A stretch of DNA of 64,000 nt from contig CBDCXM010000009.1 in assembly GCA_965223855.1 (NCBI GenBank), positions 1,280,001 to 1,344,000 on the forward strand, read 5' to 3'. Numbering within the stretch: position 1 is the first letter of the stretch; the number at the start of each line of letters is the position of its first letter. Shown here piece after piece: positions 1 to 64,000 of this stretch. Position numbers and translations under genes: made by a program. Under the pieces are notes generated by a model. That model worked only from the letters and a program-made list of their open reading frames with translations, made no database searches and was not told where the DNA came from. This DNA comes from Candidatus Multivoradales bacterium. Its GTDB lineage: Bacteria; Acidobacteriota; Thermoanaerobaculia; Multivoradales; JAHEKO01.

Positions 1-438
1 AAGGTTTTCGACTCGCCGAGCCTCGATGGGATGGACAGCTTGACCCTCGCCGCTTGGGTGAAGCCCGACACGGGGGGCGGTGCGTCCCAACAGCGGATCG
101 CGTCCAAGGGAAGCTGCTACGGCATGTGGATCGAGGGAGGCAAGCTTAGGGCGTTCGTGGAAGCTGGAAGTCGCCTGGACCGCACGACGACGGCTTCGAT
201 TCCGACAGGTACGTGGACTCACGTGGCCTTGACCTACGATGGCGCGAACATGCGGGTCTACGTCAACGGCAAGTTGGACCTCACCGAGGCGGGCACTGGG
301 ACGGTCGCCAACAACGGACAGACGTTGTTCCTGTCGAGTAGCACCTCAACCAAGTTCTTCGACGGCATCATCGATGATGTGAGGATTTACGACTACGCTC
401 TCAGTCAGGACGAGCTTGACTTCATCTCGGCTCCCTGA
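1..438 (+). CDS. LamG/concanavalin A-like domain protein, C-terminal part (5' end outside window)
   Basis: Frame is open from base 1. Motifs LTLAAWVKP, WTHVALTYDG..MRVYVNGKL and FFDGIIDDVRIYDYALS are typical of LamG_3 domains. Confidence 0.85.
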   Translation, partial: KVFDSPSLDGMDSLTLAAWVKPDTGGGASQQRIASKGSCYGMWIEGGKLRAFVEAGSRLDRTTTASIPTGTWTHVALTYDGANMRVYVNGKLDLTEAGTGTVANNGQTLFLSSSTSTKFFDGIIDDVRIYDYALSQDELDFISAP

Positions 439-633
439 CGTGGAGTGGGTAGGCTAGGCTCCGACCGAACCGTCGGGGCCTGAGAGGTTGTATTTCGTGC
501 TGGACCGAAGCGGCGGTCGACCTCGGCACTGACACTCCCGACCGAGGACAGAGAACCAGAACGCGGGCGGAGGCGGAAGCGTCCCGCCCCGACCTCTCGA
601 GACGCGAGGAACTACGTCCCTGAGCCGGCCGTC

Positions 634-822
634 TTGACGACGCTTGCGGCTGCCGAGTACCTCAGCATGTCGCCCGCAAGCCTTGGAACAAGGCGATCTC
701 GCGGTGGCGGACCGAAGTTCTGTGAGCTTGGCGACGCGTTGTCTATCGCTGCAAAGACCTTGATGTGCGGGGCAAGGAGGGAGCGGCGTTCGACGAGCGA
801 TGAGCCCAGCGCCTCAACCTGA
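634..822 (+). pseudogene. Degraded excisionase/AlpA-like helix-turn-helix gene
   Basis: TTLAAAEYLSMSPASL..RSRGGGPKF; RRVVYR..DLD is in a shifted frame; tail RRSTSD. Same layout as the xis-like gene at 14039. Confidence 0.65.
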
Positions 823-888
823 TTCCTAGCTGATTACTGACGAGAAACGCCCCACAGACTCTGCGGGGCATAAGTCGTTGAAAGCAAG

Positions 889-965
889 TGGTGCACCGAG
901 GAGGATTCGAACCCCCAACCTCCTGATCCGTAGTCAGGTGCTCTATCCAGTTGAGCTATCGGTGC
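889..965 (-). tRNA. tRNA-Arg (ACG)
   Basis: Reverse complement is GCACCGATAGCTCAACTGGATAGAGCACCTGACTACGGATCAGGAGGTTGGGGGTTCGAATCCTCCTCGGTGCACCA: acceptor stem GCACCGA/TCGGTGC, anticodon arm CCTGA-CTACGGA-TCAGG, GTTCGAA T-loop, encoded CCA. Confidence 0.97.
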
Positions 966-1083
966 GTTCAGAGTGGCCGCTCGCGGCGGATGGGGATTCT
1001 AGGACATGGGGGGGAGTGGGGCAAGGCGAGGACCGGGGCTCGCCTATACTGGCGGGAGAACCGGATCAGCCACGGGGGTGCTC

Positions 1084-2148
1084 ATGCTGCGGAACAGGAT
1101 CGGATGGATCGCGACGTCGCTGCTGGTCGGCGCGATGCCGCTCGCTGCCGGCGGGCCGCTGGGATTCACCGGCAAGTCGGGGAACGACGCTCTGCGCGCG
1201 TTCGACCCTGCGACGGGGATGGCGGTCGGGGCGGACATCGATCTGTTGCCGGAGGGCGACTATCCCTACGACGCGACGGTCAACCCGGACGGGACGGAGG
1301 TCTGGATCGTCGGGGCCGTCGGCGACGGGGTGGTCGTCATCGACACCGAGACCCTTGCCGTCGTCGAGCGAATCGACCTCGCCGGCACGGCGGAGTATCC
1401 GGTCGACGTGCTCTTCGGCGGCTGCGGCAGGCCGGCCTATGTCGCCTCGCGCGACAGCGAGGTGGTGGCGATCATCAACCCCTCGACCTACACGGTGATC
1501 GACACGATCGACATGCCCGGGGTGATCGATGCCGGCAAGATGGCGATCAGCCCGACGCGCAACGAGCTCTACGTCGTCGACTGGTTCGACGACTTCCTCG
1601 TGGTCGTCGATCTGGCGACTCAGGCGACGAACGACATCGACATCGGCTCGAGCCTCTGGGACCTCACCATCTCCCCCGACGAGTCGACCCTCTTCGTCAA
1701 CGATCGCGGCACCGACGAGGTGCACGTGGTCGATCTCGACACTCTGATGGTGACCGACTCGGTGCCGGTGGGCGACGACCCGTGGGGGATCGACATCACC
1801 TCGGACGGCGCTACCGTGGTGGTCGCCAACGAGGACAGCTCTACGGTCACGGTCATCCCGACGGCCACCCTGGTGCCGCAGACGGTGTCGCTTCCGAGTG
1901 ACTCCGACCCGAGAGACGTCGTGATCGCCGAAGACGACGGCGTCGCCTTCGTGCCGTCGGGCGACATCGCCGGCGACGACGCGATCTACCGGGTCGATCT
2001 CGCCACCGGAGGACAGCTGGCGCCGATCGACGTCGGCGCGTCGAACACCAACGTCGTCGCCCTCGCGCCGGCCGGCAACGCGTGCGACCTCTTCGAGGAC
2101 GGCTTCGAGAGCGGCGACACGTCAGCGTGGAGCGCCACGGTTCCCTGA
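1084..2148 (+). CDS. Secreted YncE/YVTN-type beta-propeller protein
   Basis: Signal peptide; repeated blades (PYDATVNPDGTEVW, PWGIDITSDGATVVVAN, VTVI); C-terminal LFEDGFESGDTSAWS tail. Confidence 0.8.
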   Translation: MLRNRIGWIATSLLVGAMPLAAGGPLGFTGKSGNDALRAFDPATGMAVGADIDLLPEGDYPYDATVNPDGTEVWIVGAVGDGVVVIDTETLAVVERIDLAGTAEYPVDVLFGGCGRPAYVASRDSEVVAIINPSTYTVIDTIDMPGVIDAGKMAISPTRNELYVVDWFDDFLVVVDLATQATNDIDIGSSLWDLTISPDESTLFVNDRGTDEVHVVDLDTLMVTDSVPVGDDPWGIDITSDGATVVVANEDSSTVTVIPTATLVPQTVSLPSDSDPRDVVIAEDDGVAFVPSGDIAGDDAIYRVDLATGGQLAPIDVGASNTNVVALAPAGNACDLFEDGFESGDTSAWSATVP

Positions 2149-2200
2149 GTCTCAGTTCCTGAGTCACAGCTCCTGAGTTACAGTCCCCTGAGTCTCCGCT
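2144..2200 (+). repeat. Four imperfect 14-15 bp tandem repeats (CCTGAGTyWCAGyT-like)
   Basis: cctgagtctcagtt, cctgagtcacagct, cctgagttacagtcc, cctgagtctccgct; the first unit contains the upstream gene's TGA stop. Confidence 0.85.
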
Positions 2201-2202
2201 CC

Positions 2203-3279
2203 TTGATCAGCCGCCCGTTCGGCACCTCGCGACGCCGTCTCCTCGCCGCCCTGGGCCTGGCGCTCGCTCTCACCGCCTGCGGCGAGCCCGGCATCGAGGA
2301 GCGTCTGCACCTCGCGGCCTTTGCCGACGGCACCTCCGAGCTGCGCCTGGAGGTCGAGATCCCGCGAATCGCCGAAGACGCCTCGCCCGAGTGGGCCGAC
2401 CGGGTGGAAGAAGAGAGGCGCGCCTATCTCGAGGGCTGGGACCGCTGGGAGCGGCGCTTCGGCGAGGCTGGAGCGGTGCGCGAGACCTTCGCCTGGGAGA
2501 AGGGCGAGGGAGAGCTGCGGAGCCTCGAGCGCACCGCCGCTTTCGGCGACCCGGACGGCCTGGCGCGGTTCTTCGCCGACACCGACATCTCGGTGCTGCT
2601 CTTCCCCGACCCGGTCGAGGCGGAGCTGGTCGTCGCCACGGCGCCGTCGAGTCGAGCCACCGGCGAGGAGCGCGAGCTCTTCGAGGAGCGGCGCGAGCGC
2701 TGGGCACGGGCTGCGATCGAGTACATGGAGGAGGTCGGGCTGCTCTTCGCCTATCTCGACGCGCGCCCGGAGCGCGCCCGCTTCGTCTTCCTCGCCCTCT
2801 TCACCGACGCCGAGCCGCGGATGACCGACGGTGAGCTGGCCCAGCTGGAGACGCTCATCGAGGCGTTCAGCGCCGTCTTCGAGACGGCCGAGCGCCAGCC
2901 GGGCGAGGCGCTCGGGCTCGACGAGCTGGCGCGGCTCGTCTGCGACCCGTTCCCGGCGCCGCTCGAGGTGGTCGTCGACGGTCGGGTGAGCGAGGTCGAG
3001 GGGTTCGTCGAGGGCGCGGACGGCGGCTGGCAGGCGTCGGCGCCGCGACTTGAGCAGGCGCTCGAGCGCCTCGAGACGGCGTTCGTCGAGCCGCCGCTCC
3101 TGACGACTTACACCCGGGTGACGGAGTTCGGCGAGCCGTTCGACGCGCGGGAGTTCGCGGCGCGTCCCCGCCGGGTCGCCGAGCTGCCGACGACCGACGA
3201 GGTGGTGGAGCGTTTCGAAGAACTCCTGGCGCCGGCCGAGGAGTATCGCCTGCGCTGGCGCGTCGCCCCCGCCGGCTGA
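2203..3279 (+). CDS. Hypothetical lipoprotein
   Basis: RRR-hydrophobic-LTAC lipobox; 358 aa with host-like codon usage. Confidence 0.7.
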   Translation: MISRPFGTSRRRLLAALGLALALTACGEPGIEERLHLAAFADGTSELRLEVEIPRIAEDASPEWADRVEEERRAYLEGWDRWERRFGEAGAVRETFAWEKGEGELRSLERTAAFGDPDGLARFFADTDISVLLFPDPVEAELVVATAPSSRATGEERELFEERRERWARAAIEYMEEVGLLFAYLDARPERARFVFLALFTDAEPRMTDGELAQLETLIEAFSAVFETAERQPGEALGLDELARLVCDPFPAPLEVVVDGRVSEVEGFVEGADGGWQASAPRLEQALERLETAFVEPPLLTTYTRVTEFGEPFDAREFAARPRRVAELPTTDEVVERFEELLAPAEEYRLRWRVAPAG

Positions 3280-3303
3280 TCTCTTCTCCCTCCGAACGGC
3301 GAA

Positions 3304-3333
3304 GCGGGCGCCCGCCGCGAAGCGAGCGCCCGC
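3304..3333. terminator. GC-rich hairpin between convergent genes
   Basis: GCGGGCGC...GCGCCCGC stem; no clear U-tract. Confidence 0.3.
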
Positions 3334-3359
3334 CCGAAGGAGGTTTGCTGATCCGGGAG

Positions 3360-4556
3360 TCAGCGCCGCACGATCCGGATCACGCCGTTGATCGTCTTGA
3401 GCCGCACCAGGTGCTCGCCGCCGCCGGTCACACCGGTGGCGCGGATGATCTTGTGAGAGTCGCCGTAGCGGCGGCCGTCGCGACCGCTGCCGCGCGGCGA
3501 CCAGTCGGCCGGCTCGTCGATGTCGAGGTCGAAGTCGCTGTCGATTCGCGCCTTCTCCTCGCGCTTGCGCAGCTTCACCAGCTCGATGTCGAAGCGCGCC
3601 GAGAAGTCCGCCGGCAGGATCACCGTCAGGTCGCCGCCCATCGACTCGAGCTCGATGTCGTGAGAGCCCACGGTGGTGTAGCCGTCGACGGTGACCTCGA
3701 TGTCGCCACCCATGGTGGTCGCTTCCAGATCGCCGTCGAAGCTGTCGAAGGTGATGTCGCCACCCATCGTCAGCACTTCGGTCTCGCCGGTCGCGGCGCG
3801 AACGTCGATGTCGCCACCCATGGTGGTCGCCTTGAGGAAGTTGTCGACCGACGCGACGCGGATATCGCCGCCCATCGTCTCGACTTCGGCGCCGTTGGGG
3901 GCCTGGTCGACCTTGATATCGCCGCCGAACGAGTCGATCTTGACGGCGCTCGCGCTGCCGGAGCCGGAGCGGCGATCGTTGGTGCGGGTGACGTCGCCGC
4001 CCATGGTGGAGCCGTCGATGCTGCCGGCGACGTTGTCGAAGTTGACGTCGCCGCCCATCGTCGACACCTTGCCGTCGAGGTCGCTGTCGTTGACGTCGAT
4101 GTCGCCGCCCATCGTGGTGAGCTTCGCCTTACCGTTGAGCGATCTGAGGACGATGTCGCCGCCCATCGTGCGACCCTCGAAGTTCCCTTCGAGGTCGCGC
4201 AGCTCGACGTCGCCGCCCATGCTGTCGAGGTCGACGTCGAAGCGCGTCGGCACCTTGACCGTGATCTTGACGTCGCGGCCCCAGCCGTTGCCGCCACGGT
4301 CGCGGGTGTGGATCTCGATGCCGTTGGCGGTGCGGCGCGAGGTCGCCTCGACGCCTTCGGCGTTGCGGCCTTCGATCCTGATGGTAACGGTGGCGGTGTT
4401 GCCGGCGCCGCCGACCACTTCGATGTCACCGCCGGTATCGAGATCGAACTCCACGGTCTCACCGGGCGAGACGTCGAACTCGTCGGTCGTGGTGCCTGCG
4501 GCGAGGCTGCTGCCGAAGCTCAGGAAGAGAGCGAGGGGAATGAGGAACTTGCGCAT
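3360..4556 (-). CDS. DUF4097 family beta-strand repeat protein (secreted)
   Basis: Signal peptide MRKFLIPLALFL; many T/S-MGGD-I/V repeats; ends LKTINGVIRI. Downstream of the ECF sigma/anti-sigma pair. Confidence 0.85.
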   Translation of the reverse strand: MRKFLIPLALFLSFGSSLAAGTTTDEFDVSPGETVEFDLDTGGDIEVVGGAGNTATVTIRIEGRNAEGVEATSRRTANGIEIHTRDRGGNGWGRDVKITVKVPTRFDVDLDSMGGDVELRDLEGNFEGRTMGGDIVLRSLNGKAKLTTMGGDIDVNDSDLDGKVSTMGGDVNFDNVAGSIDGSTMGGDVTRTNDRRSGSGSASAVKIDSFGGDIKVDQAPNGAEVETMGGDIRVASVDNFLKATTMGGDIDVRAATGETEVLTMGGDITFDSFDGDLEATTMGGDIEVTVDGYTTVGSHDIELESMGGDLTVILPADFSARFDIELVKLRKREEKARIDSDFDLDIDEPADWSPRGSGRDGRRYGDSHKIIRATGVTGGGEHLVRLKTINGVIRIVRR

Positions 4557-4618
4557 GAGGAATCTCCTGAAGAGAGGTAGGTCGGTCGTAGGGGAGGGTG
4601 TGAGTCGTTGGATGACGG

Positions 4619-5530
4619 TCAAAGGGAGTTGCGGTTGAGGCGCTGACGCGCGTGCCACAGCACGGCGTCCTCACCGGTGGCGGGCGTCGCGAGGGTGTCG
4701 AGAAACTCGTCGCCCAGGAGCGCCTCGTCGAGAGATTCGACGGCGATCAGCCGCATCGCGACCGAGGTGTCGTTCTCGAGCACGGCCAGCAAGGTCTCCT
4801 GGGTGTCGGCCGCAAGCGGTGCTTCCGCCACCAGCCGCTGGAGCGCCTTGAGCCGCACCGAGACGTTGGGATCGCCCGTCGCTGCCTGGATCAGTGCGCG
4901 GCGCAGTCGGGGATGGCTGCCCTGGGCATGGCGCACGATGTCGAGGCGGGCGTCGAGCGGCGCGTCGCCGACCAGCGAGCCGGCGAGGATCTCGGTGACG
5001 AGGGCGTCGTCCTTCGGCCGCACCAGCTCGAGGTCGCTCTCGAGGGCGACCCGCAGGGCGACCCGGTCGCCGTCGAGCTCGTCGAGTTGCAGGTTCGTAT
5101 AGCGGAACGGCGTCGCCGGATCGTCGGCGCTCGCGGCGACGAACTCCGCCAGAGTCAGCGGTTCGGGTGCCGGCGCGGGAGCGTCGGTGCGCCCGAGGCC
5201 GAGGCCGACGGCGAAGGCGGCGAGCGCCGCCGCCAGCGGCCACCAGCGGGCCGGCGAAGGGGGGCCTCCGGCGGCAGGAAGAGAGACGACGTTGCCGCCC
5301 TCGAGGGTGCGGCGCACGCCGCTTCGCATCGCTGCGAAGTCGGCCGCCGACGGCTCGTCGCCGGGCGGATCGAGCCGCTCGAGTGTCGCCACCAGCTCGG
5401 CGAGCTCCTCGAGCTCTTCGCCGGCGACGCCGCCAAGGAGGCGCGCCGTCTCGTCGGCGTCGAGGCGCCGCTCGAAGAGCGCTTCCATCAGGGCTTCGTG
5501 TTCGCTGTCGTGTCGGTCGTCGTGTCCCAT
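4619..5530 (-). CDS. Putative anti-sigma factor with TM helix and C-terminal HEAT-like repeats
   Basis: Follows the ECF sigma gene; one TM (WWPLAAALAAFAVGLGLG); DPNVSVRLKAL and DTSVAMRLIAVESL repeats. Confidence 0.7.
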   Translation of the reverse strand: MGHDDRHDSEHEALMEALFERRLDADETARLLGGVAGEELEELAELVATLERLDPPGDEPSAADFAAMRSGVRRTLEGGNVVSLPAAGGPPSPARWWPLAAALAAFAVGLGLGRTDAPAPAPEPLTLAEFVAASADDPATPFRYTNLQLDELDGDRVALRVALESDLELVRPKDDALVTEILAGSLVGDAPLDARLDIVRHAQGSHPRLRRALIQAATGDPNVSVRLKALQRLVAEAPLAADTQETLLAVLENDTSVAMRLIAVESLDEALLGDEFLDTLATPATGEDAVLWHARQRLNRNSL

Positions 5531-5549
5531 GTCGGGCTCCGTTCCTGGG

Positions 5550-6092
5550 TCAGGAGGCGATCGCGAGCTGCTGGCGCAGCTTGCGCAGCCCCCGGAAGAG
5601 CAGGTTGCGGGCGGTTCCTTCGCTGCACTCGAGGATGCCGGCCACTTCGCGGATCGGCATCTCCTTGAGATAGCGCAGTTCGATCGCCATCCGGTGGCGC
5701 GGGTTGAGTTCGGAAAGCGCCGAGAGCACCTCGCGCTGGCGCTCGCGATGGAGCAGCTCGTGCGACTGGTGCTCGGGGGTATGGCGCTCGCGCACCAGGT
5801 GCCACGCTTCGTGCCGCGCCTGGCGGCGCGTAGTGCTCTTGGCGGTGTTGATGCCGACGTTGACGGCAATTCTCGACAGCCAGCTCTTGAGCGACTCGCC
5901 GCGGAAGCTCTCGAGCTTGCGGTACGCCTTGAGGAAGATGTCCTGCGTGAGGTCGAGCGCCTCCTCGGAGTTGCTGGCGAACGAGGCGACGAGGCTGTAG
6001 ACGAGCCGCTCGTAGCGGCGCATCAGCGTGTCGAAGGCGTCGAGGTCGCCGGTGAGGACGGCGTCGACGAGCTGGCGGTCGGTGGTTTCCAT
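5550..6092 (-). CDS. ECF RNA polymerase sigma factor
   Basis: GDLDAFDTLMRRY, DLTQDIFLKAY, SWLSRIAVN, region 4 EVAGILECSEGTARNLLFRG. Confidence 0.92.
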   Translation of the reverse strand: METTDRQLVDAVLTGDLDAFDTLMRRYERLVYSLVASFASNSEEALDLTQDIFLKAYRKLESFRGESLKSWLSRIAVNVGINTAKSTTRRQARHEAWHLVRERHTPEHQSHELLHRERQREVLSALSELNPRHRMAIELRYLKEMPIREVAGILECSEGTARNLLFRGLRKLRQQLAIAS

Positions 6093-6127
6093 CGGTTGAA
6101 CGGCCGTTCGGCCTCGATTCAACCCAT

Positions 6128-6162
6128 AGGACAGCACCCTGTGGGAGTTGTTAGCAACTCCC
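6128..6162 (-). promoter_or_regulatory. Possible ECF-type autoregulatory promoter overlapped by an 8-bp inverted repeat
   Basis: Minus strand reads AAC-N17-GTC upstream of the sigma gene; GGGAGTTG-ttag-CAACTCCC at 6143-6162. Confidence 0.35.
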
Positions 6163-6186
6163 GGCCGGCGAAGTCAGGCCCCGCGG

Positions 6187-6975
6187 TCAGTCGATCAGCC
6201 CGGTCATCGGGCTCGAGGCCGAAGCGTGGAGGCGCCGCGGGATCCGCCCGGCGTGGCGCGCCAGCCACCCCGCCTCGACGGCGAGCTTCATCGCCCGCGC
6301 CATCGTCACCGGATCGTCGGCCTCGGCGACCGCCGTGTTCATCAGCACCGCCTCGGCGCCGAGCTCCATCGCCACCGCGGCGTCCGACGCGGTGCCGACA
6401 CCGGCGTCGACGATCACCGGCACCGTCGCCTGCTCGAGGATGATCCTCAGGTTGGCCGGGTTGCGGATTCCCATGCCCGAGCCGATCGGCGCCCCGAGGG
6501 GCATCACCGCCGCGACACCCAGGTCCTGCAGCTTGCGGCACACCACCGGGTCGTCGTTGGTGTAGGGAAGCACCACGAAGCCTTCGTCGACGAGCGTCTT
6601 GGTGGCCACCAGCAGCTCGTCGTTGTCGGGGAAGAGGGTCTCCTTGTCGCCGATCACCTCGAGCTTGACCCAGTTCCAGCCGCCGAGCTCGCGCGCCAGC
6701 CGCGCGGTACGGATCGCCTCGTCGGCGGTGTAGCAGCCGGCAGTGTTGGGCAGCAGCAGATAGCGCTCCGGGTCGATCCGGTCGATCAGCGACCCGTGCC
6801 CCAGCTCGTCGAGGTTCACGCGTCGCAGCGCCACCGTCACCATCTCGGTGCCGGACGCTTCGAGCGCCCGCACCATCGTCTCGGCGTCGTCGTACTTGCC
6901 GGTGCCGAGAATCAGTCGCGACCGGAACTCACGGTCTCCGAGGCGCATCGGCGGCAGAGGGGCAGGCGTCGTCAT
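6187..6975 (-). CDS. thiG: Thiazole synthase
   Basis: [49 protein letters not shown]. Confidence 0.97.
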
Positions 6976-7035
6976 GGCACAGGTTTCCTTCGTGCGAAGA
7001 GGGTGGAGCGTCGGATGGGTGCGGTGGAGAAGGAC

Positions 7036-7689
7036 TCAGCCGTCGCCCGGCGTACCCAGCGGGACGTAGTACTGCGTCCCCTTGATCGGCTTCTGGAGCT
7101 GGGTGACCAGCTCCTCGAAGTCCTGCTCGCGCTCGACCACGTTGAGGTTGCGGGTGTCGACCACCAGGAGCGGCGAGCGGTTGTAGTAGTGGTAGTAGTG
7201 GTTGTAGGCGTCGATCAGCTCGCTCAGGTAGTCCTTCGACATGCGGCGCTCGAAGCTGCGGTTTCGCTTGCCGATGCGCTCGAGGCAGGTGTCGACGTCG
7301 GCGGTGAGATACAGCACCAGATCGGGGACCGCCACCTGCGGCTCCAGCAGGCCGAAGAGCTTGTCGAAGAGCATCAGCTCGTCGTCGGTCAGGTTGAGGT
7401 AAGCGAAGATCCGGTTCTTCGGGAAGGTGTAGTCCGAGACCAGGAGCTGCTGGAAGAGATCGCGCTGGAAGATGTCCTGCTGCTGCTTGAAGCGCGACAG
7501 CAGGAAGTAGAGCTCGGTCTGAAAGGCGGAGCCGGCGCGGTCGTTGTAGAAGTCGGTGAGGAACGGGTTGTCGACGTCTTCGAGGATCTTCGTGCCGTGG
7601 AAGCGCTGGGTCAGCATGTTGACGAGCGTCGTCTTGCCGACCCCGATCGGGCCGTCGACCGCCAGGTAGTGGAAGGGGAGCGAGCTCAT
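7036..7689 (-). CDS. Deoxynucleoside kinase
   Basis: P-loop DGPIGVGKTT, NPFLTDFY, FLLSRFKQQ, PDLVLYL, RNRSFE. Confidence 0.92.
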   Translation of the reverse strand: MSSLPFHYLAVDGPIGVGKTTLVNMLTQRFHGTKILEDVDNPFLTDFYNDRAGSAFQTELYFLLSRFKQQQDIFQRDLFQQLLVSDYTFPKNRIFAYLNLTDDELMLFDKLFGLLEPQVAVPDLVLYLTADVDTCLERIGKRNRSFERRMSKDYLSELIDAYNHYYHYYNRSPLLVVDTRNLNVVEREQDFEELVTQLQKPIKGTQYYVPLGTPGDG

Positions 7690-8856
7690 CAGCCGGCTAC
7701 CGGGGCCGCCGGCGCGGGTTGGCCGGGCGCTTCGGCGCCGCCCGCCGGCGGGCCGAGCGGGTTGTAGAGCGTGTCGCGCTGCACCGGCTCGAAGCCCGCC
7801 TCACGGACGATCCGCTCGAGCTCCGGCCGCGCCAGATGCTGCTCCGTCTCGGCACCGGCCATGTGGTAGATCGTCTCCTCGACCACCGTTCCGTCGATGT
7901 CGTCGGCGCCGAACGACAGCGCGACCTGCGCGAGCTTCGGCGTCACCATCACCCAGTACGCCTTGATGTGGTCGATGTTGTCGAGCACCAGACGGGACGT
8001 GGCGAGGTGGCGAAGATCGTCCGACCCGGTCGTGTGGTACTTGAGCCCCATGTAGTTGTTCTCGGGGTGGTAGGCGAGCGGGATGAAGGCGTTGAAGCCG
8101 CCCGTCTCGTCCTGAAGGTCGCGTAGCCGCATCAGGTGATCGACCTTGTGCTCCGGCTTCTCGACGTGGCCGTAGAGCATCGTCGAGTTGCTGCGGATGC
8201 CGAGCCCGTGGGCGATGCGATGGACCTCGATCCATTCGTCGGAGTCGAGCTTGCCGTCGCAGATGATCTCGCGCACCTCGGGGTGGAAGATCTCCGCGCC
8301 ACCGCCCGGCAGCGACCCGAGCCCCAGCCTCGCGCATCCGCTCGAGCACCTCGCGGATCGAGATCTTCTCGAGCTTCGCGAACCAGCCGATCTCGATGGC
8401 GGTGAACGCCTTGAGGTGGACGCTCGGGAAGCGCTCCTTCAACCCCCGCAGCATCTCGAGATACCACTCGAGCGACAGATCGGGGTGGAGGCCGCCGACG
8501 ATGTGGAACTCGGTGACCTTGTCGCCCCCCTGCTTCGCCGCGTGCTCGTAGACGTCGTCGTGGCTCATCTCCCAGGCGTGGTCCTCGCCCGGCAGCGCCG
8601 CGAAGCCGCAGAACTTGCAGTTGTAGGTGTAGACGCAGACGTTGGTCGGGTTGATGTGGCGGTTGATGTTGTAGAACGCCACGTTCCCATGTCGTCGCCG
8701 CCGCACCGTGTCGGCCAGCCGGCCGAGGTGCAGCAGGTGCGGGGTGGTGAAGCAGACGAGCGCGTCGTCGGCGCTCAGCCGTTCGCCGTCCCGGACCTTG
8801 GTGGCGATCTCCGTGAGCGATTCCGGGAAGCTCTCGGGCCGGATCGGACGAGTCAT
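7689..8856 (-). CDS. mqnE: Aminofutalosine synthase (radical SAM), split by a +1 indel near 8322-8325
   Basis: NRHINPTNVCVYTYNCKFCGF, HIVGGLHP, HLKAFTAIEI, then LPGGGAEIF...TMLYGHVE...HIKAYWVM...FGADDIDGT in the next frame. Removing one base of the C4 run restores one ORF. Confidence 0.88.
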
Positions 8857-8948
8857 GGGACGCGAGATGTTATCAGCCGCTTCCGGCCCCCGGCGGTCGT
8901 GCGCGAGCGCTCTCGGGGGCCGGCGGCGGGGGGTACTATGGGCAGCCG

Positions 8949-11021
8949 ATGCAAGCCCTTCGATCCTGCACCGGCGCCTGCCTGCTCGTGCTGCCGCTCG
9001 CCGGGTGCGGTGGCGAGCCGGCCGTGGTCGAGCTGCCGGGCGAGCCGGCGCCGCTCGTGCCGCGCGAGCTCTTCTGGCCCGCCGAGCGATGGTCGGATCT
9101 GCGGCTGAGCCCGGACGGCGAGACGCTGGCGATGCTCGTCGAGAGCGAGGCGCCGGTGGAGCTTCGATGGCTCGATCTGGAGGGCGGTGAGGAGCCGCAG
9201 ACGGTCGAGCTGCCCGGCGCGGGAGAGATCGAGCTCGAAACCTGGTCCGGCGACGCCCTGGTGGTCGCCCGGCGCAACCCGGACGGGGAGCGACGGCTCT
9301 ACGCCGTGAGCTCGCCTTCCCTGGTGCGACCCCTGACACCAGCAGGCGCGCCGGCGCGCCTGCTGGGCGTGGGGGCCGACGGCGCGGCGGTCGTCGGCAT
9401 CGGCGAGCCCGGCGAGGGGTGGCTCGACCCGCATCGGGTCGATCCCGCGAGCGGCGATCGCGACCATCTGCTCGACAACGAGCGCTTCGTCGATTTCGGC
9501 ATCGATCGGGACGGTGATCTGCGTCTCGCCATCGAGGCGACCCGCGCCGGCCGGCCGCGGATGCTGCAGCGCAGCGAAGAGGGCGGCTGGGCGGATCTCA
9601 CGCTGGAGGCGGCCGAGCAGGTGGACGCGGTGACTCTGATCGATCTGGGCGGTCACGGCGAGATCGCTCGCCTGTGGCTGCGGCGCGAGGGCGGCGGCGG
9701 CGCGATCGTGGCGTGGCGCCTGACGTCGGGCGAGACCGACGTGCTCTTCGACGGCGGGGCGGCGGCGATCGCAGGGTGGACCGTCGATCCGGTGGGCGGT
9801 CGCCTGCAGGCGGTGGCGACCGAGGATCCGGCAGCCGGGATCGGCGCCCTGCGGTGGCACCTGCTCGATCCCGCCGTCGCCGAGCCGCTGCGGCAGTTGA
9901 CCGCCAGCCGGTTGACCGCCAGCCCACTGCCCGCCGGCCAGTTGCCCGCCAGCCCGTTGACCGACAGCGCCGCAGCGACCATCGAGCAGCTCGAGCGCAG
10001 CGCCGACGACGAAATCTGGGTCGCCTCTGTGCGCCAGGCCGGCAAGCGCTCCCTCGTGCGCCTCGACCGCCCGACCGGCGAGCGGACGGTGCTCCTCGAG
10101 GCCGTCGTCGCCGACGGGGCACCGAGGCTCCATCGGGCGACACTCGACGGCGAAGGCGCGAGCCTGCGTCTCGACTGGAGCCTGCCGCCGGAGATGGACC
10201 CCAACGGCGACGGGCGACCGGCGAAGCCTCTGCCTGCAGTGGTCCTGCTTGCGTCGGGGCCGTGGCCGGCCGACGACCTCGACTTCGCTACCCTCACGCC
10301 CTGGCTCGTCAACCGCGGTTACGCGGTCGTCCGCCTGACACTGCCGGCGAGCGGCGGCGTCGGCGAGCGCGCCGCTTCGCCTACCGCCGCTCTGGCAGCC
10401 GCGGCCCGGTGGGCGGTCGATCAGGGGGTCGCCGACGAAGAGCGAGTGGCCGCTCTCGGTGGGGGCTACGGCGGCTATCCGGTGCTGGCGGCCTTGGGGG
10501 CCGAGCCGCGCCTGCTCGCGTGCGCCGCCACGGCTGGCGCACCGCCGGACCTCTCCGCCTGGGTCGCCGAGCTGCCACGCGACGAGGGGGCGGCGCTCGA
10601 ACGGCTGCGCGGGGAGCTCGGAGACCCCGACACCCGCGACGGCCGCGAGCGGCTAGAGAAGCTCTCACCCCTCGCCACGGCGGCGGCGGTCGAGCGGCCG
10701 GTGCTGGTCGTGAGAGGCGAAGACGACCGGCGCGCCGGTGGCGCCCCGACCCGCCGCTGGGCGGAAGCGGCGACCTCCGCCGGCGCCCCCGTGAGCTATG
10801 CGGTCGTGCCGGGAGAGGCGTCCGGCTGGCAACGCACCGAATCCCACGTCGCCTTCGCGGCGCTCGTCGAGACCTTCCTCGGCGACTGCCTCGGCGGCCG
10901 CGTCGAGCCGCTCGCGACCGACACCCTGGCGGCGGTCGACATCGAGATCGGCCGCGAGCACCTGGCGTCGCTCCCCACCGGCGGGGCGGTCACGGCAGGA
11001 GCAAGTCGAGGGTCGTCGTAG
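8949..11021 (+). CDS. S9/prolyl-oligopeptidase-fold lipoprotein with degenerate catalytic triad
   Basis: LAGC lipobox, LSPDGETLA propeller start, WLVNRGYAVV, alpha/beta-hydrolase C-terminus. The nucleophile motif reads GGGYGG and the His motif reads GEASGW. Confidence 0.8.
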   Translation: MQALRSCTGACLLVLPLAGCGGEPAVVELPGEPAPLVPRELFWPAERWSDLRLSPDGETLAMLVESEAPVELRWLDLEGGEEPQTVELPGAGEIELETWSGDALVVARRNPDGERRLYAVSSPSLVRPLTPAGAPARLLGVGADGAAVVGIGEPGEGWLDPHRVDPASGDRDHLLDNERFVDFGIDRDGDLRLAIEATRAGRPRMLQRSEEGGWADLTLEAAEQVDAVTLIDLGGHGEIARLWLRREGGGGAIVAWRLTSGETDVLFDGGAAAIAGWTVDPVGGRLQAVATEDPAAGIGALRWHLLDPAVAEPLRQLTASRLTASPLPAGQLPASPLTDSAAATIEQLERSADDEIWVASVRQAGKRSLVRLDRPTGERTVLLEAVVADGAPRLHRATLDGEGASLRLDWSLPPEMDPNGDGRPAKPLPAVVLLASGPWPADDLDFATLTPWLVNRGYAVVRLTLPASGGVGERAASPTAALAAAARWAVDQGVADEERVAALGGGYGGYPVLAALGAEPRLLACAATAGAPPDLSAWVAELPRDEGAALERLRGELGDPDTRDGRERLEKLSPLATAAAVERPVLVVRGEDDRRAGGAPTRRWAEAATSAGAPVSYAVVPGEASGWQRTESHVAFAALVETFLGDCLGGRVEPLATDTLAAVDIEIGREHLASLPTGGAVTAGASRGSS
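9894..9968 (+). repeat. Five imperfect in-frame 15-bp tandem repeats
   Basis: Encodes QLTAS-RLTAS-PLPAG-QLPAS-PLTDS inside the S9-like gene. Confidence 0.75.
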
Positions 11022-11886
11022 CAAAGAGCCAGCAGGCGAGGAGCCCGTTGGCGAGGAAGAAGGCGGCGTTGAGCCGCGACAGGTCTCCCGGCCGCACGAT
11101 CCAGTGCTGGTACGTGAGCAGCAGCGCGCAACCGGCGACGCCGATCCAGTAGAGCGCGCCGAGCTCGAGCGGGTAGGTGCGCGGCAGGAGCACCAGGCAG
11201 CCGAGCATCGCCAGATGAAGCAGGGCGGAGACGACCAGCGCCCCCGTCTCGCCGAGCGCCGCCGGGATCGAGTGGAGCCCCCGCTCGCTGTCGAACTCCC
11301 TGTCCTGGAGCGCGTAGAGAATGTCGAAGCCGGCCACCCACAGGAGCACCGCCGCCCCCAGCAGCAACGGCGTCGCCTCCACCGACCCTCGCACCGCGAT
11401 CCACGCTCCGATCGGCGCCCCGGCGAGCGCCAGCCCGAGCACCAGATGGGCGAGCGAGGTGAAGCGCTTGGTGTACGAGTAGCCCAGCAGCACCACGATC
11501 GCCACCGGCGCGAGCTTCAACGCCAGCGGGTTGAGCCGCCACGCGGCCACCAGCAGCACGGCGAGGCTCACGACGACGAAGACGGCGACGAACGCCGGCG
11601 AGACCTCCCCGGCCGGCAGCGCCCGGTCGGCGGTGCGCGGGTTCTCGGCGTCGATCCGCCGATCCGCCAGCCGGTTGAACGCCATCGCCGCACTGCGCGC
11701 CCCCACCATCGCCACGACGATCCAGCCGACGGTGCTCCAGGCCGGCCACCCCTCCGCGGCGAGGATCATGCCGAGAAAGGCGAACGGCAGGGCGAAGAGG
11801 GTGTGCTCGAACTTGATCATTTCGAGCACGGTGCTGAGCTGACTCCTGTGTTCCTCTGGTTTCAAGGCGATAAGTCCATTTATCAT
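10990..11886 (-). CDS. ubiA: UbiA-family polyprenyltransferase (MqnP-like); 5' end supplied by the inserted element
   Basis: LEMIKFEHTLFALPFA, ARSAAMAFNRLADRRIDAENPRTADR, YSYTKRFT, WVAGFDILYALQD. The true start is uncertain. Confidence 0.9.
   Translation of the reverse strand: MINGLIALKPEEHRSQLSTVLEMIKFEHTLFALPFAFLGMILAAEGWPAWSTVGWIVVAMVGARSAAMAFNRLADRRIDAENPRTADRALPAGEVSPAFVAVFVVVSLAVLLVAAWRLNPLALKLAPVAIVVLLGYSYTKRFTSLAHLVLGLALAGAPIGAWIAVRGSVEATPLLLGAAVLLWVAGFDILYALQDREFDSERGLHSIPAALGETGALVVSALLHLAMLGCLVLLPRTYPLELGALYWIGVAGCALLLTYQHWIVRPGDLSRLNAAFFLANGLLACWLFATTTLDLLLP
11804..11841 (+). repeat. att direct repeat, left copy
   Basis: TGCTCGAACTTGATCATTTCGAGCACGGTGCTGAGCTG; overlaps the dyad GTGCTCGAA-N9-TTCGAGCAC (11803-11829). 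Confidence 0.9.
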
Positions 11887-11949
11887 AGCTGATTACGATC
11901 GACACGGAGTTGGTTCTGGTGCGCCGTGGTACGCTCCTCCTGGAAGCTC

Positions 11950-11971
11950 TAAGGTCACTCTAAGGTCACTC
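11950..11971 (+). promoter_or_regulatory. Tandem 11-bp repeats, putative integrase arm-type sites (left)
   Basis: TAAGGTCACTC twice; related copies lie near the right att. Confidence 0.7.
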
Positions 11972-11988
11972 TGGAGAGGTGCAAGACC

Positions 11989-13266
11989 GTGTCTGGGAGA
12001 ACGACGGGCAAGCGGGTTGGACGCCGGACCGCCATTAGGCTGACGACGCGAAATGTCAAAGCGGCTGTGCATTCGGGTGCATCCTACGGTGAGTCAGCAG
12101 GGGGGGCAAAGCAGGAGATCCTCTGGGATACGGAGGTCCCCGGCTTGGGCCTTCGGCTGTACCCGTCTGGCCGGCGATCGTGGTGGCCTAAGGTATCGGG
12201 TGAATGGTCGCCGGCGCATCGTGACCCTTGGCCCTTTTGGTGTCCTCACTCTGACTGAGGCGCGTGATGACGCAAAGGCGCGACTGGTCGATCTGAGACA
12301 GACGCGGGAGGATCCGCTCGCTAAACCAGCTACAGTCCCGACTGTCAGCGAGGTCGGCATTCAGTACCTCGAGGATCGTAGAACCCGGGTTCAAGTCGTC
12401 TACCCTCGCGTCCTACCGGACCAAGCTCGCGATGCTCGACGAGAGGCTTGCCCGGTTACCGGTGGACTCCATCGAGGTCCGCGACGTGTCCCGAGCCTTC
12501 GCCTGAGTGGACAGAGGCCACGGGTCCTACTGCAGCGAATCAGGCACTGCGATTGCTCGGGGCACTCCTTGACTTCGCGGTGGAGAGGGGCCTCAGAGCG
12601 GCTTCGAGTCCGAACCCAGCCGCCTTGATTGAGAAGAACCCCGAACGACGACGAGGGAAAGAGCTCTCCCGGTCAGAGGATTGACAGGATAGGTCGCGAA
12701 CTTAGACCGGGAACTGGCCTTGCGACCGTCTGCATCCGACACAGTGACCGCGATTCGCCTCCTCATGCTCACTGGTGCCAGACGCCGAGAGATCACGAAC
12801 CTCAGATGGAGTGAAGTTGACCTAGCCAGCGGTTGTTTGAGGCTGGCCGACTCGAAGAGTGGGGCCAAGGTTGTTCCGCTCAGCACGCCCGCGATGAAGC
12901 TGCTTGCTGAGATTACTGAGCAGGACGGGGAGGGCAGGGTCTTCCCTTCGAGGCGCCATGAGGTGGGTTATGCGGTTCAGTACACCTGGAAGAGGGTCAG
13001 AGAGAGAGCCGGATGTGAGGGGGTCAGGCTTCACGACCTCAGGCATACCTTTGTGACGAGGGGGTTGGCAGCCAACTACAGCGAGACCCTAGTAGGCAAG
13101 ATCGTTGGCCACAGATCGGCCGCGTCGACGCGTCGGTACGAACACGTTCAGACGGAGCCGGTTGATCGAGGCTGCTGAGCGAATCGGATCAAGCTTGGCC
13201 GCAGATCTGTCGGGCCGAGAAGGGGCTGAAGTCGTACCGCTTAGGCCGGGGAGAGACGGGAAGTGA
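11989..13266 (+). pseudogene. Tyrosine integrase with N-terminal arm-binding (DUF4102-like) domain, multiply frameshifted
   Basis: LWDTEVPGLGLRLYPSG, YRVNGRRRIVTLG, AANQALRLL, TGARRRE, DSKSG, HDLRH, VGH and RRY are spread over at least four reading-frame segments. Confidence 0.88.
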
Positions 13267-13933
13267 GCGAGAAGCGGAAGGGGCGATCCCAAATCGAACA
13301 GATGTACCTAGCTGGCACGGTGAACTCGAAGGAGATTGTCCAGTACGCGAGACTCGGGGATGACGGAGCGGCTCTTACACTTGCTTGGCTGCTCCGGCGC
13401 GCGCTCATGCACGAATCGCACTACAGCTCGGCCAGTTTTGAGCCTGTTCGCCAGTTTTGGATAGAAGCCCTCTGACCCTGGCTATTCGACCGACGCACCC
13501 GTACCAGACACCGAATTCCCTCTACAAGGACCTCAACAAGGCAGTCGGGCTGACTCGGGGGCCGGGTCGGCGGCCGTACGGTAAAGAGGAGGTGGAGCGG
13601 GATCAACGGGTGACCGAGGCGGTCTTCGAGGAGTTGCTTAGGGGCAATGGGAGGAACAAGGCCTACAAGCTCGTAGCCGAGAGAGGTGAGTGCGCCGGGG
13701 ACGATGACACGGTGCGCAAGATCTTCACTCGCAGCTCCCGCTACGTGACAGAACTCGAGCTCAGGCTGACGTTGCGGGTTAGACAGACTGTGGACGCGGG
13801 TGAGGAACCGGCCCAAGCCTTCAAAGTAGCTGCGGAGTCTCTTGACGTCGATGCCGACGAGGTCGAGAAGATCGTGACACGGGCTTGGCGAGATGATCCA
13901 GGCATCGCCCCTCCGGGGTGGGGGCAAGAATAG
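13263..13933 (+). CDS. Hypothetical island protein(s); ORFs 13263-13475 and 13457-13933 may be one frameshifted gene
   Basis: GTGA coupling to the integrase end; overlapping ORFs; no recognised family. Confidence 0.45.
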
Positions 13934-14038
13934 CGCCGAGTTTCTTCCCTTACCTGGCAGCAAGGCCCCTGCGAGTATCGAGGCACTCAAGCGAAGTTGA
14001 GCGAGCCGCTTCGCAGAACCTCGAAAGGAGTTGCCTTC

Positions 14039-14252
14039 ATGCCCGGTTCAGAGCTGCTTACAACCTGTGAGGCTGCTGATTGGCTCCGGCTGTCACCGCG
14101 AACACTCGAACGCTGGAGGGTGACCGGTGGAGGACCGCCCTATCGGAAAGTCGGATGGAGAGTCCTCTACCATGAGGCCGATCTCTCGCTTTGGCTTTGA
14201 CTCTAGTCAGCGGCGGTCAACCTCAGGCAGGTCGGGCTCGGAAAGAGCGTGA
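14039..14252 (+). CDS. Excisionase-like HTH protein (probable 1-nt indel near 14196)
   Basis: SD AAGGAG; LLTTCEAADWLRLSPRTLERWRVTGGGPPYRKVGWRVLY. Removing one T extends it to WLDSSQRRSTS..., ending in a GTGA overlap with the next gene. Confidence 0.8.
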
Positions 14253-14955
14253 GCCATCCGACGGAAATGCTGGACAGTTCACGAGCAGCCGAATTCGAGG
14301 CTGCAGTGAGGGAGGCACTGGCCCGCAACGAGAGGGCGCTCCGTTCGAGGAGGTCGGGCCGGTTCCTGAGTCCATGCTTCAACTTCGCCCGCGCACTCAA
14401 GGCCTCACCCTCAGCTGATGGGCCTTTCTGGCCGTGATGCGGCCGTTCGAGTGGAGGAGGTCTTGGTTCTCATAGCCGGTGAGGAGTCGGACTGCTCTAT
14501 CTGGCAGACCGTCCTTCCGTGCAAGGACACCCTTGGTAGGGAGATTGATCCCTTCGATGACTTCGTGCATTCGTGGGAGGAGTGTGTCGATCCTGGATGT
14601 GGGCTCTTGGAGTCGGTGGTGGAGTCAGTGCGTCGACAGCCGCCAAGTAGGGGCCGATTCGGCGCCAGTTTCGAGCATCTTTCGATTCGAGAGGTTTCGC
14701 TTCTTCTTGGGCGTTGCCGAGGAACTCCAAGCGAGGAGGCCGGGTCTGACAATTCTCCTGCCCGTGGACAAGCTCGCAGAGCTTTTGGGCACCTCGCCGC
14801 CGCAAGTATCGCGCTGGCGAAGACAGGCGATGCGAGAGGGAGTCCTAATCGAACACAAGCCTGCCAGCCCGGGGCGAGCGACGGAGTTTCTGATGACTTC
14901 GCGTCCAAGAGCTCTGCGAGGTGTTCAACCAGATCGCCAAGACATCTATGACTGA
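14249..14955 (+). pseudogene. Frameshifted gene with C-terminal HTH, possibly replication-related
   Basis: Three consecutive frame segments; last one reads LPVDKLAELLGTSPPQVSRWRRQAMREGVL. Its position after xis is typical of rep genes (inference). Confidence 0.45.
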
Positions 14956-15033
14956 CACTACTGTCAGACCGTCATGAATGCCTGAAGGAAGGGCACTTGA
15001 CTACCTGTCCAGAAAACTTGCAGAGGTAATCAC

Positions 15034-15406
15034 TTGACCCCGAGATGTCGTGCGCTGAACAAGAGGGGGAAGCCATGTGGCATGGCCCCCTTGACGGGAT
15101 CCGGAGTTCTGCTGGACTCATGCCCCTGAGCGCCGCGGGGAGCGAACGGCTGCGCGTCGCCTAGGAGGTGCTCGCCGAGCAACACGTCGGGGAAGCGAGA
15201 GCGACTGGCCGCTCGGATTGACATCTGTTGAGCAGATCTTGAGGCTTCTCGAGGTTGCTGCCGCAGACACGCTACTTCAGGAGAACAGCGCGAGACGAAG
15301 TCGTGCGCTCGTTGCTATTGCGCGAGCAGCGCTGACGGTAGTTGAAGCCAGCGACTTCGAGTGTCGACTTTCCCAGTTGGAAGAGCTGTGCCAGGTGACA
15401 CGGTGA
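15034..15406 (+). pseudogene. Small CCCH zinc-finger/helical protein with one frameshift
   Basis: SD GAGGT, TTG start, RCRALNKRGKPC; one base removed near 15103 gives FCWTHAPE...RRLGG...ECRLSQLEE, in frame with ORF 15218-15406. Confidence 0.5.
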
Positions 15407-15609
15407 GGGCCTCGCAGAGAGTCAGGCTTCACCGGCTAGAGGTGTCCGTGGCCCCTGCCCGGCAGTGTTGTCATGACGTTCTTGTCTACAAGAACCAAGT
15501 ACCTCCGAGAGGTGAGGCAGCTCTATGCCCGATGTGTGGTGGCAATCTAGTCGACTTGGCGCGTGTCTTCCTCCCCGACAACGGGCGGGGAGATCGATTT
15601 CCTGGCTAG
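15403..15609 (+). CDS. Small hypothetical protein with CxxC
   Basis: GTGA coupling; RLHRLE, CPMCGG, FLPDNGR. Confidence 0.45.
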   Translation: MRASQRVRLHRLEVSVAPARQCCHDVLVYKNQVPPRGEAALCPMCGGNLVDLARVFLPDNGRGDRFPG

Positions 15610-15676
15610 GTGGCTGAGGCTGGCGTGTCAAAGTAAGGATCGTTGGTAGGAGAAACCGAGGACCAGGAGCCGGCAA

Positions 15677-17338
15677 GTGCTACTAGACCGCAGGAGTATC
15701 CAAGCTCTCAACGAAGACGACCTGAGGCAGAGAATCCTCATTCCTCTCTTTGTTGCGATGGGGTTCAAGGACGTGAATCACAATCATGGCGCCGCTGAGA
15801 TGGGGAAGGACATTCTCATGTGGAAGGCCGAAGTCGTCCGATCCCGAGTGAATCACGCTGTGGTCGTCAAGGCCGAGCCGATCAACAGCTCAAACAGAGA
15901 GGATGTGCAGTCTCAGATTGAGCAGTGCTTCGGCGTGCCTTTCGAGGACCCAGTGACCGGAGAGGAGAGAGAAGTCGACCGTGTGATTGTGGCTTCGTCG
16001 CGGAAGATCACACCAGCGGCAAGGAAGCAGATTCGAGGGCGACTAGGCTTGACGAACCTCAACGAGCGAGTCGATTTCATCGACGGGCACCTTCTGATGG
16101 AGAAGGTGTCCTCTTTCCTTACGAAGGAGGTGATCTGGGAGTCGATAATGCAGGCCTATAGGGCACTCAACGAGAGCTTCGAGGAGTACAGGTGGGGATT
16201 CCTCGCGAACCCTGATGGAAGTGTAACGGTCTTCATTGGCAATGAACCTGGAGAGCGGGTACTTGAAACTCCAATTGAGCTCTCCGTCGCGGCGCAGTTC
16301 CCTGCCACGGCTGAGGGGGCCAAGAAGCGCCTGGAAGCGTTGCGCCACTTCGAGGAAGGCACGGGTCTCGTGCTTGCCTCAGAGTTCATCACGGACTTCG
16401 AGGTCCCCGACTTCATAAAGACGCTGCAGGCGGATGGCAAGCTCCAAGAAATTCACATGGCGCCGAGCCCGCTTGACCCTCCGATGATTCGATCACTAGA
16501 GCTGAAGGGGAGTAAGGGCACTACCTTGGTTGTCGACTACGTTCACTTTACGCATGTCGCGGCTGGCACCAGGAAAGTCCGAATCACCAATCAAGGGCAG
16601 GTGCTTCCTTGGAGCGTCGAACTCCTTTTTGACAGAGAAACGCCAGATCAGGGCACATTCAGACTCAGCCTAGAGCGAGGCGAGGATCCAATAGATGCAA
16701 GAACTCAGTTTCACCGGCTTCTTCTCTCCGCGATCATGGCGGAGGGGGGACAGCTTGTCGTGCGCGACTGGGAGACGGATATCCCCCAGTTCCGGGTCGC
16801 GTTTTCGGCCAACGGTGAGGAACGCGTGCCCCAGAACGCTCTTGAGATGACGCAAGCGCTGGCTCTTCTTCAGGCTAGGACCGCGACTCTGTTTGAGATC
16901 GATGACGCTACCGAGTTCACCGGTGAGGACTTTGAGACCGCTTTGCGCGCTGCGCAGATTGTCTCGAGTGGGCACTTTGTGTTCACTCGCGGCGCCACGT
17001 TGGATCTGACCCTGGAGGCGCGGGCGGACTCCGAGGAGGGGATCCCTAAGGATGGGGACAATGAAGAGTTCTCGCGGCTCATAGAGGATGACCAAGTCGT
17101 CACTGTGCTGGGAAGGGACATCAGTCTAGGTCCAGCTGTGTTGCTCTATCGTGGCCCGGTTCAGCTGGTGGAAGCCCTGGATGAATGCAAGCCTCCAAAG
17201 GCTGGGAAGTATCGTGTGGTGGCCAGTGAGGCTACGCCTCTTGTCATGGCTTATCCCCATTGGCAAAGCCCCCTCGCAGAACCTCGACCTATTGAGGTGA
17301 CGGCGGCCGACGAGACCGCTGCTCGGGAGGAAGAATAG
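15677..17338 (+). CDS. Mrr-like restriction-endonuclease-domain protein with large uncharacterised C-terminus
   Basis: SD AGGAG; N-terminal E..L...L.PLF.AMGF....HG..E.GKDI...VVVK and VDFIDG..L pattern of Mrr_cat-type nucleases; 553 aa intact. Confidence 0.7.
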   Translation: MLLDRRSIQALNEDDLRQRILIPLFVAMGFKDVNHNHGAAEMGKDILMWKAEVVRSRVNHAVVVKAEPINSSNREDVQSQIEQCFGVPFEDPVTGEEREVDRVIVASSRKITPAARKQIRGRLGLTNLNERVDFIDGHLLMEKVSSFLTKEVIWESIMQAYRALNESFEEYRWGFLANPDGSVTVFIGNEPGERVLETPIELSVAAQFPATAEGAKKRLEALRHFEEGTGLVLASEFITDFEVPDFIKTLQADGKLQEIHMAPSPLDPPMIRSLELKGSKGTTLVVDYVHFTHVAAGTRKVRITNQGQVLPWSVELLFDRETPDQGTFRLSLERGEDPIDARTQFHRLLLSAIMAEGGQLVVRDWETDIPQFRVAFSANGEERVPQNALEMTQALALLQARTATLFEIDDATEFTGEDFETALRAAQIVSSGHFVFTRGATLDLTLEARADSEEGIPKDGDNEEFSRLIEDDQVVTVLGRDISLGPAVLLYRGPVQLVEALDECKPPKAGKYRVVASEATPLVMAYPHWQSPLAEPRPIEVTAADETAAREEE

Positions 17339-17590
17339 GCCGTAGGGCTTGGGTAGTCTGTCTGGGGCCGGTTTCTAGCTAGGTGGTGTTGATGGGTCGC
17401 GGCAGACCTGGGGTGCCTCGGCCTTCTTGGGCTCCAGAAGGAGGAGGGCCGGCTCGTCGGCAGCATTCCAAGAGATCTGTTGATCATTGCCTATAGGATA
17501 GGGCGATGCTCAGGCTGTGGCGGTTGACGCGAGCTCCAAGTAGAGCCGCGCGGTGGCTCCTTGGAGTCCGCGTTGGGATTGGGGTGCCCG

Positions 17591-18730
17591 GTGGATAGAT
17601 CGTCGCGTCCGTCGATTCACGAGCTACCTCCGCTGGAGACGGGGGGCGAGCAGGCGCGCAAAGGGTTCTTCCTGCAAGACCACGTCGCGGCTGGCTTCTG
17701 TATCGACATGCTAGAGGACGACACGCTGGCTCAAGTCTGGTGCGAGAGCCAGGACGACGTAACGTTGATCTGGCAGCGGGGAGGCAAGCAAGAAGAAGTC
17801 GAGTTCGTTCAGGTCAAGAGCGACGAACCAGATCAGCTCTGGACAGTAGCGCGACTCTGTTCTGGGAAGTCAGGTTCTTCGGTGCTGGAGAAGTCGCTCC
17901 AATACGACCGGTGCAAGGAGCAGAGATCCTTCCGTTTGGTCACGTCGTGGCCGGTTTCCCGCGAACTCAGGCCGCTCGAGATGCCATTCGGCAGTCCGGG
18001 GCGGGTTGAAAGCGGCGAGGAGCTAGCCCAGATTGGCGCCAGCTGCGCGAAGAAGCTAACCGACTGTCTCTCCCCGAATGGTAACGACTGCCGCTACTGG
18101 GTGGAGCGCTGTCTGTGGCAAGTCGTTGGCAGAGCGGAGTTGGTCGAAGTACGCAACAAGCAGCGGCTTCGGGAGCTTCTCGAGAAGCGCGACATGATCC
18201 TGCTGAAGGACCAACTGAATAAGGTGTATCGGCAGATACTGCACAAGGTCCAGTTAGCTGCGCTTGCACCAGGCGACGTTGACCCGAGCAAGAAGAAGAT
18301 CCGGTCTGGTGAGTTCGAGACTTGGCTCTTTGCTCGGATTGCAGAGGCAACGGCCCCTCCAGATACAGGCGGAGTCGCCGTGAGAAGGAAGATGCAAGCT
18401 GCCGGTATTGCTGAGGACTTGATTCTCACAGCCGACGAACAGAGATTGGCCTATCGAGCCGCCACACTGTCTCCTGCGTACCACGATCTGACCGGTCGCG
18501 GGCTTGTTGAGAGGGAGACAACCGCCTTGTTGCACCGGCTTAGGGCTAGGCTGGATTCGGGCGCAATCGCTGATGGTGGCCCGCAGTTCCACGACCGCTG
18601 CCTTCAGGGGTTGGTAGGTCTTCGAGACTCGCTTCCTCTAGAGCCGAAGCCCAGTGCCTACGTTGTGGACGGGTTCATGTATTACACCACTGATCGGTGT
18701 CGGCACCGGTTTCTTCCCGAGCCTCTATGA
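17591..18730 (+). CDS. lmuA: Cap4-like (DUF4297) dsDNA nuclease effector of a Lamassu/ABC-three-component system
   Basis: GGEQARKGFFLQDHVA, CESQDDV, EFVQVKS, WTVARL; C-terminal G.MY..TDRC.HRF; first gene of a coupled three-gene operon. Confidence 0.82.
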   Translation: MDRSSRPSIHELPPLETGGEQARKGFFLQDHVAAGFCIDMLEDDTLAQVWCESQDDVTLIWQRGGKQEEVEFVQVKSDEPDQLWTVARLCSGKSGSSVLEKSLQYDRCKEQRSFRLVTSWPVSRELRPLEMPFGSPGRVESGEELAQIGASCAKKLTDCLSPNGNDCRYWVERCLWQVVGRAELVEVRNKQRLRELLEKRDMILLKDQLNKVYRQILHKVQLAALAPGDVDPSKKKIRSGEFETWLFARIAEATAPPDTGGVAVRRKMQAAGIAEDLILTADEQRLAYRAATLSPAYHDLTGRGLVERETTALLHRLRARLDSGAIADGGPQFHDRCLQGLVGLRDSLPLEPKPSAYVVDGFMYYTTDRCRHRFLPEPL

Positions 18731-19290
18731 GAACGCTTCGAGCCTTCGCTGGCCTGCCGTCGACCGCTCTGTTGTCAGCGGATGAGATCTTGGAGTTCCA
18801 TGCTGGGCGGCTGTTGCTACTCCTCAGGGTCGCTGGCACCGCGGGTCGAATCGATGGGCTTACCAAGATGGCGAAACTCGACTTCTTTGTTCGGTATCCA
18901 AGCTTCTTCCAACGAGTTGCCGCGTACAAAGGCTTGGAAGAAGTGCCGGTCTCCGGGAGGCAGGTCGAGTCGAGCATGATCCGTTTCCACTACGGGCCTT
19001 GGGACAAACGCTACTACCACGTGTTGGCCTATCTCGAGGCTCGAGCGCTTATTGAAGTTTCAGACGAGGGGAGCACTCATCGGCTCCAGCTCACAGAGGC
19101 CGGCAAAGCGTTGGCGAACCGGCTTAGAGGGTTGCCAGAGTTCGAGGGCTTGGTGGAGCACATGAAGGTGGTCAAGAGGCTTGTAGGCCGTCTGAAGGGA
19201 TCTACCCTGAAGAACCTGGTTTACGAGGTCTTCAAGAGCGAGGTGGCCCAGCGACGGTTCGGGGAAGTGATCATTGATGGCGAAAGCTAG
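18727..19290 (+). CDS. lmuC: ABC-3C middle component
   Basis: ATGA overlap; RLLLLL, TKMAKLDFFVRYP, MIRFHYGPWDKRYY, LEARALI winged-helix-like pattern. Confidence 0.75.
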   Translation: MRTLRAFAGLPSTALLSADEILEFHAGRLLLLLRVAGTAGRIDGLTKMAKLDFFVRYPSFFQRVAAYKGLEEVPVSGRQVESSMIRFHYGPWDKRYYHVLAYLEARALIEVSDEGSTHRLQLTEAGKALANRLRGLPEFEGLVEHMKVVKRLVGRLKGSTLKNLVYEVFKSEVAQRRFGEVIIDGES

Positions 19291-21193
19291 GCTGACGATC
19301 AAGGAGCTTCGTCGTTCCCCCGAACAGGCGGGGGCAATCGACTCTTTGTCACTTCAGCCAGGTGTCAACGTGTTGGTGGGGCCTCCCAACACGGGCAAGT
19401 CGCAGTGGTTGGAGATGCTCGATCTGTTGCTCGGGCGATCGAAGCCAATCACGGACGTGCTGTCCGAAGACGTTTTGGACGCGTATGACTCTGTTCATGC
19501 TGTCGTCACCGTCGGTGGCCAAGAACTCGAGCTTGAGCGGCGGTTGAATGAGCCGGGGCTAATGAGGAAGGTCATCGTGGATGGGGAGCCCAAGAGCTTC
19601 TCTGAGTTCTCCCATCTCATGTACGACCTGCTGGGCATTCCCCTCGTGCACTACCCGCAAGGGAATCCATACGGTCCTCGAACTTGGCCGGAGCTGAGTT
19701 GGCGAAGCCTCATGAGGCATGCCTACCGTCGGTGGCGATTCTGGTCTGATCTGGCAGATAAGCAACCCGACAGTGAGCAGCACGCTTGTCTGCTGCAGTT
19801 CCTTGGCCTGGCAAGAGAGCTCTTCTCAGCAGAGTACGGGCGGTTGGTGGACAAGGAGAAGGAGCTTCAGGCCACCCGGCTTCAGCGCGAGAGTTTCCTT
19901 AGGATGCTGCAGGAGGTGTCTCAGGACCTCGTCGACGAGGAAGACCTTGGCGTCGCCCTGACCGATGAGTCGCTCGATCGACTGATCGCAGAGATCGAGG
20001 GAGCGATTGAAGAACTCCTCGACGATCAAGATCGGCGACTAAGCGCGTTGCGGGATGCTGCGGCAGAGGCGGTAGGTGAGGAAGATGAGGTCGTGGGCCG
20101 GCTCGTTGAGCAGCTTGCCAATGATCGAGCGAGCGAGGAGAGGCTGGCGGAAGCTCTCGAAGTAGTGAAGGAGAGGCACCAGAGGGCAAGTGAGTATCGT
20201 CAGCTTCTTGTGGAAGAGGTTGAGCGGATGGGGCGTGCTGAAGAGGCGTCGAAGGCTCTCTCTACTATTCAGATCACGCACTGCCCTGCGTGCGATGTCG
20301 AGCTGGAGCCTAGGCGGCTAGGCGGAGAGAGCTGCTTCCTTTGCCACCGTCCGTTGGCCAGCGCCTATGGCGGCGAGCGGGTGGCCCAGAAGAGGCTCGA
20401 GTTTGAGCGCAGTCGCCTGTCGGCGGAGCTGGCTGAGGCCGAGACCCTGCTGGGGTCGATCAGAGGCGAAAGAGAGAGCCTCGAAGCCGAGCTGGGCCGA
20501 GCTAGGGAGAGGGTTCGCAGTGTGCAAGCGCAGCTTGAGCCCGTACGACGCGGGGCCGCCGGTATTCTGCCGGCGGATGTCGGCTTAGCTCATATGGAGA
20601 TGGGACGGATGCACCAGAGACTGGCCCAAGTCAAGCGTGTTCGAGCCAGCCTCAAGAAGCGGGAGAAGCTATCTGAGGAGATCGACCGCCTCGGGAAGCA
20701 GATCGCTGACCTAACGAACGAAGTGAAGAAGCAAAGAGCGGAGTTGGACTACGTCGAGCCGTCGGAGGCGCTTGCCGATGGGATGAACAGCTATCTGAAC
20801 AGAATCCGCAAGACCCGCGAGAATCTCTGGGCGCAGAAGGACGTGAGAATGCTCCTGAACGACCGAGGCTTCGATTTTCACGTCGGGGATAGGAGCTGGC
20901 GCTCGAAGCTTGGAGGGACTTCGACGCTGTTCTTCCTAATTGCGTACCACTACGGTCTCTTGAGCCTGAGCGGCACCCCGGGTAGACACTACCCTGGTTT
21001 CCTGGTCCTAGATTTCCCGGCCGAGCTGGACGACGGGACGAGGGTTCGCGACCAAGAGAACTTCGTGCTAGAGCCCTTTGTTGAGTTGCTCGCAGAGGAC
21101 AGCGAGGCTGCCGGTCAGGTTATTGCTGCGGGGAGCTCGTTCGAGGGGCTCGTAGGGGCCAACCGGGTCGAGTTCACTCGCGTGTGGCGGTGA
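19277..21193 (+). CDS. lmuB: SMC/Rad50-like ABC ATPase
   Basis: Walker A GPPNTGKS, coiled coils, central CPAC...CFLC, degenerate signature LGGT, Walker B LVLDFP. Confidence 0.85.
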   Translation: MAKARLTIKELRRSPEQAGAIDSLSLQPGVNVLVGPPNTGKSQWLEMLDLLLGRSKPITDVLSEDVLDAYDSVHAVVTVGGQELELERRLNEPGLMRKVIVDGEPKSFSEFSHLMYDLLGIPLVHYPQGNPYGPRTWPELSWRSLMRHAYRRWRFWSDLADKQPDSEQHACLLQFLGLARELFSAEYGRLVDKEKELQATRLQRESFLRMLQEVSQDLVDEEDLGVALTDESLDRLIAEIEGAIEELLDDQDRRLSALRDAAAEAVGEEDEVVGRLVEQLANDRASEERLAEALEVVKERHQRASEYRQLLVEEVERMGRAEEASKALSTIQITHCPACDVELEPRRLGGESCFLCHRPLASAYGGERVAQKRLEFERSRLSAELAEAETLLGSIRGERESLEAELGRARERVRSVQAQLEPVRRGAAGILPADVGLAHMEMGRMHQRLAQVKRVRASLKKREKLSEEIDRLGKQIADLTNEVKKQRAELDYVEPSEALADGMNSYLNRIRKTRENLWAQKDVRMLLNDRGFDFHVGDRSWRSKLGGTSTLFFLIAYHYGLLSLSGTPGRHYPGFLVLDFPAELDDGTRVRDQENFVLEPFVELLAEDSEAAGQVIAAGSSFEGLVGANRVEFTRVWR

Positions 21194-21239
21194 TGATGAG
21201 CCAGAGGGCAGGGTTCGTGCTCTGAGGTTGAGCGGGGGT

Positions 21240-22061
21240 ATGCACTTCGACGAGGATCCTGGCGACTACTTTGAGGTGTACGAGGAGCCAGAGCGCCCGC
21301 CGGATCCGCGACAGCGAGAAGCGAAGGAGGAACTGCGAGAGCTCTTCGAGGCAGAGCGGGAGGCAGTCTTCTACGGCCGCCAGCTAGAGGTGGGTCTCGA
21401 GGGTACGTACTTCCACTGGATCACGAATCGAGCACTGCGGGAGCTTGTGGCGGAGGATGCGGTAAAGAGTGAAGAGCGGGAGTTGGCGACGGGCGGGAAG
21501 ATCAAGCTCTACTGGCACCCGAGCAATCGCTACAACCGGAGGGCTGCGAAAAGCGTCACGCAGTTAGTCGAGGAATTCGCGAATCCAGAGGTTGGGCACG
21601 CCTTGGGGATTCAGGGTGAGGCTCTGACGCTCCGTGGGTTCGCCCGGGAGCAGTTCGTGCTGCTGGGAGAGGAGGTGAGTTCCTACGAGGGGCGTGAGTG
21701 GCTAGAGACGGAGCATGACCTCGACTTCGTGTTCGGGCGGGACGATAGCGTGTATGGCGTGGAGGTGAAGAACACTCTCGGCTACATGGATTATGAAGAG
21801 CTCCAGGCCAAGCTGGACATGTGCGATGCGCTTGGGCTAACCCCGGTGTTCGTCGTAAGAATGGTGCCGAAGAGCTGGATCTACGAGGTGCGAACACGAG
21901 GTGGGTTCGTGTTGATACTGAAGTACCAGCTCTATCCGTGGGCGCACAGGGGCCTTGCGAGGAGGGTGCGGGAGACGCTGGGGCTGCCTACGGACTCACC
22001 GCGAGCATTGGAGGACGGCACTATGCAACGATTTGTGAGATGGCATGAGCAGAACGTGTGA
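21240..22061 (+). CDS. Hypothetical PD-(D/E)XK nuclease-fold protein
   Basis: G..GE helix followed by HDLDFVF...YGVEVKN; N-terminal helix-turn-helix-like region. Confidence 0.65.
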   Translation: MHFDEDPGDYFEVYEEPERPPDPRQREAKEELRELFEAEREAVFYGRQLEVGLEGTYFHWITNRALRELVAEDAVKSEERELATGGKIKLYWHPSNRYNRRAAKSVTQLVEEFANPEVGHALGIQGEALTLRGFAREQFVLLGEEVSSYEGREWLETEHDLDFVFGRDDSVYGVEVKNTLGYMDYEELQAKLDMCDALGLTPVFVVRMVPKSWIYEVRTRGGFVLILKYQLYPWAHRGLARRVRETLGLPTDSPRALEDGTMQRFVRWHEQNV

Positions 22062-22209
22062 ATTCTGGCGACAATTCACACAGGGGCGTAGGTAAGTCGT
22101 TTGTTCTGAAGGTTTAACTCCCGCCCCCATTAATACGTAGTCCCTATGTGTCGGTTGGGGGTGGGTGAGGCCAAAAGAGGCATGAGGCTGTGGAGGCCAG
22201 TCTGGACGA

Positions 22210-22231
22210 CGGGTTCACTCTGAGGTCACTC
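22210..22231 (+). promoter_or_regulatory. Tandem putative integrase arm-type sites (right)
   Basis: CGGGTTCACTC-TGAGGTCACTC, matching TAAGGTCACTC at the left end in the same orientation. Confidence 0.65.
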
Positions 22232-22284
22232 GATAGATCATCGATTCGTCTAAACCTCTGATTATTAGCGACTTAGTGTCGATA

Positions 22285-22337
22285 TGCTCGATCTTGATCA
22301 TTTCGAGCACGGTGCGGAGCTGGGCCGGGAACGCCAT
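22285..22337 (-). repeat. att direct repeat, right copy, with displaced ubiA 5' fragment
   Basis: Plus strand TGCTCGATCTTGATCATTTCGAGCACGGTGCGGAGCTG (22285-22322); minus strand from the ATG at 22337 reads MAFPAQLRTVLEMIKIEH. Confidence 0.9.
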
Positions 22338-22527
22338 TGATGAAGCCTACCCGACTTGATTCGACTATCCGGGACGGTGATCGCGGCGGCTCCCAATGCC
22401 GGATTGCTAAAATCCTATTATGTGCTTAACTAGCAAGGCTATGGTGGAATCGAGAGTCTGGCGAGCCTCGAAGGGGGAGAGGCGGTTGGGCGAGCGTCTA
22501 CTGAACCGTGCCTAGGGTGCTGCGATC

Positions 22528-24579
22528 TTGAGTCGAAAAGCACGGGTAGTTCACCTGGCTCTCTTGCTTGCCGTGCTTGTTGGTATCAACTGGTACCTCA
22601 CAGGTTCTTTGCAGTTCCCGACGGGTGACAAGGCCATCTGGTTTCACTCGGGCCTGCTGACGCTGGTTCTCGGCCTCTTCTGGATCGAGCCTCACTTTGC
22701 CAAGCCCTCTGACGTTGCAATCAACGGTCTCGTTGTCTTCGTCGCCACCTCGGTGCTGGAGCAGCCGCCCTACCAAGCTTGGTGGGACGTTGCACGGTAC
22801 TCAGCGGCGGTGCTCGCAATCGCGGCCCTTGTTGTTGTTTGGCTTGGGAGTCCCGCGATTCCCGGCAGTCGCCCGTCAAAGCTCAAGCGTGTCGTCTACC
22901 AAGTTTTAATCCGAGTGGGCAATGCTCGCGTCGTCTTCTCAGGGGTTTTTGTCCTAGCCCTCGTGTCGTACTTCGATCACCAAGCAGTCTCAACTCGTTG
23001 GCTTGTAGCCTTCTGGGCCTTCATCTTGGCCGTGAAACACCTCGAGCTGGAGAGTCTTGCAAGGGCGATCGCGGCGATATGGAGGACCGAGTCGCCATCG
23101 ACCCTTGGGAGCCTTGTGCGATTCGCGGAGCCTGACATTGCGCGATTCCGCCTCGACGGATCGGCAACTTGTAGGAGGGGCGCTTTGATCGGTTTCACCC
23201 GCGACGGCAGGCTCGAGGACGACACTCCGATAGGGTTGTCGTTGGTCACCGAGCCACACCAGAGGCGGTGGAGGCGGAAGCGATCCTGGTCGATCAGTCG
23301 TTCTCCGAGGGCCGTAGAGAGGAGCGGACCGTCGTCGTCAGGATCGATCCGGACGACGAGGTAGTGAAGGACCGGGTCGAGCGCAGCTCAGGTCGGTGGC
23401 TCAACGATGACCTAGTTGGTTTCGCGACACAGCGAAGCAACATCGCCCGCCTCCGATTCGAGATCAACAGGGGTGTCACACTAGAGGAGGGGCACCTTGT
23501 CGAGGCGAGGCCTCGCTCGAGCAGGGCGGTTCTCTTTCAGATCGTCGATGGCGTTCTTCATGAAGAGGCTGCCCTTGAAGGCGGAGAGCGCGCGTACGTG
23601 GTGGGTGAGGCTCAGCAACTGGGAGTTTGGGGCGACGACCAGAAGGGCTTCGTCTCGCATCCATGGGTAGTGCCTGAGAACTGCCCTGTGTATAGGCATG
23701 CCGAGTCCTACGGCATCGACGACAGCGCCAGCGATGACAACATCCGAATAGGTCACGTTCCCAGTTCGAGCTTTTCCGCCAATATCAAGGCCTCGAGCCT
23801 TGTTCTCTACCACTCCGCGATCCTAGGCGTTACCGGTAGTGGTAAGTCGTTCCTGGCGTTCTCACTGGTGGAGAGCTGCGCCGTGGAGGGTGTCAAGGTG
23901 TTGTGCCTCGATTTGACGGGGGACTACGCCCGCTATCTTCCGGGCGCCGTGAGGGTGCCGTCCTTGAAATACGTGACACCCTTTCTGGATGCCCCGGATG
24001 CGTCGGTGGGCATTATCGAGTTCTCCGAGGATGGCAAGAAGCACCCCATTACGTCGACGAAGGAGATCATGGCCGCCGCACTTGCTTGGTGCCGGGCGCA
24101 TCGTTCGGAAGAAGAGGTCCGCGAACCGAAAGCAAAGGTGCTCTTGGTGTTGGAGGAGGCCCATTCGCTTGTGCCGGAGTGGAACGCGAACCCAACGAGA
24201 TCGCTTCAGGACACGGTCAACGAGACTGCTCAGATGGTCCTTCAAGCAAGGAAGTATGGTCTCGGCGTCATGGTCGTTACGCAGCGCACGGCTAACGTGA
24301 CAAAGAGCATCTTGAATCAGTGCAACACCATCTTTGCTTTCCAGGCGTACGACGAGACAGGCTTCGAGTTCATGAAAAACTATATGGGCGATCACCACGT
24401 AAGGGCGCTGCCGAACTTGAGGAAGAGACACGGTGTCGTGGTTGGCAAAGCGTCGAGGTCCGACCGCCCCCTGATCGTGCGAATGAAAGAGCAGGCTCGT
24501 AAGCCAGCGACGAAGGAGCTACCTGTCTTCGCGCTCGGGGACGATTCAGGGGTCAGCTGCGGAAGGCGAGGAGACTTGA
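22528..24579 (+). CDS. Membrane-anchored HerA/DUF87-family ATPase (reconstructed across two G-run indels)
   Basis: About 190 aa multi-TM N-terminus; HAS-barrel-like region; Walker A ILGVTGSGKS, Walker B LEEAH, QARKYGLG..VTQRTA, ILNQCNT. +1 G at 23233-23235 joins the two ORFs; -1 G at 24549-24552 gives a stop at 24577-24579 (as sequenced it reads on to 24827). Confidence 0.78.
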
Positions 24580-24580
24580 G

Positions 24581-24907
24581 ATGGTGTGCATTTGTAGCGC
24601 GTGGCCGTGCACATGTCGGGCGGGAACGGACTCAGCGTTGGATCTGGGGCGCGCTATGGGAAGCGCCGCTGGACGGAGCGCGGGCTACTGGGACGCGGTG
24701 CGAGGGAAGAGGGCACGAGGCCCTCGTCGGAGTTTCGGCACGCTTGGCCCTCCGATCGATTCCTTTCAGCTCGGTTACGACCTTGGCTTCGACAGAGCGT
24801 GGCACGGTGGCTACTTCGAAGGTGTGAGCGATGCTCTCCGCGTAGAAGTGGTCGATTGCCGTTTGCCGGGCTGCCGGTGTCTTGGTGCGTGCACCTGCTT
24901 GAAGTGA
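24581..24907 (+). CDS. Small Cys-rich hypothetical protein
   Basis: SD AGGAG before ATG; CICSAWPCTC at the N-terminus, CRLPGCRCLGACTC at the C-terminus, G-x3-G-rich middle. Confidence 0.5.
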   Translation: MVCICSAWPCTCRAGTDSALDLGRAMGSAAGRSAGYWDAVRGKRARGPRRSFGTLGPPIDSFQLGYDLGFDRAWHGGYFEGVSDALRVEVVDCRLPGCRCLGACTCLK

Positions 24908-24940
24908 CTGCGGCGACCCACTGTCGGTTCGGATGCTCCT

Positions 24941-26134
24941 GTGCCTGCTGGTCTGAGGGAAGCTCTTGACGAGCTCATAGCCCTACAGAAGCCTCTTGGC
25001 TTCGACGCGTCGCAATCGGTCGGCCGCTTGCTCGCCAGCGTGGACGAGTTCAATGCCGCACAAGAGAACTCGGACGAGATGTTCTTCTGGGTGCGAGCGA
25101 CCACGCTTGCGCTCGTTGTGGAGGTTGGCGGTGTCAGCGACCTGATGCTTCGGGTTGTGCTGAGAGAAGCGCCGACGGGCTTCTTGACAGCGTCCAAGGA
25201 GAGGCGTCTGCGCGGGCGCCTTTCGCGGGGAGACTCCTTCAAGCTGGCCTACCAGCTTTTTCCGAGGCTGTTCGGACTTGAGCTCGAGTTCGACCCTGGG
25301 GGCGTGGACTTCCAGCGCTTTCTTCAAGTGGTGGCGGCCCGTCATCACTACACCCACCCGGCATCGATCGGCGACGTCTACGACATGGCGCCACTTGCCT
25401 TGCTGTCACCGGCGACGATCTGGGTCCACATGTGTCTTTGGGAGCTTCTGAGCGCGTGCTGTCGCGAGAGTCGGACCGAGCCGCCCCCGCGTCCACTGTT
25501 TCCGTCACAGCCAGATCCTCCACGGGTGGAGCCAACTGTCTTCGACGAAGACTTCCACGAGCAAGTTGCCGCAGTCGGTGCTCGAGCTCTCCGCCTGCAT
25601 GGCGCGATCTTGAAAGTGCAACACGGAGATCTTGGTCGCGCCTTCTTGGCGCTATCCGACAAGGTGGGAAAGGGGCAAGCTACCGACGACGACACGCAGT
25701 TCATGGGGCGTCTTCTCGCTAGGACACTCCATAGTGCAGTCGAAGGTATCAATGCGAGTACCAAGCGACTCTTGGAGTCCGCCGGGGCCCTTGAGGGGGT
25801 GACACTCAGTCGCCGGAGCCGGAAGCTACTGAAGCGCGCGGCCGGGCAAGACCCAATCGAGAAGATCCGCGCCGCGCTGACCGCGACCTCCGCGGAGTTC
25901 GGGTCTGGCTACAATCCGCCGGTTTCCAACGAGCGTTGGCACGCCCTGAAGTCCACCGTCCCGCTCAGGCACCGAGTCACACACCCCGCCACTCCGAAGG
26001 ACCTCGCGCTGTCGAGGTCGGACCTTCAGGATCTACTGCTGGCCTCGCGGTGGCTCCTTTTAGATGCTACTGAGTTCCTGAGGGTCGATGAGGACAAGTG
26101 GGGCTATCGAGGAGCGGACGAGAGCGCCTCTTGA
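24941..26134 (+). CDS. Hypothetical protein with two HEPN-like Rx4H motifs
   Basis: AARHHYTHPASIGDV and PLRHRVTHPATPKDL in internally similar helical halves; 397 aa. Confidence 0.65.
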   Translation: MPAGLREALDELIALQKPLGFDASQSVGRLLASVDEFNAAQENSDEMFFWVRATTLALVVEVGGVSDLMLRVVLREAPTGFLTASKERRLRGRLSRGDSFKLAYQLFPRLFGLELEFDPGGVDFQRFLQVVAARHHYTHPASIGDVYDMAPLALLSPATIWVHMCLWELLSACCRESRTEPPPRPLFPSQPDPPRVEPTVFDEDFHEQVAAVGARALRLHGAILKVQHGDLGRAFLALSDKVGKGQATDDDTQFMGRLLARTLHSAVEGINASTKRLLESAGALEGVTLSRRSRKLLKRAAGQDPIEKIRAALTATSAEFGSGYNPPVSNERWHALKSTVPLRHRVTHPATPKDLALSRSDLQDLLLASRWLLLDATEFLRVDEDKWGYRGADESAS

Positions 26135-26250
26135 GACGCCGGTGGGACCCCGGATGCGAACTTCGTTGTCCGGTCTCGAAAGTAGCCGAAGGAGAAGGCG
26201 CACTTCTCGCTCAGAGTGAGCGCGCGAACTTAGGTAGGGGAAGCTGCGGA

Positions 26251-27444
26251 TCAGAAATGCCGCTGCAGGCTGATCTGGAAGTAGTCATCCGACCGCAGGT
26301 CTGCAAACGGATCGGTCGGTTCCAGCCCCGAGAAGACCCGCACCTCCGCTTCGAGCACCCAGTTGGAGCCGAAGCGGCGGCTTGCCTCCACCAGGTAGAA
26401 CGCCGCCGAGTCGTCGTTGTCGAGGATCGCGCCGGCCAGAATCTCTGAACTCTGCACGTCGTTGAAGGCGAGCCGGGTGCCGACGAAGAGGTCGTCTTCA
26501 AACGGGGTGGTGGCGAGCTCGTCGCGGTCGTCCCACAGGTACTCGACGACGGCGCCGAGGTCGGCGCGGGTGCCGCCGATGCCCCAGAAGGTGTACTCGA
26601 AGCCGGTGGTGGCGGCTTCGAACTCCTCGGCCTCGCTCTCGCGGTGGATCGCCTCGAGCTTGAGCAGCCAGTTGCCGAGGGTCGCCTGGAGGTCGAGGCC
26701 GGTCTGGTCGATCTGCTCGTAGAGGGGGCGGAGGCTGTCCTCTCCTCGCAGGACTACGAAGCGCGGTTCGCGGCCGGTGCCGTGGAAGTGGGAGAGGCCG
26801 AGGTCGAAGGGGCCGACGGCGTGCGACCAGCGGACAGCGAAGTCGATGTGACGCTCTTCGTCGGAGGATTCGTAGAGCGGGCGGTCGGTATCGATGGGCA
26901 GCGCTGTTCTCAGCCGCCCCTCGACTCCCGGGAAGGTGCGCTCGCGGAAGCCGGGCAGCACGTAGAACTCGAAGATGCCGATCGGCCTCACGAGCGAGAG
27001 CTTCACCATCGGCTGGCCGAGCTTGTCTTCGCCGTCGGGGTTCTCGACGCCGTCGGTTTGGTTGACGATGTCGACCAGATGCTGGGACTCGGTGACTCCC
27101 CAGAACACCTTGTGGATGCCGGCGACGAGCTCCCATCGCCGCGCGGCCTTCCGCCAGTAGAGCTCGCGCAGGTCTAAGTGGGTGCGCTCGGAGTCGAGCG
27201 AGTCGAGGCGCAGGAACGGCTTGAAGGTGACGCTCTCGCCGTCGCGGGAGAGCTCGCGGTAGTACTCGGGCTCCATCACGAGCGAGCCGCCGACGCCGTC
27301 CTCCTGCTCGGGGAAGAGCGGCGATTCGCCGAAGGTTCGGACTTCAGCGGCGAAGAAGCCGCGCCAATCACCGGCGCGCTCTTCGTCGGCGCTCGCCAGG
27401 GAGCCGTGAAGGGCGATGAGCCCGAGTGCCAGCCAACGTCGCAT
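26251..27444 (-). CDS. Putative outer-membrane beta-barrel protein
   Basis: Signal peptide, DLRELYW, VFWGVTES.HLVDIVNQTD, C-terminal Phe; last gene of the MMPL-LolA-like operon. Confidence 0.75.
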   Translation of the reverse strand: MRRWLALGLIALHGSLASADEERAGDWRGFFAAEVRTFGESPLFPEQEDGVGGSLVMEPEYYRELSRDGESVTFKPFLRLDSLDSERTHLDLRELYWRKAARRWELVAGIHKVFWGVTESQHLVDIVNQTDGVENPDGEDKLGQPMVKLSLVRPIGIFEFYVLPGFRERTFPGVEGRLRTALPIDTDRPLYESSDEERHIDFAVRWSHAVGPFDLGLSHFHGTGREPRFVVLRGEDSLRPLYEQIDQTGLDLQATLGNWLLKLEAIHRESEAEEFEAATTGFEYTFWGIGGTRADLGAVVEYLWDDRDELATTPFEDDLFVGTRLAFNDVQSSEILAGAILDNDDSAAFYLVEASRRFGSNWVLEAEVRVFSGLEPTDPFADLRSDDYFQISLQRHF

Positions 27445-27475
27445 CGTTGATTCCTCTACCGGGTCCCTTCTCGGT

Positions 27476-28276
27476 TCACCGGGCGCGGGCAAGGCTCGCG
27501 CGGTCGAAGTCGCTCTCCTCGAGGCCCGACTGGAAGACGTAATCGCTCCACTCGAGCGTCGTGCTCTTGCCGGTCTGGTGATTGACCATCTCCATCCGAT
27601 CGGGGCGCCAGTAGCGGTCCAGGTACTGCTGGTAGCCGGTCTGGGTGAGGGTCTTGAGAAGCGCGTCTTTGCGATCGTAGAAGTCGACTTTGAGCACCCG
27701 GTACTCGGCGGTGTCGAGCCACACCACCTGGCGGGTATAGCCGGACTTGGGGTCGACCGGATAGCGCTCGATGACGAAGGTCGACTGGCCGTCGAGCTCT
27801 TCCTCGCGCAGGAACTTGTAGGTGTACTCCTCGACCTCCTGGGACGAGATGTCCTCGTAGGCGAACTCGCTGCCGACGAACGGGCCGGATTTGTTGGAGG
27901 AGGAGATCCGCTTCACCCGCGCCAGCGCCGGCAGGTAGAGCCACTGGTCATCGTCGCCGGTCTTGTGGCTGAAGGTCAGCAGCGCCGTGCCGGCGACATC
28001 GGCCGGCTCGTCGAAGATCGCCAGGCTCTTGTCGCCGTCGTCCTCCTGCTCGAGGATCTTGCTGCGGAGCGACCGCTCGCTCTCCTCGCCGTGGCGGTTG
28101 CGCAGGATCATCCGGAGCTCGGCAGTCGAATCGCCGAAGCCGGTGTCGCGGCGGTCGGCCTCGACGGCGATCTCGAGGCCGCGCTCCTCGGGCGTCTGGG
28201 CCGCGGCTGGTGTGACCAGCGGCAGGAGCATCAGGAGGGCCAGGGGGAGGGAGTAGAAGAGGATCGAACGTCGCAT
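27476..28276 (-). CDS. Outer-membrane lipoprotein-sorting (LolA-like) protein
   Basis: F.EPADVAGTALL, DDQWLYLPALARVKRIS, PFVGSEFAYED. Confidence 0.88.
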   Translation of the reverse strand: MRRSILFYSLPLALLMLLPLVTPAAAQTPEERGLEIAVEADRRDTGFGDSTAELRMILRNRHGEESERSLRSKILEQEDDGDKSLAIFDEPADVAGTALLTFSHKTGDDDQWLYLPALARVKRISSSNKSGPFVGSEFAYEDISSQEVEEYTYKFLREEELDGQSTFVIERYPVDPKSGYTRQVVWLDTAEYRVLKVDFYDRKDALLKTLTQTGYQQYLDRYWRPDRMEMVNHQTGKSTTLEWSDYVFQSGLEESDFDRASLARAR

Positions 28277-28329
28277 AGTGAAGGTCTCCAGGTAGGAAGA
28301 GGTCGGGAAAGTCGGGATGAGGGAGAGGG

Positions 28330-30678
28330 TCACGCTTCGGCGGCCGCCGGCAGGGGCGCCGACTGCTCGACCTCTTGCGGCTCGCGCTTGCGGTCGAGCC
28401 AGATCAGCAGCCCTGGGAGCAGCAGGAAGTCGGCGAGCAGGGCGAACAGGATGGTGACCGCCGCTAGCACCCCCATGTCGGCGTTCTGTTTGAACGTCGA
28501 CTGGGCGAGGATCAGGAAGCCGGCGACCAGCACCATGGAGGTGACCCACAGCGCCCGGCCGACGGTGGCGAAGGCGTAGCGCACCGCGTCGGGGGCGTCG
28601 AGCCCCTTCTCGCGGCGGGCTCGCAGGTACTTGCTGAGGAAGTGGACGCTGTCGTCGACGACGATCCCCATCGTCATGGCGGCGACCACCGAGACAGCGA
28701 AGCCGACCTTGCCGATGACGAGCCCCCAGGCGCCGAACGCCATGGCGGCGGGGATGAGGTTGGGGAGGAGGCTCAAGAGGCCGATCCGCCAGCTTCGCAG
28801 CGCGATCATCAGCACGATCGAGATCAGGCCGAAGGCGAAGGCGGTGCCCCAGATCATCGCCTCGATGTTGCGCAGCGTGATGCGCGAGAACATGCTCGAC
28901 GGCCCGGTGGCGCGCGCCGACATCTCCGGAGCGTTCTCGGCGAGCCACGCTTCGGCGTCGTCGGACAGGGCGAGGAAGCTCTGTGTCTCCATGTCGCCGA
29001 CGGTGGCGATCAGGCGCGTCGAGCTCTTGTCGACGTTGATCTGGTTGTTGAGGTCGAGGCCGTAGGGGAGCGACATCTCGTAGAGCAGCAGGTATTGAGC
29101 CGCCAGGTCGCGCTCGGTCGGCAGCGTGTAGTAGGCCGGATCGTCGCCGTGCAGGTTCATGTTGAGCCGCCGGATGGTGTCCGAGAGGCTCGAGACGTGC
29201 ACCACGTCGGGGTTGGCGCGAAACCACTCGGTGAAGGCGTCGAGCTTGGCGAGGTACTCCGGATCGGCGATGCCGCCCGGCTCGCCCGCCGGCAGCGAGA
29301 ACTGGAGGCTGTAGAGGCCGGTCAGGTTCTCGAGCATGTAGTCGCTGTCGCGCCGGAACTCGATCGACTCGTCGAAGTAGCTCACCCAGCGGTCGCTGAT
29401 CTCGTTGCTGGGGAGGAAGGCGACGGTGGCGACGATCACGACGACCATCGTCCACAGGAGCTGCCGGTGGCGAGCGACTACCCAGTCGCCGAAGCGCTCG
29501 AAGACCGTCCGGCCGCTCGACGCCTCGCGTGCCTTGACGCGCACCGGGAGCACCGACATCAGCGCCGGCAGGAACGACACGGAGAAGACGAACGCGGCGG
29601 CCACGCCGAGGGCGGTGATGTTGCCGAGCCGGTTGAGCGGCGGCGAGTCGCTGAAGTTGAGGGAGAGGAAGCCGATCCCCGTGGTGAGGCTGGTCAGGAA
29701 CACCGGCACCATGTTGATGCGCAGTGACTCCCTGATCGCCGAGAGCTTGTCGCGCCCGCCGCGCATCTCGGTGAACATGGTCACCAGCACGTGGATCGCG
29801 TCGGCGATCGCCATCGTCAGGATCATCGTCGCCGACTGCGCCGAGACCGGTTCGAGCCGCGTGCCGAGCCAGCCGGCGACCCCGAGCCCGGTGGCCGACG
29901 AGAAGCCGATCACCAGCACCGTGGCGAAGGTGCCGGAGACCGAACGCAGCAGCAGGATCATGGCGCCGATCAGCACGAGATACATGATGGGAATCAGCCT
30001 CTGCATGTCGCCCATGCCCGCCTCCACGAACGCCGAGTTGAGCATCACGACGCCGGAGAGCCTGACGTCGACGTGGGGGTACGCCTCTTCGATCGCGGCG
30101 GCGATCTCGCGACTGGTGCCGACCGGGCCGGCGAGTTCGTTCGGATCCTCGCCGGTCAGCTGCAGGGTGACGTTGACCCCGGTGACGGCGCCGGAGGAGG
30201 AGATCAGCCGGTCGGCGATCTCCGGCCGGTCGTAGACGATCTCGCGCACTTCGGCGATCTCGTCGGCGGAGAGGTTTTCCGCCCCGAAGACGAGGTCTTC
30301 GACGATCAGATCGTCCTCCTCCGCGCGCGAGTGCTGGAAGTTGGTGATCGAGTCGACACGCGTCGAGGCGGGGATCTGCCAGGCGCGCTCGGTCAGGTCC
30401 TCGATCACCGCCAGGGTGTGTGGGGTGAAGACGTCGCCGTCTTCTGGGGTGACGATGAAGACGATGTTGTCGTTCTTGGTGTAGATGTTCTGCACCGCCT
30501 CGAAGTTCGCCAGCTCCGGGTTGCCGGGGCCGAAGAACACCCGGTAGTTGGTGGCGAACACGAGGTTCTTCATACCGGCGCCGAGGGCGCCGACGATCAG
30601 CACGGTGACGACGATCACCGCCCAGCGCCATCGCAGCAGCGTCTCGGCGTAACGTGCGATCCATCTGTCTCCACTCAT
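28330..30678 (-). CDS. MMPL/RND-family transporter
   Basis: Two halves of TM clusters with large periplasmic loops; AIADAIH, LTSLTTGIGF, GIVVDDSVHF. Confidence 0.9.
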   Translation of the reverse strand: MSGDRWIARYAETLLRWRWAVIVVTVLIVGALGAGMKNLVFATNYRVFFGPGNPELANFEAVQNIYTKNDNIVFIVTPEDGDVFTPHTLAVIEDLTERAWQIPASTRVDSITNFQHSRAEEDDLIVEDLVFGAENLSADEIAEVREIVYDRPEIADRLISSSGAVTGVNVTLQLTGEDPNELAGPVGTSREIAAAIEEAYPHVDVRLSGVVMLNSAFVEAGMGDMQRLIPIMYLVLIGAMILLLRSVSGTFATVLVIGFSSATGLGVAGWLGTRLEPVSAQSATMILTMAIADAIHVLVTMFTEMRGGRDKLSAIRESLRINMVPVFLTSLTTGIGFLSLNFSDSPPLNRLGNITALGVAAAFVFSVSFLPALMSVLPVRVKAREASSGRTVFERFGDWVVARHRQLLWTMVVVIVATVAFLPSNEISDRWVSYFDESIEFRRDSDYMLENLTGLYSLQFSLPAGEPGGIADPEYLAKLDAFTEWFRANPDVVHVSSLSDTIRRLNMNLHGDDPAYYTLPTERDLAAQYLLLYEMSLPYGLDLNNQINVDKSSTRLIATVGDMETQSFLALSDDAEAWLAENAPEMSARATGPSSMFSRITLRNIEAMIWGTAFAFGLISIVLMIALRSWRIGLLSLLPNLIPAAMAFGAWGLVIGKVGFAVSVVAAMTMGIVVDDSVHFLSKYLRARREKGLDAPDAVRYAFATVGRALWVTSMVLVAGFLILAQSTFKQNADMGVLAAVTILFALLADFLLLPGLLIWLDRKREPQEVEQSAPLPAAAEA

Positions 30679-30775
30679 CGGGGTCTCTCCTTGGGTTGCG
30701 CCGGTCGCGGCGCGGGGCTCATGGCTGTGGCGATTCGGCTGCGCGAGTCGGGTTTGGGGGTTCGGGCGTGTCGCC

Positions 30776-31421
30776 TCAGAGTGCGGGGCGCAGCGTTTCG
30801 AGATAGGCGGTCAGCGCCTCGCGGCACTGCTCGATGACCGACAGGTCGCGGGTCGTCTTGGCGAGGCCTACCGTGCCCTCGAAGCCGGCGACGAGGAAGG
30901 TCGCGGCAGCCTCGGGGGAGATGTCGGCACGCACGGTGCCGGCCTCCTGGCCGCGGCGCAGGGCGGTGCGGATCCCCTGGCGCCAGTCCGCTGAAGATCC
31001 GGGCGAGCGCCTCGCGGAACGGCTCGTCGACGGAGGACATCTCCTGCGCCAGGTTGTTGAGCGGGCAGCCGATGCAGATCATCTCCGGCGTCGCCTCCCG
31101 GCATGCCATGTCGAGGATCGCCTGCAGGGCGGCGATCGGGTCGTCACTCCCCGCCAGCGGGTCGAGAAACCGGTCGACGACCTTGCCGCGGATCGACTCC
31201 TCGAGCACCGCGAGGCCGAGGGCGTGCTTGCTGCCGAAGTGGTGGTAGAGCGCCCCCTTGGTGACCCCCGCCTCGCCGAGGATGGCGTCGAGGCTCGCCG
31301 AGCGGAAGCCGCTGCGGTGGATCTCCTCGCGAGCGGCCTCGAGGATCGCCTCGCGGGTGCCTTCCGGATCCTTCTTCCGGGTGACTGGGGAGGGTGCAGG
31401 AGCGGTGTCTGCCGTTTCCAT
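30776..31421 (-). CDS. TetR-family regulator (1-nt indel near 30988)
   Basis: TREAILEAA...GVTKGALYHHFGSK, GCPLNNLAQEMS; continues DWRQGIRTALRRGQEAGTVRADI in the adjacent frame. Confidence 0.88.
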
Positions 31422-31457
31422 ACCGACCAGTATGTATGTTTCGTCGAAAGCTGTCAA
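31419..31457 (-). promoter_or_regulatory. Sigma70 promoter (leaderless) with overlapping TetR-type operator
   Basis: TTGACA (31457-31452), 17 nt, CATACT (31434-31429), 7 nt, ATG; imperfect palindrome CATAC-N6-GTATG at 31419-31434. Confidence 0.7.
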
Positions 31458-31475
31458 CCCCTTTAGAGTGAGACC

Positions 31476-32606
31476 GTGAAAGTCCTCGCCTTTGAGCCCT
31501 ACTACGGCGGCAGCCATCGCAGCTTCGTCGACGGCTGGCGCGAGCGCTCGCGCCACGGGTGGAAGCTGTGGACGCTGCCGCCGCGCAAGTGGAAGTGGCG
31601 CATGCGCCACAGCGCGCTCACCTGGGCGGCACAGGCCCAGGAAGCGGTGGACGCCGGCCGGCGGTGGGATGTCGTCTGGTGCTCCGACATGCTCAACCTC
31701 GCCGAGTTCCGGTCGCTGGCGCCGCCGTCGGTGGGGCGGCTGCCGGCGGTGGTCTACTTCCACGAGAACCAGCTCACTTACCCGGTCCGCTTCGAGAAGG
31801 AGCGCGACTACCAGTTCGGGCTCACCAACATCACCTCCGCTCTCGCGGCCGACGAGGCGTGGTTCAACTCCGCCTTTCACCGCGACGAGTTCCTGGCGGC
31901 GATCCCGGCCTTCCTGAAGCGAATGCCCGACCACCGGCCGCTCGAGGTGGTGGAGAAGATCGCCGCACGCTCGCGGGTGCTGCCGCCGGCGGTGGAGCCG
32001 GCCGAGCCGGCGAGCGGTCCCCGCGAAACCGGGCCGTTGCGGGTCGTGTGGGCGGCCCGCTGGGAGTTCGACAAGGCGCCGGAGGTGCTCTTCGCCGCGG
32101 TCCGGCGGCTCGTCGAACGCGGGGTCGATCTGCGCTTGAGCGTGCTGGGCGAGAGCTTCGAGGAGGTGCCGCCGGAGTTCGAGGAGGCGCGACGCGATCT
32201 CGAGCCGGTTCTCGAACATTGGGGCTACCTCGAGGACCGGGCCGCCTACCGGCGCTGCCTCGCCGCGGCCGACGTCTTCGTCTCGACGGCGATCCACGAG
32301 TTCTTCGGCCTCGCGGCGGTGGAGGCGATCCTCCACGGCGCCCGGCCGCTGCTGCCGCGGCGGCTCGCCTACCCGGAGCTGCTCGACCTCGAGAGGCACC
32401 CTGAGCGCGACCGCTACTGCTACGACGGTTCCGAGTCGCAACTGGCGGCTCGCCTCGAGGAGCTGGCGCAGGCGGTGGCGGCCGGCATCGACGTCCGGGA
32501 CGCCGAGCTCGACGGTGTGCGTCGCCGTCTCGAGGAAGCCACCTGGCCGGTGGCGGCGGCTCGCCTCGACGACGCCCTCGAGAGGGTCGCCGCTCGAGAG
32601 CTGTGA
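31476..32606 (+). CDS. DUF3524 GT-B glycosyltransferase (GTDC1/QTMAN-like)
   Basis: EPYYGGSH, LPPRKWKWRMR, YFHENQLTYP, FNSAFH, RWEFDKAPE, STAIHEFFG, RLAYPE. Confidence 0.88.
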   Translation: MKVLAFEPYYGGSHRSFVDGWRERSRHGWKLWTLPPRKWKWRMRHSALTWAAQAQEAVDAGRRWDVVWCSDMLNLAEFRSLAPPSVGRLPAVVYFHENQLTYPVRFEKERDYQFGLTNITSALAADEAWFNSAFHRDEFLAAIPAFLKRMPDHRPLEVVEKIAARSRVLPPAVEPAEPASGPRETGPLRVVWAARWEFDKAPEVLFAAVRRLVERGVDLRLSVLGESFEEVPPEFEEARRDLEPVLEHWGYLEDRAAYRRCLAAADVFVSTAIHEFFGLAAVEAILHGARPLLPRRLAYPELLDLERHPERDRYCYDGSESQLAARLEELAQAVAAGIDVRDAELDGVRRRLEEATWPVAAARLDDALERVAAREL

Positions 32607-32637
32607 CTTCGGGGACTGTGACTTCGGCGACTTTGAC
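32601..32637 (+). repeat. Short 15-bp tandem repeat at a stop codon
   Basis: ctgtgacttcgggga-ctgtgacttcggcga-ctttgac. Confidence 0.65.
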
Positions 32638-32687
32638 GGCAAGAATCCGGAGGACGGCGCTGTCGAGCTTGCCGTAGTCTCTCCTCG

Positions 32688-34169
32688 ATGGCCCTGACAC
32701 GGCAGCGGATGTTCGAGCTCTCGGCGGCGCGCGATCGTCACTACGACGGGCGCTTCCTCATCGGCGTGCTCTCGACCGGCATCTACTGCCTGCCGTCGTG
32801 CCCGGCGCGGCGGCCGAAGCCGGAGAACGTGCGCTTCTTCCACTCTCCGGAGGCGGCGGTCGACGCAGGCCTGAGGGCGTGCAAGCGCTGCAGGCCGGAG
32901 CTCTTCTACCAGCAGCGCGACCCGGACCGAGAGGTGCTCGAGGAGACCGTGCGTCGGGTGCGCCGCGAACCGGAGTCGTTCGCCGACGTCGAGGCGCTGG
33001 CGGCGGCGACCGGCTTCGGGCGCTCGAAGCTCCACCGGCTGTTGCGGCGCCACTATCACCAGCGCCCCGCGGCGCTGTTGCTTCGGGCACGCCTCGAGCA
33101 GACGAAGCGGCAGCTGGTCGCGTCGAAGTGGAGTGTCCTCGACGTCGGCCTGGCGGCCGGCTTCGACAGCGCCTCGGCGTTTCACGACAATTTCGTCCGC
33201 GCGACCGGGCTCTCGCCGGGCGCCTACCGGCGGATGACCCGCGGGCACGAGTTCGTGCTCCAGCTGCCGCGCGACTTTCACGACGTCGGCACCTGGCGCT
33301 ATCTCGGTCGCGACGACCAGCAGGCGACCGAGCGGGTCGAGGCGGGGCGTGCCTGGCGCGCGCTGCGGATCGGCCGGCGCGATGTTCTGGTCGAGATCGA
33401 GCAGCGTGGCCTGAGGCTGCGCGCGGCGGTGACGGATGGGAAAGAGTCCCCGGCCATTCTGCCGCCCGAAGGGATGGCCGAGGTGCACGCCCGCCTGTGG
33501 CGCTGGCTGGGGCTCGAGAGCGACGTCGCCGGCTTCGAGCGCAAGGCGCTGCGGCATCCACGCTGGCGCGAGCTGGTGCACGGGCAGCGCGGCCTGCGGC
33601 TGGCGCAGACGCCGTCGGTCTTCGAGTCGCTGGTGTGGGCGATCGTCGGCCAGCAGGTGAACCTCGCGTTCGCCTACCGGCTGCGCGCGGTGCTGGTCGA
33701 TCTGTGCTCCCCGCGCGGTGGTGGCGGTCCGCGGCGCCATCCGACGCCGGGCGAAGTGGCGCGCCTCGACGCGGGAGACCTCACGGCGAGGCAGTTCTCG
33801 CGCAGCAAGGCCGAGTACGTGCTCGGCGCAGCGCGCTGGGCGATCGAGAAGCCGGGGCGAGTCGAGGGTCTGAGAGATCTGCCCGCCACCACTGCCGCGA
33901 GCCGTCTCGAGACGCTGCGCGGTGTCGGCCCGTGGACCGAGCAGTACGTGCTGATGCGCGGCTGCGGCTTCGCCGACTGCGTGCCGGTCGGCGATGCCGG
34001 CCTCGTCAAGGCGCTGCGGCGCTTCGAGTCGCTCGCCGAGCGCCCGGACGCCGACGAGACCCGCCACCGGATGCGGGTGATGGCGCCTCATCGCAGCCTG
34101 GCGACCGCCCACCTGTGGGCGTCGCTCGCCGGCGACGATACTCAGGAAGAGAAAGGAAACGAAGGATGA
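32688..34169 (+). CDS. alkA: Ada Zn-binding/AraC-AlkA DNA-3-methyladenine glycosylase fusion
   Basis: TGIYCLPSCPAR..ENVRF, RACKRC, AraC HTH, AIVGQQV, HhH LRGVGPWT. Confidence 0.9.
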   Translation: MALTRQRMFELSAARDRHYDGRFLIGVLSTGIYCLPSCPARRPKPENVRFFHSPEAAVDAGLRACKRCRPELFYQQRDPDREVLEETVRRVRREPESFADVEALAAATGFGRSKLHRLLRRHYHQRPAALLLRARLEQTKRQLVASKWSVLDVGLAAGFDSASAFHDNFVRATGLSPGAYRRMTRGHEFVLQLPRDFHDVGTWRYLGRDDQQATERVEAGRAWRALRIGRRDVLVEIEQRGLRLRAAVTDGKESPAILPPEGMAEVHARLWRWLGLESDVAGFERKALRHPRWRELVHGQRGLRLAQTPSVFESLVWAIVGQQVNLAFAYRLRAVLVDLCSPRGGGGPRRHPTPGEVARLDAGDLTARQFSRSKAEYVLGAARWAIEKPGRVEGLRDLPATTAASRLETLRGVGPWTEQYVLMRGCGFADCVPVGDAGLVKALRRFESLAERPDADETRHRMRVMAPHRSLATAHLWASLAGDDTQEEKGNEG

Positions 34170-34669
34170 CCGTCTACGCCTCCAGAATCCCCACCCCGGT
34201 CGGCGAGATGTACGGCGCCGTCGACGAGAACGGCGCCGTCGTGCTGCTCGAGTTCTCGACCTACAAGTCCGCCGAAGAGGCGGTGTCGGGGCTCGATGAC
34301 GTCGTCTGGGACGACAAGCCGGTGCGGGAGCTGACGCGCCAGGTGAAGGAGTACTTCGCCGGCCGGCGCCGTGAGTTCGACCTCGATCTCAGCCCGCGCG
34401 GGAGCGACTTTCAGCACCGGGTGTGGAAGCACGTCCGCGGCATCGGCTACGGCTCGACGGCGAGCTACGGCGACGTCGCCCGGCGGATGCGCAAGCGTGG
34501 CGCATCGCGCGCCGTCGGTCGCGCCAACGCCACCAACCCGGTCTGCCTGATCACGCCGTGCCATCGGGTCATCGGCGCCGACGGCTCCCTGACCGGCTTC
34601 GGCGGCGGAGTGGAGATCAAGCGCTGGCTGCTCGAGCACGAGACGGGCCAGCTCGCACTCGCGGATTGA
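34166..34669 (+). CDS. ogt: Methylated-DNA-protein-cysteine methyltransferase
   Basis: FQHRVW, RAVGRANATNP, PCHRV active site. Confidence 0.93.
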   Translation: MTVYASRIPTPVGEMYGAVDENGAVVLLEFSTYKSAEEAVSGLDDVVWDDKPVRELTRQVKEYFAGRRREFDLDLSPRGSDFQHRVWKHVRGIGYGSTASYGDVARRMRKRGASRAVGRANATNPVCLITPCHRVIGADGSLTGFGGGVEIKRWLLEHETGQLALAD

Positions 34670-34689
34670 CCGGAGGTAGAGTGCCGGGC

Positions 34690-36693
34690 ATGGAGATCGG
34701 GCGCACGACCTGTGTTCTCGACTGCCCCGACGGCTGTGCTCTGGAGGTCGGGATCGAGGACGGCCGGGTGGTCTCGGTCGGTCCCGATCGCGCCGCCGGC
34801 ACCGACTTCATCTGCGGCAAGGTCAGCCGCCTCGACCGGCGGGTGTACCACGAGGATCGGCTCCGTCGGCCTCTGCGGCGAGTGGGTGCGAAGGGGAGCG
34901 GCCGGTTCGAGGAGATCTCCTGGGAGGCGGCGCTCGACCAGCTGGTGGAGCGCTTCTCGCGGGCACGGGAGCGCTCCGGCGGCGAGTCGATCCTCGGCTA
35001 TCACTACGGGGGGTCGAACGGCCTCCTGACCGACGGGCTACTCGACGATCTGCTCTTCTGCCGTCTCGGTGCCTCGCGTCTGGCGAAGACGATCTGCGCG
35101 GTGCCGGCGACCGAAGTCGCCGTCGGCATGTACGGAAAGATGCCCGGCGTCGCCTTCGACGACTACCCGCGCGCCGAGTGCATCGTCGTCTGGGGGGCCA
35201 ACCCGAAGGGGTCGAACATTCACCTGGTACCGAAGCTGCGCGAGGCGCGGGCCAACGGCGCCTGGGTGGCGGCGGTCGATCCGCGCAACAACTTCGGCAA
35301 GGGGGAGATCGACCTCCACCTGCCGGTGCTGCCGGGGCAGGACCTGCCGCTGGCGCTGGCGCTCGTCCGCGGTTGGGCGGAGAACGGCGATCTCGACGAG
35401 GCGTTCCTCGCCGCCTCGACCGAGGGTGCCGGTGCGCTGCTCGAAGCGGCCGAGGAGTGGACCTGCGAGCGCGCTGCCGCCGTGACGGGGGTTCCGCAGG
35501 AGTCGATCGAGGAGCTTGGGCGTCGGCTGGCGGCGAGCTCGCCGGCGTTGGTGCGCTGCGGCTGGGGGCTCGAGCGCAACAGGAACGGCGGCCAGGCGAT
35601 CGCCGCGGTGCTGGCGATCCCGGCGCTCCTGGGCAAGTTCGGCGTGCGCGGCGGCGGCTACACGCTGTCGAACAACGGCGGCAGCCGCTTCGACGGCGCG
35701 GCGCTCATCGGGCCGCTCGACTGGACGACCCGGCGGCTCAACATGACCCAGCTCGCCCGGCAGATCGATCCCGAGTCGGCACACAAGCTCGATCCACCGC
35801 TCGAGGTGCTCTTCGTCTACAACGCCAATCCGATGGCGACCGTCCCCGATCAGGTGGCGCTCGAGCGCGGCTTCCGGCGCGACGGCCTGTTCACGGTCGT
35901 CCACGACCAGGTGATGACCGACACCGCGCGCCTCGCGGACCTGGTGCTGCCGGCGACCACCTTCCTCGAAGGGACCGACCTTCAGGTGAGCTACGGCGAG
36001 TACGTGGCCGGCGGCATCCGGCCTCTGATCGAGCCGGAGGGAGAGGCGTGGAGCAACCTGCGGCTCTTCGGTGAGCTCGGCCGGCACCTCGGCTTCGACG
36101 ACCCGGCGTTCGGCTGGTCGGAGCAGGAGCTTCTCGAGCGCGCTGTCGCGGCGCTCGAGCTCGACGGGCGTGCGGCGGGCGGCACCCTCGCGGCTGGCGA
36201 GCGGGAGAGCTACGACTTTTCGGGCGCGACGCCTCGGCAGTTCGACACCGTCCGCCCGCGGACTCCGAGCGGCCGCGCGAACCTCGCGCCGGCGACCCTC
36301 GGGCCGCAGCCCTACCGCTGGCAGGAGCCCGACAGGGAAGGATCGCTGGCGTTGATCACGCCGGCCAGCTCACGGCTGGTGACGAGCATGTTCGGCGAGT
36401 CGAGTGTCAGCCGCCTCGAGGTGGCGCTCCACCCGGAGGACGCCGCCGGGCGCGGTATCGCGAACGGCGACGAGGTGAGGGTGTGGAACGCCCTCGGCGA
36501 GGTGCACTGCCACGCCCGGATCGACGACGCGGTGCGCCCCGGCGTCGCCTCGATGCCCAAGGGTGCGTGGCGCCGCTCGTCGCTCAACGGCGCGACCTCG
36601 ACGGCGCTGTGCCCCGACGATGCCCAGGTGGTGGGCGACGCCGCCTGCTTCAACGACGCCCGCGTCGACGTCGCGCCGCTGCCAAGCGGGTAG
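34690..36693 (+). CDS. Molybdopterin-dependent oxidoreductase
   Basis: CVLDCPDGC...CGK Fe-S motif, PLRRVGAKGSGRFEEISW, TDTARLADLVLPATTFLE, LHPEDAAGRGI. Confidence 0.9.
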   Translation: MEIGRTTCVLDCPDGCALEVGIEDGRVVSVGPDRAAGTDFICGKVSRLDRRVYHEDRLRRPLRRVGAKGSGRFEEISWEAALDQLVERFSRARERSGGESILGYHYGGSNGLLTDGLLDDLLFCRLGASRLAKTICAVPATEVAVGMYGKMPGVAFDDYPRAECIVVWGANPKGSNIHLVPKLREARANGAWVAAVDPRNNFGKGEIDLHLPVLPGQDLPLALALVRGWAENGDLDEAFLAASTEGAGALLEAAEEWTCERAAAVTGVPQESIEELGRRLAASSPALVRCGWGLERNRNGGQAIAAVLAIPALLGKFGVRGGGYTLSNNGGSRFDGAALIGPLDWTTRRLNMTQLARQIDPESAHKLDPPLEVLFVYNANPMATVPDQVALERGFRRDGLFTVVHDQVMTDTARLADLVLPATTFLEGTDLQVSYGEYVAGGIRPLIEPEGEAWSNLRLFGELGRHLGFDDPAFGWSEQELLERAVAALELDGRAAGGTLAAGERESYDFSGATPRQFDTVRPRTPSGRANLAPATLGPQPYRWQEPDREGSLALITPASSRLVTSMFGESSVSRLEVALHPEDAAGRGIANGDEVRVWNALGEVHCHARIDDAVRPGVASMPKGAWRRSSLNGATSTALCPDDAQVVGDAACFNDARVDVAPLPSG

Positions 36694-36701
36694 GGAGCGC
36701 C

Positions 36702-36884
36702 TAGCCTGAATCTCTCACGCCACTGCAGTCTGGTAGGTCGTAGGTTGCTGGAGATACAAGGCTTCCGGTCGCGAGCACCGGAGGCATAGCCGTAGCTACG
36801 GCGAGGAGCGCAGCGATCGGATAACGCAGTAGATTCAGTGACATACGGCCTACCAGACTGCAGTGGCGTGAGAGATTCAGGCTA
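36702..36884. mobile_element. MITE-like element / long hairpin
   Basis: 41-bp terminal inverted repeats with one mismatch (36702-36742 and 36844-36884), TA at both ends, internal palindrome GCCGTAGCTACGGC. Confidence 0.8.
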
Positions 36885-37478
36885 ACTCCAGCGCAGCTCG
36901 CCGTCCTCCGGCGGCAGTCCGAGCTGGTCGAGCACCCGCAGAGCGTAGTGGTCGAGGAAGCGGTCGAGATCCTCTCCGCCGACGTAGAACGCCGGGATCG
37001 GCGGCAGCACGACGGCGCCGGCGTAGGTGAGGTGTCGCAGGTTCTCCAGATGGAGCGCCGTGAAGGGGGTCTCGCGGAAGCCGATCACCAGCGGCCAGCG
37101 CTCCTTGAGTGCGACCGCGCCGGCGCGGTGGATGAGGGTCCGGCCGCTGCCGGTGGCCAGTGTGCCGAGGGTCGCGGCGCTGCACGGCAGGACGACGCTG
37201 CCATCGAGCGGGTACGAGCCGGAAGCGATCGGCGCGTCGAACTCGTTGTCGCGGTGGACGACGATGCGCTCGCGCTCCGCGTCGTCGAGCCCGGCGGCGT
37301 CGAGCAGGTCGTCGGCGCCGGTGCGCTCACGCCCCAGCTCGTGCGCCAACACCTGACTGGCGCCGGCGGAGACGACGAGGTGGATGCGCTCCACCTCGCT
37401 GCGCCCGCCGAGTGCGCGCAGCAGGCGCACCGGCAGGCGCATGCCGGAGGCGCCCGAGACGAGAACCGCGACCTTCAC
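36882..37478 (-). CDS. ubiX: Flavin prenyltransferase
   Basis: VSGASG, APIASGS, VLPCS, LIHRAGAVALKER..LV..RETP, PPIPAFY. Confidence 0.93.
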   Translation of the reverse strand: MKVAVLVSGASGMRLPVRLLRALGGRSEVERIHLVVSAGASQVLAHELGRERTGADDLLDAAGLDDAERERIVVHRDNEFDAPIASGSYPLDGSVVLPCSAATLGTLATGSGRTLIHRAGAVALKERWPLVIGFRETPFTALHLENLRHLTYAGAVVLPPIPAFYVGGEDLDRFLDHYALRVLDQLGLPPEDGELRWS

Positions 37479-37504
37479 CGGCGCTCAGCCGAGTTCGCCC
37501 GCCC

Positions 37505-39556
37505 TCAGGCGGCCGACATCGTTCGGCGGTACTGGTAGACGAGCACGAAGACGAGCCCTGCGACGCCGAGATACGGCGCCAGCGCGATCGGCGACGGCAG
37601 GCCGGAGCCGTTGTTCGCCAGCACGACGGCGGCGATCGACACCAGCACGCCCATCAGCGCCTCTCCGGTGATCAGACCGGAAGCGACCAGCAGCCCGGCG
37701 TTCTCGCGCTTCTGCTTGACCTCACCCGAGGCCGCCGCCGAGCGCTTGCCGACGTAGTGGGCGAGCAGGCCGCCGAAGAAGATCGGCACCGACAGCCCGA
37801 GCGGCAGGTAGACCCCGACCGCCACGGCCAGCACCGGGAACCGGAAGCTCGATCCACGGCCCTCCTGAATCTTGTCGAGGACGATCAGGATCACCGCCAG
37901 GGCGAAGCCCATGAAGATGAAGCGCCAGTTGATGCCGGCACCGAAGATGCCGCCGGCGAGGCTGCCCATCAGCGCCGCCTGCGGCGCCGCCAGCGGAGTG
38001 ACGTCCGGATCGACGACCCGGCCGATGCCGTACCCCTTGTCGAGGATGTTGAGCACCAGCGGGATGGCGACCGCCGCCGAGACGACGCCGACCACCTGGT
38101 AGATCTGCTGCTTCCACGGCGTCGCGCCGACGATGTGGCCGCACTTGAGGTCCTGCATGTTGTCGCCCGAGATCGCAGCCGCCGAACAGATGAGGCCGGC
38201 GAGATAGATGACGGCGATCGGCCCGAGCGTGGCGGCGATCCCCTCGTTGCCCATCAGCTGCAGCAGGATGAGCGCCGAGATGATCACCGTGGCGATGGTG
38301 ACGCCCGAGATCGGGTTGTTGGAGCTGCCGACGAGGCCGGCCATGTAGCCGGCGACCGAGCTGAAGATGAAGCCGAAGACCAGCATCAGCACCGTCATCA
38401 CCAGCGAGATCATCGTCTTGTTCGGATAGTCGCCGAGCGCGCTCTGGAAAACCAGGAAGACCGGGATGAGTCCCAGCAGGGCGACCCAGGCGACGTAGTT
38501 GATCGGCGTGTCGAACTCGGTGCGAACGACCGCCGAGGCGTTGCCCGAGCGCGACGCCTTGTAGGCGGCGAGGCTCGCCTTGACGCCGGAGGCGAGCGGC
38601 TTGAGCAGCGAGATCAGCGACCAGACGCCGCCGACGATCATGGCGCCGACGCCGATCCGGCGGCAGTCCTGCCACGCCTGGCCGGCGAGCGAGCCCCACT
38701 GCGACGAGGTGAGATCGCCCCACGGGGTGGACGGATCGATGCCTGCCGCCGTCATGACGTTGGTCGAGTTGAACATCCAGTTGAGCGGCACGCCGAGCAC
38801 GGTGCCGATGACGCCGCCGAGGAAGACCAGCACGGCGATGTTGAGGCCGACGATGTAGCCGACCCCGACGAGCGCCGGCGACAGCGAGACGTTGCCGGTC
38901 AGGAGCAGCTTGCCCTTCGAGAGCGCCGTCGTGCCGGCGACCGAGCTCGAGAGCCAGCCGAAGCCCGACTCGACGAGCTTGAAAAACGCTCCGACACCGG
39001 CCGCCTGCAGCAGACGCCGGAAGCCCTGCGCCGCCTCGCCGTCGTCGGCGCGTTCCGCTCCATCACCGGTTTCGATGCCGCCGGTCTTGAGCACCTCCGC
39101 CGTCGCCACGCCTTCGGGGAACTTGAGCCGGCTCTCGACGATCAGGGCGCGCCGCAGCGGAATCGTGAACGCGACCCCGAGCACGCCGCCGATGATCGCG
39201 ATCGCAACCAGCGGGCCGTACGGGTAGCCGTCCCAGGCGCCGAGGATGACGAGCGCCGGGATGGTGAAGATGATGCCCGCCACCAGCGACTCACCCGCCG
39301 AGGCGGAAGTCTGGACGAGGTTGTTCTCGAGGATGTTCGAGCGCCGGAAGAGGCGAAGCACCCCCATCGACACCGCCGCCGCGGGGATCGACGCGGAGAC
39401 CGTCAGGCCGACCAGCAGGCCGATGTACGCGTTGGCGGCCGCCAGGATCATCGACAGCAGGGCGCCGAGGATCAGGCCCTTGACGGTGATCTCCGCCAGG
39501 TTGACTTCGGGGGCGACCAGCGGCGGCGGCAGGGGGGCTTTGTTGGCATCCGACAT
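37505..39556 (-). CDS. OPT-family oligopeptide transporter
   Basis: ANAYIGLLVGLTVSASIPAA, LENNLVQT.ASAGES, FPEGVATAEVL, GSSNNPISG, DNMQDLK.G..VGATPWKQQ. Confidence 0.93.
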   Translation of the reverse strand: MSDANKAPLPPPLVAPEVNLAEITVKGLILGALLSMILAAANAYIGLLVGLTVSASIPAAAVSMGVLRLFRRSNILENNLVQTSASAGESLVAGIIFTIPALVILGAWDGYPYGPLVAIAIIGGVLGVAFTIPLRRALIVESRLKFPEGVATAEVLKTGGIETGDGAERADDGEAAQGFRRLLQAAGVGAFFKLVESGFGWLSSSVAGTTALSKGKLLLTGNVSLSPALVGVGYIVGLNIAVLVFLGGVIGTVLGVPLNWMFNSTNVMTAAGIDPSTPWGDLTSSQWGSLAGQAWQDCRRIGVGAMIVGGVWSLISLLKPLASGVKASLAAYKASRSGNASAVVRTEFDTPINYVAWVALLGLIPVFLVFQSALGDYPNKTMISLVMTVLMLVFGFIFSSVAGYMAGLVGSSNNPISGVTIATVIISALILLQLMGNEGIAATLGPIAVIYLAGLICSAAAISGDNMQDLKCGHIVGATPWKQQIYQVVGVVSAAVAIPLVLNILDKGYGIGRVVDPDVTPLAAPQAALMGSLAGGIFGAGINWRFIFMGFALAVILIVLDKIQEGRGSSFRFPVLAVAVGVYLPLGLSVPIFFGGLLAHYVGKRSAAASGEVKQKRENAGLLVASGLITGEALMGVLVSIAAVVLANNGSGLPSPIALAPYLGVAGLVFVLVYQYRRTMSAA

Positions 39557-39781
39557 CGAACGTCTCCTTTGGGTGACGAAAGACTCGAGAGTGTCGAGCC
39601 GGGCGCGGCCACGATCGGAAAAAGCCCCGCAGCCGCCCGGCATCCGTAGAAAGAGTGAGCGGGATGTTACACTAGCGATTCGCAGAGGAACCCCGCCCGC
39701 TCTCCACACCCCGTGCGTCCCGGAGAACGCCCTGCCCGGGTTCCCGAATTCCCTTTCAGAACCGTTGGAACGAGCTAAACG

Positions 39782-40972
39782 ATGAGACCCTGGTGGTTAC
39801 GACCGCCTGCGGACGACGACGCCGAAAGCGACGCGCCGCAAGAAGACAGAGAAGAAGCCGACGCGGAAGCCGCGCCGGCCGAGGAAGCCGAAGAACCGAC
39901 ATCCGAACCGGCACCCGGGGACCGCAAGCGTTCCTCGCGTGGCCGCTCGGGCCGAACCAGAAAAACCGAATCGAGCGACGACGCTCCCGACGAGGCCGAG
40001 GCACAAGCCGGCAGCGACGGGGACGACGACGAGGCCGACCAGAACCAGGCTGCCGAGCAGGCGAGTTCCGGCAACGGCGGGGCGCGCAAGCGCCGTGAGA
40101 ACGGCAGGCGCTCCTCGAAGCGCCGCAACGACCCCCCCAAGGTGGAGATTCTCGAGCAGGAGATCCCGGCCTACGAGGAGATCGTCGTCGCCGATTCAGG
40201 GGGTAGTTCCGTGAACAGTCAGGAAGAAAGCAGGATCGCTCTGTTCTGCGATCTGGAGAACGTGGCGCTCGGCGTGCGCGACTCCGACATCAAGAAGTTC
40301 GAATTGAACCTCGTTCTCGAGCGTCTGCTCGAGAAGGGGAAGATCATCGTCAAGAAGGCCTACTGTGACTGGGAGCGCTACAGCGAGTTCAAGCGCCCGT
40401 TCCACGAGGCGGCCGTCGAGATGATCGACATCCCGCAGAAGTACTACTCCGGCAAGAACTCGGCCGACATCAAGATGGCGGTCGACGCCCTGGAGCTGTG
40501 CTATGCCAAGGACCACGTCGACACCTTCGCCATCCTCTCCGGCGACAGCGACTTCTCGCCGCTGGTGTCGAAGCTGCGCGAGGCCAACAAGCTGGTGATC
40601 GGTGTCGGCGTCAAGAACTCGTCGTCGGCCCTTCTCGTCGACAACTGCGACGACTTCATGTTCTACGAGGACCTGTGGCGCGAGAAGCGCAGTTCGCCGA
40701 AGGCCGTGGGTGGCAACAAGAAGCAGGGCGAAGCGTTCAACCTGATGATCGACTCGATCAAGGCGCTGATGCGCGAGAACAAGGACGTGCTGTGGGGCTC
40801 GATGGTCAAGCAGACCATGAAGCGCAAGCGCCCGTCGTTCAACGAGGGCTACCACGGCTACTCGACGTTCTCCGAGCTGCTCGAGGACGCCGAGAAGCAC
40901 AAGATCGTGCGTCTCAAACGCGATCAGCGGTCGGGCTCGTACATCATCACCGGCTTCGCCGGCGGCCGCTGA
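39782..40972 (+). CDS. NYN (PIN-like) domain protein with C-terminal OST-HTH/LOTUS domain
   Basis: IALFCDLENV, KAYCDW, GKNSADIKMAVDA, SGDSDFSPLV, SMVKQTMKRKRPSFNE.YHGY; start uncertain, acidic low-complexity N-terminus. Confidence 0.88.
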   Translation: MRPWWLRPPADDDAESDAPQEDREEADAEAAPAEEAEEPTSEPAPGDRKRSSRGRSGRTRKTESSDDAPDEAEAQAGSDGDDDEADQNQAAEQASSGNGGARKRRENGRRSSKRRNDPPKVEILEQEIPAYEEIVVADSGGSSVNSQEESRIALFCDLENVALGVRDSDIKKFELNLVLERLLEKGKIIVKKAYCDWERYSEFKRPFHEAAVEMIDIPQKYYSGKNSADIKMAVDALELCYAKDHVDTFAILSGDSDFSPLVSKLREANKLVIGVGVKNSSSALLVDNCDDFMFYEDLWREKRSSPKAVGGNKKQGEAFNLMIDSIKALMRENKDVLWGSMVKQTMKRKRPSFNEGYHGYSTFSELLEDAEKHKIVRLKRDQRSGSYIITGFAGGR

Positions 40973-41131
40973 CCCGGCGGGCTCGCCCGGCCGACGGGCG
41001 TGACCGGCTCCGACGGGAGAGCTCCGTCGTTGTGGTAACTTGTGCGGCTCAGCGCAGCCGCGCGCCGGTCCCGTTCCCGGGGCCGGCACAACGACCGGAA
41101 GCCGGTCGCAAGTCGTCTGGAGCCAGTTCGG

Positions 41132-41626
41132 ATGTCGAGCACGTACCTGGAGGTCTACGAAGAGGAGTTCGAGCGCCTGGCAGAGGCCCTGCGCCGGCTC
41201 CGCTACGCCTCGAACGCCGAAGCGGTCTTCCTGATCGACAAGAACGGTCAGCAGATCGCCGCGGCCGGTGAGACCGAGAATTTCGATTCGACCTCGCTCG
41301 CCTCGCTGACGGCCGGCAACGTCGCCGCCACCGACGGTCTCGCCAAGCTCATCGGTGAGCGCGAGTTCTCGGTGCTCTTCCACGAGGGAGAGCGCGACCA
41401 CATCCACATCTCGCTGGTCGCCGATCGGGCGATCCTGCTGGTGATCTTCAACGAGCGTTCGTCGCTCGGTCTCGTGAGACTCAGGGTGCGGCGGGCGAGC
41501 GACGAGCTCGAGCAGATCTTCCGCGATGTGACCGAGAAGCACGAGAGCGAGCACGGCGATGACTCGCAGTCGAGTCCCTTCTGGGAGATCACTGACGAGG
41601 ACATCGACAGCCTGTTCAACGAGTGA
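41132..41626 (+). CDS. mglB: Roadblock/LC7 GTPase-activating protein
   Basis: FLIDKNGQ, TSLASLTAGNVAATDGLAKLIGE.EFSVLFHEGE, SSLGLVRLRV, EITDEDID.LF. Confidence 0.93.
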   Translation: MSSTYLEVYEEEFERLAEALRRLRYASNAEAVFLIDKNGQQIAAAGETENFDSTSLASLTAGNVAATDGLAKLIGEREFSVLFHEGERDHIHISLVADRAILLVIFNERSSLGLVRLRVRRASDELEQIFRDVTEKHESEHGDDSQSSPFWEITDEDIDSLFNE

Positions 41627-41691
41627 GAGGTGAGTTGCGAGGGAGCGGGCGTGAGCCCGATTCCTGATCGCCGAGCCCCGACGGTCCGACG

Positions 41692-42276
41692 ATGACGTTC
41701 ATCAACTACGCAGCGAAGGAGATCAACTGCAAGATCGTCTATTACGGGCCCGGCCTCGGCGGTAAGACGACGAACCTCCAGCACATCTACACCAAGACCG
41801 CTCCCGACCGGAAGGGCAAGATGATCTCGCTCGCCACCGAGGCGGACCGGACGCTCTTCTTCGATTTTCTGCCGCTCGACCTCGGCTCGATCCGCGGCTT
41901 CACGACCCGCTTCCACCTCTACACAGTTCCCGGGCAGGTGTTCTACGACGCCAGTCGCAAGCTGATCCTCAAGGGGGTCGACGGAGTGATCTTCGTCGCC
42001 GACTCGCAGACCGAGCGGCTGGAGGCCAACATCGAGTCGATCCGCAATCTCGAGGCGAATCTCGCGGAGTACGGTTTCGACCTGCGGACGCTTCCGTATG
42101 CGCTGCAGTTCAACAAGCGCGACCTCGAGAACACCATGCCGAGCGAAGAGATGTACAAGATGCTCAACTACAAGCGTGAGCCGACCTTCGAGGCGATCGC
42201 GACGACCGGTGTCGGCGTGTTCGAGACGCTCAAGTCGGTCGCCAAGCAGATTCTCGTCGAACTGAGGAAGAGGTAG
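41692..42276 (+). CDS. mglA: MglA-family small GTPase
   Basis: [47 protein letters not shown]. Confidence 0.96.
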
Positions 42277-42285
42277 GCGGTCGCC

Positions 42286-42921
42286 GTGGCAAAACGCTGG
42301 AAGCCCCAGGAGATCACCTACCTCAAGCGCTACGCCAAGCTGCGTCACGTCGGCGAGCTCGCCGAGCGCTTCAAGACCGACGCGACCACCGTGCAACTCA
42401 AGCTCAAGGAGCTGGAGCTCGAAGCGCTCGACTCGGTCGAGCCCGCACCGCTAGAAGGGAGCCATCAGCTCGAGCTGTTCGAGCGCGCGCTCAAGGCGCT
42501 GCACGCCGGCAGGTTCGCGCAGGCGAGAGGCGGTTTCGAGAAGGTGATCGCCCAGGGAGATCAGCCCGATCTCATCAACCGTGCCCGCAGGTACCTGACG
42601 ATCGCCGCGGAGCAGGCCAAGGGCGGCCCCGAGGACGTCGAGGCCGACGACCCCTACCTGCAGGCGGTCTACGAGCGCAACAACGGCAACTTCGACGCCG
42701 CACTGGCGATCGCGAGCGCCGGGGGTCGACGTTCGAAGGACGCCCGCTTCGCGTATCTGGTGGCCTCGATCCACGTCGCCCGCGAGGAGTTCGAGGAGGC
42801 GGCCGGCTTCCTGACGACGGCGATCGAGCTCGATCCGATGGCGCGCGTCAACGCGGTCAACGACGCGGACTTTGCCGCGCTGCGCGAGGTCGAGGAGTAC
42901 GCCGACCTCTTCGTGGAGTAG
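42286..42921 (+). CDS. TPR-like hypothetical protein
   Basis: N-terminal W...E..YLK HTH-like segment; helical repeats; AIELDP..R..A..D.DF..LR TPR-end motif. Confidence 0.7.
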   Translation: MAKRWKPQEITYLKRYAKLRHVGELAERFKTDATTVQLKLKELELEALDSVEPAPLEGSHQLELFERALKALHAGRFAQARGGFEKVIAQGDQPDLINRARRYLTIAAEQAKGGPEDVEADDPYLQAVYERNNGNFDAALAIASAGGRRSKDARFAYLVASIHVAREEFEEAAGFLTTAIELDPMARVNAVNDADFAALREVEEYADLFVE

Positions 42922-42932
42922 CGGCGCCGACG

Positions 42933-43913
42933 ATGAGCGGACTGAAGGTCGTCGCCATCGGTGGCGGCAGCGGCCTCGCGGTCCTGCTGCGCGGGCTGAA
43001 GCGCCACGTCGGCGAGCGGCTCGAGGAACTCGTCGCCGTCGTCACGGTCAGCGATGACGGCGGCTCCTCAGGTCGTCTGCGGCGCGACTTCGGCGTGCCG
43101 CCGCCGGGCGACATCCGCAACTGCATCGTCGCCCTCGCGGACGACGAGGCGCTGCTGTCGCGCCTGTTCCAGTATCGCTTCGTCGGCGGTGAGGGCCTCG
43201 CCGGCCACTCGTTCGGCAATCTGCTGCTGACCGCGCTGACCGGCATCACGGGCGATTTCTACCAGGCGATCCTGACCGCCGAGTCGATCCTGTCGGTGCG
43301 CGGCCGCATCCTGCCGGCGACTCTGACCGACGTGCGGCTCATCGCGACCGGCCGCTCCGGCCGCTCCTACGACGGCGAATCGGCGATCGGCAGCGCGGGC
43401 GAGCCTATCGAGCAGGTGTCGATGGAGCCGGGCGGCGCGGCCGCGTTCCCGCCGGCGGAGGAGGCGATTCGCCGGGCGGATCTCGTGCTGCTGGGCCCGG
43501 GGTCGCTCTACACTTCGATCGTGCCCAATCTGCTCATCCCGGGAATCCGGCGCGCGGTGAGGGAGACCGACGGCCGGGTCTGTCTGTTGCTCAATCTGAT
43601 GACGCAGCCCGGCGAAACCGACGGCATGGGAGCCGCCGCCCACTTCGAGGTGGTGCGGCGCTATCTCGGTGAGGAAGCGGTCGACCGGGTCATCTTTCAT
43701 CACGGAGAGCTGCCGGAACGCCTCGTGCAGCGCTATGCCGACCAGGGAGCGGAGCCGGTGATCGCCGCCGAAGAGACCGCCTTCGACGGTGCCGTCGCGG
43801 TGGCGCGGGATCTGCTGGAGGACGGTGAGCTGGTCCGGCACGACCCGGCGAAGCTGGCGGCGGCGGCGCTCGATCAGGCTGACGAGCGAGAGGAAGGTTC
43901 CGCAGATGGCTGA
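42933..43913 (+). CDS. yvcK: YvcK/GlmR (UPF0052) family protein
   Basis: VVAIGGGSGL, VTVSDDGGSSGRLR, PPGDIRNC, GHSFGNL, GPGSLYTS, NLMTQPGET, RHDP.KL. Confidence 0.93.
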   Translation: MSGLKVVAIGGGSGLAVLLRGLKRHVGERLEELVAVVTVSDDGGSSGRLRRDFGVPPPGDIRNCIVALADDEALLSRLFQYRFVGGEGLAGHSFGNLLLTALTGITGDFYQAILTAESILSVRGRILPATLTDVRLIATGRSGRSYDGESAIGSAGEPIEQVSMEPGGAAAFPPAEEAIRRADLVLLGPGSLYTSIVPNLLIPGIRRAVRETDGRVCLLLNLMTQPGETDGMGAAAHFEVVRRYLGEEAVDRVIFHHGELPERLVQRYADQGAEPVIAAEETAFDGAVAVARDLLEDGELVRHDPAKLAAAALDQADEREEGSADG

Positions 43914-45291
43914 CGCACCGAGGGCGGTGGTTCTGGCGGCGGGCAAGGGGACGAGGATGAAGTCCGTCCGCCCCAAGGTGTTGCACGAGGTGGCGGGCCG
44001 GCCGATGCTCGCCTGGGTGCTCGACGCTGCGCGCGAGGCGGGCTGCGCCGAGCTGGTCGTCGTCGTCGGCCACGGTGCCGACGAGGTCCGGGCGGCCGTC
44101 GAGGCGAGGGACGTGCGCTTCGTCGTTCAGCAGGAGCAGCGCGGCACCGGCCACGCCCTGGCCTGCGCCCGCGACCTGGTGCCGGCCGATTCGGTGATGC
44201 TCGTCCTCTCGGGCGACGTGCCGCTGCTGCGGCCGGCGACCCTCGCCGGCCTGCTCGATGCCGCGCGCGAGAGCTGGGGAGCTCTGGCGGTCGCCCGGCA
44301 CGACGATCCCGGCTCGCTCGGCCGTGTCGTGGTGGAGAGTGACGGCTCTCTCGAGCGGATCGTGGAGGCCGCCGACGCGACCGCCGAGGAGCTGGCGATC
44401 GACCTCGTCAACGCCGGGATCTACGCCCTGCCGGCGGGCGACACCTTCGCGCGCCTCGATCGGCTCGGTACCGACAACGCAAAGGGCGAGCTCTACCTCA
44501 CCGACGCTCTGGGCGGTGCGGCGGCGGACGGCGAGAGGGTGGTGCCGGTGGAACTGGAGGATCCGGGGGAGGCGTTCGGCGCCAACGACCGGCTCGATCT
44601 GGCGCGTATCCATCGCACGTTCCTCGACCGCAAGCTCGCCGCACTGGCCGAAGAGGGGGTGACGGTACTGGAGCCGGAGCGCACCGTCATCGAGCCGCAG
44701 GTCGAGATCGGTGCCGACACGGTGATTCACCCCGGGGTGTCTCTGACCGGACGGACGACGATCGGCGCCGGCAGCGTGATCGAACAGGGATGCTGGGTCC
44801 GCTCCTCGACGCTCGGTGCCGGTGTGACCCTGCTCCCGTACAGCGTCCTCGAAGGGGCGGCGGTCGAGGCGGACTGCCGGATCGGTCCGTTCGCCCGCCT
44901 GCGCCCCGGAGCGCAACTCGACTCCGACGCCCGGGTCGGCAACTTCGTCGAAGTCAAGAACGCGCGCCTCGGCCCCGGGGTCAAGGCGGGGCATCTCGCC
45001 TATCTCGGCGATGCGGAGATCGGCGCCGGCACCAACATCGGCGCCGGCACGATCACGTGCAACTACGACGGCGTGGAGAAGCACCGCACCACCATCGGCA
45101 GGGACGTCTTCGTCGGCAGCGACACCATGCTGGTGGCGCCGGTGGAGCTGGGAGACGAGGCGAGCACCGCCGCCGGATCGGTGATCCACAAGGACGTTCC
45201 GGAGGGTGCGCTCGGGGTGGCGCGCACCCGGCAGCGAAACATCGAGGGGTGGGCCGAGCGCTCTCGCAGGAAGCGCGACGAGCGCGACTGA
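43906..45291 (+). CDS. glmU: Bifunctional UDP-GlcNAc pyrophosphorylase/acetyltransferase
   Basis: LAAGKGTRMKS..PKVLH, GELYLTD, GPFARLRP, GNFVEVK, HLAYLGDA, NYDG. Confidence 0.96.
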   Translation: MADAPRAVVLAAGKGTRMKSVRPKVLHEVAGRPMLAWVLDAAREAGCAELVVVVGHGADEVRAAVEARDVRFVVQQEQRGTGHALACARDLVPADSVMLVLSGDVPLLRPATLAGLLDAARESWGALAVARHDDPGSLGRVVVESDGSLERIVEAADATAEELAIDLVNAGIYALPAGDTFARLDRLGTDNAKGELYLTDALGGAAADGERVVPVELEDPGEAFGANDRLDLARIHRTFLDRKLAALAEEGVTVLEPERTVIEPQVEIGADTVIHPGVSLTGRTTIGAGSVIEQGCWVRSSTLGAGVTLLPYSVLEGAAVEADCRIGPFARLRPGAQLDSDARVGNFVEVKNARLGPGVKAGHLAYLGDAEIGAGTNIGAGTITCNYDGVEKHRTTIGRDVFVGSDTMLVAPVELGDEASTAAGSVIHKDVPEGALGVARTRQRNIEGWAERSRRKRDERD

Positions 45292-45315
45292 GTCCTGTGC
45301 TAGTAAGCTCCCGCC

Positions 45316-47143
45316 ATGTGCGGAATCGTCGGCTACGTCGGTGAGCGTGAAGTGATCCCCGTCCTGATGGACGGTCTGAGGCGCCTCGAATATCGCGGTT
45401 ACGACTCGGCGGGCGTGGCCGTGGTCGAGCAGGGGAATCTCGGGACGGTGCGCGCCGCCGGCAAGCTCGATCGACTGGTCGAGAAGCTCAACGGCGGCAA
45501 GCCGCCGGGCGCCTTCGGCCTCGGCCACACGCGCTGGGCGACCCACGGCGCGCCGATCGAGCGCAACGCTCATCCGCTGGTCGATTCGAAGGGGCGGGTG
45601 GCGCTGATCCACAACGGTATCGTCGAGAACTTCCTCGAGATCAAGCGACGTCTGTCGTCGGAGGGCTGGGAGTTCGTCTCCGACACCGATACCGAGGTGA
45701 TCGCCAACCTCGTCAGCTATCACCTCGACGGCGATCTCACGCAGGCGGTGCGCAAGGCGGTCTCCGAGCTCGACGGCATGTTCGCCATCGCCGTGGTCTC
45801 GACAGCCGATCACGCCCACCAGCAGATCGTTGTCGCCCGGCAGGGGCCGCCGCTGATTCTGGGCGTCGGCGAGGGAGAGACCTTCCTGGCGTCCGATCCG
45901 GCGGCGCTGCTGGCGCACACGAAGGATGTCGTCTTCCTCGAGAACGGAGACGTCGCCCTGCTGACCCCGGACGGCATCACCACCTGGGGCGTCGGACGGA
46001 GAGGTCGTGGAAAGGCCGGTGACCCGCCTGACCTGGGATCCGATCCAGGCCGAGAAGGGCGGCTACAAGCACTTCATGGCGAAGGAGATCCACGAGCAGC
46101 CGCAGGCGGTGCAGGACACCTTTGCCGGTCGCATCGACTTCGAGACCGCAAGCGTCGATTTCGACGAGCTGACGATCTCGGCCGAGGAGGCCGAGCGGCT
46201 GCGCGGGGTCGACCTCCTGGCCTGCGGAACGTCCTGGCATGCCGCCCTGGTCGGCAAGTTCCTCATCGAGGAGCTGGCGCGGCTGCCGGTCGAAGTCGAC
46301 TACGGATCGGAGTATCGGTATCGCGACCCCCTGGTGAGCGAGGGCTACCTGGCGGTCGGCATTTCGCAGTCGGGCGAGACCGCCGACACCCTCTCGGCGA
46401 TGGCGGCGGCCGAGGAACGGGGCGCGCGGCTGGCGGCGATCTGCAACGTGCAGGGCTCTCAGGCGACGAGGGTGAGCGACGGTGTGCTCTACACCCATGC
46501 CGGGCCGGAGATCGGCGTCGCCTCGACCAAGGCGTTCACCACCCAGTTGACCGCTCTCTACCTGCTGGCGCTCTACCTGCGGCAGGTGCGTGGCATGGGA
46601 GTCACCCAGGAGCAGGTGGCGGCACTCGCTCACCTGCCGGCGGCGATCGATACGGCGCTGGAGCAGGAGGAGGCGATCGCCGAGCTGGCTCGCCGCTATT
46701 CCCGCGCGGAGAACTTCCTCTACCTCGGGCGGGGCATCAACTATCCGATCGCCCTGGAGGGTGCGCTGAAGCTCAAGGAGATCTCCTACATCCATGCCGA
46801 GGGCTACCCGGCAGGCGAGATGAAGCACGGTCCGATCGCGCTCATCGACCAGGAGATGCCGGTGGTCGCCATCGCCACCGGCGACCGCCTGTTCGACAAG
46901 ATGCGATCGAACATGCAGGAGGCCCGTGCCCGCGACGGCGTCGTCCTGGCGGTGACCGACCGCGAGCCGGAGGAGCTCGAAGGGGCGGCCGACGAGGTGA
47001 TGGTGGTGCCGTGCGTCTCGGAGTTGCTGCAGCCGATCGTCAACACGATTCCGCTGCAGCTGTTTGCCTACCACGTCGCCGTGCGGCGCGGCTGTGACGT
47101 CGATCAGCCTCGCAATCTCGCGAAGAGCGTGACGGTCGAGTAG
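45316..47143 (+). CDS. glmS: Glutamine-fructose-6-phosphate transaminase (1-nt indel near 45994)
   Basis: MCGIVG, LEYRGYDSAG, GHTRWATHG; second frame has SQSGETADT, GVASTKAFT, EMKHGP, PRNLAKSVTVE. Confidence 0.95.
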
Positions 47144-47179
47144 CGATCCGGACCGGCGGAGCGCCGACCCCGGGCGACG

Positions 47180-48214
47180 TCAGCCGGCCAGGTCGATGGC
47201 GAGGATCGTGACCGGCTGCAGCTCGTCGAGCGGCGGCAGGGCGCCGTTCGACAGTCGGCCGTACTGCGAGTTGGCGATGTAGTAGAGGGTGTCCCCGACC
47301 AGCACGCCGGTGAGCGGATCGTTCCACTGCGGGTCGTCTTCCGCGAGCACGTCGGCATCGACGATCGTCCGCCGTTGCCCGTCGAGGTGGTATCGCCTCA
47401 CGACGCCCTCGGTCGGGTGGATGCCGATCAGTGAGCTGCCGTGAAAGTAGAGCCCGTCGGCGGGCGACGTCATCAGAGCGTTCGGATCGTCGAGCGAAAG
47501 CCGTTCGGCGGTCGCCGTGTCGAAGGAGCTCACCCCTTCGGCATGGGCGACGTAGAGCCGCCCGTCGTCGCCGAAGGTGAGCCCGTTCGGGTTCTTGAAG
47601 CGACCCGGCCGCGCGAAGATCTGCAGCTCGGAAGCGCCCTCCTCGAGTACCCAGACCGCCGGCGCATTGAACATGTGGGTGATGTAGACGTTCCCCTGCG
47701 GCCCCAGCTCGAGGTCGTTGAAGAAGTGGGTACCGCCCTCTTCGCCGACCGTCCAGCGATCCACGAGCGACCCGTCCTCCAACGAGAAAGCGAAGAGCCC
47801 CGAGGCGTTCCCTCGGCCTCCCTGATGCCCCTCCAGATTGCCGCCGTCCGCACTCGCCACCCATAGCCGGCGCGCCCGAGCGTCGACCTTCATCCCCATC
47901 ACCATCCACATCCCCTCGGCTCGAGGGCCGACGAAGTCACTCGCCGTGCCGTCGGCGGTCACGCGCACGATCTTCCCCTTGCGCGTCGAGCCGACGAAGA
48001 AGTCGCCGGTCACCGGATCGTGGGCGAGGTTCTCGGGGAGCAGGTCGCGCTCCTCGAGGGTGAAGGCCACCCGCGGGGGCCCCGCTTCGGGTGGAGTTTC
48101 CGACTCGATGTCGGAGCGGCCGCAGCCGGTCAGAGCGAGCAGCAGCGCAGAGCAGAGGAGAGCGGGAGCGAGAAGCTCGCCGTAGGGGCGAGTCGGGAGG
48201 CGGTCGGGTCGCAT
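47180..48214 (-). CDS. SMP-30/gluconolactonase-like beta-propeller lipoprotein
   Basis: LTGC lipobox, LLPENLAHDP, FFNDL, NPNGLTF, ADGL. Confidence 0.7.
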   Translation of the reverse strand: MRPDRLPTRPYGELLAPALLCSALLLALTGCGRSDIESETPPEAGPPRVAFTLEERDLLPENLAHDPVTGDFFVGSTRKGKIVRVTADGTASDFVGPRAEGMWMVMGMKVDARARRLWVASADGGNLEGHQGGRGNASGLFAFSLEDGSLVDRWTVGEEGGTHFFNDLELGPQGNVYITHMFNAPAVWVLEEGASELQIFARPGRFKNPNGLTFGDDGRLYVAHAEGVSSFDTATAERLSLDDPNALMTSPADGLYFHGSSLIGIHPTEGVVRRYHLDGQRRTIVDADVLAEDDPQWNDPLTGVLVGDTLYYIANSQYGRLSNGALPPLDELQPVTILAIDLAG

Positions 48215-48337
48215 CCGGGGAGTCTACCGTCGCCTCCCATCGCGCCGAGCGCCGGAGGAGGCGGCCGGCGCTCGTGCCTCGGGGAGGGTGTACAGTGTGC
48301 CGGGGGTTCGACAGGAAGTCGGCATGGAGAGGCGCAG

Positions 48338-49018
48338 ATGAAGTTCAACGAGGTTCGCTCCGAGCTGAAGCGGAGCGGCACGGCCCAGAACCGCAAGATC
48401 TACGGTCGGCACGGCGTCCGCGAACCGATGTACGGCGTCAGCTTCGCCAACCTTCGCAAGCTGGCGAAGGAGATCAAGACCGACCACCGACTGGCGGAGC
48501 GACTCTGGGCGACCGGCAACCACGACTCGCGGATGCTGGCGACGATGATCGCCGACCCGGATGCCGTGCGCTCGCGACGGCTCGACGAATGGGTGCGGGA
48601 CCTCGACAACTACGTCGTCACCGATGCCTTCTCGGCGTTCGTCGCTCGCACTCCCTTCGTCAAGAGCAAGGCCGATCGCTGGGCCAAGTCGAGACAGGAG
48701 TTCGTTGGCCAGGCGGGCTACAACCTGGTGAGCGCCCTGGCGTCGAACGACGAAGAACTGCCGGCGTCGTACTTCCTCGACTACCTCGAGCGGATCGAAG
48801 AGCGCATCCACTCGAGCGAGAACCGCACCCGCCATGCGATGAACCAGGCGGTGATCTGCATCGGCGTGCGCACCCCCGGACTCAAGCGGCGGGCGGTCGC
48901 CGCGGCGAAGCGGATCGGCACGGTGGAGGTCGACCACGGGGAGACCTCCTGCAAGACGCCCGAGGCGGTGGGGTATATCGAGAAGGTGCTGGCGTACCGG
49001 GAAAAGAAGGGTCGCTGA
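48338..49018 (+). CDS. DNA alkylation repair protein (AlkD-like)
   Basis: YGVSFANLRKLAK.IK.DH.LA..LW.TGN.D.R.LA.MIADP, VDHGETSCKTP. Confidence 0.82.
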   Translation: MKFNEVRSELKRSGTAQNRKIYGRHGVREPMYGVSFANLRKLAKEIKTDHRLAERLWATGNHDSRMLATMIADPDAVRSRRLDEWVRDLDNYVVTDAFSAFVARTPFVKSKADRWAKSRQEFVGQAGYNLVSALASNDEELPASYFLDYLERIEERIHSSENRTRHAMNQAVICIGVRTPGLKRRAVAAAKRIGTVEVDHGETSCKTPEAVGYIEKVLAYREKKGR

Positions 49019-49041
49019 CGACTGCAGCCTTGTCTGTTGGA

Positions 49042-49225
49042 GCCGGTCCACCCGGACGGGGGTCGGCATTGCCGCCCAAGGGGGACGTCGCGCGTACTCG
49101 GTAGGAGGATCTTCAGCGCGCTCTCTTTCGCCTTCGCCCCGTTCCGCTTTCGTTGAGCGAACCTGCTCGGGGCTCGGCTCGAGCCCCCTTGGCCGGCAAT
49201 GCCAACCCCCTGGTGGACCTACCGT
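49042..49225 (-). repeat. Structured repeat unit A (GTAG-footed long hairpin)
   Basis: Minus strand: ACGGTAGGTCC-stem-GGGGGCTCGAGCCGAG...GCGCGCTGAAG...CCTACCGAGTACGCGCGACGTCCCCCT-stem'-GGACCGGC. Confidence 0.85.
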
Positions 49226-49355
49226 CGTGCCGTAGGCCAGCCGATGGTGCCAGCCCTCGACCCCACGGTCGTCCCGCGGCGCGCTGTTCGGGCGCGTTGG
49301 GGATCCAGAGGCACCTTACTCGAAGGGGGGAGGGATCTGGGGAAGTTGGCAGACT

Positions 49356-49537
49356 ACGGTAGGTCCGAGTCAGCCGGGCATGCTGAGGGCCGAGGGGGCT
49401 CGAGCCGAGGCCCGGAAGCCTTGGCACCAGACCGCAGGTCGTCGGCCGACGGCGAGAGAGTGCGCGCTGAAGGTCGTCCTACCGAGTACGCGCGACGTCC
49501 CCCTCGGGCTCAGCATGTCCGGCCGACTCGGACCGGC
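49356..49537 (+). repeat. Structured repeat unit B, inverted copy of unit A
   Basis: Same termini and core blocks as unit A, with a different but self-complementary outer stem. Confidence 0.85.
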
Positions 49538-49555
49538 ATCGTCGGGTAGGGCTCT

Positions 49556-51781
49556 TCAGGGCTGCCAGTTGTAGCCGAGCTTGACGAAGAGCGTGTTGCC
49601 CGTCTCGACCAGGCCGGTGCCGGCGACGTCGACCTGCTCGCTGCTGTAGCCGACGAAGGCGGCGGTCTGGGGGTTGATCTTGTAGGAGAAGAGGAGCTGC
49701 CCGAAGATGTCTTCGACGAAGGGGTCGACCTCGTCGTCGTAGAGCGTGGGGTCGCGTTCGATCTCGGTTCGTTGGGTGATGAGACGAAGGAAGGTGCGCA
49801 GGTTGAACTGGTAGACGAGGCGCAGTTCCGACTGGTCGGCGGTGAAGAGGCGGCCGTCCTCGATGTCGAACTCGCGGCGGGTGTGGGAGAGGCGGGCGTT
49901 GAGGCGCCTGCCCGGACGCCAGTTGCCGAACAGTTCGAGACCGCTCTGTTCGCCGGCGCGGACCTGACTGAAGTCGATCGCGTCGCTGCCGGAGATCTCG
50001 AAGCCGACGCGGAGATCGCCGCGGGGTTCGATCGCCGAGAACAGCCACCAGAACTCCTGGTCGAAAGGGACCTCCTGGAAGACGCGGTCGCGCACGCCGC
50101 CGCCGAACCAGACCTCCAGATTGCGCTGACCGTTGAAGCCGGCGAAGAACTCGGTCTCTTCCTCGAGCAGGTTGCCCTCCTGGGTCTCGGTGCGGTCCCA
50201 GTCGCCGCCGACCTCGATCGAGGTGTACCACTTGTCGTTGTCGCCGAACCATTCGTAGCCGCCGCCGGTGATGACGCGCCGGAAGCCGACTCTCGGCATG
50301 AAGCCGAGGTCGGCGCGGAAGCCGTCGCCGATGTCCTCGTAGGCGGCGCGTGCGGTCCAGCTGCGGCGGCTGTGGCGGTAGCGGACGGTGAAGGCGTCGT
50401 CGGTCATCGTGCCGGTCGGCAGCCCTTCGGCGTCGACGACCGCGCCGGGGTACTCGGTGCTCGAGCGCAGCCACTGAACGTCGAGATTGTCGTGGCTCGA
50501 AAGTCTGAGACGGGCGTCGATGCCGCCGACCTGGTTGCTGTAGCCGGCCGCGCTGCGATCGGTCAGGACCGCGCCGACGGTGGAGGACTCGCCGACGTCG
50601 CGACGGTAGCGCACGACCGCGGCGTCCGACTCGGCATCGAGGGTCGTGAGGCTCGATGACTCGGCGCCGGGGAGCAGCAGGCTGGTCCGGTCGTCGCGGA
50701 CGGCGAAGACGCCGACAGCGTTCTTGCCCTCCTTGCCGGTCAGCTTCACTCCCCAGTCCGGGTCGGCGAGGGTGCGGGTGTAGACCGCGCGGAAGAGGGT
50801 CGAGAAGTAGTCGGATCCCTCGAGGAAGAACGGGCGGCGCTCGGGGAAGAAGAGCGCGAAGTCGCGGTTGATGTCGAGCTGCGCGACGTCCGCCTCGACC
50901 TGCGAGAAGTCGGGATTGACGGTGCCGGTGAAGGTCAGATTGGGAGTGATCCCCCAGTTGACGGTGAGCCCCGGGTCGTAGTCGGTGTCGCCACCTTCGA
51001 GCGGACCATCGGGGAAGTCGGGTCGCGACTCTGTCCGCACGGCGGTGACCGTCGGCGTGATCTCGAGGTTGCGTCCCGGATCGACACCGGCGAAGCCGTT
51101 GAGCTCCGCCTGCTGGCAGGTACGGCAGCGGTCGGAGCGGTCGTAGGGGACGAGGGCGATTCGCTGGTAGGTGTTGCGGGTCCGGTAGCGGCGGAAGTTG
51201 AAGCCCCAGGTCTGCCGGTCCGTCGAGCGCGGGAAGCGCAGCGACGAGAAGGGGATCGCGACCTCGACCTCGAAGCCCTGATCGGTCAGGCGTCCGGCCG
51301 AGTTCCAGACCACGTCCCAGCTCTCGTCCGAGCTCCCGGAGGCTTCCACGTATATGCGATCGCTCTGTACGCCGAGCGGATTGACGTCGAGCACGAAGGT
51401 GACGTTCGAATCGTTGAAGGTGTCGATCGAGATGCCGACGGAGTCGTCGGATCCGTAGCCGTCCCGGTCGGTGTAGCGGGCGCGGATCTTCTCCGGCTCG
51501 GGATCGAAAGCGCGGCAGCCGTAGAAGAGGTGGGTCTGGGTGTGCAGCATCCGGCACTCGGTCTCGACGGCCGGCTTCACGTTCTCACCGGGCTGCGTCT
51601 CGTAGGCGAGATCGAGCACGAGGGCGTCGTTCCAGGCGTCGTCGTCGAAGACGCCGTCGATCACCGGCGCCTCGGAGGACACCGGCAGCTCGAAGGCGGT
51701 CTTCGCCTCCACCGCCGTGGTGGCCGCGCACAGGACGAGGGTCACCCAGACCCAGCTTTGATGCTGTCTCTTCAATCCCAC
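49556..51781 (-). CDS. CBM9-like/DUF5916 outer-membrane protein
   Basis: PVIDGVFDDDAW, EVAIPFSSLRF, TVNPDFSQVEAD, FFPERRPFFLEG, terminal beta strands ending FVKLGYNW. Confidence 0.85.
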   Translation of the reverse strand: MGLKRQHQSWVWVTLVLCAATTAVEAKTAFELPVSSEAPVIDGVFDDDAWNDALVLDLAYETQPGENVKPAVETECRMLHTQTHLFYGCRAFDPEPEKIRARYTDRDGYGSDDSVGISIDTFNDSNVTFVLDVNPLGVQSDRIYVEASGSSDESWDVVWNSAGRLTDQGFEVEVAIPFSSLRFPRSTDRQTWGFNFRRYRTRNTYQRIALVPYDRSDRCRTCQQAELNGFAGVDPGRNLEITPTVTAVRTESRPDFPDGPLEGGDTDYDPGLTVNWGITPNLTFTGTVNPDFSQVEADVAQLDINRDFALFFPERRPFFLEGSDYFSTLFRAVYTRTLADPDWGVKLTGKEGKNAVGVFAVRDDRTSLLLPGAESSSLTTLDAESDAAVVRYRRDVGESSTVGAVLTDRSAAGYSNQVGGIDARLRLSSHDNLDVQWLRSSTEYPGAVVDAEGLPTGTMTDDAFTVRYRHSRRSWTARAAYEDIGDGFRADLGFMPRVGFRRVITGGGYEWFGDNDKWYTSIEVGGDWDRTETQEGNLLEEETEFFAGFNGQRNLEVWFGGGVRDRVFQEVPFDQEFWWLFSAIEPRGDLRVGFEISGSDAIDFSQVRAGEQSGLELFGNWRPGRRLNARLSHTRREFDIEDGRLFTADQSELRLVYQFNLRTFLRLITQRTEIERDPTLYDDEVDPFVEDIFGQLLFSYKINPQTAAFVGYSSEQVDVAGTGLVETGNTLFVKLGYNWQP

Positions 51782-51901
51782 ATCTCACGGCACGAAAAAC
51801 GCGTACTGTGAGCCTCCTGTGGAAGTGTACGGCAATAAATGGTTCGGGGTTTGTCGAGTCTCGACAGTCTCGCGTGGCGATCGCTTGCCTCAGCCTCTTC
51901 C

Positions 51902-54133
51902 ATGGGCGAGACTCCCGCGGTGACCGAGACCGGACTCGACTTCGAAGCGGCGCTCAACCCGGAGCAGTACGAAGCGGTCACCCACGGTGAAGGGGCGCAG
52001 CTCGTGCTGGCGGGCGCCGGCTCCGGCAAGACGCGGGTGATCACGCACCGGGTCGCCTGGCTGGTGCGCGAGGTCGGGATCGATCCCGAGGCGATCGTCG
52101 CCGTCACCTTCACCAACAAGGCTGCCGGTGAGATGCGCGAGCGGGTGGAGAAGCTTCTCGGCATGCATCCGTTGCCGACCTTCGTCGGTACCTTCCACCG
52201 CTTCTCGCTCGTGCTGCTGCGCCGCTGGGGGACCCGTGTGGGGGTGCCCCAGGGCTTCACGATCTTCGACACCGACGACCAGCTGGGGCTGATCAAGAGG
52301 GCGCTCGCCGACGAGCACCTGGCCGAGAGCTCCTTCCGTCCGCGCGCCGTGCTGTCGACCATCTCCGCGGCCAAGAACCAGCTCCTGGGCCCGGCGGAGT
52401 ACGAGCGGGAGGCCTCGAACTTCTTCGAGCGCAAGGTGGCGCTCATCTACGGCCTGTACCAGCAGGCGCTGGTCAAGTCCTCCGCGGTCGACTTCGACGA
52501 CATGCTGCGACTGTCGGTGAAGCTGCTCGACTCGAATCCGGACCTGCTCGAGAGGATGCGTGACCGGGTGCACTACCTTCTGGTCGACGAGTTCCAGGAC
52601 ACCAACCGCGCCCAGATGCGGCTGGTTCATCAGGTGATCGGCGATTCCGGCAACCTGACGGCGGTCGGCGACGAGGACCAGGGGATCTACCGCTGGCGTG
52701 GCGCCGATCTCGACAATGTGCTCGAGTTCGAGAAGTACTTTCCGGGAGCGACGATCCGCAAGCTGGAGCGCAACTATCGCTCGACTCAGAACATCCTCGA
52801 GGTCTCGGGCGCCCTCGTCGCTCACAACGAGAAGCGGCGCCCGAAGCAGCTGTGGACCGACAGCGGCGACGGAGCGCCGATCGAGCTCTACAAGGCGCGC
52901 GACGACCAGGACGAGGCGCGCTGGGTGGTCAACGTTCTCGACGGGCAACGTGACGAGTACCCGCTCTCCGAGATGGCGATCCTGGTGCGCACCAACGCTC
53001 AGACGCGCGCTTTCGAGGAGGCGCTGCTGCGGCGCGAGATCCCTTACGTTCTCGTTGGCGGAACGCGCTTCTACGAGCGCGCGGAGATCAAGGATCTGAT
53101 CGCGTACCTGCGGGCGGTGCGGAATCCGCAGGACAACTACTCGCTGCTGCGGATCCTCAACCGCCCGACCCGCGGCATCGGCAAGGGGACTCAGCAGCTG
53201 CTCGAGACCGAGGCTGCCGAGTACGGAGGTTCGATCTGGGAAGCTCTGAGCACCAGCACGTTCGCCACCTACCCGGCGCGCGGCGCGCGTGCCCTCGAGC
53301 GCTTCCGCGACCTGATCCGCGGGCTCCACGAAGCGTCGCAGGAGCTGCCGCTGCCGGCGCTGCTCGATCGACTGCTGGAGGACTCCGGCTACGCGAAGCA
53401 GTACGAGAAGGACGATCCCGAGTCGCAGTCGCGCCTCGAGAACATCCAGGAGTTCCTGACGGCGGCGCAGGAGTACACCGAGGAGTCGGTCGCTCAGGGG
53501 GAGGAAGACGAGCTGACCGCCTTCCTGGACCACATCGCCCTGGTGGCCGACATCGACACCTGGGAATCGCAGCGCGGGGTGTCGCTGATGACCCTCCATG
53601 CCGCCAAGGGGCTCGAGTTCGCTCTCGTGGTCGTCGGCGGTCTCGAGGACGGCGTGCTGCCGCACTTCAACGCCGGCGGCAGCCAGGACGATCTCGAGGA
53701 GGAGCGGCGGCTGCTCTACGTCGGCATGACCCGGGCCAAGGAGCGGCTCTACCTCACCACCTGCCGCCGGCGTCGCGTCGCCGGCCGCTACCAGGACCAG
53801 CTCGAGTCGGCGTTCCTCACCGAGCTGCCGACCGAAGGGCTCGAGATCTCGCAGAGCCCGGAGCTCTTCGCCGACCGACGCACCGCCGGGGTCTACCGCT
53901 TCTTCGACAAGCAGGCGCCGGTTCCCGATCTCGTCCCGGAGCCCGTGGCCTCCGGCGGCGGGGGCGGAGGAGGGACGGTGCAGCGCGGCACCCGCGTACG
54001 CCATCCGACACTGGGCGAGGGGGTCGTGCTCGAGATCGAGGGGAGCGCCGCGACCGGCAAGGTCACCGTCTACTTCGATCTGGTGGGGAAGCGGCGGCTG
54101 GCGGCGAAGTTCGCCAACCTGGAAGTTTTGTAG
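51902..54133 (+). CDS. uvrD: UvrD/PcrA superfamily-1 DNA helicase
   Basis: LAGAGSGKTRV, TFTNKAA.EM, VDEFQDTN, LERNYRS, MTLHAAKGLEF, EEERRLLYVGMTRA, C-terminal Tudor-like RVRHP..GEG. Confidence 0.95.
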   Translation: MGETPAVTETGLDFEAALNPEQYEAVTHGEGAQLVLAGAGSGKTRVITHRVAWLVREVGIDPEAIVAVTFTNKAAGEMRERVEKLLGMHPLPTFVGTFHRFSLVLLRRWGTRVGVPQGFTIFDTDDQLGLIKRALADEHLAESSFRPRAVLSTISAAKNQLLGPAEYEREASNFFERKVALIYGLYQQALVKSSAVDFDDMLRLSVKLLDSNPDLLERMRDRVHYLLVDEFQDTNRAQMRLVHQVIGDSGNLTAVGDEDQGIYRWRGADLDNVLEFEKYFPGATIRKLERNYRSTQNILEVSGALVAHNEKRRPKQLWTDSGDGAPIELYKARDDQDEARWVVNVLDGQRDEYPLSEMAILVRTNAQTRAFEEALLRREIPYVLVGGTRFYERAEIKDLIAYLRAVRNPQDNYSLLRILNRPTRGIGKGTQQLLETEAAEYGGSIWEALSTSTFATYPARGARALERFRDLIRGLHEASQELPLPALLDRLLEDSGYAKQYEKDDPESQSRLENIQEFLTAAQEYTEESVAQGEEDELTAFLDHIALVADIDTWESQRGVSLMTLHAAKGLEFALVVVGGLEDGVLPHFNAGGSQDDLEEERRLLYVGMTRAKERLYLTTCRRRRVAGRYQDQLESAFLTELPTEGLEISQSPELFADRRTAGVYRFFDKQAPVPDLVPEPVASGGGGGGGTVQRGTRVRHPTLGEGVVLEIEGSAATGKVTVYFDLVGKRRLAAKFANLEVL

Positions 54134-54149
54134 CTCGAAACGACCGGGA

Positions 54150-56225
54150 CTACTGCACGTAGCCGAGGCTTCGGAGCATCTCGAGTTCGTCGTCGCTGAG
54201 TTCGCGCTCCGGGCCGGCCAGGGTGCCGCCGAGAGACTCGATGGCGGCGCGCTCGCTCGAGGGAATCACCCGGGCGAGCTGGGTCTGGAGCGCCTGGAGG
54301 ATTGCCTGGTGGTCGGAGTCGGTCGACAGATCGATGGATTCGGTCGGGTCGCTCGTGAGGTCGTAGAGCTCGTAGCGCACGCCGCCGCTGGCCGGAGTCA
54401 TGATGAGCTTGAAGCGGCCGTCCCGCAGTCCCCGAAGCTTGCCGGGGATTCCCCCGAACTCGCGTCGGTTGTTCTCGGCGAACATCTTGACGTCGGACTC
54501 CAGATAGGCGGGGCGGGGCAGGGTATCCGCCTCTTCCCAGAATGCGGCGAGAGCGCTGCCGTCGGAGGCTGTCAGGCGAGGCGCCGAAGCGAGATCGAGC
54601 AGCGTCGGTGCCAGATCGATCGAGCGCACCTGAGCTTCGACCTCCACCCCTTCGGGAAGCTGCCCGGACCAGCGCAGGATCAACGGAATCCGCACGGAGT
54701 CCTCGTAGAGAAACTCGCCGTGGTGGAAGTAGTAGTCGTGTTCGCCGAGGGCGTGACCGTGGTCGGCCGTGAAAGCGACGATGGTGTCGTCGTCGAGCCC
54801 CAGCGCCGACAGCCCTCCGAGCAGACGCCCGATGTGGAACATCGTGTGATGCATCTCACCGCGGTAGAGCCGGCGTGCGACCTCGTTTTCGGCCTCCGGC
54901 AGGGGGTTCTGGAAGATCATCTGCCCGCGGGTGATCTCCGTCTGGCCGATGTGATTGACCACGACACGCCCGTCCTCGGGAGCCCCGTAGCGGCGGGCGA
55001 GTGCCGGGGGTGGCAGATAGGGCCAGTGAGGCTCGAAGTAGTGCGCGTAGACGAACGAGCGACGACCGCGGTGAGCCTCGAGGTACTGGAGCACGTCGTC
55101 GGTCAGTCGCGCCGAGGAGGTTTGGGCACTGAAGCGGGGAACCTTCTTCGCGCTGAGCTGATCACCGAGCAGCCACCAGCTCGTGTAGCGCAGCGGGCCG
55201 TAGGGTCGGTGGGCCTCGAAGTAGCCGGTGAAGCGCTCGAAGCCCTGCTCGAATCCGCGCCCTCGAGCGATCCAGCCGTTGTTGACGAAGGCGGCCGTGT
55301 CGAAGCCAGCCTCGCGGAACAGCTCGGCAGCGGTGCTCTCCTCGTCCGGCAGGCGATCGTAGAGACTGCGCACCCGATGGCGAGTCGGGTAGCGCCCGGT
55401 GAAGAAGGAAGCCACGGAGGCCGGAGTCTTCGGCACGACGGTGATCGCGTCGCGAAACAGGACGCCCTCGGAAGCGAGTTTGCGGATCGCCGGAGTCTCG
55501 ACGATCTCGCCATACGGGGCGACGTGGTCCTGGCGGGCTGTGTCAACGAGGATCCACAGAACGCTGGGCCCCTCCGTTCGTGAAGATCCTCGTGCCAGCA
55601 CGGCACACACGGCGGCCACAGAGAGCAGGCTCACGAACAGGAGTCGCGGGCGGCGAGATCCGAGCTCCACCAGCGCGTAGGCGACGAGAGCCACCCCGGC
55701 GAGGAAGAGCGTCTGTTCGAGGGCCGGGTAGGCCTGGTTCGGCACCCGGCCGGCGAGCGATCCGGCCGCAGCGGCGAGGACGCCCACGTCGCGCAGCAGG
55801 GCTGCGAGGCTCACGGCTGCGCCCCGGTCGCTCAGGATCGTGCCGGCTACGGCGAAGACGGTGCCGCAGGCGAGCAGCCACCACGTCGTCGGGCCGAGTC
55901 GATCGGCAAGCTGAACGCGACCGACGGCGATCGCCGCGATCCAGACGACGAAGGTGGCGAGAAAGCTCCACCGTTCCGGGAGGAGGCGCCTGAGAATGCT
56001 CCCGACGGCCAGCCAGACCACCAACCCGACAGCGACGAGGGCGACGCTCCAGAAGAGAGCGCCGAAGAGACGATCGAGGTCCCTCATCAGCACGTCGTAC
56101 ACGGCGATCGCGAGGCCCTCGGCGAGCGAGGCGAGCAGTGCGCAGCGCCAAAGCGGATCCGAAGACAGTGCCTCGAAGCCCCCTCGGACGGCCTTCCCTG
56201 CCGGACTCGACGCGGTGACGGACAT
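54150..56225 (-). CDS. Membrane-anchored sulfatase-like (alkaline phosphatase superfamily) protein
   Basis: Multi-TM N-terminus; ILVDTARQDH, SFFTGRYP, HYFEPHWPY, FTADHG, IDLAPTLL, LRSLGYV. Confidence 0.85.
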   Translation of the reverse strand: MSVTASSPAGKAVRGGFEALSSDPLWRCALLASLAEGLAIAVYDVLMRDLDRLFGALFWSVALVAVGLVVWLAVGSILRRLLPERWSFLATFVVWIAAIAVGRVQLADRLGPTTWWLLACGTVFAVAGTILSDRGAAVSLAALLRDVGVLAAAAGSLAGRVPNQAYPALEQTLFLAGVALVAYALVELGSRRPRLLFVSLLSVAAVCAVLARGSSRTEGPSVLWILVDTARQDHVAPYGEIVETPAIRKLASEGVLFRDAITVVPKTPASVASFFTGRYPTRHRVRSLYDRLPDEESTAAELFREAGFDTAAFVNNGWIARGRGFEQGFERFTGYFEAHRPYGPLRYTSWWLLGDQLSAKKVPRFSAQTSSARLTDDVLQYLEAHRGRRSFVYAHYFEPHWPYLPPPALARRYGAPEDGRVVVNHIGQTEITRGQMIFQNPLPEAENEVARRLYRGEMHHTMFHIGRLLGGLSALGLDDDTIVAFTADHGHALGEHDYYFHHGEFLYEDSVRIPLILRWSGQLPEGVEVEAQVRSIDLAPTLLDLASAPRLTASDGSALAAFWEEADTLPRPAYLESDVKMFAENNRREFGGIPGKLRGLRDGRFKLIMTPASGGVRYELYDLTSDPTESIDLSTDSDHQAILQALQTQLARVIPSSERAAIESLGGTLAGPERELSDDELEMLRSLGYVQ

Positions 56226-56411
56226 GCCGCGATCATAGCGGGCACACCAGGGTCGACGCACCGCTCAGTGGGTATACTCCCGCGCTGTTGGCTCATCGTT
56301 CTGATTCCACCCGCTCCTCGTGTGCGACCTCCCGCCGGGGGACTCCACACGATGTCGAGCCCGGTTCGCCCGGGGCCTCGTGCCTCGCCCGGCTGTCGGG
56401 GCGTCGGATCG

Positions 56412-58076
56412 ATGACGGAAGCTGAAGTCAGGCCGGCCGGAGAGGAGCGCTACACACTGGCGCTCGACAAGTTCCTCGTCCTGGTGTTCCTCGGCGGGCT
56501 GCTGACCCTGGGCATCGTCAACAGGGTGCCGTTCTTCGAGCCGTTCGGGCGTGGGCGACTGACGTACATGACCGTGTGGGCGATGCCCGTGCTCCTCGGC
56601 ATCCTGCTGGTGCGGCGGACGCCGTCTCGCCAGTGGCGCGAGTTCGTCTGGGATTGGTGGCCGATGGTCGGCGTGCTGGCGGTCTACGAGAGCCTCAAGC
56701 ACATGCACGCCAATCGCCTGACGGAGTGGCTCGGCATCACTCCGAAGGACGAGTTGATGCTGCGGATCGACGAGTGGCTGTTCTTCGGCAAGACATTGCC
56801 GCTCTACATGGACACCTGGACGGCGCCGTGGTTCATCCGCCTGATGACCTTCTGCTACATCTGGGTCTACTACCTCGGCCCCGTGGTTCTGCTGGGGTAC
56901 GCCTACGTCTCACGAGAGAGCGACGGCATGTTCCGCCGGCTTCGGCTCGGGCTCATCCTCGGCCTCCTCGGCGGGTATGTCATCTACCTGCTGGTGCCGG
57001 TCGCCGGGCCGATGTTCCTGGTGGGAGATCAGTTCACCCAGCCGATCCCGACGCAGCCGAAGCTCGCCAACCTCGTCTTCGACACGTTGCGCTTCAACTG
57101 GGACTGCTTCCCGAGCCTTCACACGGCGATTCCGTGGATCCTCACCTGCCTCGCCTGGCGGCGGATCTCCGGCTGGGGGCGGGCGCTGTGTGTGGTGCTC
57201 TCGTGCGGCGTCACGCTGTCGACGGTGGCGCTGCGTTTCCACTACGGCATCGATCTCATCGCGGCCTTCGTCTGGACCTGGCTGGTCTATCTCGCCGTAG
57301 AGGCGCTCGAGAAGCGTGACTACGGCAACGTGGCGATCCCGACGCTGCCGGGCGAGCCACTGCGCCATGGGATCAGTCAGTGGCCTGCCATCGTCGGCGC
57401 CTGGTCGGTCTACGGTGCCGCGCTGCTGCTGATCGGATTGACGGTGCTCCTGGCGACGCCGGTCTCGACCGGGCAGCGCCTCGCCGTGATGACCTTCCTG
57501 CTCCTCTTTCTGGTGATGGAGGCGGGGATTCTCGTGCTCCTCAACGGCGTCGTGGAGGCGCTGACACGAGCGGCGAAGCGACCTCGCCTCGTCGACGGCA
57601 CGAAGGCGGTGATGCTCGCCGGCATGGCCACGCTGCTGGTGGCGTCGCTTCTCAAGTACGGCTTCTCGGGCGGACAGCTTCGATTGGCCGATCTTCCGCT
57701 CTTGTCCGGAGTCCTGCCGGTGGGACTGCGGCTGATGCTCGGGGTCTTCTTTCTGGTAGCGGCGGCGACGATCTTCCGGTTTTTCGGGCGGTCGCGCGGC
57801 AAACGCTCCTCGCTCGAGGTGCGCACACTGGCTCTGCCCCTGCTGCTCGCCGGGATGGGGGCGGCGTTCGCCTACAGCGCATCCCCGGCGGTGCGCAGCT
57901 TTGTCGTGCACGTCGTACCGGAGTTTCACTGGCTCCACGGAGCTCCGCGGCGCGCCCTTCCACCGGCAGCGGTGCCGTCCAAACCCGCGGGTGCGCCGGG
58001 CATCGACCCCGAGGGCGAAACCGGAGGCGGGGACGGGGGAGGGGAGCAGGGCCAGGAATCAGGCAGCGGCTCCTGA
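56412..58076 (+). CDS. PAP2/Aur1-like membrane phosphotransferase with extra C-terminal TM region
   Basis: PVAGP, DCFPSLHT, STVALRFHYGIDL; start uncertain. Confidence 0.8.
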   Translation: MTEAEVRPAGEERYTLALDKFLVLVFLGGLLTLGIVNRVPFFEPFGRGRLTYMTVWAMPVLLGILLVRRTPSRQWREFVWDWWPMVGVLAVYESLKHMHANRLTEWLGITPKDELMLRIDEWLFFGKTLPLYMDTWTAPWFIRLMTFCYIWVYYLGPVVLLGYAYVSRESDGMFRRLRLGLILGLLGGYVIYLLVPVAGPMFLVGDQFTQPIPTQPKLANLVFDTLRFNWDCFPSLHTAIPWILTCLAWRRISGWGRALCVVLSCGVTLSTVALRFHYGIDLIAAFVWTWLVYLAVEALEKRDYGNVAIPTLPGEPLRHGISQWPAIVGAWSVYGAALLLIGLTVLLATPVSTGQRLAVMTFLLLFLVMEAGILVLLNGVVEALTRAAKRPRLVDGTKAVMLAGMATLLVASLLKYGFSGGQLRLADLPLLSGVLPVGLRLMLGVFFLVAAATIFRFFGRSRGKRSSLEVRTLALPLLLAGMGAAFAYSASPAVRSFVVHVVPEFHWLHGAPRRALPPAAVPSKPAGAPGIDPEGETGGGDGGGEQGQESGSGS

Positions 58077-58173
58077 GCGCGGGGCTCGCAGCCCGCAGGT
58101 CTGACCGAGCAGGCTCGACCGTGCCCTCGATCCAGCCGACCCCGGGCCTCGAGAACCGAAGCCTGCGGAGCCG

Positions 58174-58764
58174 TCAACCGCCGAGGTGGTCGGCGCGCAG
58201 GACGGCGTACAGGTAGTTGTCGACTCGCTCGCCGCGCAGCTCGAAGTAGGCGCGCAGCGTTCCCTCGCGCTCGAACCCGGTCCGCTCGAGCACCCGCGCC
58301 GAGGCGGTGTTCTCGACCGAGCAGCGCGCTTCGATACGCTGCAGGCGGGTGTTGGTGAAGAGCTCGTCGAGGAGCTGCTTGATCGCCCGCGGTGCGATGC
58401 CGCGCCGCTGGAACGGCGTCGAAAGCGCGTAGCCGAGCTCGGCGAGGCCGTGCTCCCAGTTGGTGGCGACCAGTGTCATCCAGCCGGCCGGTTGCCCGCC
58501 GACTTCGATGATCCACTGGAACTTGTCGCCCTTGCCCTGCCTGAGGTGCCGATGATCCTGAATGTCGAGCTCGGCTGCGAGCCGTTCCACCGTCGCCGGC
58601 CCGAGCGGTTGATGCCGCGCCACGCTCGGTTCGTTGCGCCACAGGTGCAACAGCGGCGCATCGGTACGCCGGGCCGCGCGCAGGCGCACCGGTCTCGCCT
58701 CCGGACCGGGTCCCGGAGCGCTGGCCGAAAGGGCGTCGGTGGCTGCTTGTTCGCGGGGCTGCAC
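58174..58764 (-). CDS. RimJ/RimL-type GNAT acetyltransferase
   Basis: AELGYAL...QRRGIA, ENTASARVLERTGFEREGTLR. Confidence 0.9.
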   Translation of the reverse strand: MQPREQAATDALSASAPGPGPEARPVRLRAARRTDAPLLHLWRNEPSVARHQPLGPATVERLAAELDIQDHRHLRQGKGDKFQWIIEVGGQPAGWMTLVATNWEHGLAELGYALSTPFQRRGIAPRAIKQLLDELFTNTRLQRIEARCSVENTASARVLERTGFEREGTLRAYFELRGERVDNYLYAVLRADHLGG

Positions 58765-58773
58765 GCCCCGATC

Positions 58774-60288
58774 CTACCGCCGGCTGCCCGTCGCGGCTGC
58801 GAGATCCCGACGTTGCCCTCCCGGCCGGAGGCGGCCGAGCCCACCGGTCAGCGTCGAGAGGAACATGAACCAGTAGCCGTGGAAGAAGAGAGCGAGGAAC
58901 GGCAGGGACCACCACATTTCGAGCATCCAGGCGAGCGCGATGCTGAGGGTGAAATAGAGAGCAAACAGCCCTTCCGTGATCAGGGAGACGTGGCTTCGAG
59001 CCCTGTAGGCCTTGCCACGCCAGCCGTCGCCGCGACCCTCGATGCGGTACTTCGGCGTGCGCTCGAACACACCGCCGTCCTCGTAGAGACCTTCGACGAC
59101 CGCGCGGGTGTTGTTGATCGCCAGTCCGACGCCGAGCCCCAGCACGGACGGCAGGTCTCGAAACACACCGTCCGAACTGCCGCTCTCGATCCATTGGCTG
59201 ACCACGTAGTAGGCGATCACCGCGATCGTGGCTCCGAAGAAGAGCGGCAGATCGACCACGAGCAGCGTCGCCAGGTCGATGTCGCGGCGCAGGAGCATCG
59301 ACGGGAACACCAGCAGCGACAGCAGCACCATCAACGGATACGCGGCGTTGTTGGTGAGGTGGACGAACGCTTCGAGGCGTGTCGTCCAGGGGAGTGGAGC
59401 GGAAAGCACCCGCCGCAGCAGCTTGCGGGCGGTCTGCATCGCCCCCTTCGACCACCGGAACTGCTGGCGCTTGAACGCAACCACGTCGACCGGCAGCTCG
59501 GCGGGTGCCGTGACGTCCGGCAGGAAGAGAAAGCGCCATCCCGCGAGCTGGGCGCGGTAGGACAGGTCGAGGTCCTCGGTGAGGGTGTCGTGTTCCCAGC
59601 CACCGGCGTCCTCGATCGCCTGGCGACGCCAGATGCCGGCCGTGCCGTTGAAGTTGAAGAAGTTGCCGGCCCGGTGCCGCGCCACGTGCTCGATCAGGAA
59701 GTGGGCGTCGAGGAAGACCGCCTGGGCGCGGGTGAGGCGGCTGTAGTCGCGGTTGAGATGCTCCCAGCGCGCCTGGACGACGCCGAGTTCCGGGTCGGTG
59801 AAGTGCGGCACGGTGAGCCGGAGAAAGTCGGGTCGCGGCACGAAGTCGGCGTCGAAAACGGCCAGGAGCTCACCCGTCGCCTCCCGGCAACCGGCGGCCA
59901 GCGCCCCGGCCTTGTAGCCGGTGCGATCCGCGCGGTGGAGGTGGCGGATGGCGAAGCCGCGTTCGCGGTAGAGGGCGACGCGCGCGGCGACCAGCTGCCG
60001 GGTCTCGTCGGTCGAGTCGTCGAGCACCTGAATCTCGAGACGATCTCTGGGGTAGTCGAGCTCGCAGACCGCGTCGATCAGCCGAGTGGCGACGTAGCGT
60101 TCGTTGAAGATCGGCAACTGCACCGTGATCAGCGGCCAGGGGTCCGGCTCGTCGGGGGTCGCCGGCAGCTGCTTGCGCGTACGGAAGTAGATCGCCAGCA
60201 GTGCCAGCCGATGCAAGCCGTAGAAGGCGAGGATGCCCAGAACCAGGTAGTAGAGTCCCAGCGTCACGCTGCCGATCGGAACGCTCAT
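58774..60288 (-). CDS. GT2 cellulose-synthase-like glycosyltransferase
   Basis: [50 protein letters not shown]. Confidence 0.92.
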
Positions 60289-61634
60289 TGCCAGCCCGCG
60301 CTCATCTCTCGTCCCCGGGTACCGGCTGGAGTGTCATCGCCCTGCTGGCGACCCATGCCGGCCTGCTGTGGCTCCACGATCTGGCCGGTCGACCGTGGTG
60401 GACGCTCGTCCTGACGCTGACCGCATTCGCCGCCCTGGTGCCGCTGGCGCTGGGGGGGGCGAGGCGGCTCGGCGTGCCTCTCCTGCTCGGCCTCGCGGTG
60501 GTGCTGAGACTGCTGCTCGTGCCGCTGCCGCCGACTCTGTCGGACGACGTGCTGCGGTACCTGTGGGACGGCAAGGTGGTCACCAACGGTTCGAATCCCT
60601 ATGCCCTGGTTCCCGATGCCGTCGAACTCTCGGGGCTGCGCGACGAGCGGTGGGAGCGGATGCCCCATCGCGACGTCGAGGCGGTCTACCCGCCCTTCGC
60701 CCTCGGTCTGTTCAGTATAGCGGCGTCGGCTCCGCGACCCGAGATCGCGTGGAAGGTGCTGCTGGTCGCGGTCGAGCTCGTCGGTGCCGGGTTCTTTCTC
60801 GCCTGGGGGCGCCGGCGCGGCATCGGCGACGAGCGGCTCGCGCTCTATCTGTGGAATCCTCTGGTGACGCTGGAGGTGGCAGGGATGGGGCACGTCGACG
60901 GCGCGGGCGTCGCGCTCCTGATGATCGGAGTGTGGGCGCTCGATCGACGCCCGGTGGCCGCAGCCGTCGCTCTCGCCGGTGCCGTCCTGGTGAAGCTCGT
61001 TCCCCTGGCCCTGCTGCCGTTCTGGGCGCGCCGCGCTGCCCGCCGCCGGAGCTTCGTCCTCACCGTGGTACTCCTGCTCGCGGCCGTGCTGGTGCCGCTC
61101 TTCGCCAGCGTCGGTGGGGCGCCGCCCGGGTGGGTCCGCTTCGGCGTCTCGTGGGAGTTCAACGGCCCGCTGTACGAGCCGCTGTGGCGCGGGTTCGACC
61201 GGGTCGACGCCGATCTCCTGGTCAAGGGCGGCCTCGACCGGCTCAAGAGCGCCACCGGCCGGCACGAGTTCTGGAACCGCTTCTATCCCGGTGTCTACCC
61301 TCAGCTGCTCGCCAAGGGCGTGCTGGCGCTGGGACTGTGTTTCTGGCTGGCGCGTCTGTGGCGGGATCGTTCGGCATCGCTCGCCGCAGTGACCGGACGT
61401 AGCTTCGCCGCGGTCATCCTGTTCTCGGCGACGGTCTACCCGTGGTACCTGCTGTGGGTCCTGCCCTGGGCGGCGGCCGCGCTCCATCCGGGGTGGCTCC
61501 TGCTCACCGCGACGATCCAGTTGTCGTACCTGCCTCAGCACCTGGCCCTCCCGCTCTTCCCCTGGCTCTTCTCCGCGATCTGGATTCCGCCACTGGTGCT
61601 GTCATGGAGGAGGGGTGCATGGTCGATGCGCTGA
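60288..61634 (+). CDS. GT-C (GT87/DUF2029-like) polytopic glycosyltransferase
   Basis: LSDDVLRYLWDG, NPY, VYPP, WNPLV..E....GH.D, WEFNG, TVYPWY; start uncertain. Confidence 0.82.
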   Translation: MPARAHLSSPGTGWSVIALLATHAGLLWLHDLAGRPWWTLVLTLTAFAALVPLALGGARRLGVPLLLGLAVVLRLLLVPLPPTLSDDVLRYLWDGKVVTNGSNPYALVPDAVELSGLRDERWERMPHRDVEAVYPPFALGLFSIAASAPRPEIAWKVLLVAVELVGAGFFLAWGRRRGIGDERLALYLWNPLVTLEVAGMGHVDGAGVALLMIGVWALDRRPVAAAVALAGAVLVKLVPLALLPFWARRAARRRSFVLTVVLLLAAVLVPLFASVGGAPPGWVRFGVSWEFNGPLYEPLWRGFDRVDADLLVKGGLDRLKSATGRHEFWNRFYPGVYPQLLAKGVLALGLCFWLARLWRDRSASLAAVTGRSFAAVILFSATVYPWYLLWVLPWAAAALHPGWLLLTATIQLSYLPQHLALPLFPWLFSAIWIPPLVLSWRRGAWSMR

Positions 61635-62380
61635 CGATCGCCTACCGGGGCACCGACTACGCCGGTTGGCAGCGGCAGACCAACGCTCTCGCCGTGCAGC
61701 AGGTGGTCGAGGAGGCGCTGGAGACGGTTCTCGGGCATCGGATCACGATTCATGGAGCGGGGAGGACCGACGCCGGGGTCCACGCCCGCGGGCAGGTCGC
61801 GCATTTCGACAACGAGCGCGACTTTCCCTCCAGCGGGCTCGTGGCGGCGACGAATCGACACCTCCCGTCCGACATACGGATCCTGTCGGCGTGCCGGATG
61901 CCCGCTGGATTCCACGCCCGCAAGCACGCGGCGGCCAAGGAGTATCGCTACCGACTCGTGGCGGCGCAGGTCCTTTCGCCGCTCGACTCGTGGTTTGCCG
62001 TGCGCTGCGCTCCCGGGATCGACCACAGCGCGCTGGAGGCGGCGGCAGTACGACTCCGGGGGCGGCACGATTTCTCGGCCTTCGCTCTCGCCGGCGGTGC
62101 CCACAAGACGTCCGAACGCTCGATCTTCGAAGCCGAGTGGCGGCGACAGGGGGGCGAGCTTTGCTTCCGGGTGGTGGGAGACGGGTTTCTGCGAGGAATG
62201 GTCCGCAGCCTCGTCGGCACGATGCTCGAAGTCGGCACCGGGCGGCGCGACCTCGAGTCGTTTGCGGCGCTACTGGGCGGCGGGGAGCGTTCCGCTGCCG
62301 GGCCGACCGCGCCGCCGCAAGGTCTCGTCCTCTACGAGGTGCGCTACGACGAGCCGTGGCGACCGCTTGCCGTACAATAG
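61619..62380 (+). CDS. truA: tRNA pseudouridine(38-40) synthase
   Basis: AYRGTDYAGWQRQ, GAGRTDAGVHA.GQV, FHAR, GFLRGMVR, TAPPQGL. Confidence 0.96.
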   Translation: MVDALTIAYRGTDYAGWQRQTNALAVQQVVEEALETVLGHRITIHGAGRTDAGVHARGQVAHFDNERDFPSSGLVAATNRHLPSDIRILSACRMPAGFHARKHAAAKEYRYRLVAAQVLSPLDSWFAVRCAPGIDHSALEAAAVRLRGRHDFSAFALAGGAHKTSERSIFEAEWRRQGGELCFRVVGDGFLRGMVRSLVGTMLEVGTGRRDLESFAALLGGGERSAAGPTAPPQGLVLYEVRYDEPWRPLAVQ

Positions 62381-62388
62381 CGCCCGCC

Positions 62389-63210
<822 letters not shown>

Positions 63211-63235
63211 TCCGAGTTCCGGCCGGTCGACCCGA

Positions 63236-64000
63236 ATGAAGCGACTCCTCACTGCCGCCGTGGGTGTGCCGCTGGTGCTGCTGGCGCTGTTCCGGCTGCC
63301 GCCGGTCGGCTTTTTCTGCGTCCTCGGAGCCGTCATCCTCCTGGCGGCGCTCGAGTACGGCCGCCTGACGCTGCCGGAGAGCCCGCTGTTGCGATGCCTG
63401 CTGCTGGCGCTGGTGCCGGTCGCCGCTGTCGCACTGCTCCCCGCCGGGACTTTGCCGGTGTCGCTGTCGCCGGCCTGGCTCGCCCTCGCACTCACTGCGG
63501 GGGTGGGGATCGCCGCGCTGGTCGCGAGGACCGCGGTCGAGCGTGGTCTCTCGGTCGTCGGTGCCCTCGCCTTCGGTGCTCTCTATCTGGGTCTGCCGCT
63601 GGCGGCGCTGGCCGAGCTCCAGCGGCGCTCTCCATGGCTCCTCTTTCTGCTGCTCGCGATCGTCTGGATCGGCGACAGCGCCGCCTACTACATCGGCACC
63701 CGGTTCGGCAGGCACCGTCTGGCACCCGTTCTGAGCCCGAAGAAGAGCTGGGAGGGAGCAGCGGCGGCCCTCGCCGCGAGTCTCGTCTCGGCGATCGTCT
63801 GGGCCTGGTGGCGCGAGGGAGCGGTCGACGGCGTTCTGGTGGCGCTCGCCGTCGCCACCTCGATCGCGGCCCAGCTCGGCGACCTCGTCGAGTCGATGCT
63901 GAAAAGGGGCGCCGGGGTGAAGGACTCGGGAACGCTGCTGCCGGGACACGGAGGCTTTCTCGACCGGCTCGATGCGATGCTCTTTGCGGCGCCGGTCTGG
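63236..64000 (+). CDS. cdsA: Phosphatidate cytidylyltransferase (3' end beyond window)
   Basis: Translated by hand: GDSAAYYIG..FGRHRLAPVLSPKKSWEG, GDLVESMLKR.AGVKDSG.LLPGHGGFLDRLD. Confidence 0.93.
   Translation, partial: MKRLLTAAVGVPLVLLALFRLPPVGFFCVLGAVILLAALEYGRLTLPESPLLRCLLLALVPVAAVALLPAGTLPVSLSPAWLALALTAGVGIAALVARTAVERGLSVVGALAFGALYLGLPLAALAELQRRSPWLLFLLLAIVWIGDSAAYYIGTRFGRHRLAPVLSPKKSWEGAAAALAASLVSAIVWAWWREGAVDGVLVALAVATSIAAQLGDLVESMLKRGAGVKDSGTLLPGHGGFLDRLDAMLFAAPVW

What the first reader, a model, noticed from the sequence alone, without database searches (positions are those of the whole stretch)
11803..22337. Integrative element that targets the 5' end of ubiA/mqnP and supplies a replacement N-terminus
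Seen: 38-bp repeats at 11804-11841 and 22285-22322. The right copy lies in a stranded start, MAFPAQLRTVLEMIK. The left junction keeps ubiA open with island-derived ...EEHRSQLSTVLEMIKFEH, and an AGGAG lies upstream of a possible GTG start. The target is a natural dyad, GTGCTCGAA-N9-TTCGAGCAC, encoding the conserved LEMIKFEH motif. Established: tyrosine integrases use dyad cores, and some elements restore 5' ends of protein genes (SXT at prfC). I do not know of a menaquinone prenyltransferase gene reported as a target. Inference: expression of a respiratory gene now depends on island sequence.
Basis: partly seen in the sequence, partly recalled or inferred. Interest (0 to 1): 0.72.

Follow-up and report, generated by a model that had tools for sequence, protein, structure and literature searches.

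The report
Mobile island rewrites ubiA gene start
A 10.5-kb mobile island carrying an anti-phage system sits inside the first codons of a menaquinone-pathway prenyltransferase gene and gives it a new start; related islands use the same site in other Acidobacteriota, which makes this a new target gene for a known integration strategy.

Summary
Two 38-nt direct repeats (36/38 identical) at 11804-11841 and 22285-22322 bound a low-GC 10.5-kb island. The island holds a P4-type tyrosine integrase, an excisionase-like HTH protein and a Lamassu defence system. The left repeat lies in codons 16-28 of a UbiA/MqnP-like gene on the minus strand. Its first 15 codons are island DNA. A 40-codon stub with the displaced start (MAFPAQLRTVLEMIK...) sits at the right repeat.

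- None of 19 orthologues in relatives has the island-type N-terminus.
- Every integrase at least 58% identical to this one, where flank is available, lies divergently beside the ubiA 5' end. The only exceptions are two circular 8.55-kb metagenome contigs that carry attP.
- None of 55 more distant integrases lies there.
- Mismatches place strand exchange in the 9-nt spacer of the dyad GTGCTCGAA-N9-TTCGAGCAC.
- Five decayed elements have lost most or all of the integrase, yet ubiA keeps the island-born start.

Caveats: the window's integrase needs at least 4 frame changes, two of which short-read contigs contradict. The promoter and the true start codon are unmapped. The stub may not be the native start.

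This works like SXT at prfC and the dusA-specific elements, with a new target gene and a new integrase clade.

The parts
10990..11886 (-). Hybrid UbiA/MqnP-like prenyltransferase gene (298 codons if ATG 11886 is the start). The body is chromosomal; codons 1-15 are island DNA.
   Evidence: PF01040 E 1.5e-59. TIGR01475 scores 306 bits against a cut-off of 180.8; the MqnP models score below their cut-offs. Orthologues are 69-80% identical.
11842..11886 (-). Island-derived leader, codons 1-15 (MINGLIALKPEEHRS). Candidate starts are ATG 11886, TTG 11865 and, inside the repeat, GTG 11829.
   Evidence: This leader is absent from all 19 orthologues.
11804..11841 (.). attL: the left copy of the 38-nt repeat. 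The exact 23-nt block 11812-11834 contains the crossover.
   Evidence: The mismatches at 11811 and 11835 have the chromosomal-type base on the chromosomal side of each copy.
11801..11827 (.). Core dyad GTGCTCGAA-CTTGATCAT-TTCGAGCAC, made by the codons VLE-MIK-FEH.
11887..11988 (.). 102-nt divergent region between the hybrid ubiA start and the integrase start. The promoters of both genes are presumed to lie here but are not mapped.
   Evidence: no sigma-70 consensus match.
11944..11971 (+). Tandem arm-type-like repeats (two AGGTCACTC 11 nt apart), just upstream of int.
   Evidence: family D5; this 9-mer occurs 3 times in the 64-kb window, all at the island ends and on the same strand.
11989..13178 (+). 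P4-type tyrosine integrase (Arm-DNA-bind_3 plus Phage_integrase). In the window it is read in at least 4 successive frames.
   Evidence: PF13356 E 1.4e-6 and PF00589 E 2.3e-22. Frame map by tblastn with the intact 432-aa relative. Short-read contigs lack one base at 12390 and at 12502. The catalytic R, HxxR, H and Y are conserved.
13997..14200 (+). Excisionase/AlpA-like HTH protein (candidate recombination directionality factor).
   Evidence: PF12728 HTH_17 E 1.1e-9. phrog_66 'excisionase and transcriptional regulator' E 3.1e-7.
15677..17338 (+). 553-aa cargo protein with a weak Mrr_cat-like N-terminus.
   Evidence: PF04471 E 0.0015, below the cut-off. No padloc, NCBIfam or PHROG hit.
17561..18730 (+). 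Lamassu LmuA-like effector with a Cap4-type nuclease domain.
   Evidence: PF14130 E 1.8e-28. padloc HamA/LmuA models, E down to 1.4e-54.
18697..19290 (+). LmuC-like protein.
   Evidence: padloc LmuC E 1.2e-12.
19274..21193 (+). LmuB-like SMC/ATPase.
   Evidence: padloc LmuB E 9.7e-32. Weak AAA_15 and SMC hits.
21228..22061 (+). 277-aa cargo protein with no family.
   Evidence: No hit in Pfam, NCBIfam, padloc or PHROGs.
22212..22231 (+). Arm-type-like repeat at the right end (GGTTCACT then AGGTCACTC).
22285..22322 (.). attR: the right copy of the 38-nt repeat.
   Evidence: An 8986-nt short-read contig covers 15570-23500 with no differences, so the integrated right junction is independently assembled.
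22215..22337 (-). Stranded 40-codon stub holding the displaced ubiA start (MAFPAQLRTVLEMIK...).

Best explanation
A 10.5-kb integrative genomic island sits in a Thermoanaerobaculia (Acidobacteriota) metagenome-assembled genome. Its tyrosine integrase recombined a site on the element (attP) with a chromosomal site (attB) inside the first conserved motif of the UbiA/MqnP-like prenyltransferase gene. That motif, the codons V-L-E-M-I-K-F-E-H, happens to form a 9-9 dyad with a 9-nt spacer.

Shown:
- Strand exchange falls in or next to that spacer.
- The gene body is now joined to island DNA that keeps the frame open and offers a start codon plus 15 new codons.
- The old start sits 10.5 kb away as a stub.
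- Close relatives of the integrase use the same site. One relative exists as a free circle carrying attP.

Inferred:
- The hybrid gene is transcribed from the 102-nt region it shares, back to back, with int. That region also holds the arm-type repeats.
- The hybrid protein works.

The island's cargo is a Lamassu anti-phage system. No transfer genes were seen, so any movement between cells would need a helper.
For: Structure of the island:
- The repeats exceed chance.
- GC drops across the island.
- int lies next to attL and has an Arm-DNA-binding domain and a catalytic domain.
- An HTH_17/excisionase-like gene is present.
- The 9-mer AGGTCACTC occurs only 3 times in 64 kb, all at the two island ends.

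Target specificity:
- 19 of 19 orthologues lack the island leader.
- 109 non-self integrase loci were examined (29, 80). Of these, 65 have at least 600 nt upstream of int.
- Eight of the 65 carry ubiA there, all from the clade at least 58% identical to the window's integrase. One of the eight, L108, has the length and coordinates of G230:C137 and is taken as the same contig.
- Two of the 65 are attP circles.
- Fifty-five of the 65, all 51% identical or less, have no ubiA there.

Related elements:
- Second core copies with stranded native-type starts lie 6.3-7.8 kb away in G232, G265 and L107.
- Contig L105 has a 30-nt terminal overlap and is a circular permutation of the G232 island. L106 is 99.98% identical and is permuted differently.

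Crossover: in L107 and in the window the mismatch pattern places exchange within CTTGATCAT and within 11812-11834 respectively.

Function of the new start:
- In genus g85, 8 of 30 ubiA loci have the island-type leader. Four of the eight have lost most or all of int and have only one core copy within about 18 kb, yet ubiA is intact. A fifth such locus is L067.
- The island-type state needs 7 changes on the ubiA tree, at least 4 of them forced by well-supported branches.
Against: - The window's integrase needs at least 4 frame changes. Only two of them are contradicted by short-read contigs, at 2-3x depth. The element may therefore be immobile here.
- No promoter-like site was found in 11700-12200, and no Shine-Dalgarno-like motif precedes ATG 11886. 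Neither the start nor the promoter is established.
- No close relative of this exact element was found. The nearest integrase is 74% identical and has a different leader.
- The low-GC accessory DNA continues for about 5 kb beyond attR. The 'native' nature of the stub and its upstream region is therefore not proven.
- The neighbouring mqnE gene is split by a frame change in the window. This could be an assembly error, or the pathway could be decaying.
- No listed contig piece was shown to bridge attL.
Confidence: 0.88

Rival explanations
1. Fossil island. The same integration happened, but the element is now dead in this genome: the integrase is a real pseudogene, and the hybrid ubiA start is a fixed, domesticated remnant, as in the decayed g85 loci.
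For: At least 4 frame changes in int. Decay with retention of the island-born start is documented in G257, G258, G236, G243 and L067. No attB or attP joint was reported when the contigs were laid.
Against: At 12390 and 12502, two of the frame changes, short-read contigs lack one base, which would restore the frame there. The window also differs by single bases at 14196 and 15101, and mqnE is split, so the assembly has indel errors. Both att copies, the arm repeats, the Xis-like gene and all catalytic residues are intact.
Confidence: 0.3
2. Tandem accretion. The stub at attR (MAFPAQLR...) is not the native start. It is the leader of an older element of the same kind, whose integrase was lost and whose remaining cargo is the low-GC block 22.3-27 kb. 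The present island then inserted into that older element's attL.
For: Low GC and same-strand ORFs continue from 22323 to about 26.5 kb. The HerA-like gene there has a homologue in only 1 of 299 other genomes of the order. An attL keeps the full core and so stays a target. Decayed elements without int exist.
Against: No third core copy in the window at up to 3 mismatches in 23 nt. tblastn with an intact relative finds integrase only at 12010-13160. No arm-type 9-mer lies beyond 22231. Native leaders in the genus are too variable to decide.
Confidence: 0.2
3. The hybrid gene is inactive. Integration knocked out ubiA, and the open frame is kept only because the event is recent.
For: No promoter or Shine-Dalgarno match. 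mqnE next door is split in the window.
Against: In the related element type the island-born leader is kept with an ATG and an open frame in all 11 sequences aligned, attP included. ubiA also stays full length in lineages where the island has decayed. The other UbiA-family matches in this genome are 27-34% identical to this gene over their matched stretches. The attP sequence itself encodes the in-frame leader.
Confidence: 0.07

Closest known systems
dusA-specific integrative elements (Farrugia et al. 2015, as cited; IMEVchUSA3 in Durand et al. 2021, PMC8409611, abstract and passages read)
   Same: [quoted passage not shown]
   Different: The target is a membrane prenyltransferase of the menaquinone pathway, not a tRNA-modifying enzyme. 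The hosts are Acidobacteriota. The new promoter was shown experimentally for dusA and is only inferred here. Relatedness of the integrases was not tested.
SXT/R391 ICEs at prfC (described in PMC8409611 passages; otherwise recalled)
   Same: [quoted passage not shown]
   Different: SXT is a large conjugative element. This island has no transfer genes among the ORFs scanned and is only 10.5 kb; its relatives are 6.3-8.6 kb.
P4-type integrase islands at tRNA genes (recalled)
   Same: An Arm-DNA-binding N-terminal domain plus a catalytic domain, arm-type repeats, int at one end next to att, and an attP that carries a copy of the end of the target gene so the gene stays whole.
   Different: The target is the 5' coding end of a protein gene, so a start codon and promoter must be supplied, not a 3' end. 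The closest annotated phage integrases are only about 30% identical.
Lamassu defence systems (PADLOC models)
   Same: LmuA (Cap4-type nuclease), LmuC and LmuB homologues in one operon.
   Different: This concerns the cargo only and is not part of the integration mechanism. Function was not tested.

Membership tests
Tyrosine recombinase / phage integrase (PF00589) | Catalytic domain with the conserved R, HxxR, H and Y residues | tested here: met
   PF00589 E 2.3e-22. R21, H105, R108, H131 and Y140 are invariant in alignment A2.
Tyrosine recombinase / phage integrase (PF00589) | One uninterrupted reading frame | tested here: inconclusive
   At least 4 frame changes in the window. Contigs lack a base at two of them. 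The other two are not covered by a listed piece.
P4-type integrase | N-terminal Arm-DNA-binding domain (PF13356) | tested here: met
   E 1.4e-6, 28.8 bits against a cut-off of 27.
Site-specific integrative element | Flanking direct repeats (attL and attR) that share a core with the empty site in relatives | tested here: met
   For the related element type, attB, attP, attL and attR were all recovered.
Site-specific integrative element | An excised circular form or an empty site in the same population | tested here: inconclusive
   Not seen for the window's element at 2-3x depth. Seen for the 59%-identical type as circular contigs L105 and L106.
Integrative and conjugative element (ICE) | Relaxase, coupling protein and type IV secretion genes | tested here: not met
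   None among the island ORFs scanned with Pfam, NCBIfam, padloc and PHROGs. ORFs under about 60 aa and two small ORFs were not scanned.
MqnP (menaquinone prenyltransferase of the futalosine pathway) | Score above the NCBIfam MqnP model cut-offs | tested here: not met
   MqnP_DT 308.9 bits against 430; MqnP_SCO4491 269.9 against 420; MqnP_Cj_Hp 250.8 against 375. Only the subfamily model TIGR01475 passes.
MqnP (menaquinone prenyltransferase of the futalosine pathway) | Linkage to futalosine-pathway genes | tested here: met
   An MqnE homologue (TIGR03700 E 5e-77 for the C-terminal half) lies at 7689-8844, about 2 kb beyond the 3' end of ubiA. The arrangement is syntenic in relatives.
5'-end-restoring elements (SXT/prfC and dusA type) | The element supplies an in-frame start and new N-terminal codons | tested here: met
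5'-end-restoring elements (SXT/prfC and dusA type) | The element supplies a working promoter for the target gene | not testable with these tools
   The consensus scan was negative.
Lamassu | LmuA effector, LmuB SMC-like ATPase and LmuC together | tested here: met
   padloc hits on three adjacent genes.

The most novel reading that the evidence does not exclude
This integrase clade has repeatedly and sometimes irreversibly rewired the start of a respiratory quinone-synthesis gene in Thermoanaerobaculia. After the island decays, its leader stays as the gene's only start.

While the island is intact, the integrase's arm sites lie in the same roughly 100-nt divergent region as the new ubiA start. 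Integrase occupancy or excision could then set the level of menaquinone prenyltransferase. That would make it a mobile-element-controlled switch on host respiration, not a neutral 'safe harbour'.

Serial insertion into the regenerated core could also build the accessory block to the right of attR.
Probability: 0.15. Interest if true: 0.7.

Novelty: new member of a known kind. Interest (0 to 1): 0.5.

Why it matters
It adds a new protein-gene target, a UbiA/MqnP-like prenyltransferase, and a new integrase clade to the short list of elements that enter the 5' end of a gene and rebuild it. It does so in Acidobacteriota, where mobile elements are little studied.

attB, attP, attL and attR were all recovered for one element type, and the crossover is narrowed to a 9-nt spacer. 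That gives a ready-made, testable integrase/att pair for a phylum that lacks genetic tools.

The decayed copies show that an island-born gene start can become the host's permanent start. This is a concrete route by which mobile DNA reshapes a core metabolic gene.

Genome annotators should expect two kinds of N-terminus for this gene, and a stray 40-codon stub.

Tried and rejected
Searches that added little:
- A 20-nt core pattern with up to 3 mismatches was run in 300 genomes of the order. It was too noisy to count duplicated sites. Among the rows listed, only G000 has two copies with 1 mismatch or fewer, and 339 matches were not listed.
- The search for related loci on genome contigs with alignment A1 returned only the four known loci plus L067. 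It used two peptide patterns, so it was not a broad survey.
- A phylum-wide search with A1 at E <= 1e-75 matched 0 of 401 genomes. G000 itself did not match and there was no positive control, so this says little.
- Sigma-70 and terminator scans of 11700-12200 and 22150-22650 found nothing.

Reads:
- Laying the contigs of runs X1 and X2 gave no joints, so there is no sign of attB or attP. Island depth is only 2-3x. Both runs come from one sample, which may be the source of the assembly. This neither supports nor argues against excision.
- A loose end at 11843 belongs to another organism's native ubiA start, not to this strain's attB.

Synteny:
- blastn and tblastx of five relatives' ubiA regions against the window found no conserved synteny on the upstream side of ubiA. 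The empty site of this strain could therefore not be rebuilt.
- The second ubiA 5' piece in G002 (C398) looked like another att copy. It sits at a contig end beside a sigma factor and a kinase, with its own leader. I read it as a second strain or contamination.

Literature:
- No paper naming ubiA or mqnP as an integration target was found.
- The TIGER paper (NAR 2020) is not held.
- Supplements, where lists of target genes would be, are closed. The target may be listed there.

Other checks:
- Phage-record and PDB sequence searches with the intact relative gave only distant integrases (about 30% identity, XerD-like).

Considered and rejected:
- A chance repeat.
- An ICE (no transfer genes).
- A tRNA-linked island: the only tRNA in the window is at 889-965.

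Full report
WHAT IS IN THE SEQUENCE

The two repeats are real. They lie at 11804-11841 and 22285-22322, are 38 nt long with 36/38 identical, and start 10481 nt apart. Their inner 23 nt are identical. With up to 3 mismatches this block occurs nowhere else in the 64-kb window, and 0 copies are expected in shuffles.

Between the repeats GC is 0.57-0.63. On the left flank it is 0.70-0.78.

The left repeat lies inside a minus-strand gene, 10990-11886, of the UbiA prenyltransferase family (PF01040, E 1.5e-59).
- The gene passes the NCBIfam subfamily model 'UbiA-like polyprenyltransferase'. It scores below the cut-offs of all three MqnP models.
- An aminofutalosine synthase (MqnE) homologue lies about 2 kb beyond its 3' end.
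- I therefore call it MqnP-like, not MqnP.

The frame is open for only two codons above ATG 11886. It reads MINGLIALKPEEHRS, then QLSTVLEMIKFEH.

The right repeat lies in a 40-codon stub on the same strand, 22337-22215, which begins MAFPAQLRTVLEMIK and then runs into island DNA.

It is formed by the codons VLE and FEH.

THE ISLAND

An integrase lies just right of attL, divergent from ubiA. It has an Arm-DNA-binding domain (PF13356) and a tyrosine-recombinase catalytic domain (PF00589). The remaining genes, in order, are:
- small HTH proteins, one of them HTH_17/excisionase-like;
- a 553-aa protein with a weak Mrr-like hit;
- a Lamassu set, LmuA with a Cap4-type nuclease domain, LmuC and LmuB;
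- one protein with no family.

No relaxase or secretion genes appeared among the ORFs scanned, so this is an integrative island, not an ICE.

The 9-mer AGGTCACTC occurs three times in the whole window. Two copies are 11 nt apart just upstream of int, and one is about 60 nt inside attR. All three are on the same strand. That is the layout expected of arm-type integrase sites.

IS THE INTEGRASE BROKEN?

Against an intact 432-aa relative, the window's integrase aligns over its whole length but in four successive frame changes.

Two public runs from one sample hold the region as short-read contigs.
- Contigs of run X2 lack one base at 12390 and one at 12502. These are two of the four frame changes, and the direction would restore the frame.
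- The same contigs differ by one base at 14196 and at 15101.
- An 8986-nt contig matches 15570-23500 without any difference and spans attR.
- The mqnE gene is also split by one frame change.

I conclude that the assembly has local indel errors, so the state of the integrase is open. The depth is only 2-3x, and the sample may be the one the genome came from. This is weak evidence, and it is not independent of the assembly.

DO RELATIVES WITHOUT THE ISLAND HAVE THIS N-TERMINUS?

They do not. Of 41 genomes searched, 39 have a UbiA match. I read the 5' ends of the best 19 non-self loci. All have a short variable leader followed by (Q)L(R/S)TVLEMIKFEH or a near variant, and none has the MINGLIALK leader. 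One of the 19, G005, is an unpublished genome, and the result does not depend on it.

The part the island replaces is therefore the naturally variable leader. The crossover site is the first conserved motif.

ARE HOMOLOGOUS INTEGRASES NEXT TO ubiA?

They are, and only the close ones.

In 300 genomes of the order, 74 have a match to the catalytic fragment at E <= 1e-25.
- The four best hits are 60-61% identical, in G269, G232, G265 and G230, all of one genus in another family. Their integrases are intact 432-aa proteins, 91-94% identical to each other.
- In all four, ubiA lies divergently just upstream. None of the other 25 loci fetched has ubiA.

A metagenome scan returned 80 more loci.
- ubiA is adjacent in L103 and L104 (74% identical integrases) and in L107 and L108 (59%). 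L108 has the length and coordinates of G230:C137.
- L102 (74%) is too short to tell.

Pooling the 109 non-self loci, 65 have at least 600 nt upstream of the predicted int start:
- 8 carry ubiA;
- 2 are attP circles (next section);
- 55, all 51% identical or less, do not carry ubiA.

Record titles place the hosts in Acidobacteriota, Thermoanaerobaculia.

att SITES AND THE FREE FORM

In G232, G265 and L107 a second core copy lies 6.3-7.8 kb from the first. Beside it sits a stranded start of the type that is native in that genus, MRP(L/F/I)RTLSTVLEMIK.

Contigs L105 and L106 carry the same integrase type but no ubiA. In them the core is flanked on one side by the sequence found inside attR and on the other by the sequence found inside attL. 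That arrangement is attP.
- L105 is a whole 8581-nt contig with an exact 30-nt terminal overlap.
- It is a circular permutation of the integrated G232 island.
- L106, from another assembly, is 99.98% identical and is permuted differently.

The related element therefore exists as a free circle.

Where attB and attP differ, the hybrid sites place the exchange. In L107 it lies between the A/T difference just left of CTTGATCAT and the T/C difference just right of it, which is within the 9-nt spacer. In the window it lies between 11812 and 11834.

The related elements also have tandem arm-type repeats (GCTGACA...GCTGACAC) at both ends.

DOES THE NEW START WORK?

This is not shown directly. No sigma-70 consensus match was found in the 102-nt divergent region. 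ATG 11886 has no Shine-Dalgarno-like motif. AGGAG lies 13 nt before the in-frame GTG 11829, and TTG 11865 is a third candidate.

The indirect evidence is good.
- In the related type, the island leader (MT[AT]K..Q[SI]R and variants) keeps an ATG and the frame in all 11 sequences aligned, including attP.
- Of 30 ubiA loci in that genus, 22 have the native leader and 8 the island leader.
- Of those 8, four have intact integrases, two keep only 25-28 codons of int, and two keep none.
- The four decayed loci have a single core copy within about 18 kb, so the native start is gone there, yet ubiA is full length. L067 is a fifth such case.
- On a tree of the ubiA body, the island-type state needs 7 changes, at least 4 forced by well-supported branches. 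Gains, losses or both have therefore been repeated. This is a single-gene tree of metagenome-assembled genomes, so the number is rough.

WHAT LIES RIGHT OF attR

Low GC and same-strand ORFs continue to about 26.5 kb. They comprise a membrane protein, a HerA-like ATPase and a 397-aa protein with no family. The HerA-like gene has a homologue in only 1 of 299 other genomes of the order.

The DNA beside the stub is therefore itself accessory. It may be the remains of an older insertion at the same core, in which case the stub would be an older island leader and not the native start. I found no third core copy, no integrase remnant and no arm motif there, so this stays a minority reading.

COMPARISON WITH WHAT IS KNOWN

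The strategy is known. Passages of Durand et al. 2021 (PMC8409611) state that dusA-specific elements insert in the 5' end of dusA. [quoted passage not shown]

What is new here:
- the target gene;
- the integrase clade, whose closest annotated phage integrases are about 30% identical;
- the host phylum;
- the observation that the island-born start outlives the island.

My four literature searches found no report of ubiA or mqnP as an integration site. The large island catalogues and their supplements could not be seen.

VERDICT

I file it as a new member of a known kind, of moderate interest. The open points are the integrity of this copy's integrase, the true start and promoter of the hybrid gene, and whether the stub is native.

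Noticed in passing
window 7689-8844 (minus strand): The aminofutalosine synthase (MqnE) homologue is split into two frames near 8269-8297. This is either an assembly indel or a broken menaquinone-pathway gene.
   Followed up: partly
window 12390, 12502, 14196, 15101: Short-read contigs of run X2 lack one base at each place relative to the window. By contrast, 15570-23500 matches an 8986-nt contig exactly. The indel errors seem local to 12-15 kb.
   Followed up: partly
window 22528-26134: A low-GC accessory block lies outside the att-bounded island. It holds a 278-aa membrane protein, a HerA-like ATPase (padloc HerA E 6.9e-29) and a 397-aa protein with no family. The HerA homologue occurs in 1 of 299 other genomes of the order. 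It may be a second defence islet.
   Followed up: partly
L105 (whole 8581-nt metagenome contig) and L106: A circular 8.55-kb element carries attP, the integrase, a DUF3631 P-loop protein, an HTH/small-terminase-like protein and a DpnII/MboI-like nuclease domain protein. The gene content was read from the matching integrated copy in G232. It resembles a small satellite or plasmid-like element.
   Followed up: partly
G258 locus L099, upstream of ubiA: An internal deletion removed the arm repeats and about 110 nt of the int-ubiA spacer but kept the first 28 int codons and the island leader. G236 keeps only about 45 nt of island DNA above the ATG.
   Followed up: partly
G115, contigs C2, C29 and C36: Three identical near-core 20-mers (3 mismatches to the pattern) lie on three contigs, besides the ubiA copy. 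They may be a repeated element and were not examined.
   Followed up: no
G002:C398 (L021) 2276-2455: A second ubiA 5' end with its own leader sits at a contig end, next to an ECF sigma factor and a Ser/Thr kinase. It is probably a second strain in the bin.
   Followed up: partly
G012:C3:241544-242403: The ubiA orthologue is read in two overlapping frames, which is a frameshift or an assembly error.
   Followed up: no
window 11842-11860 compared with G003 and G014 native leaders: The island leader reads ...HRSQLS. Native leaders of two relatives read ...RRSQLA and ...PRSQLR, with similar DNA. The attP side therefore looks like a captured ubiA 5' end from another host.
   Followed up: partly
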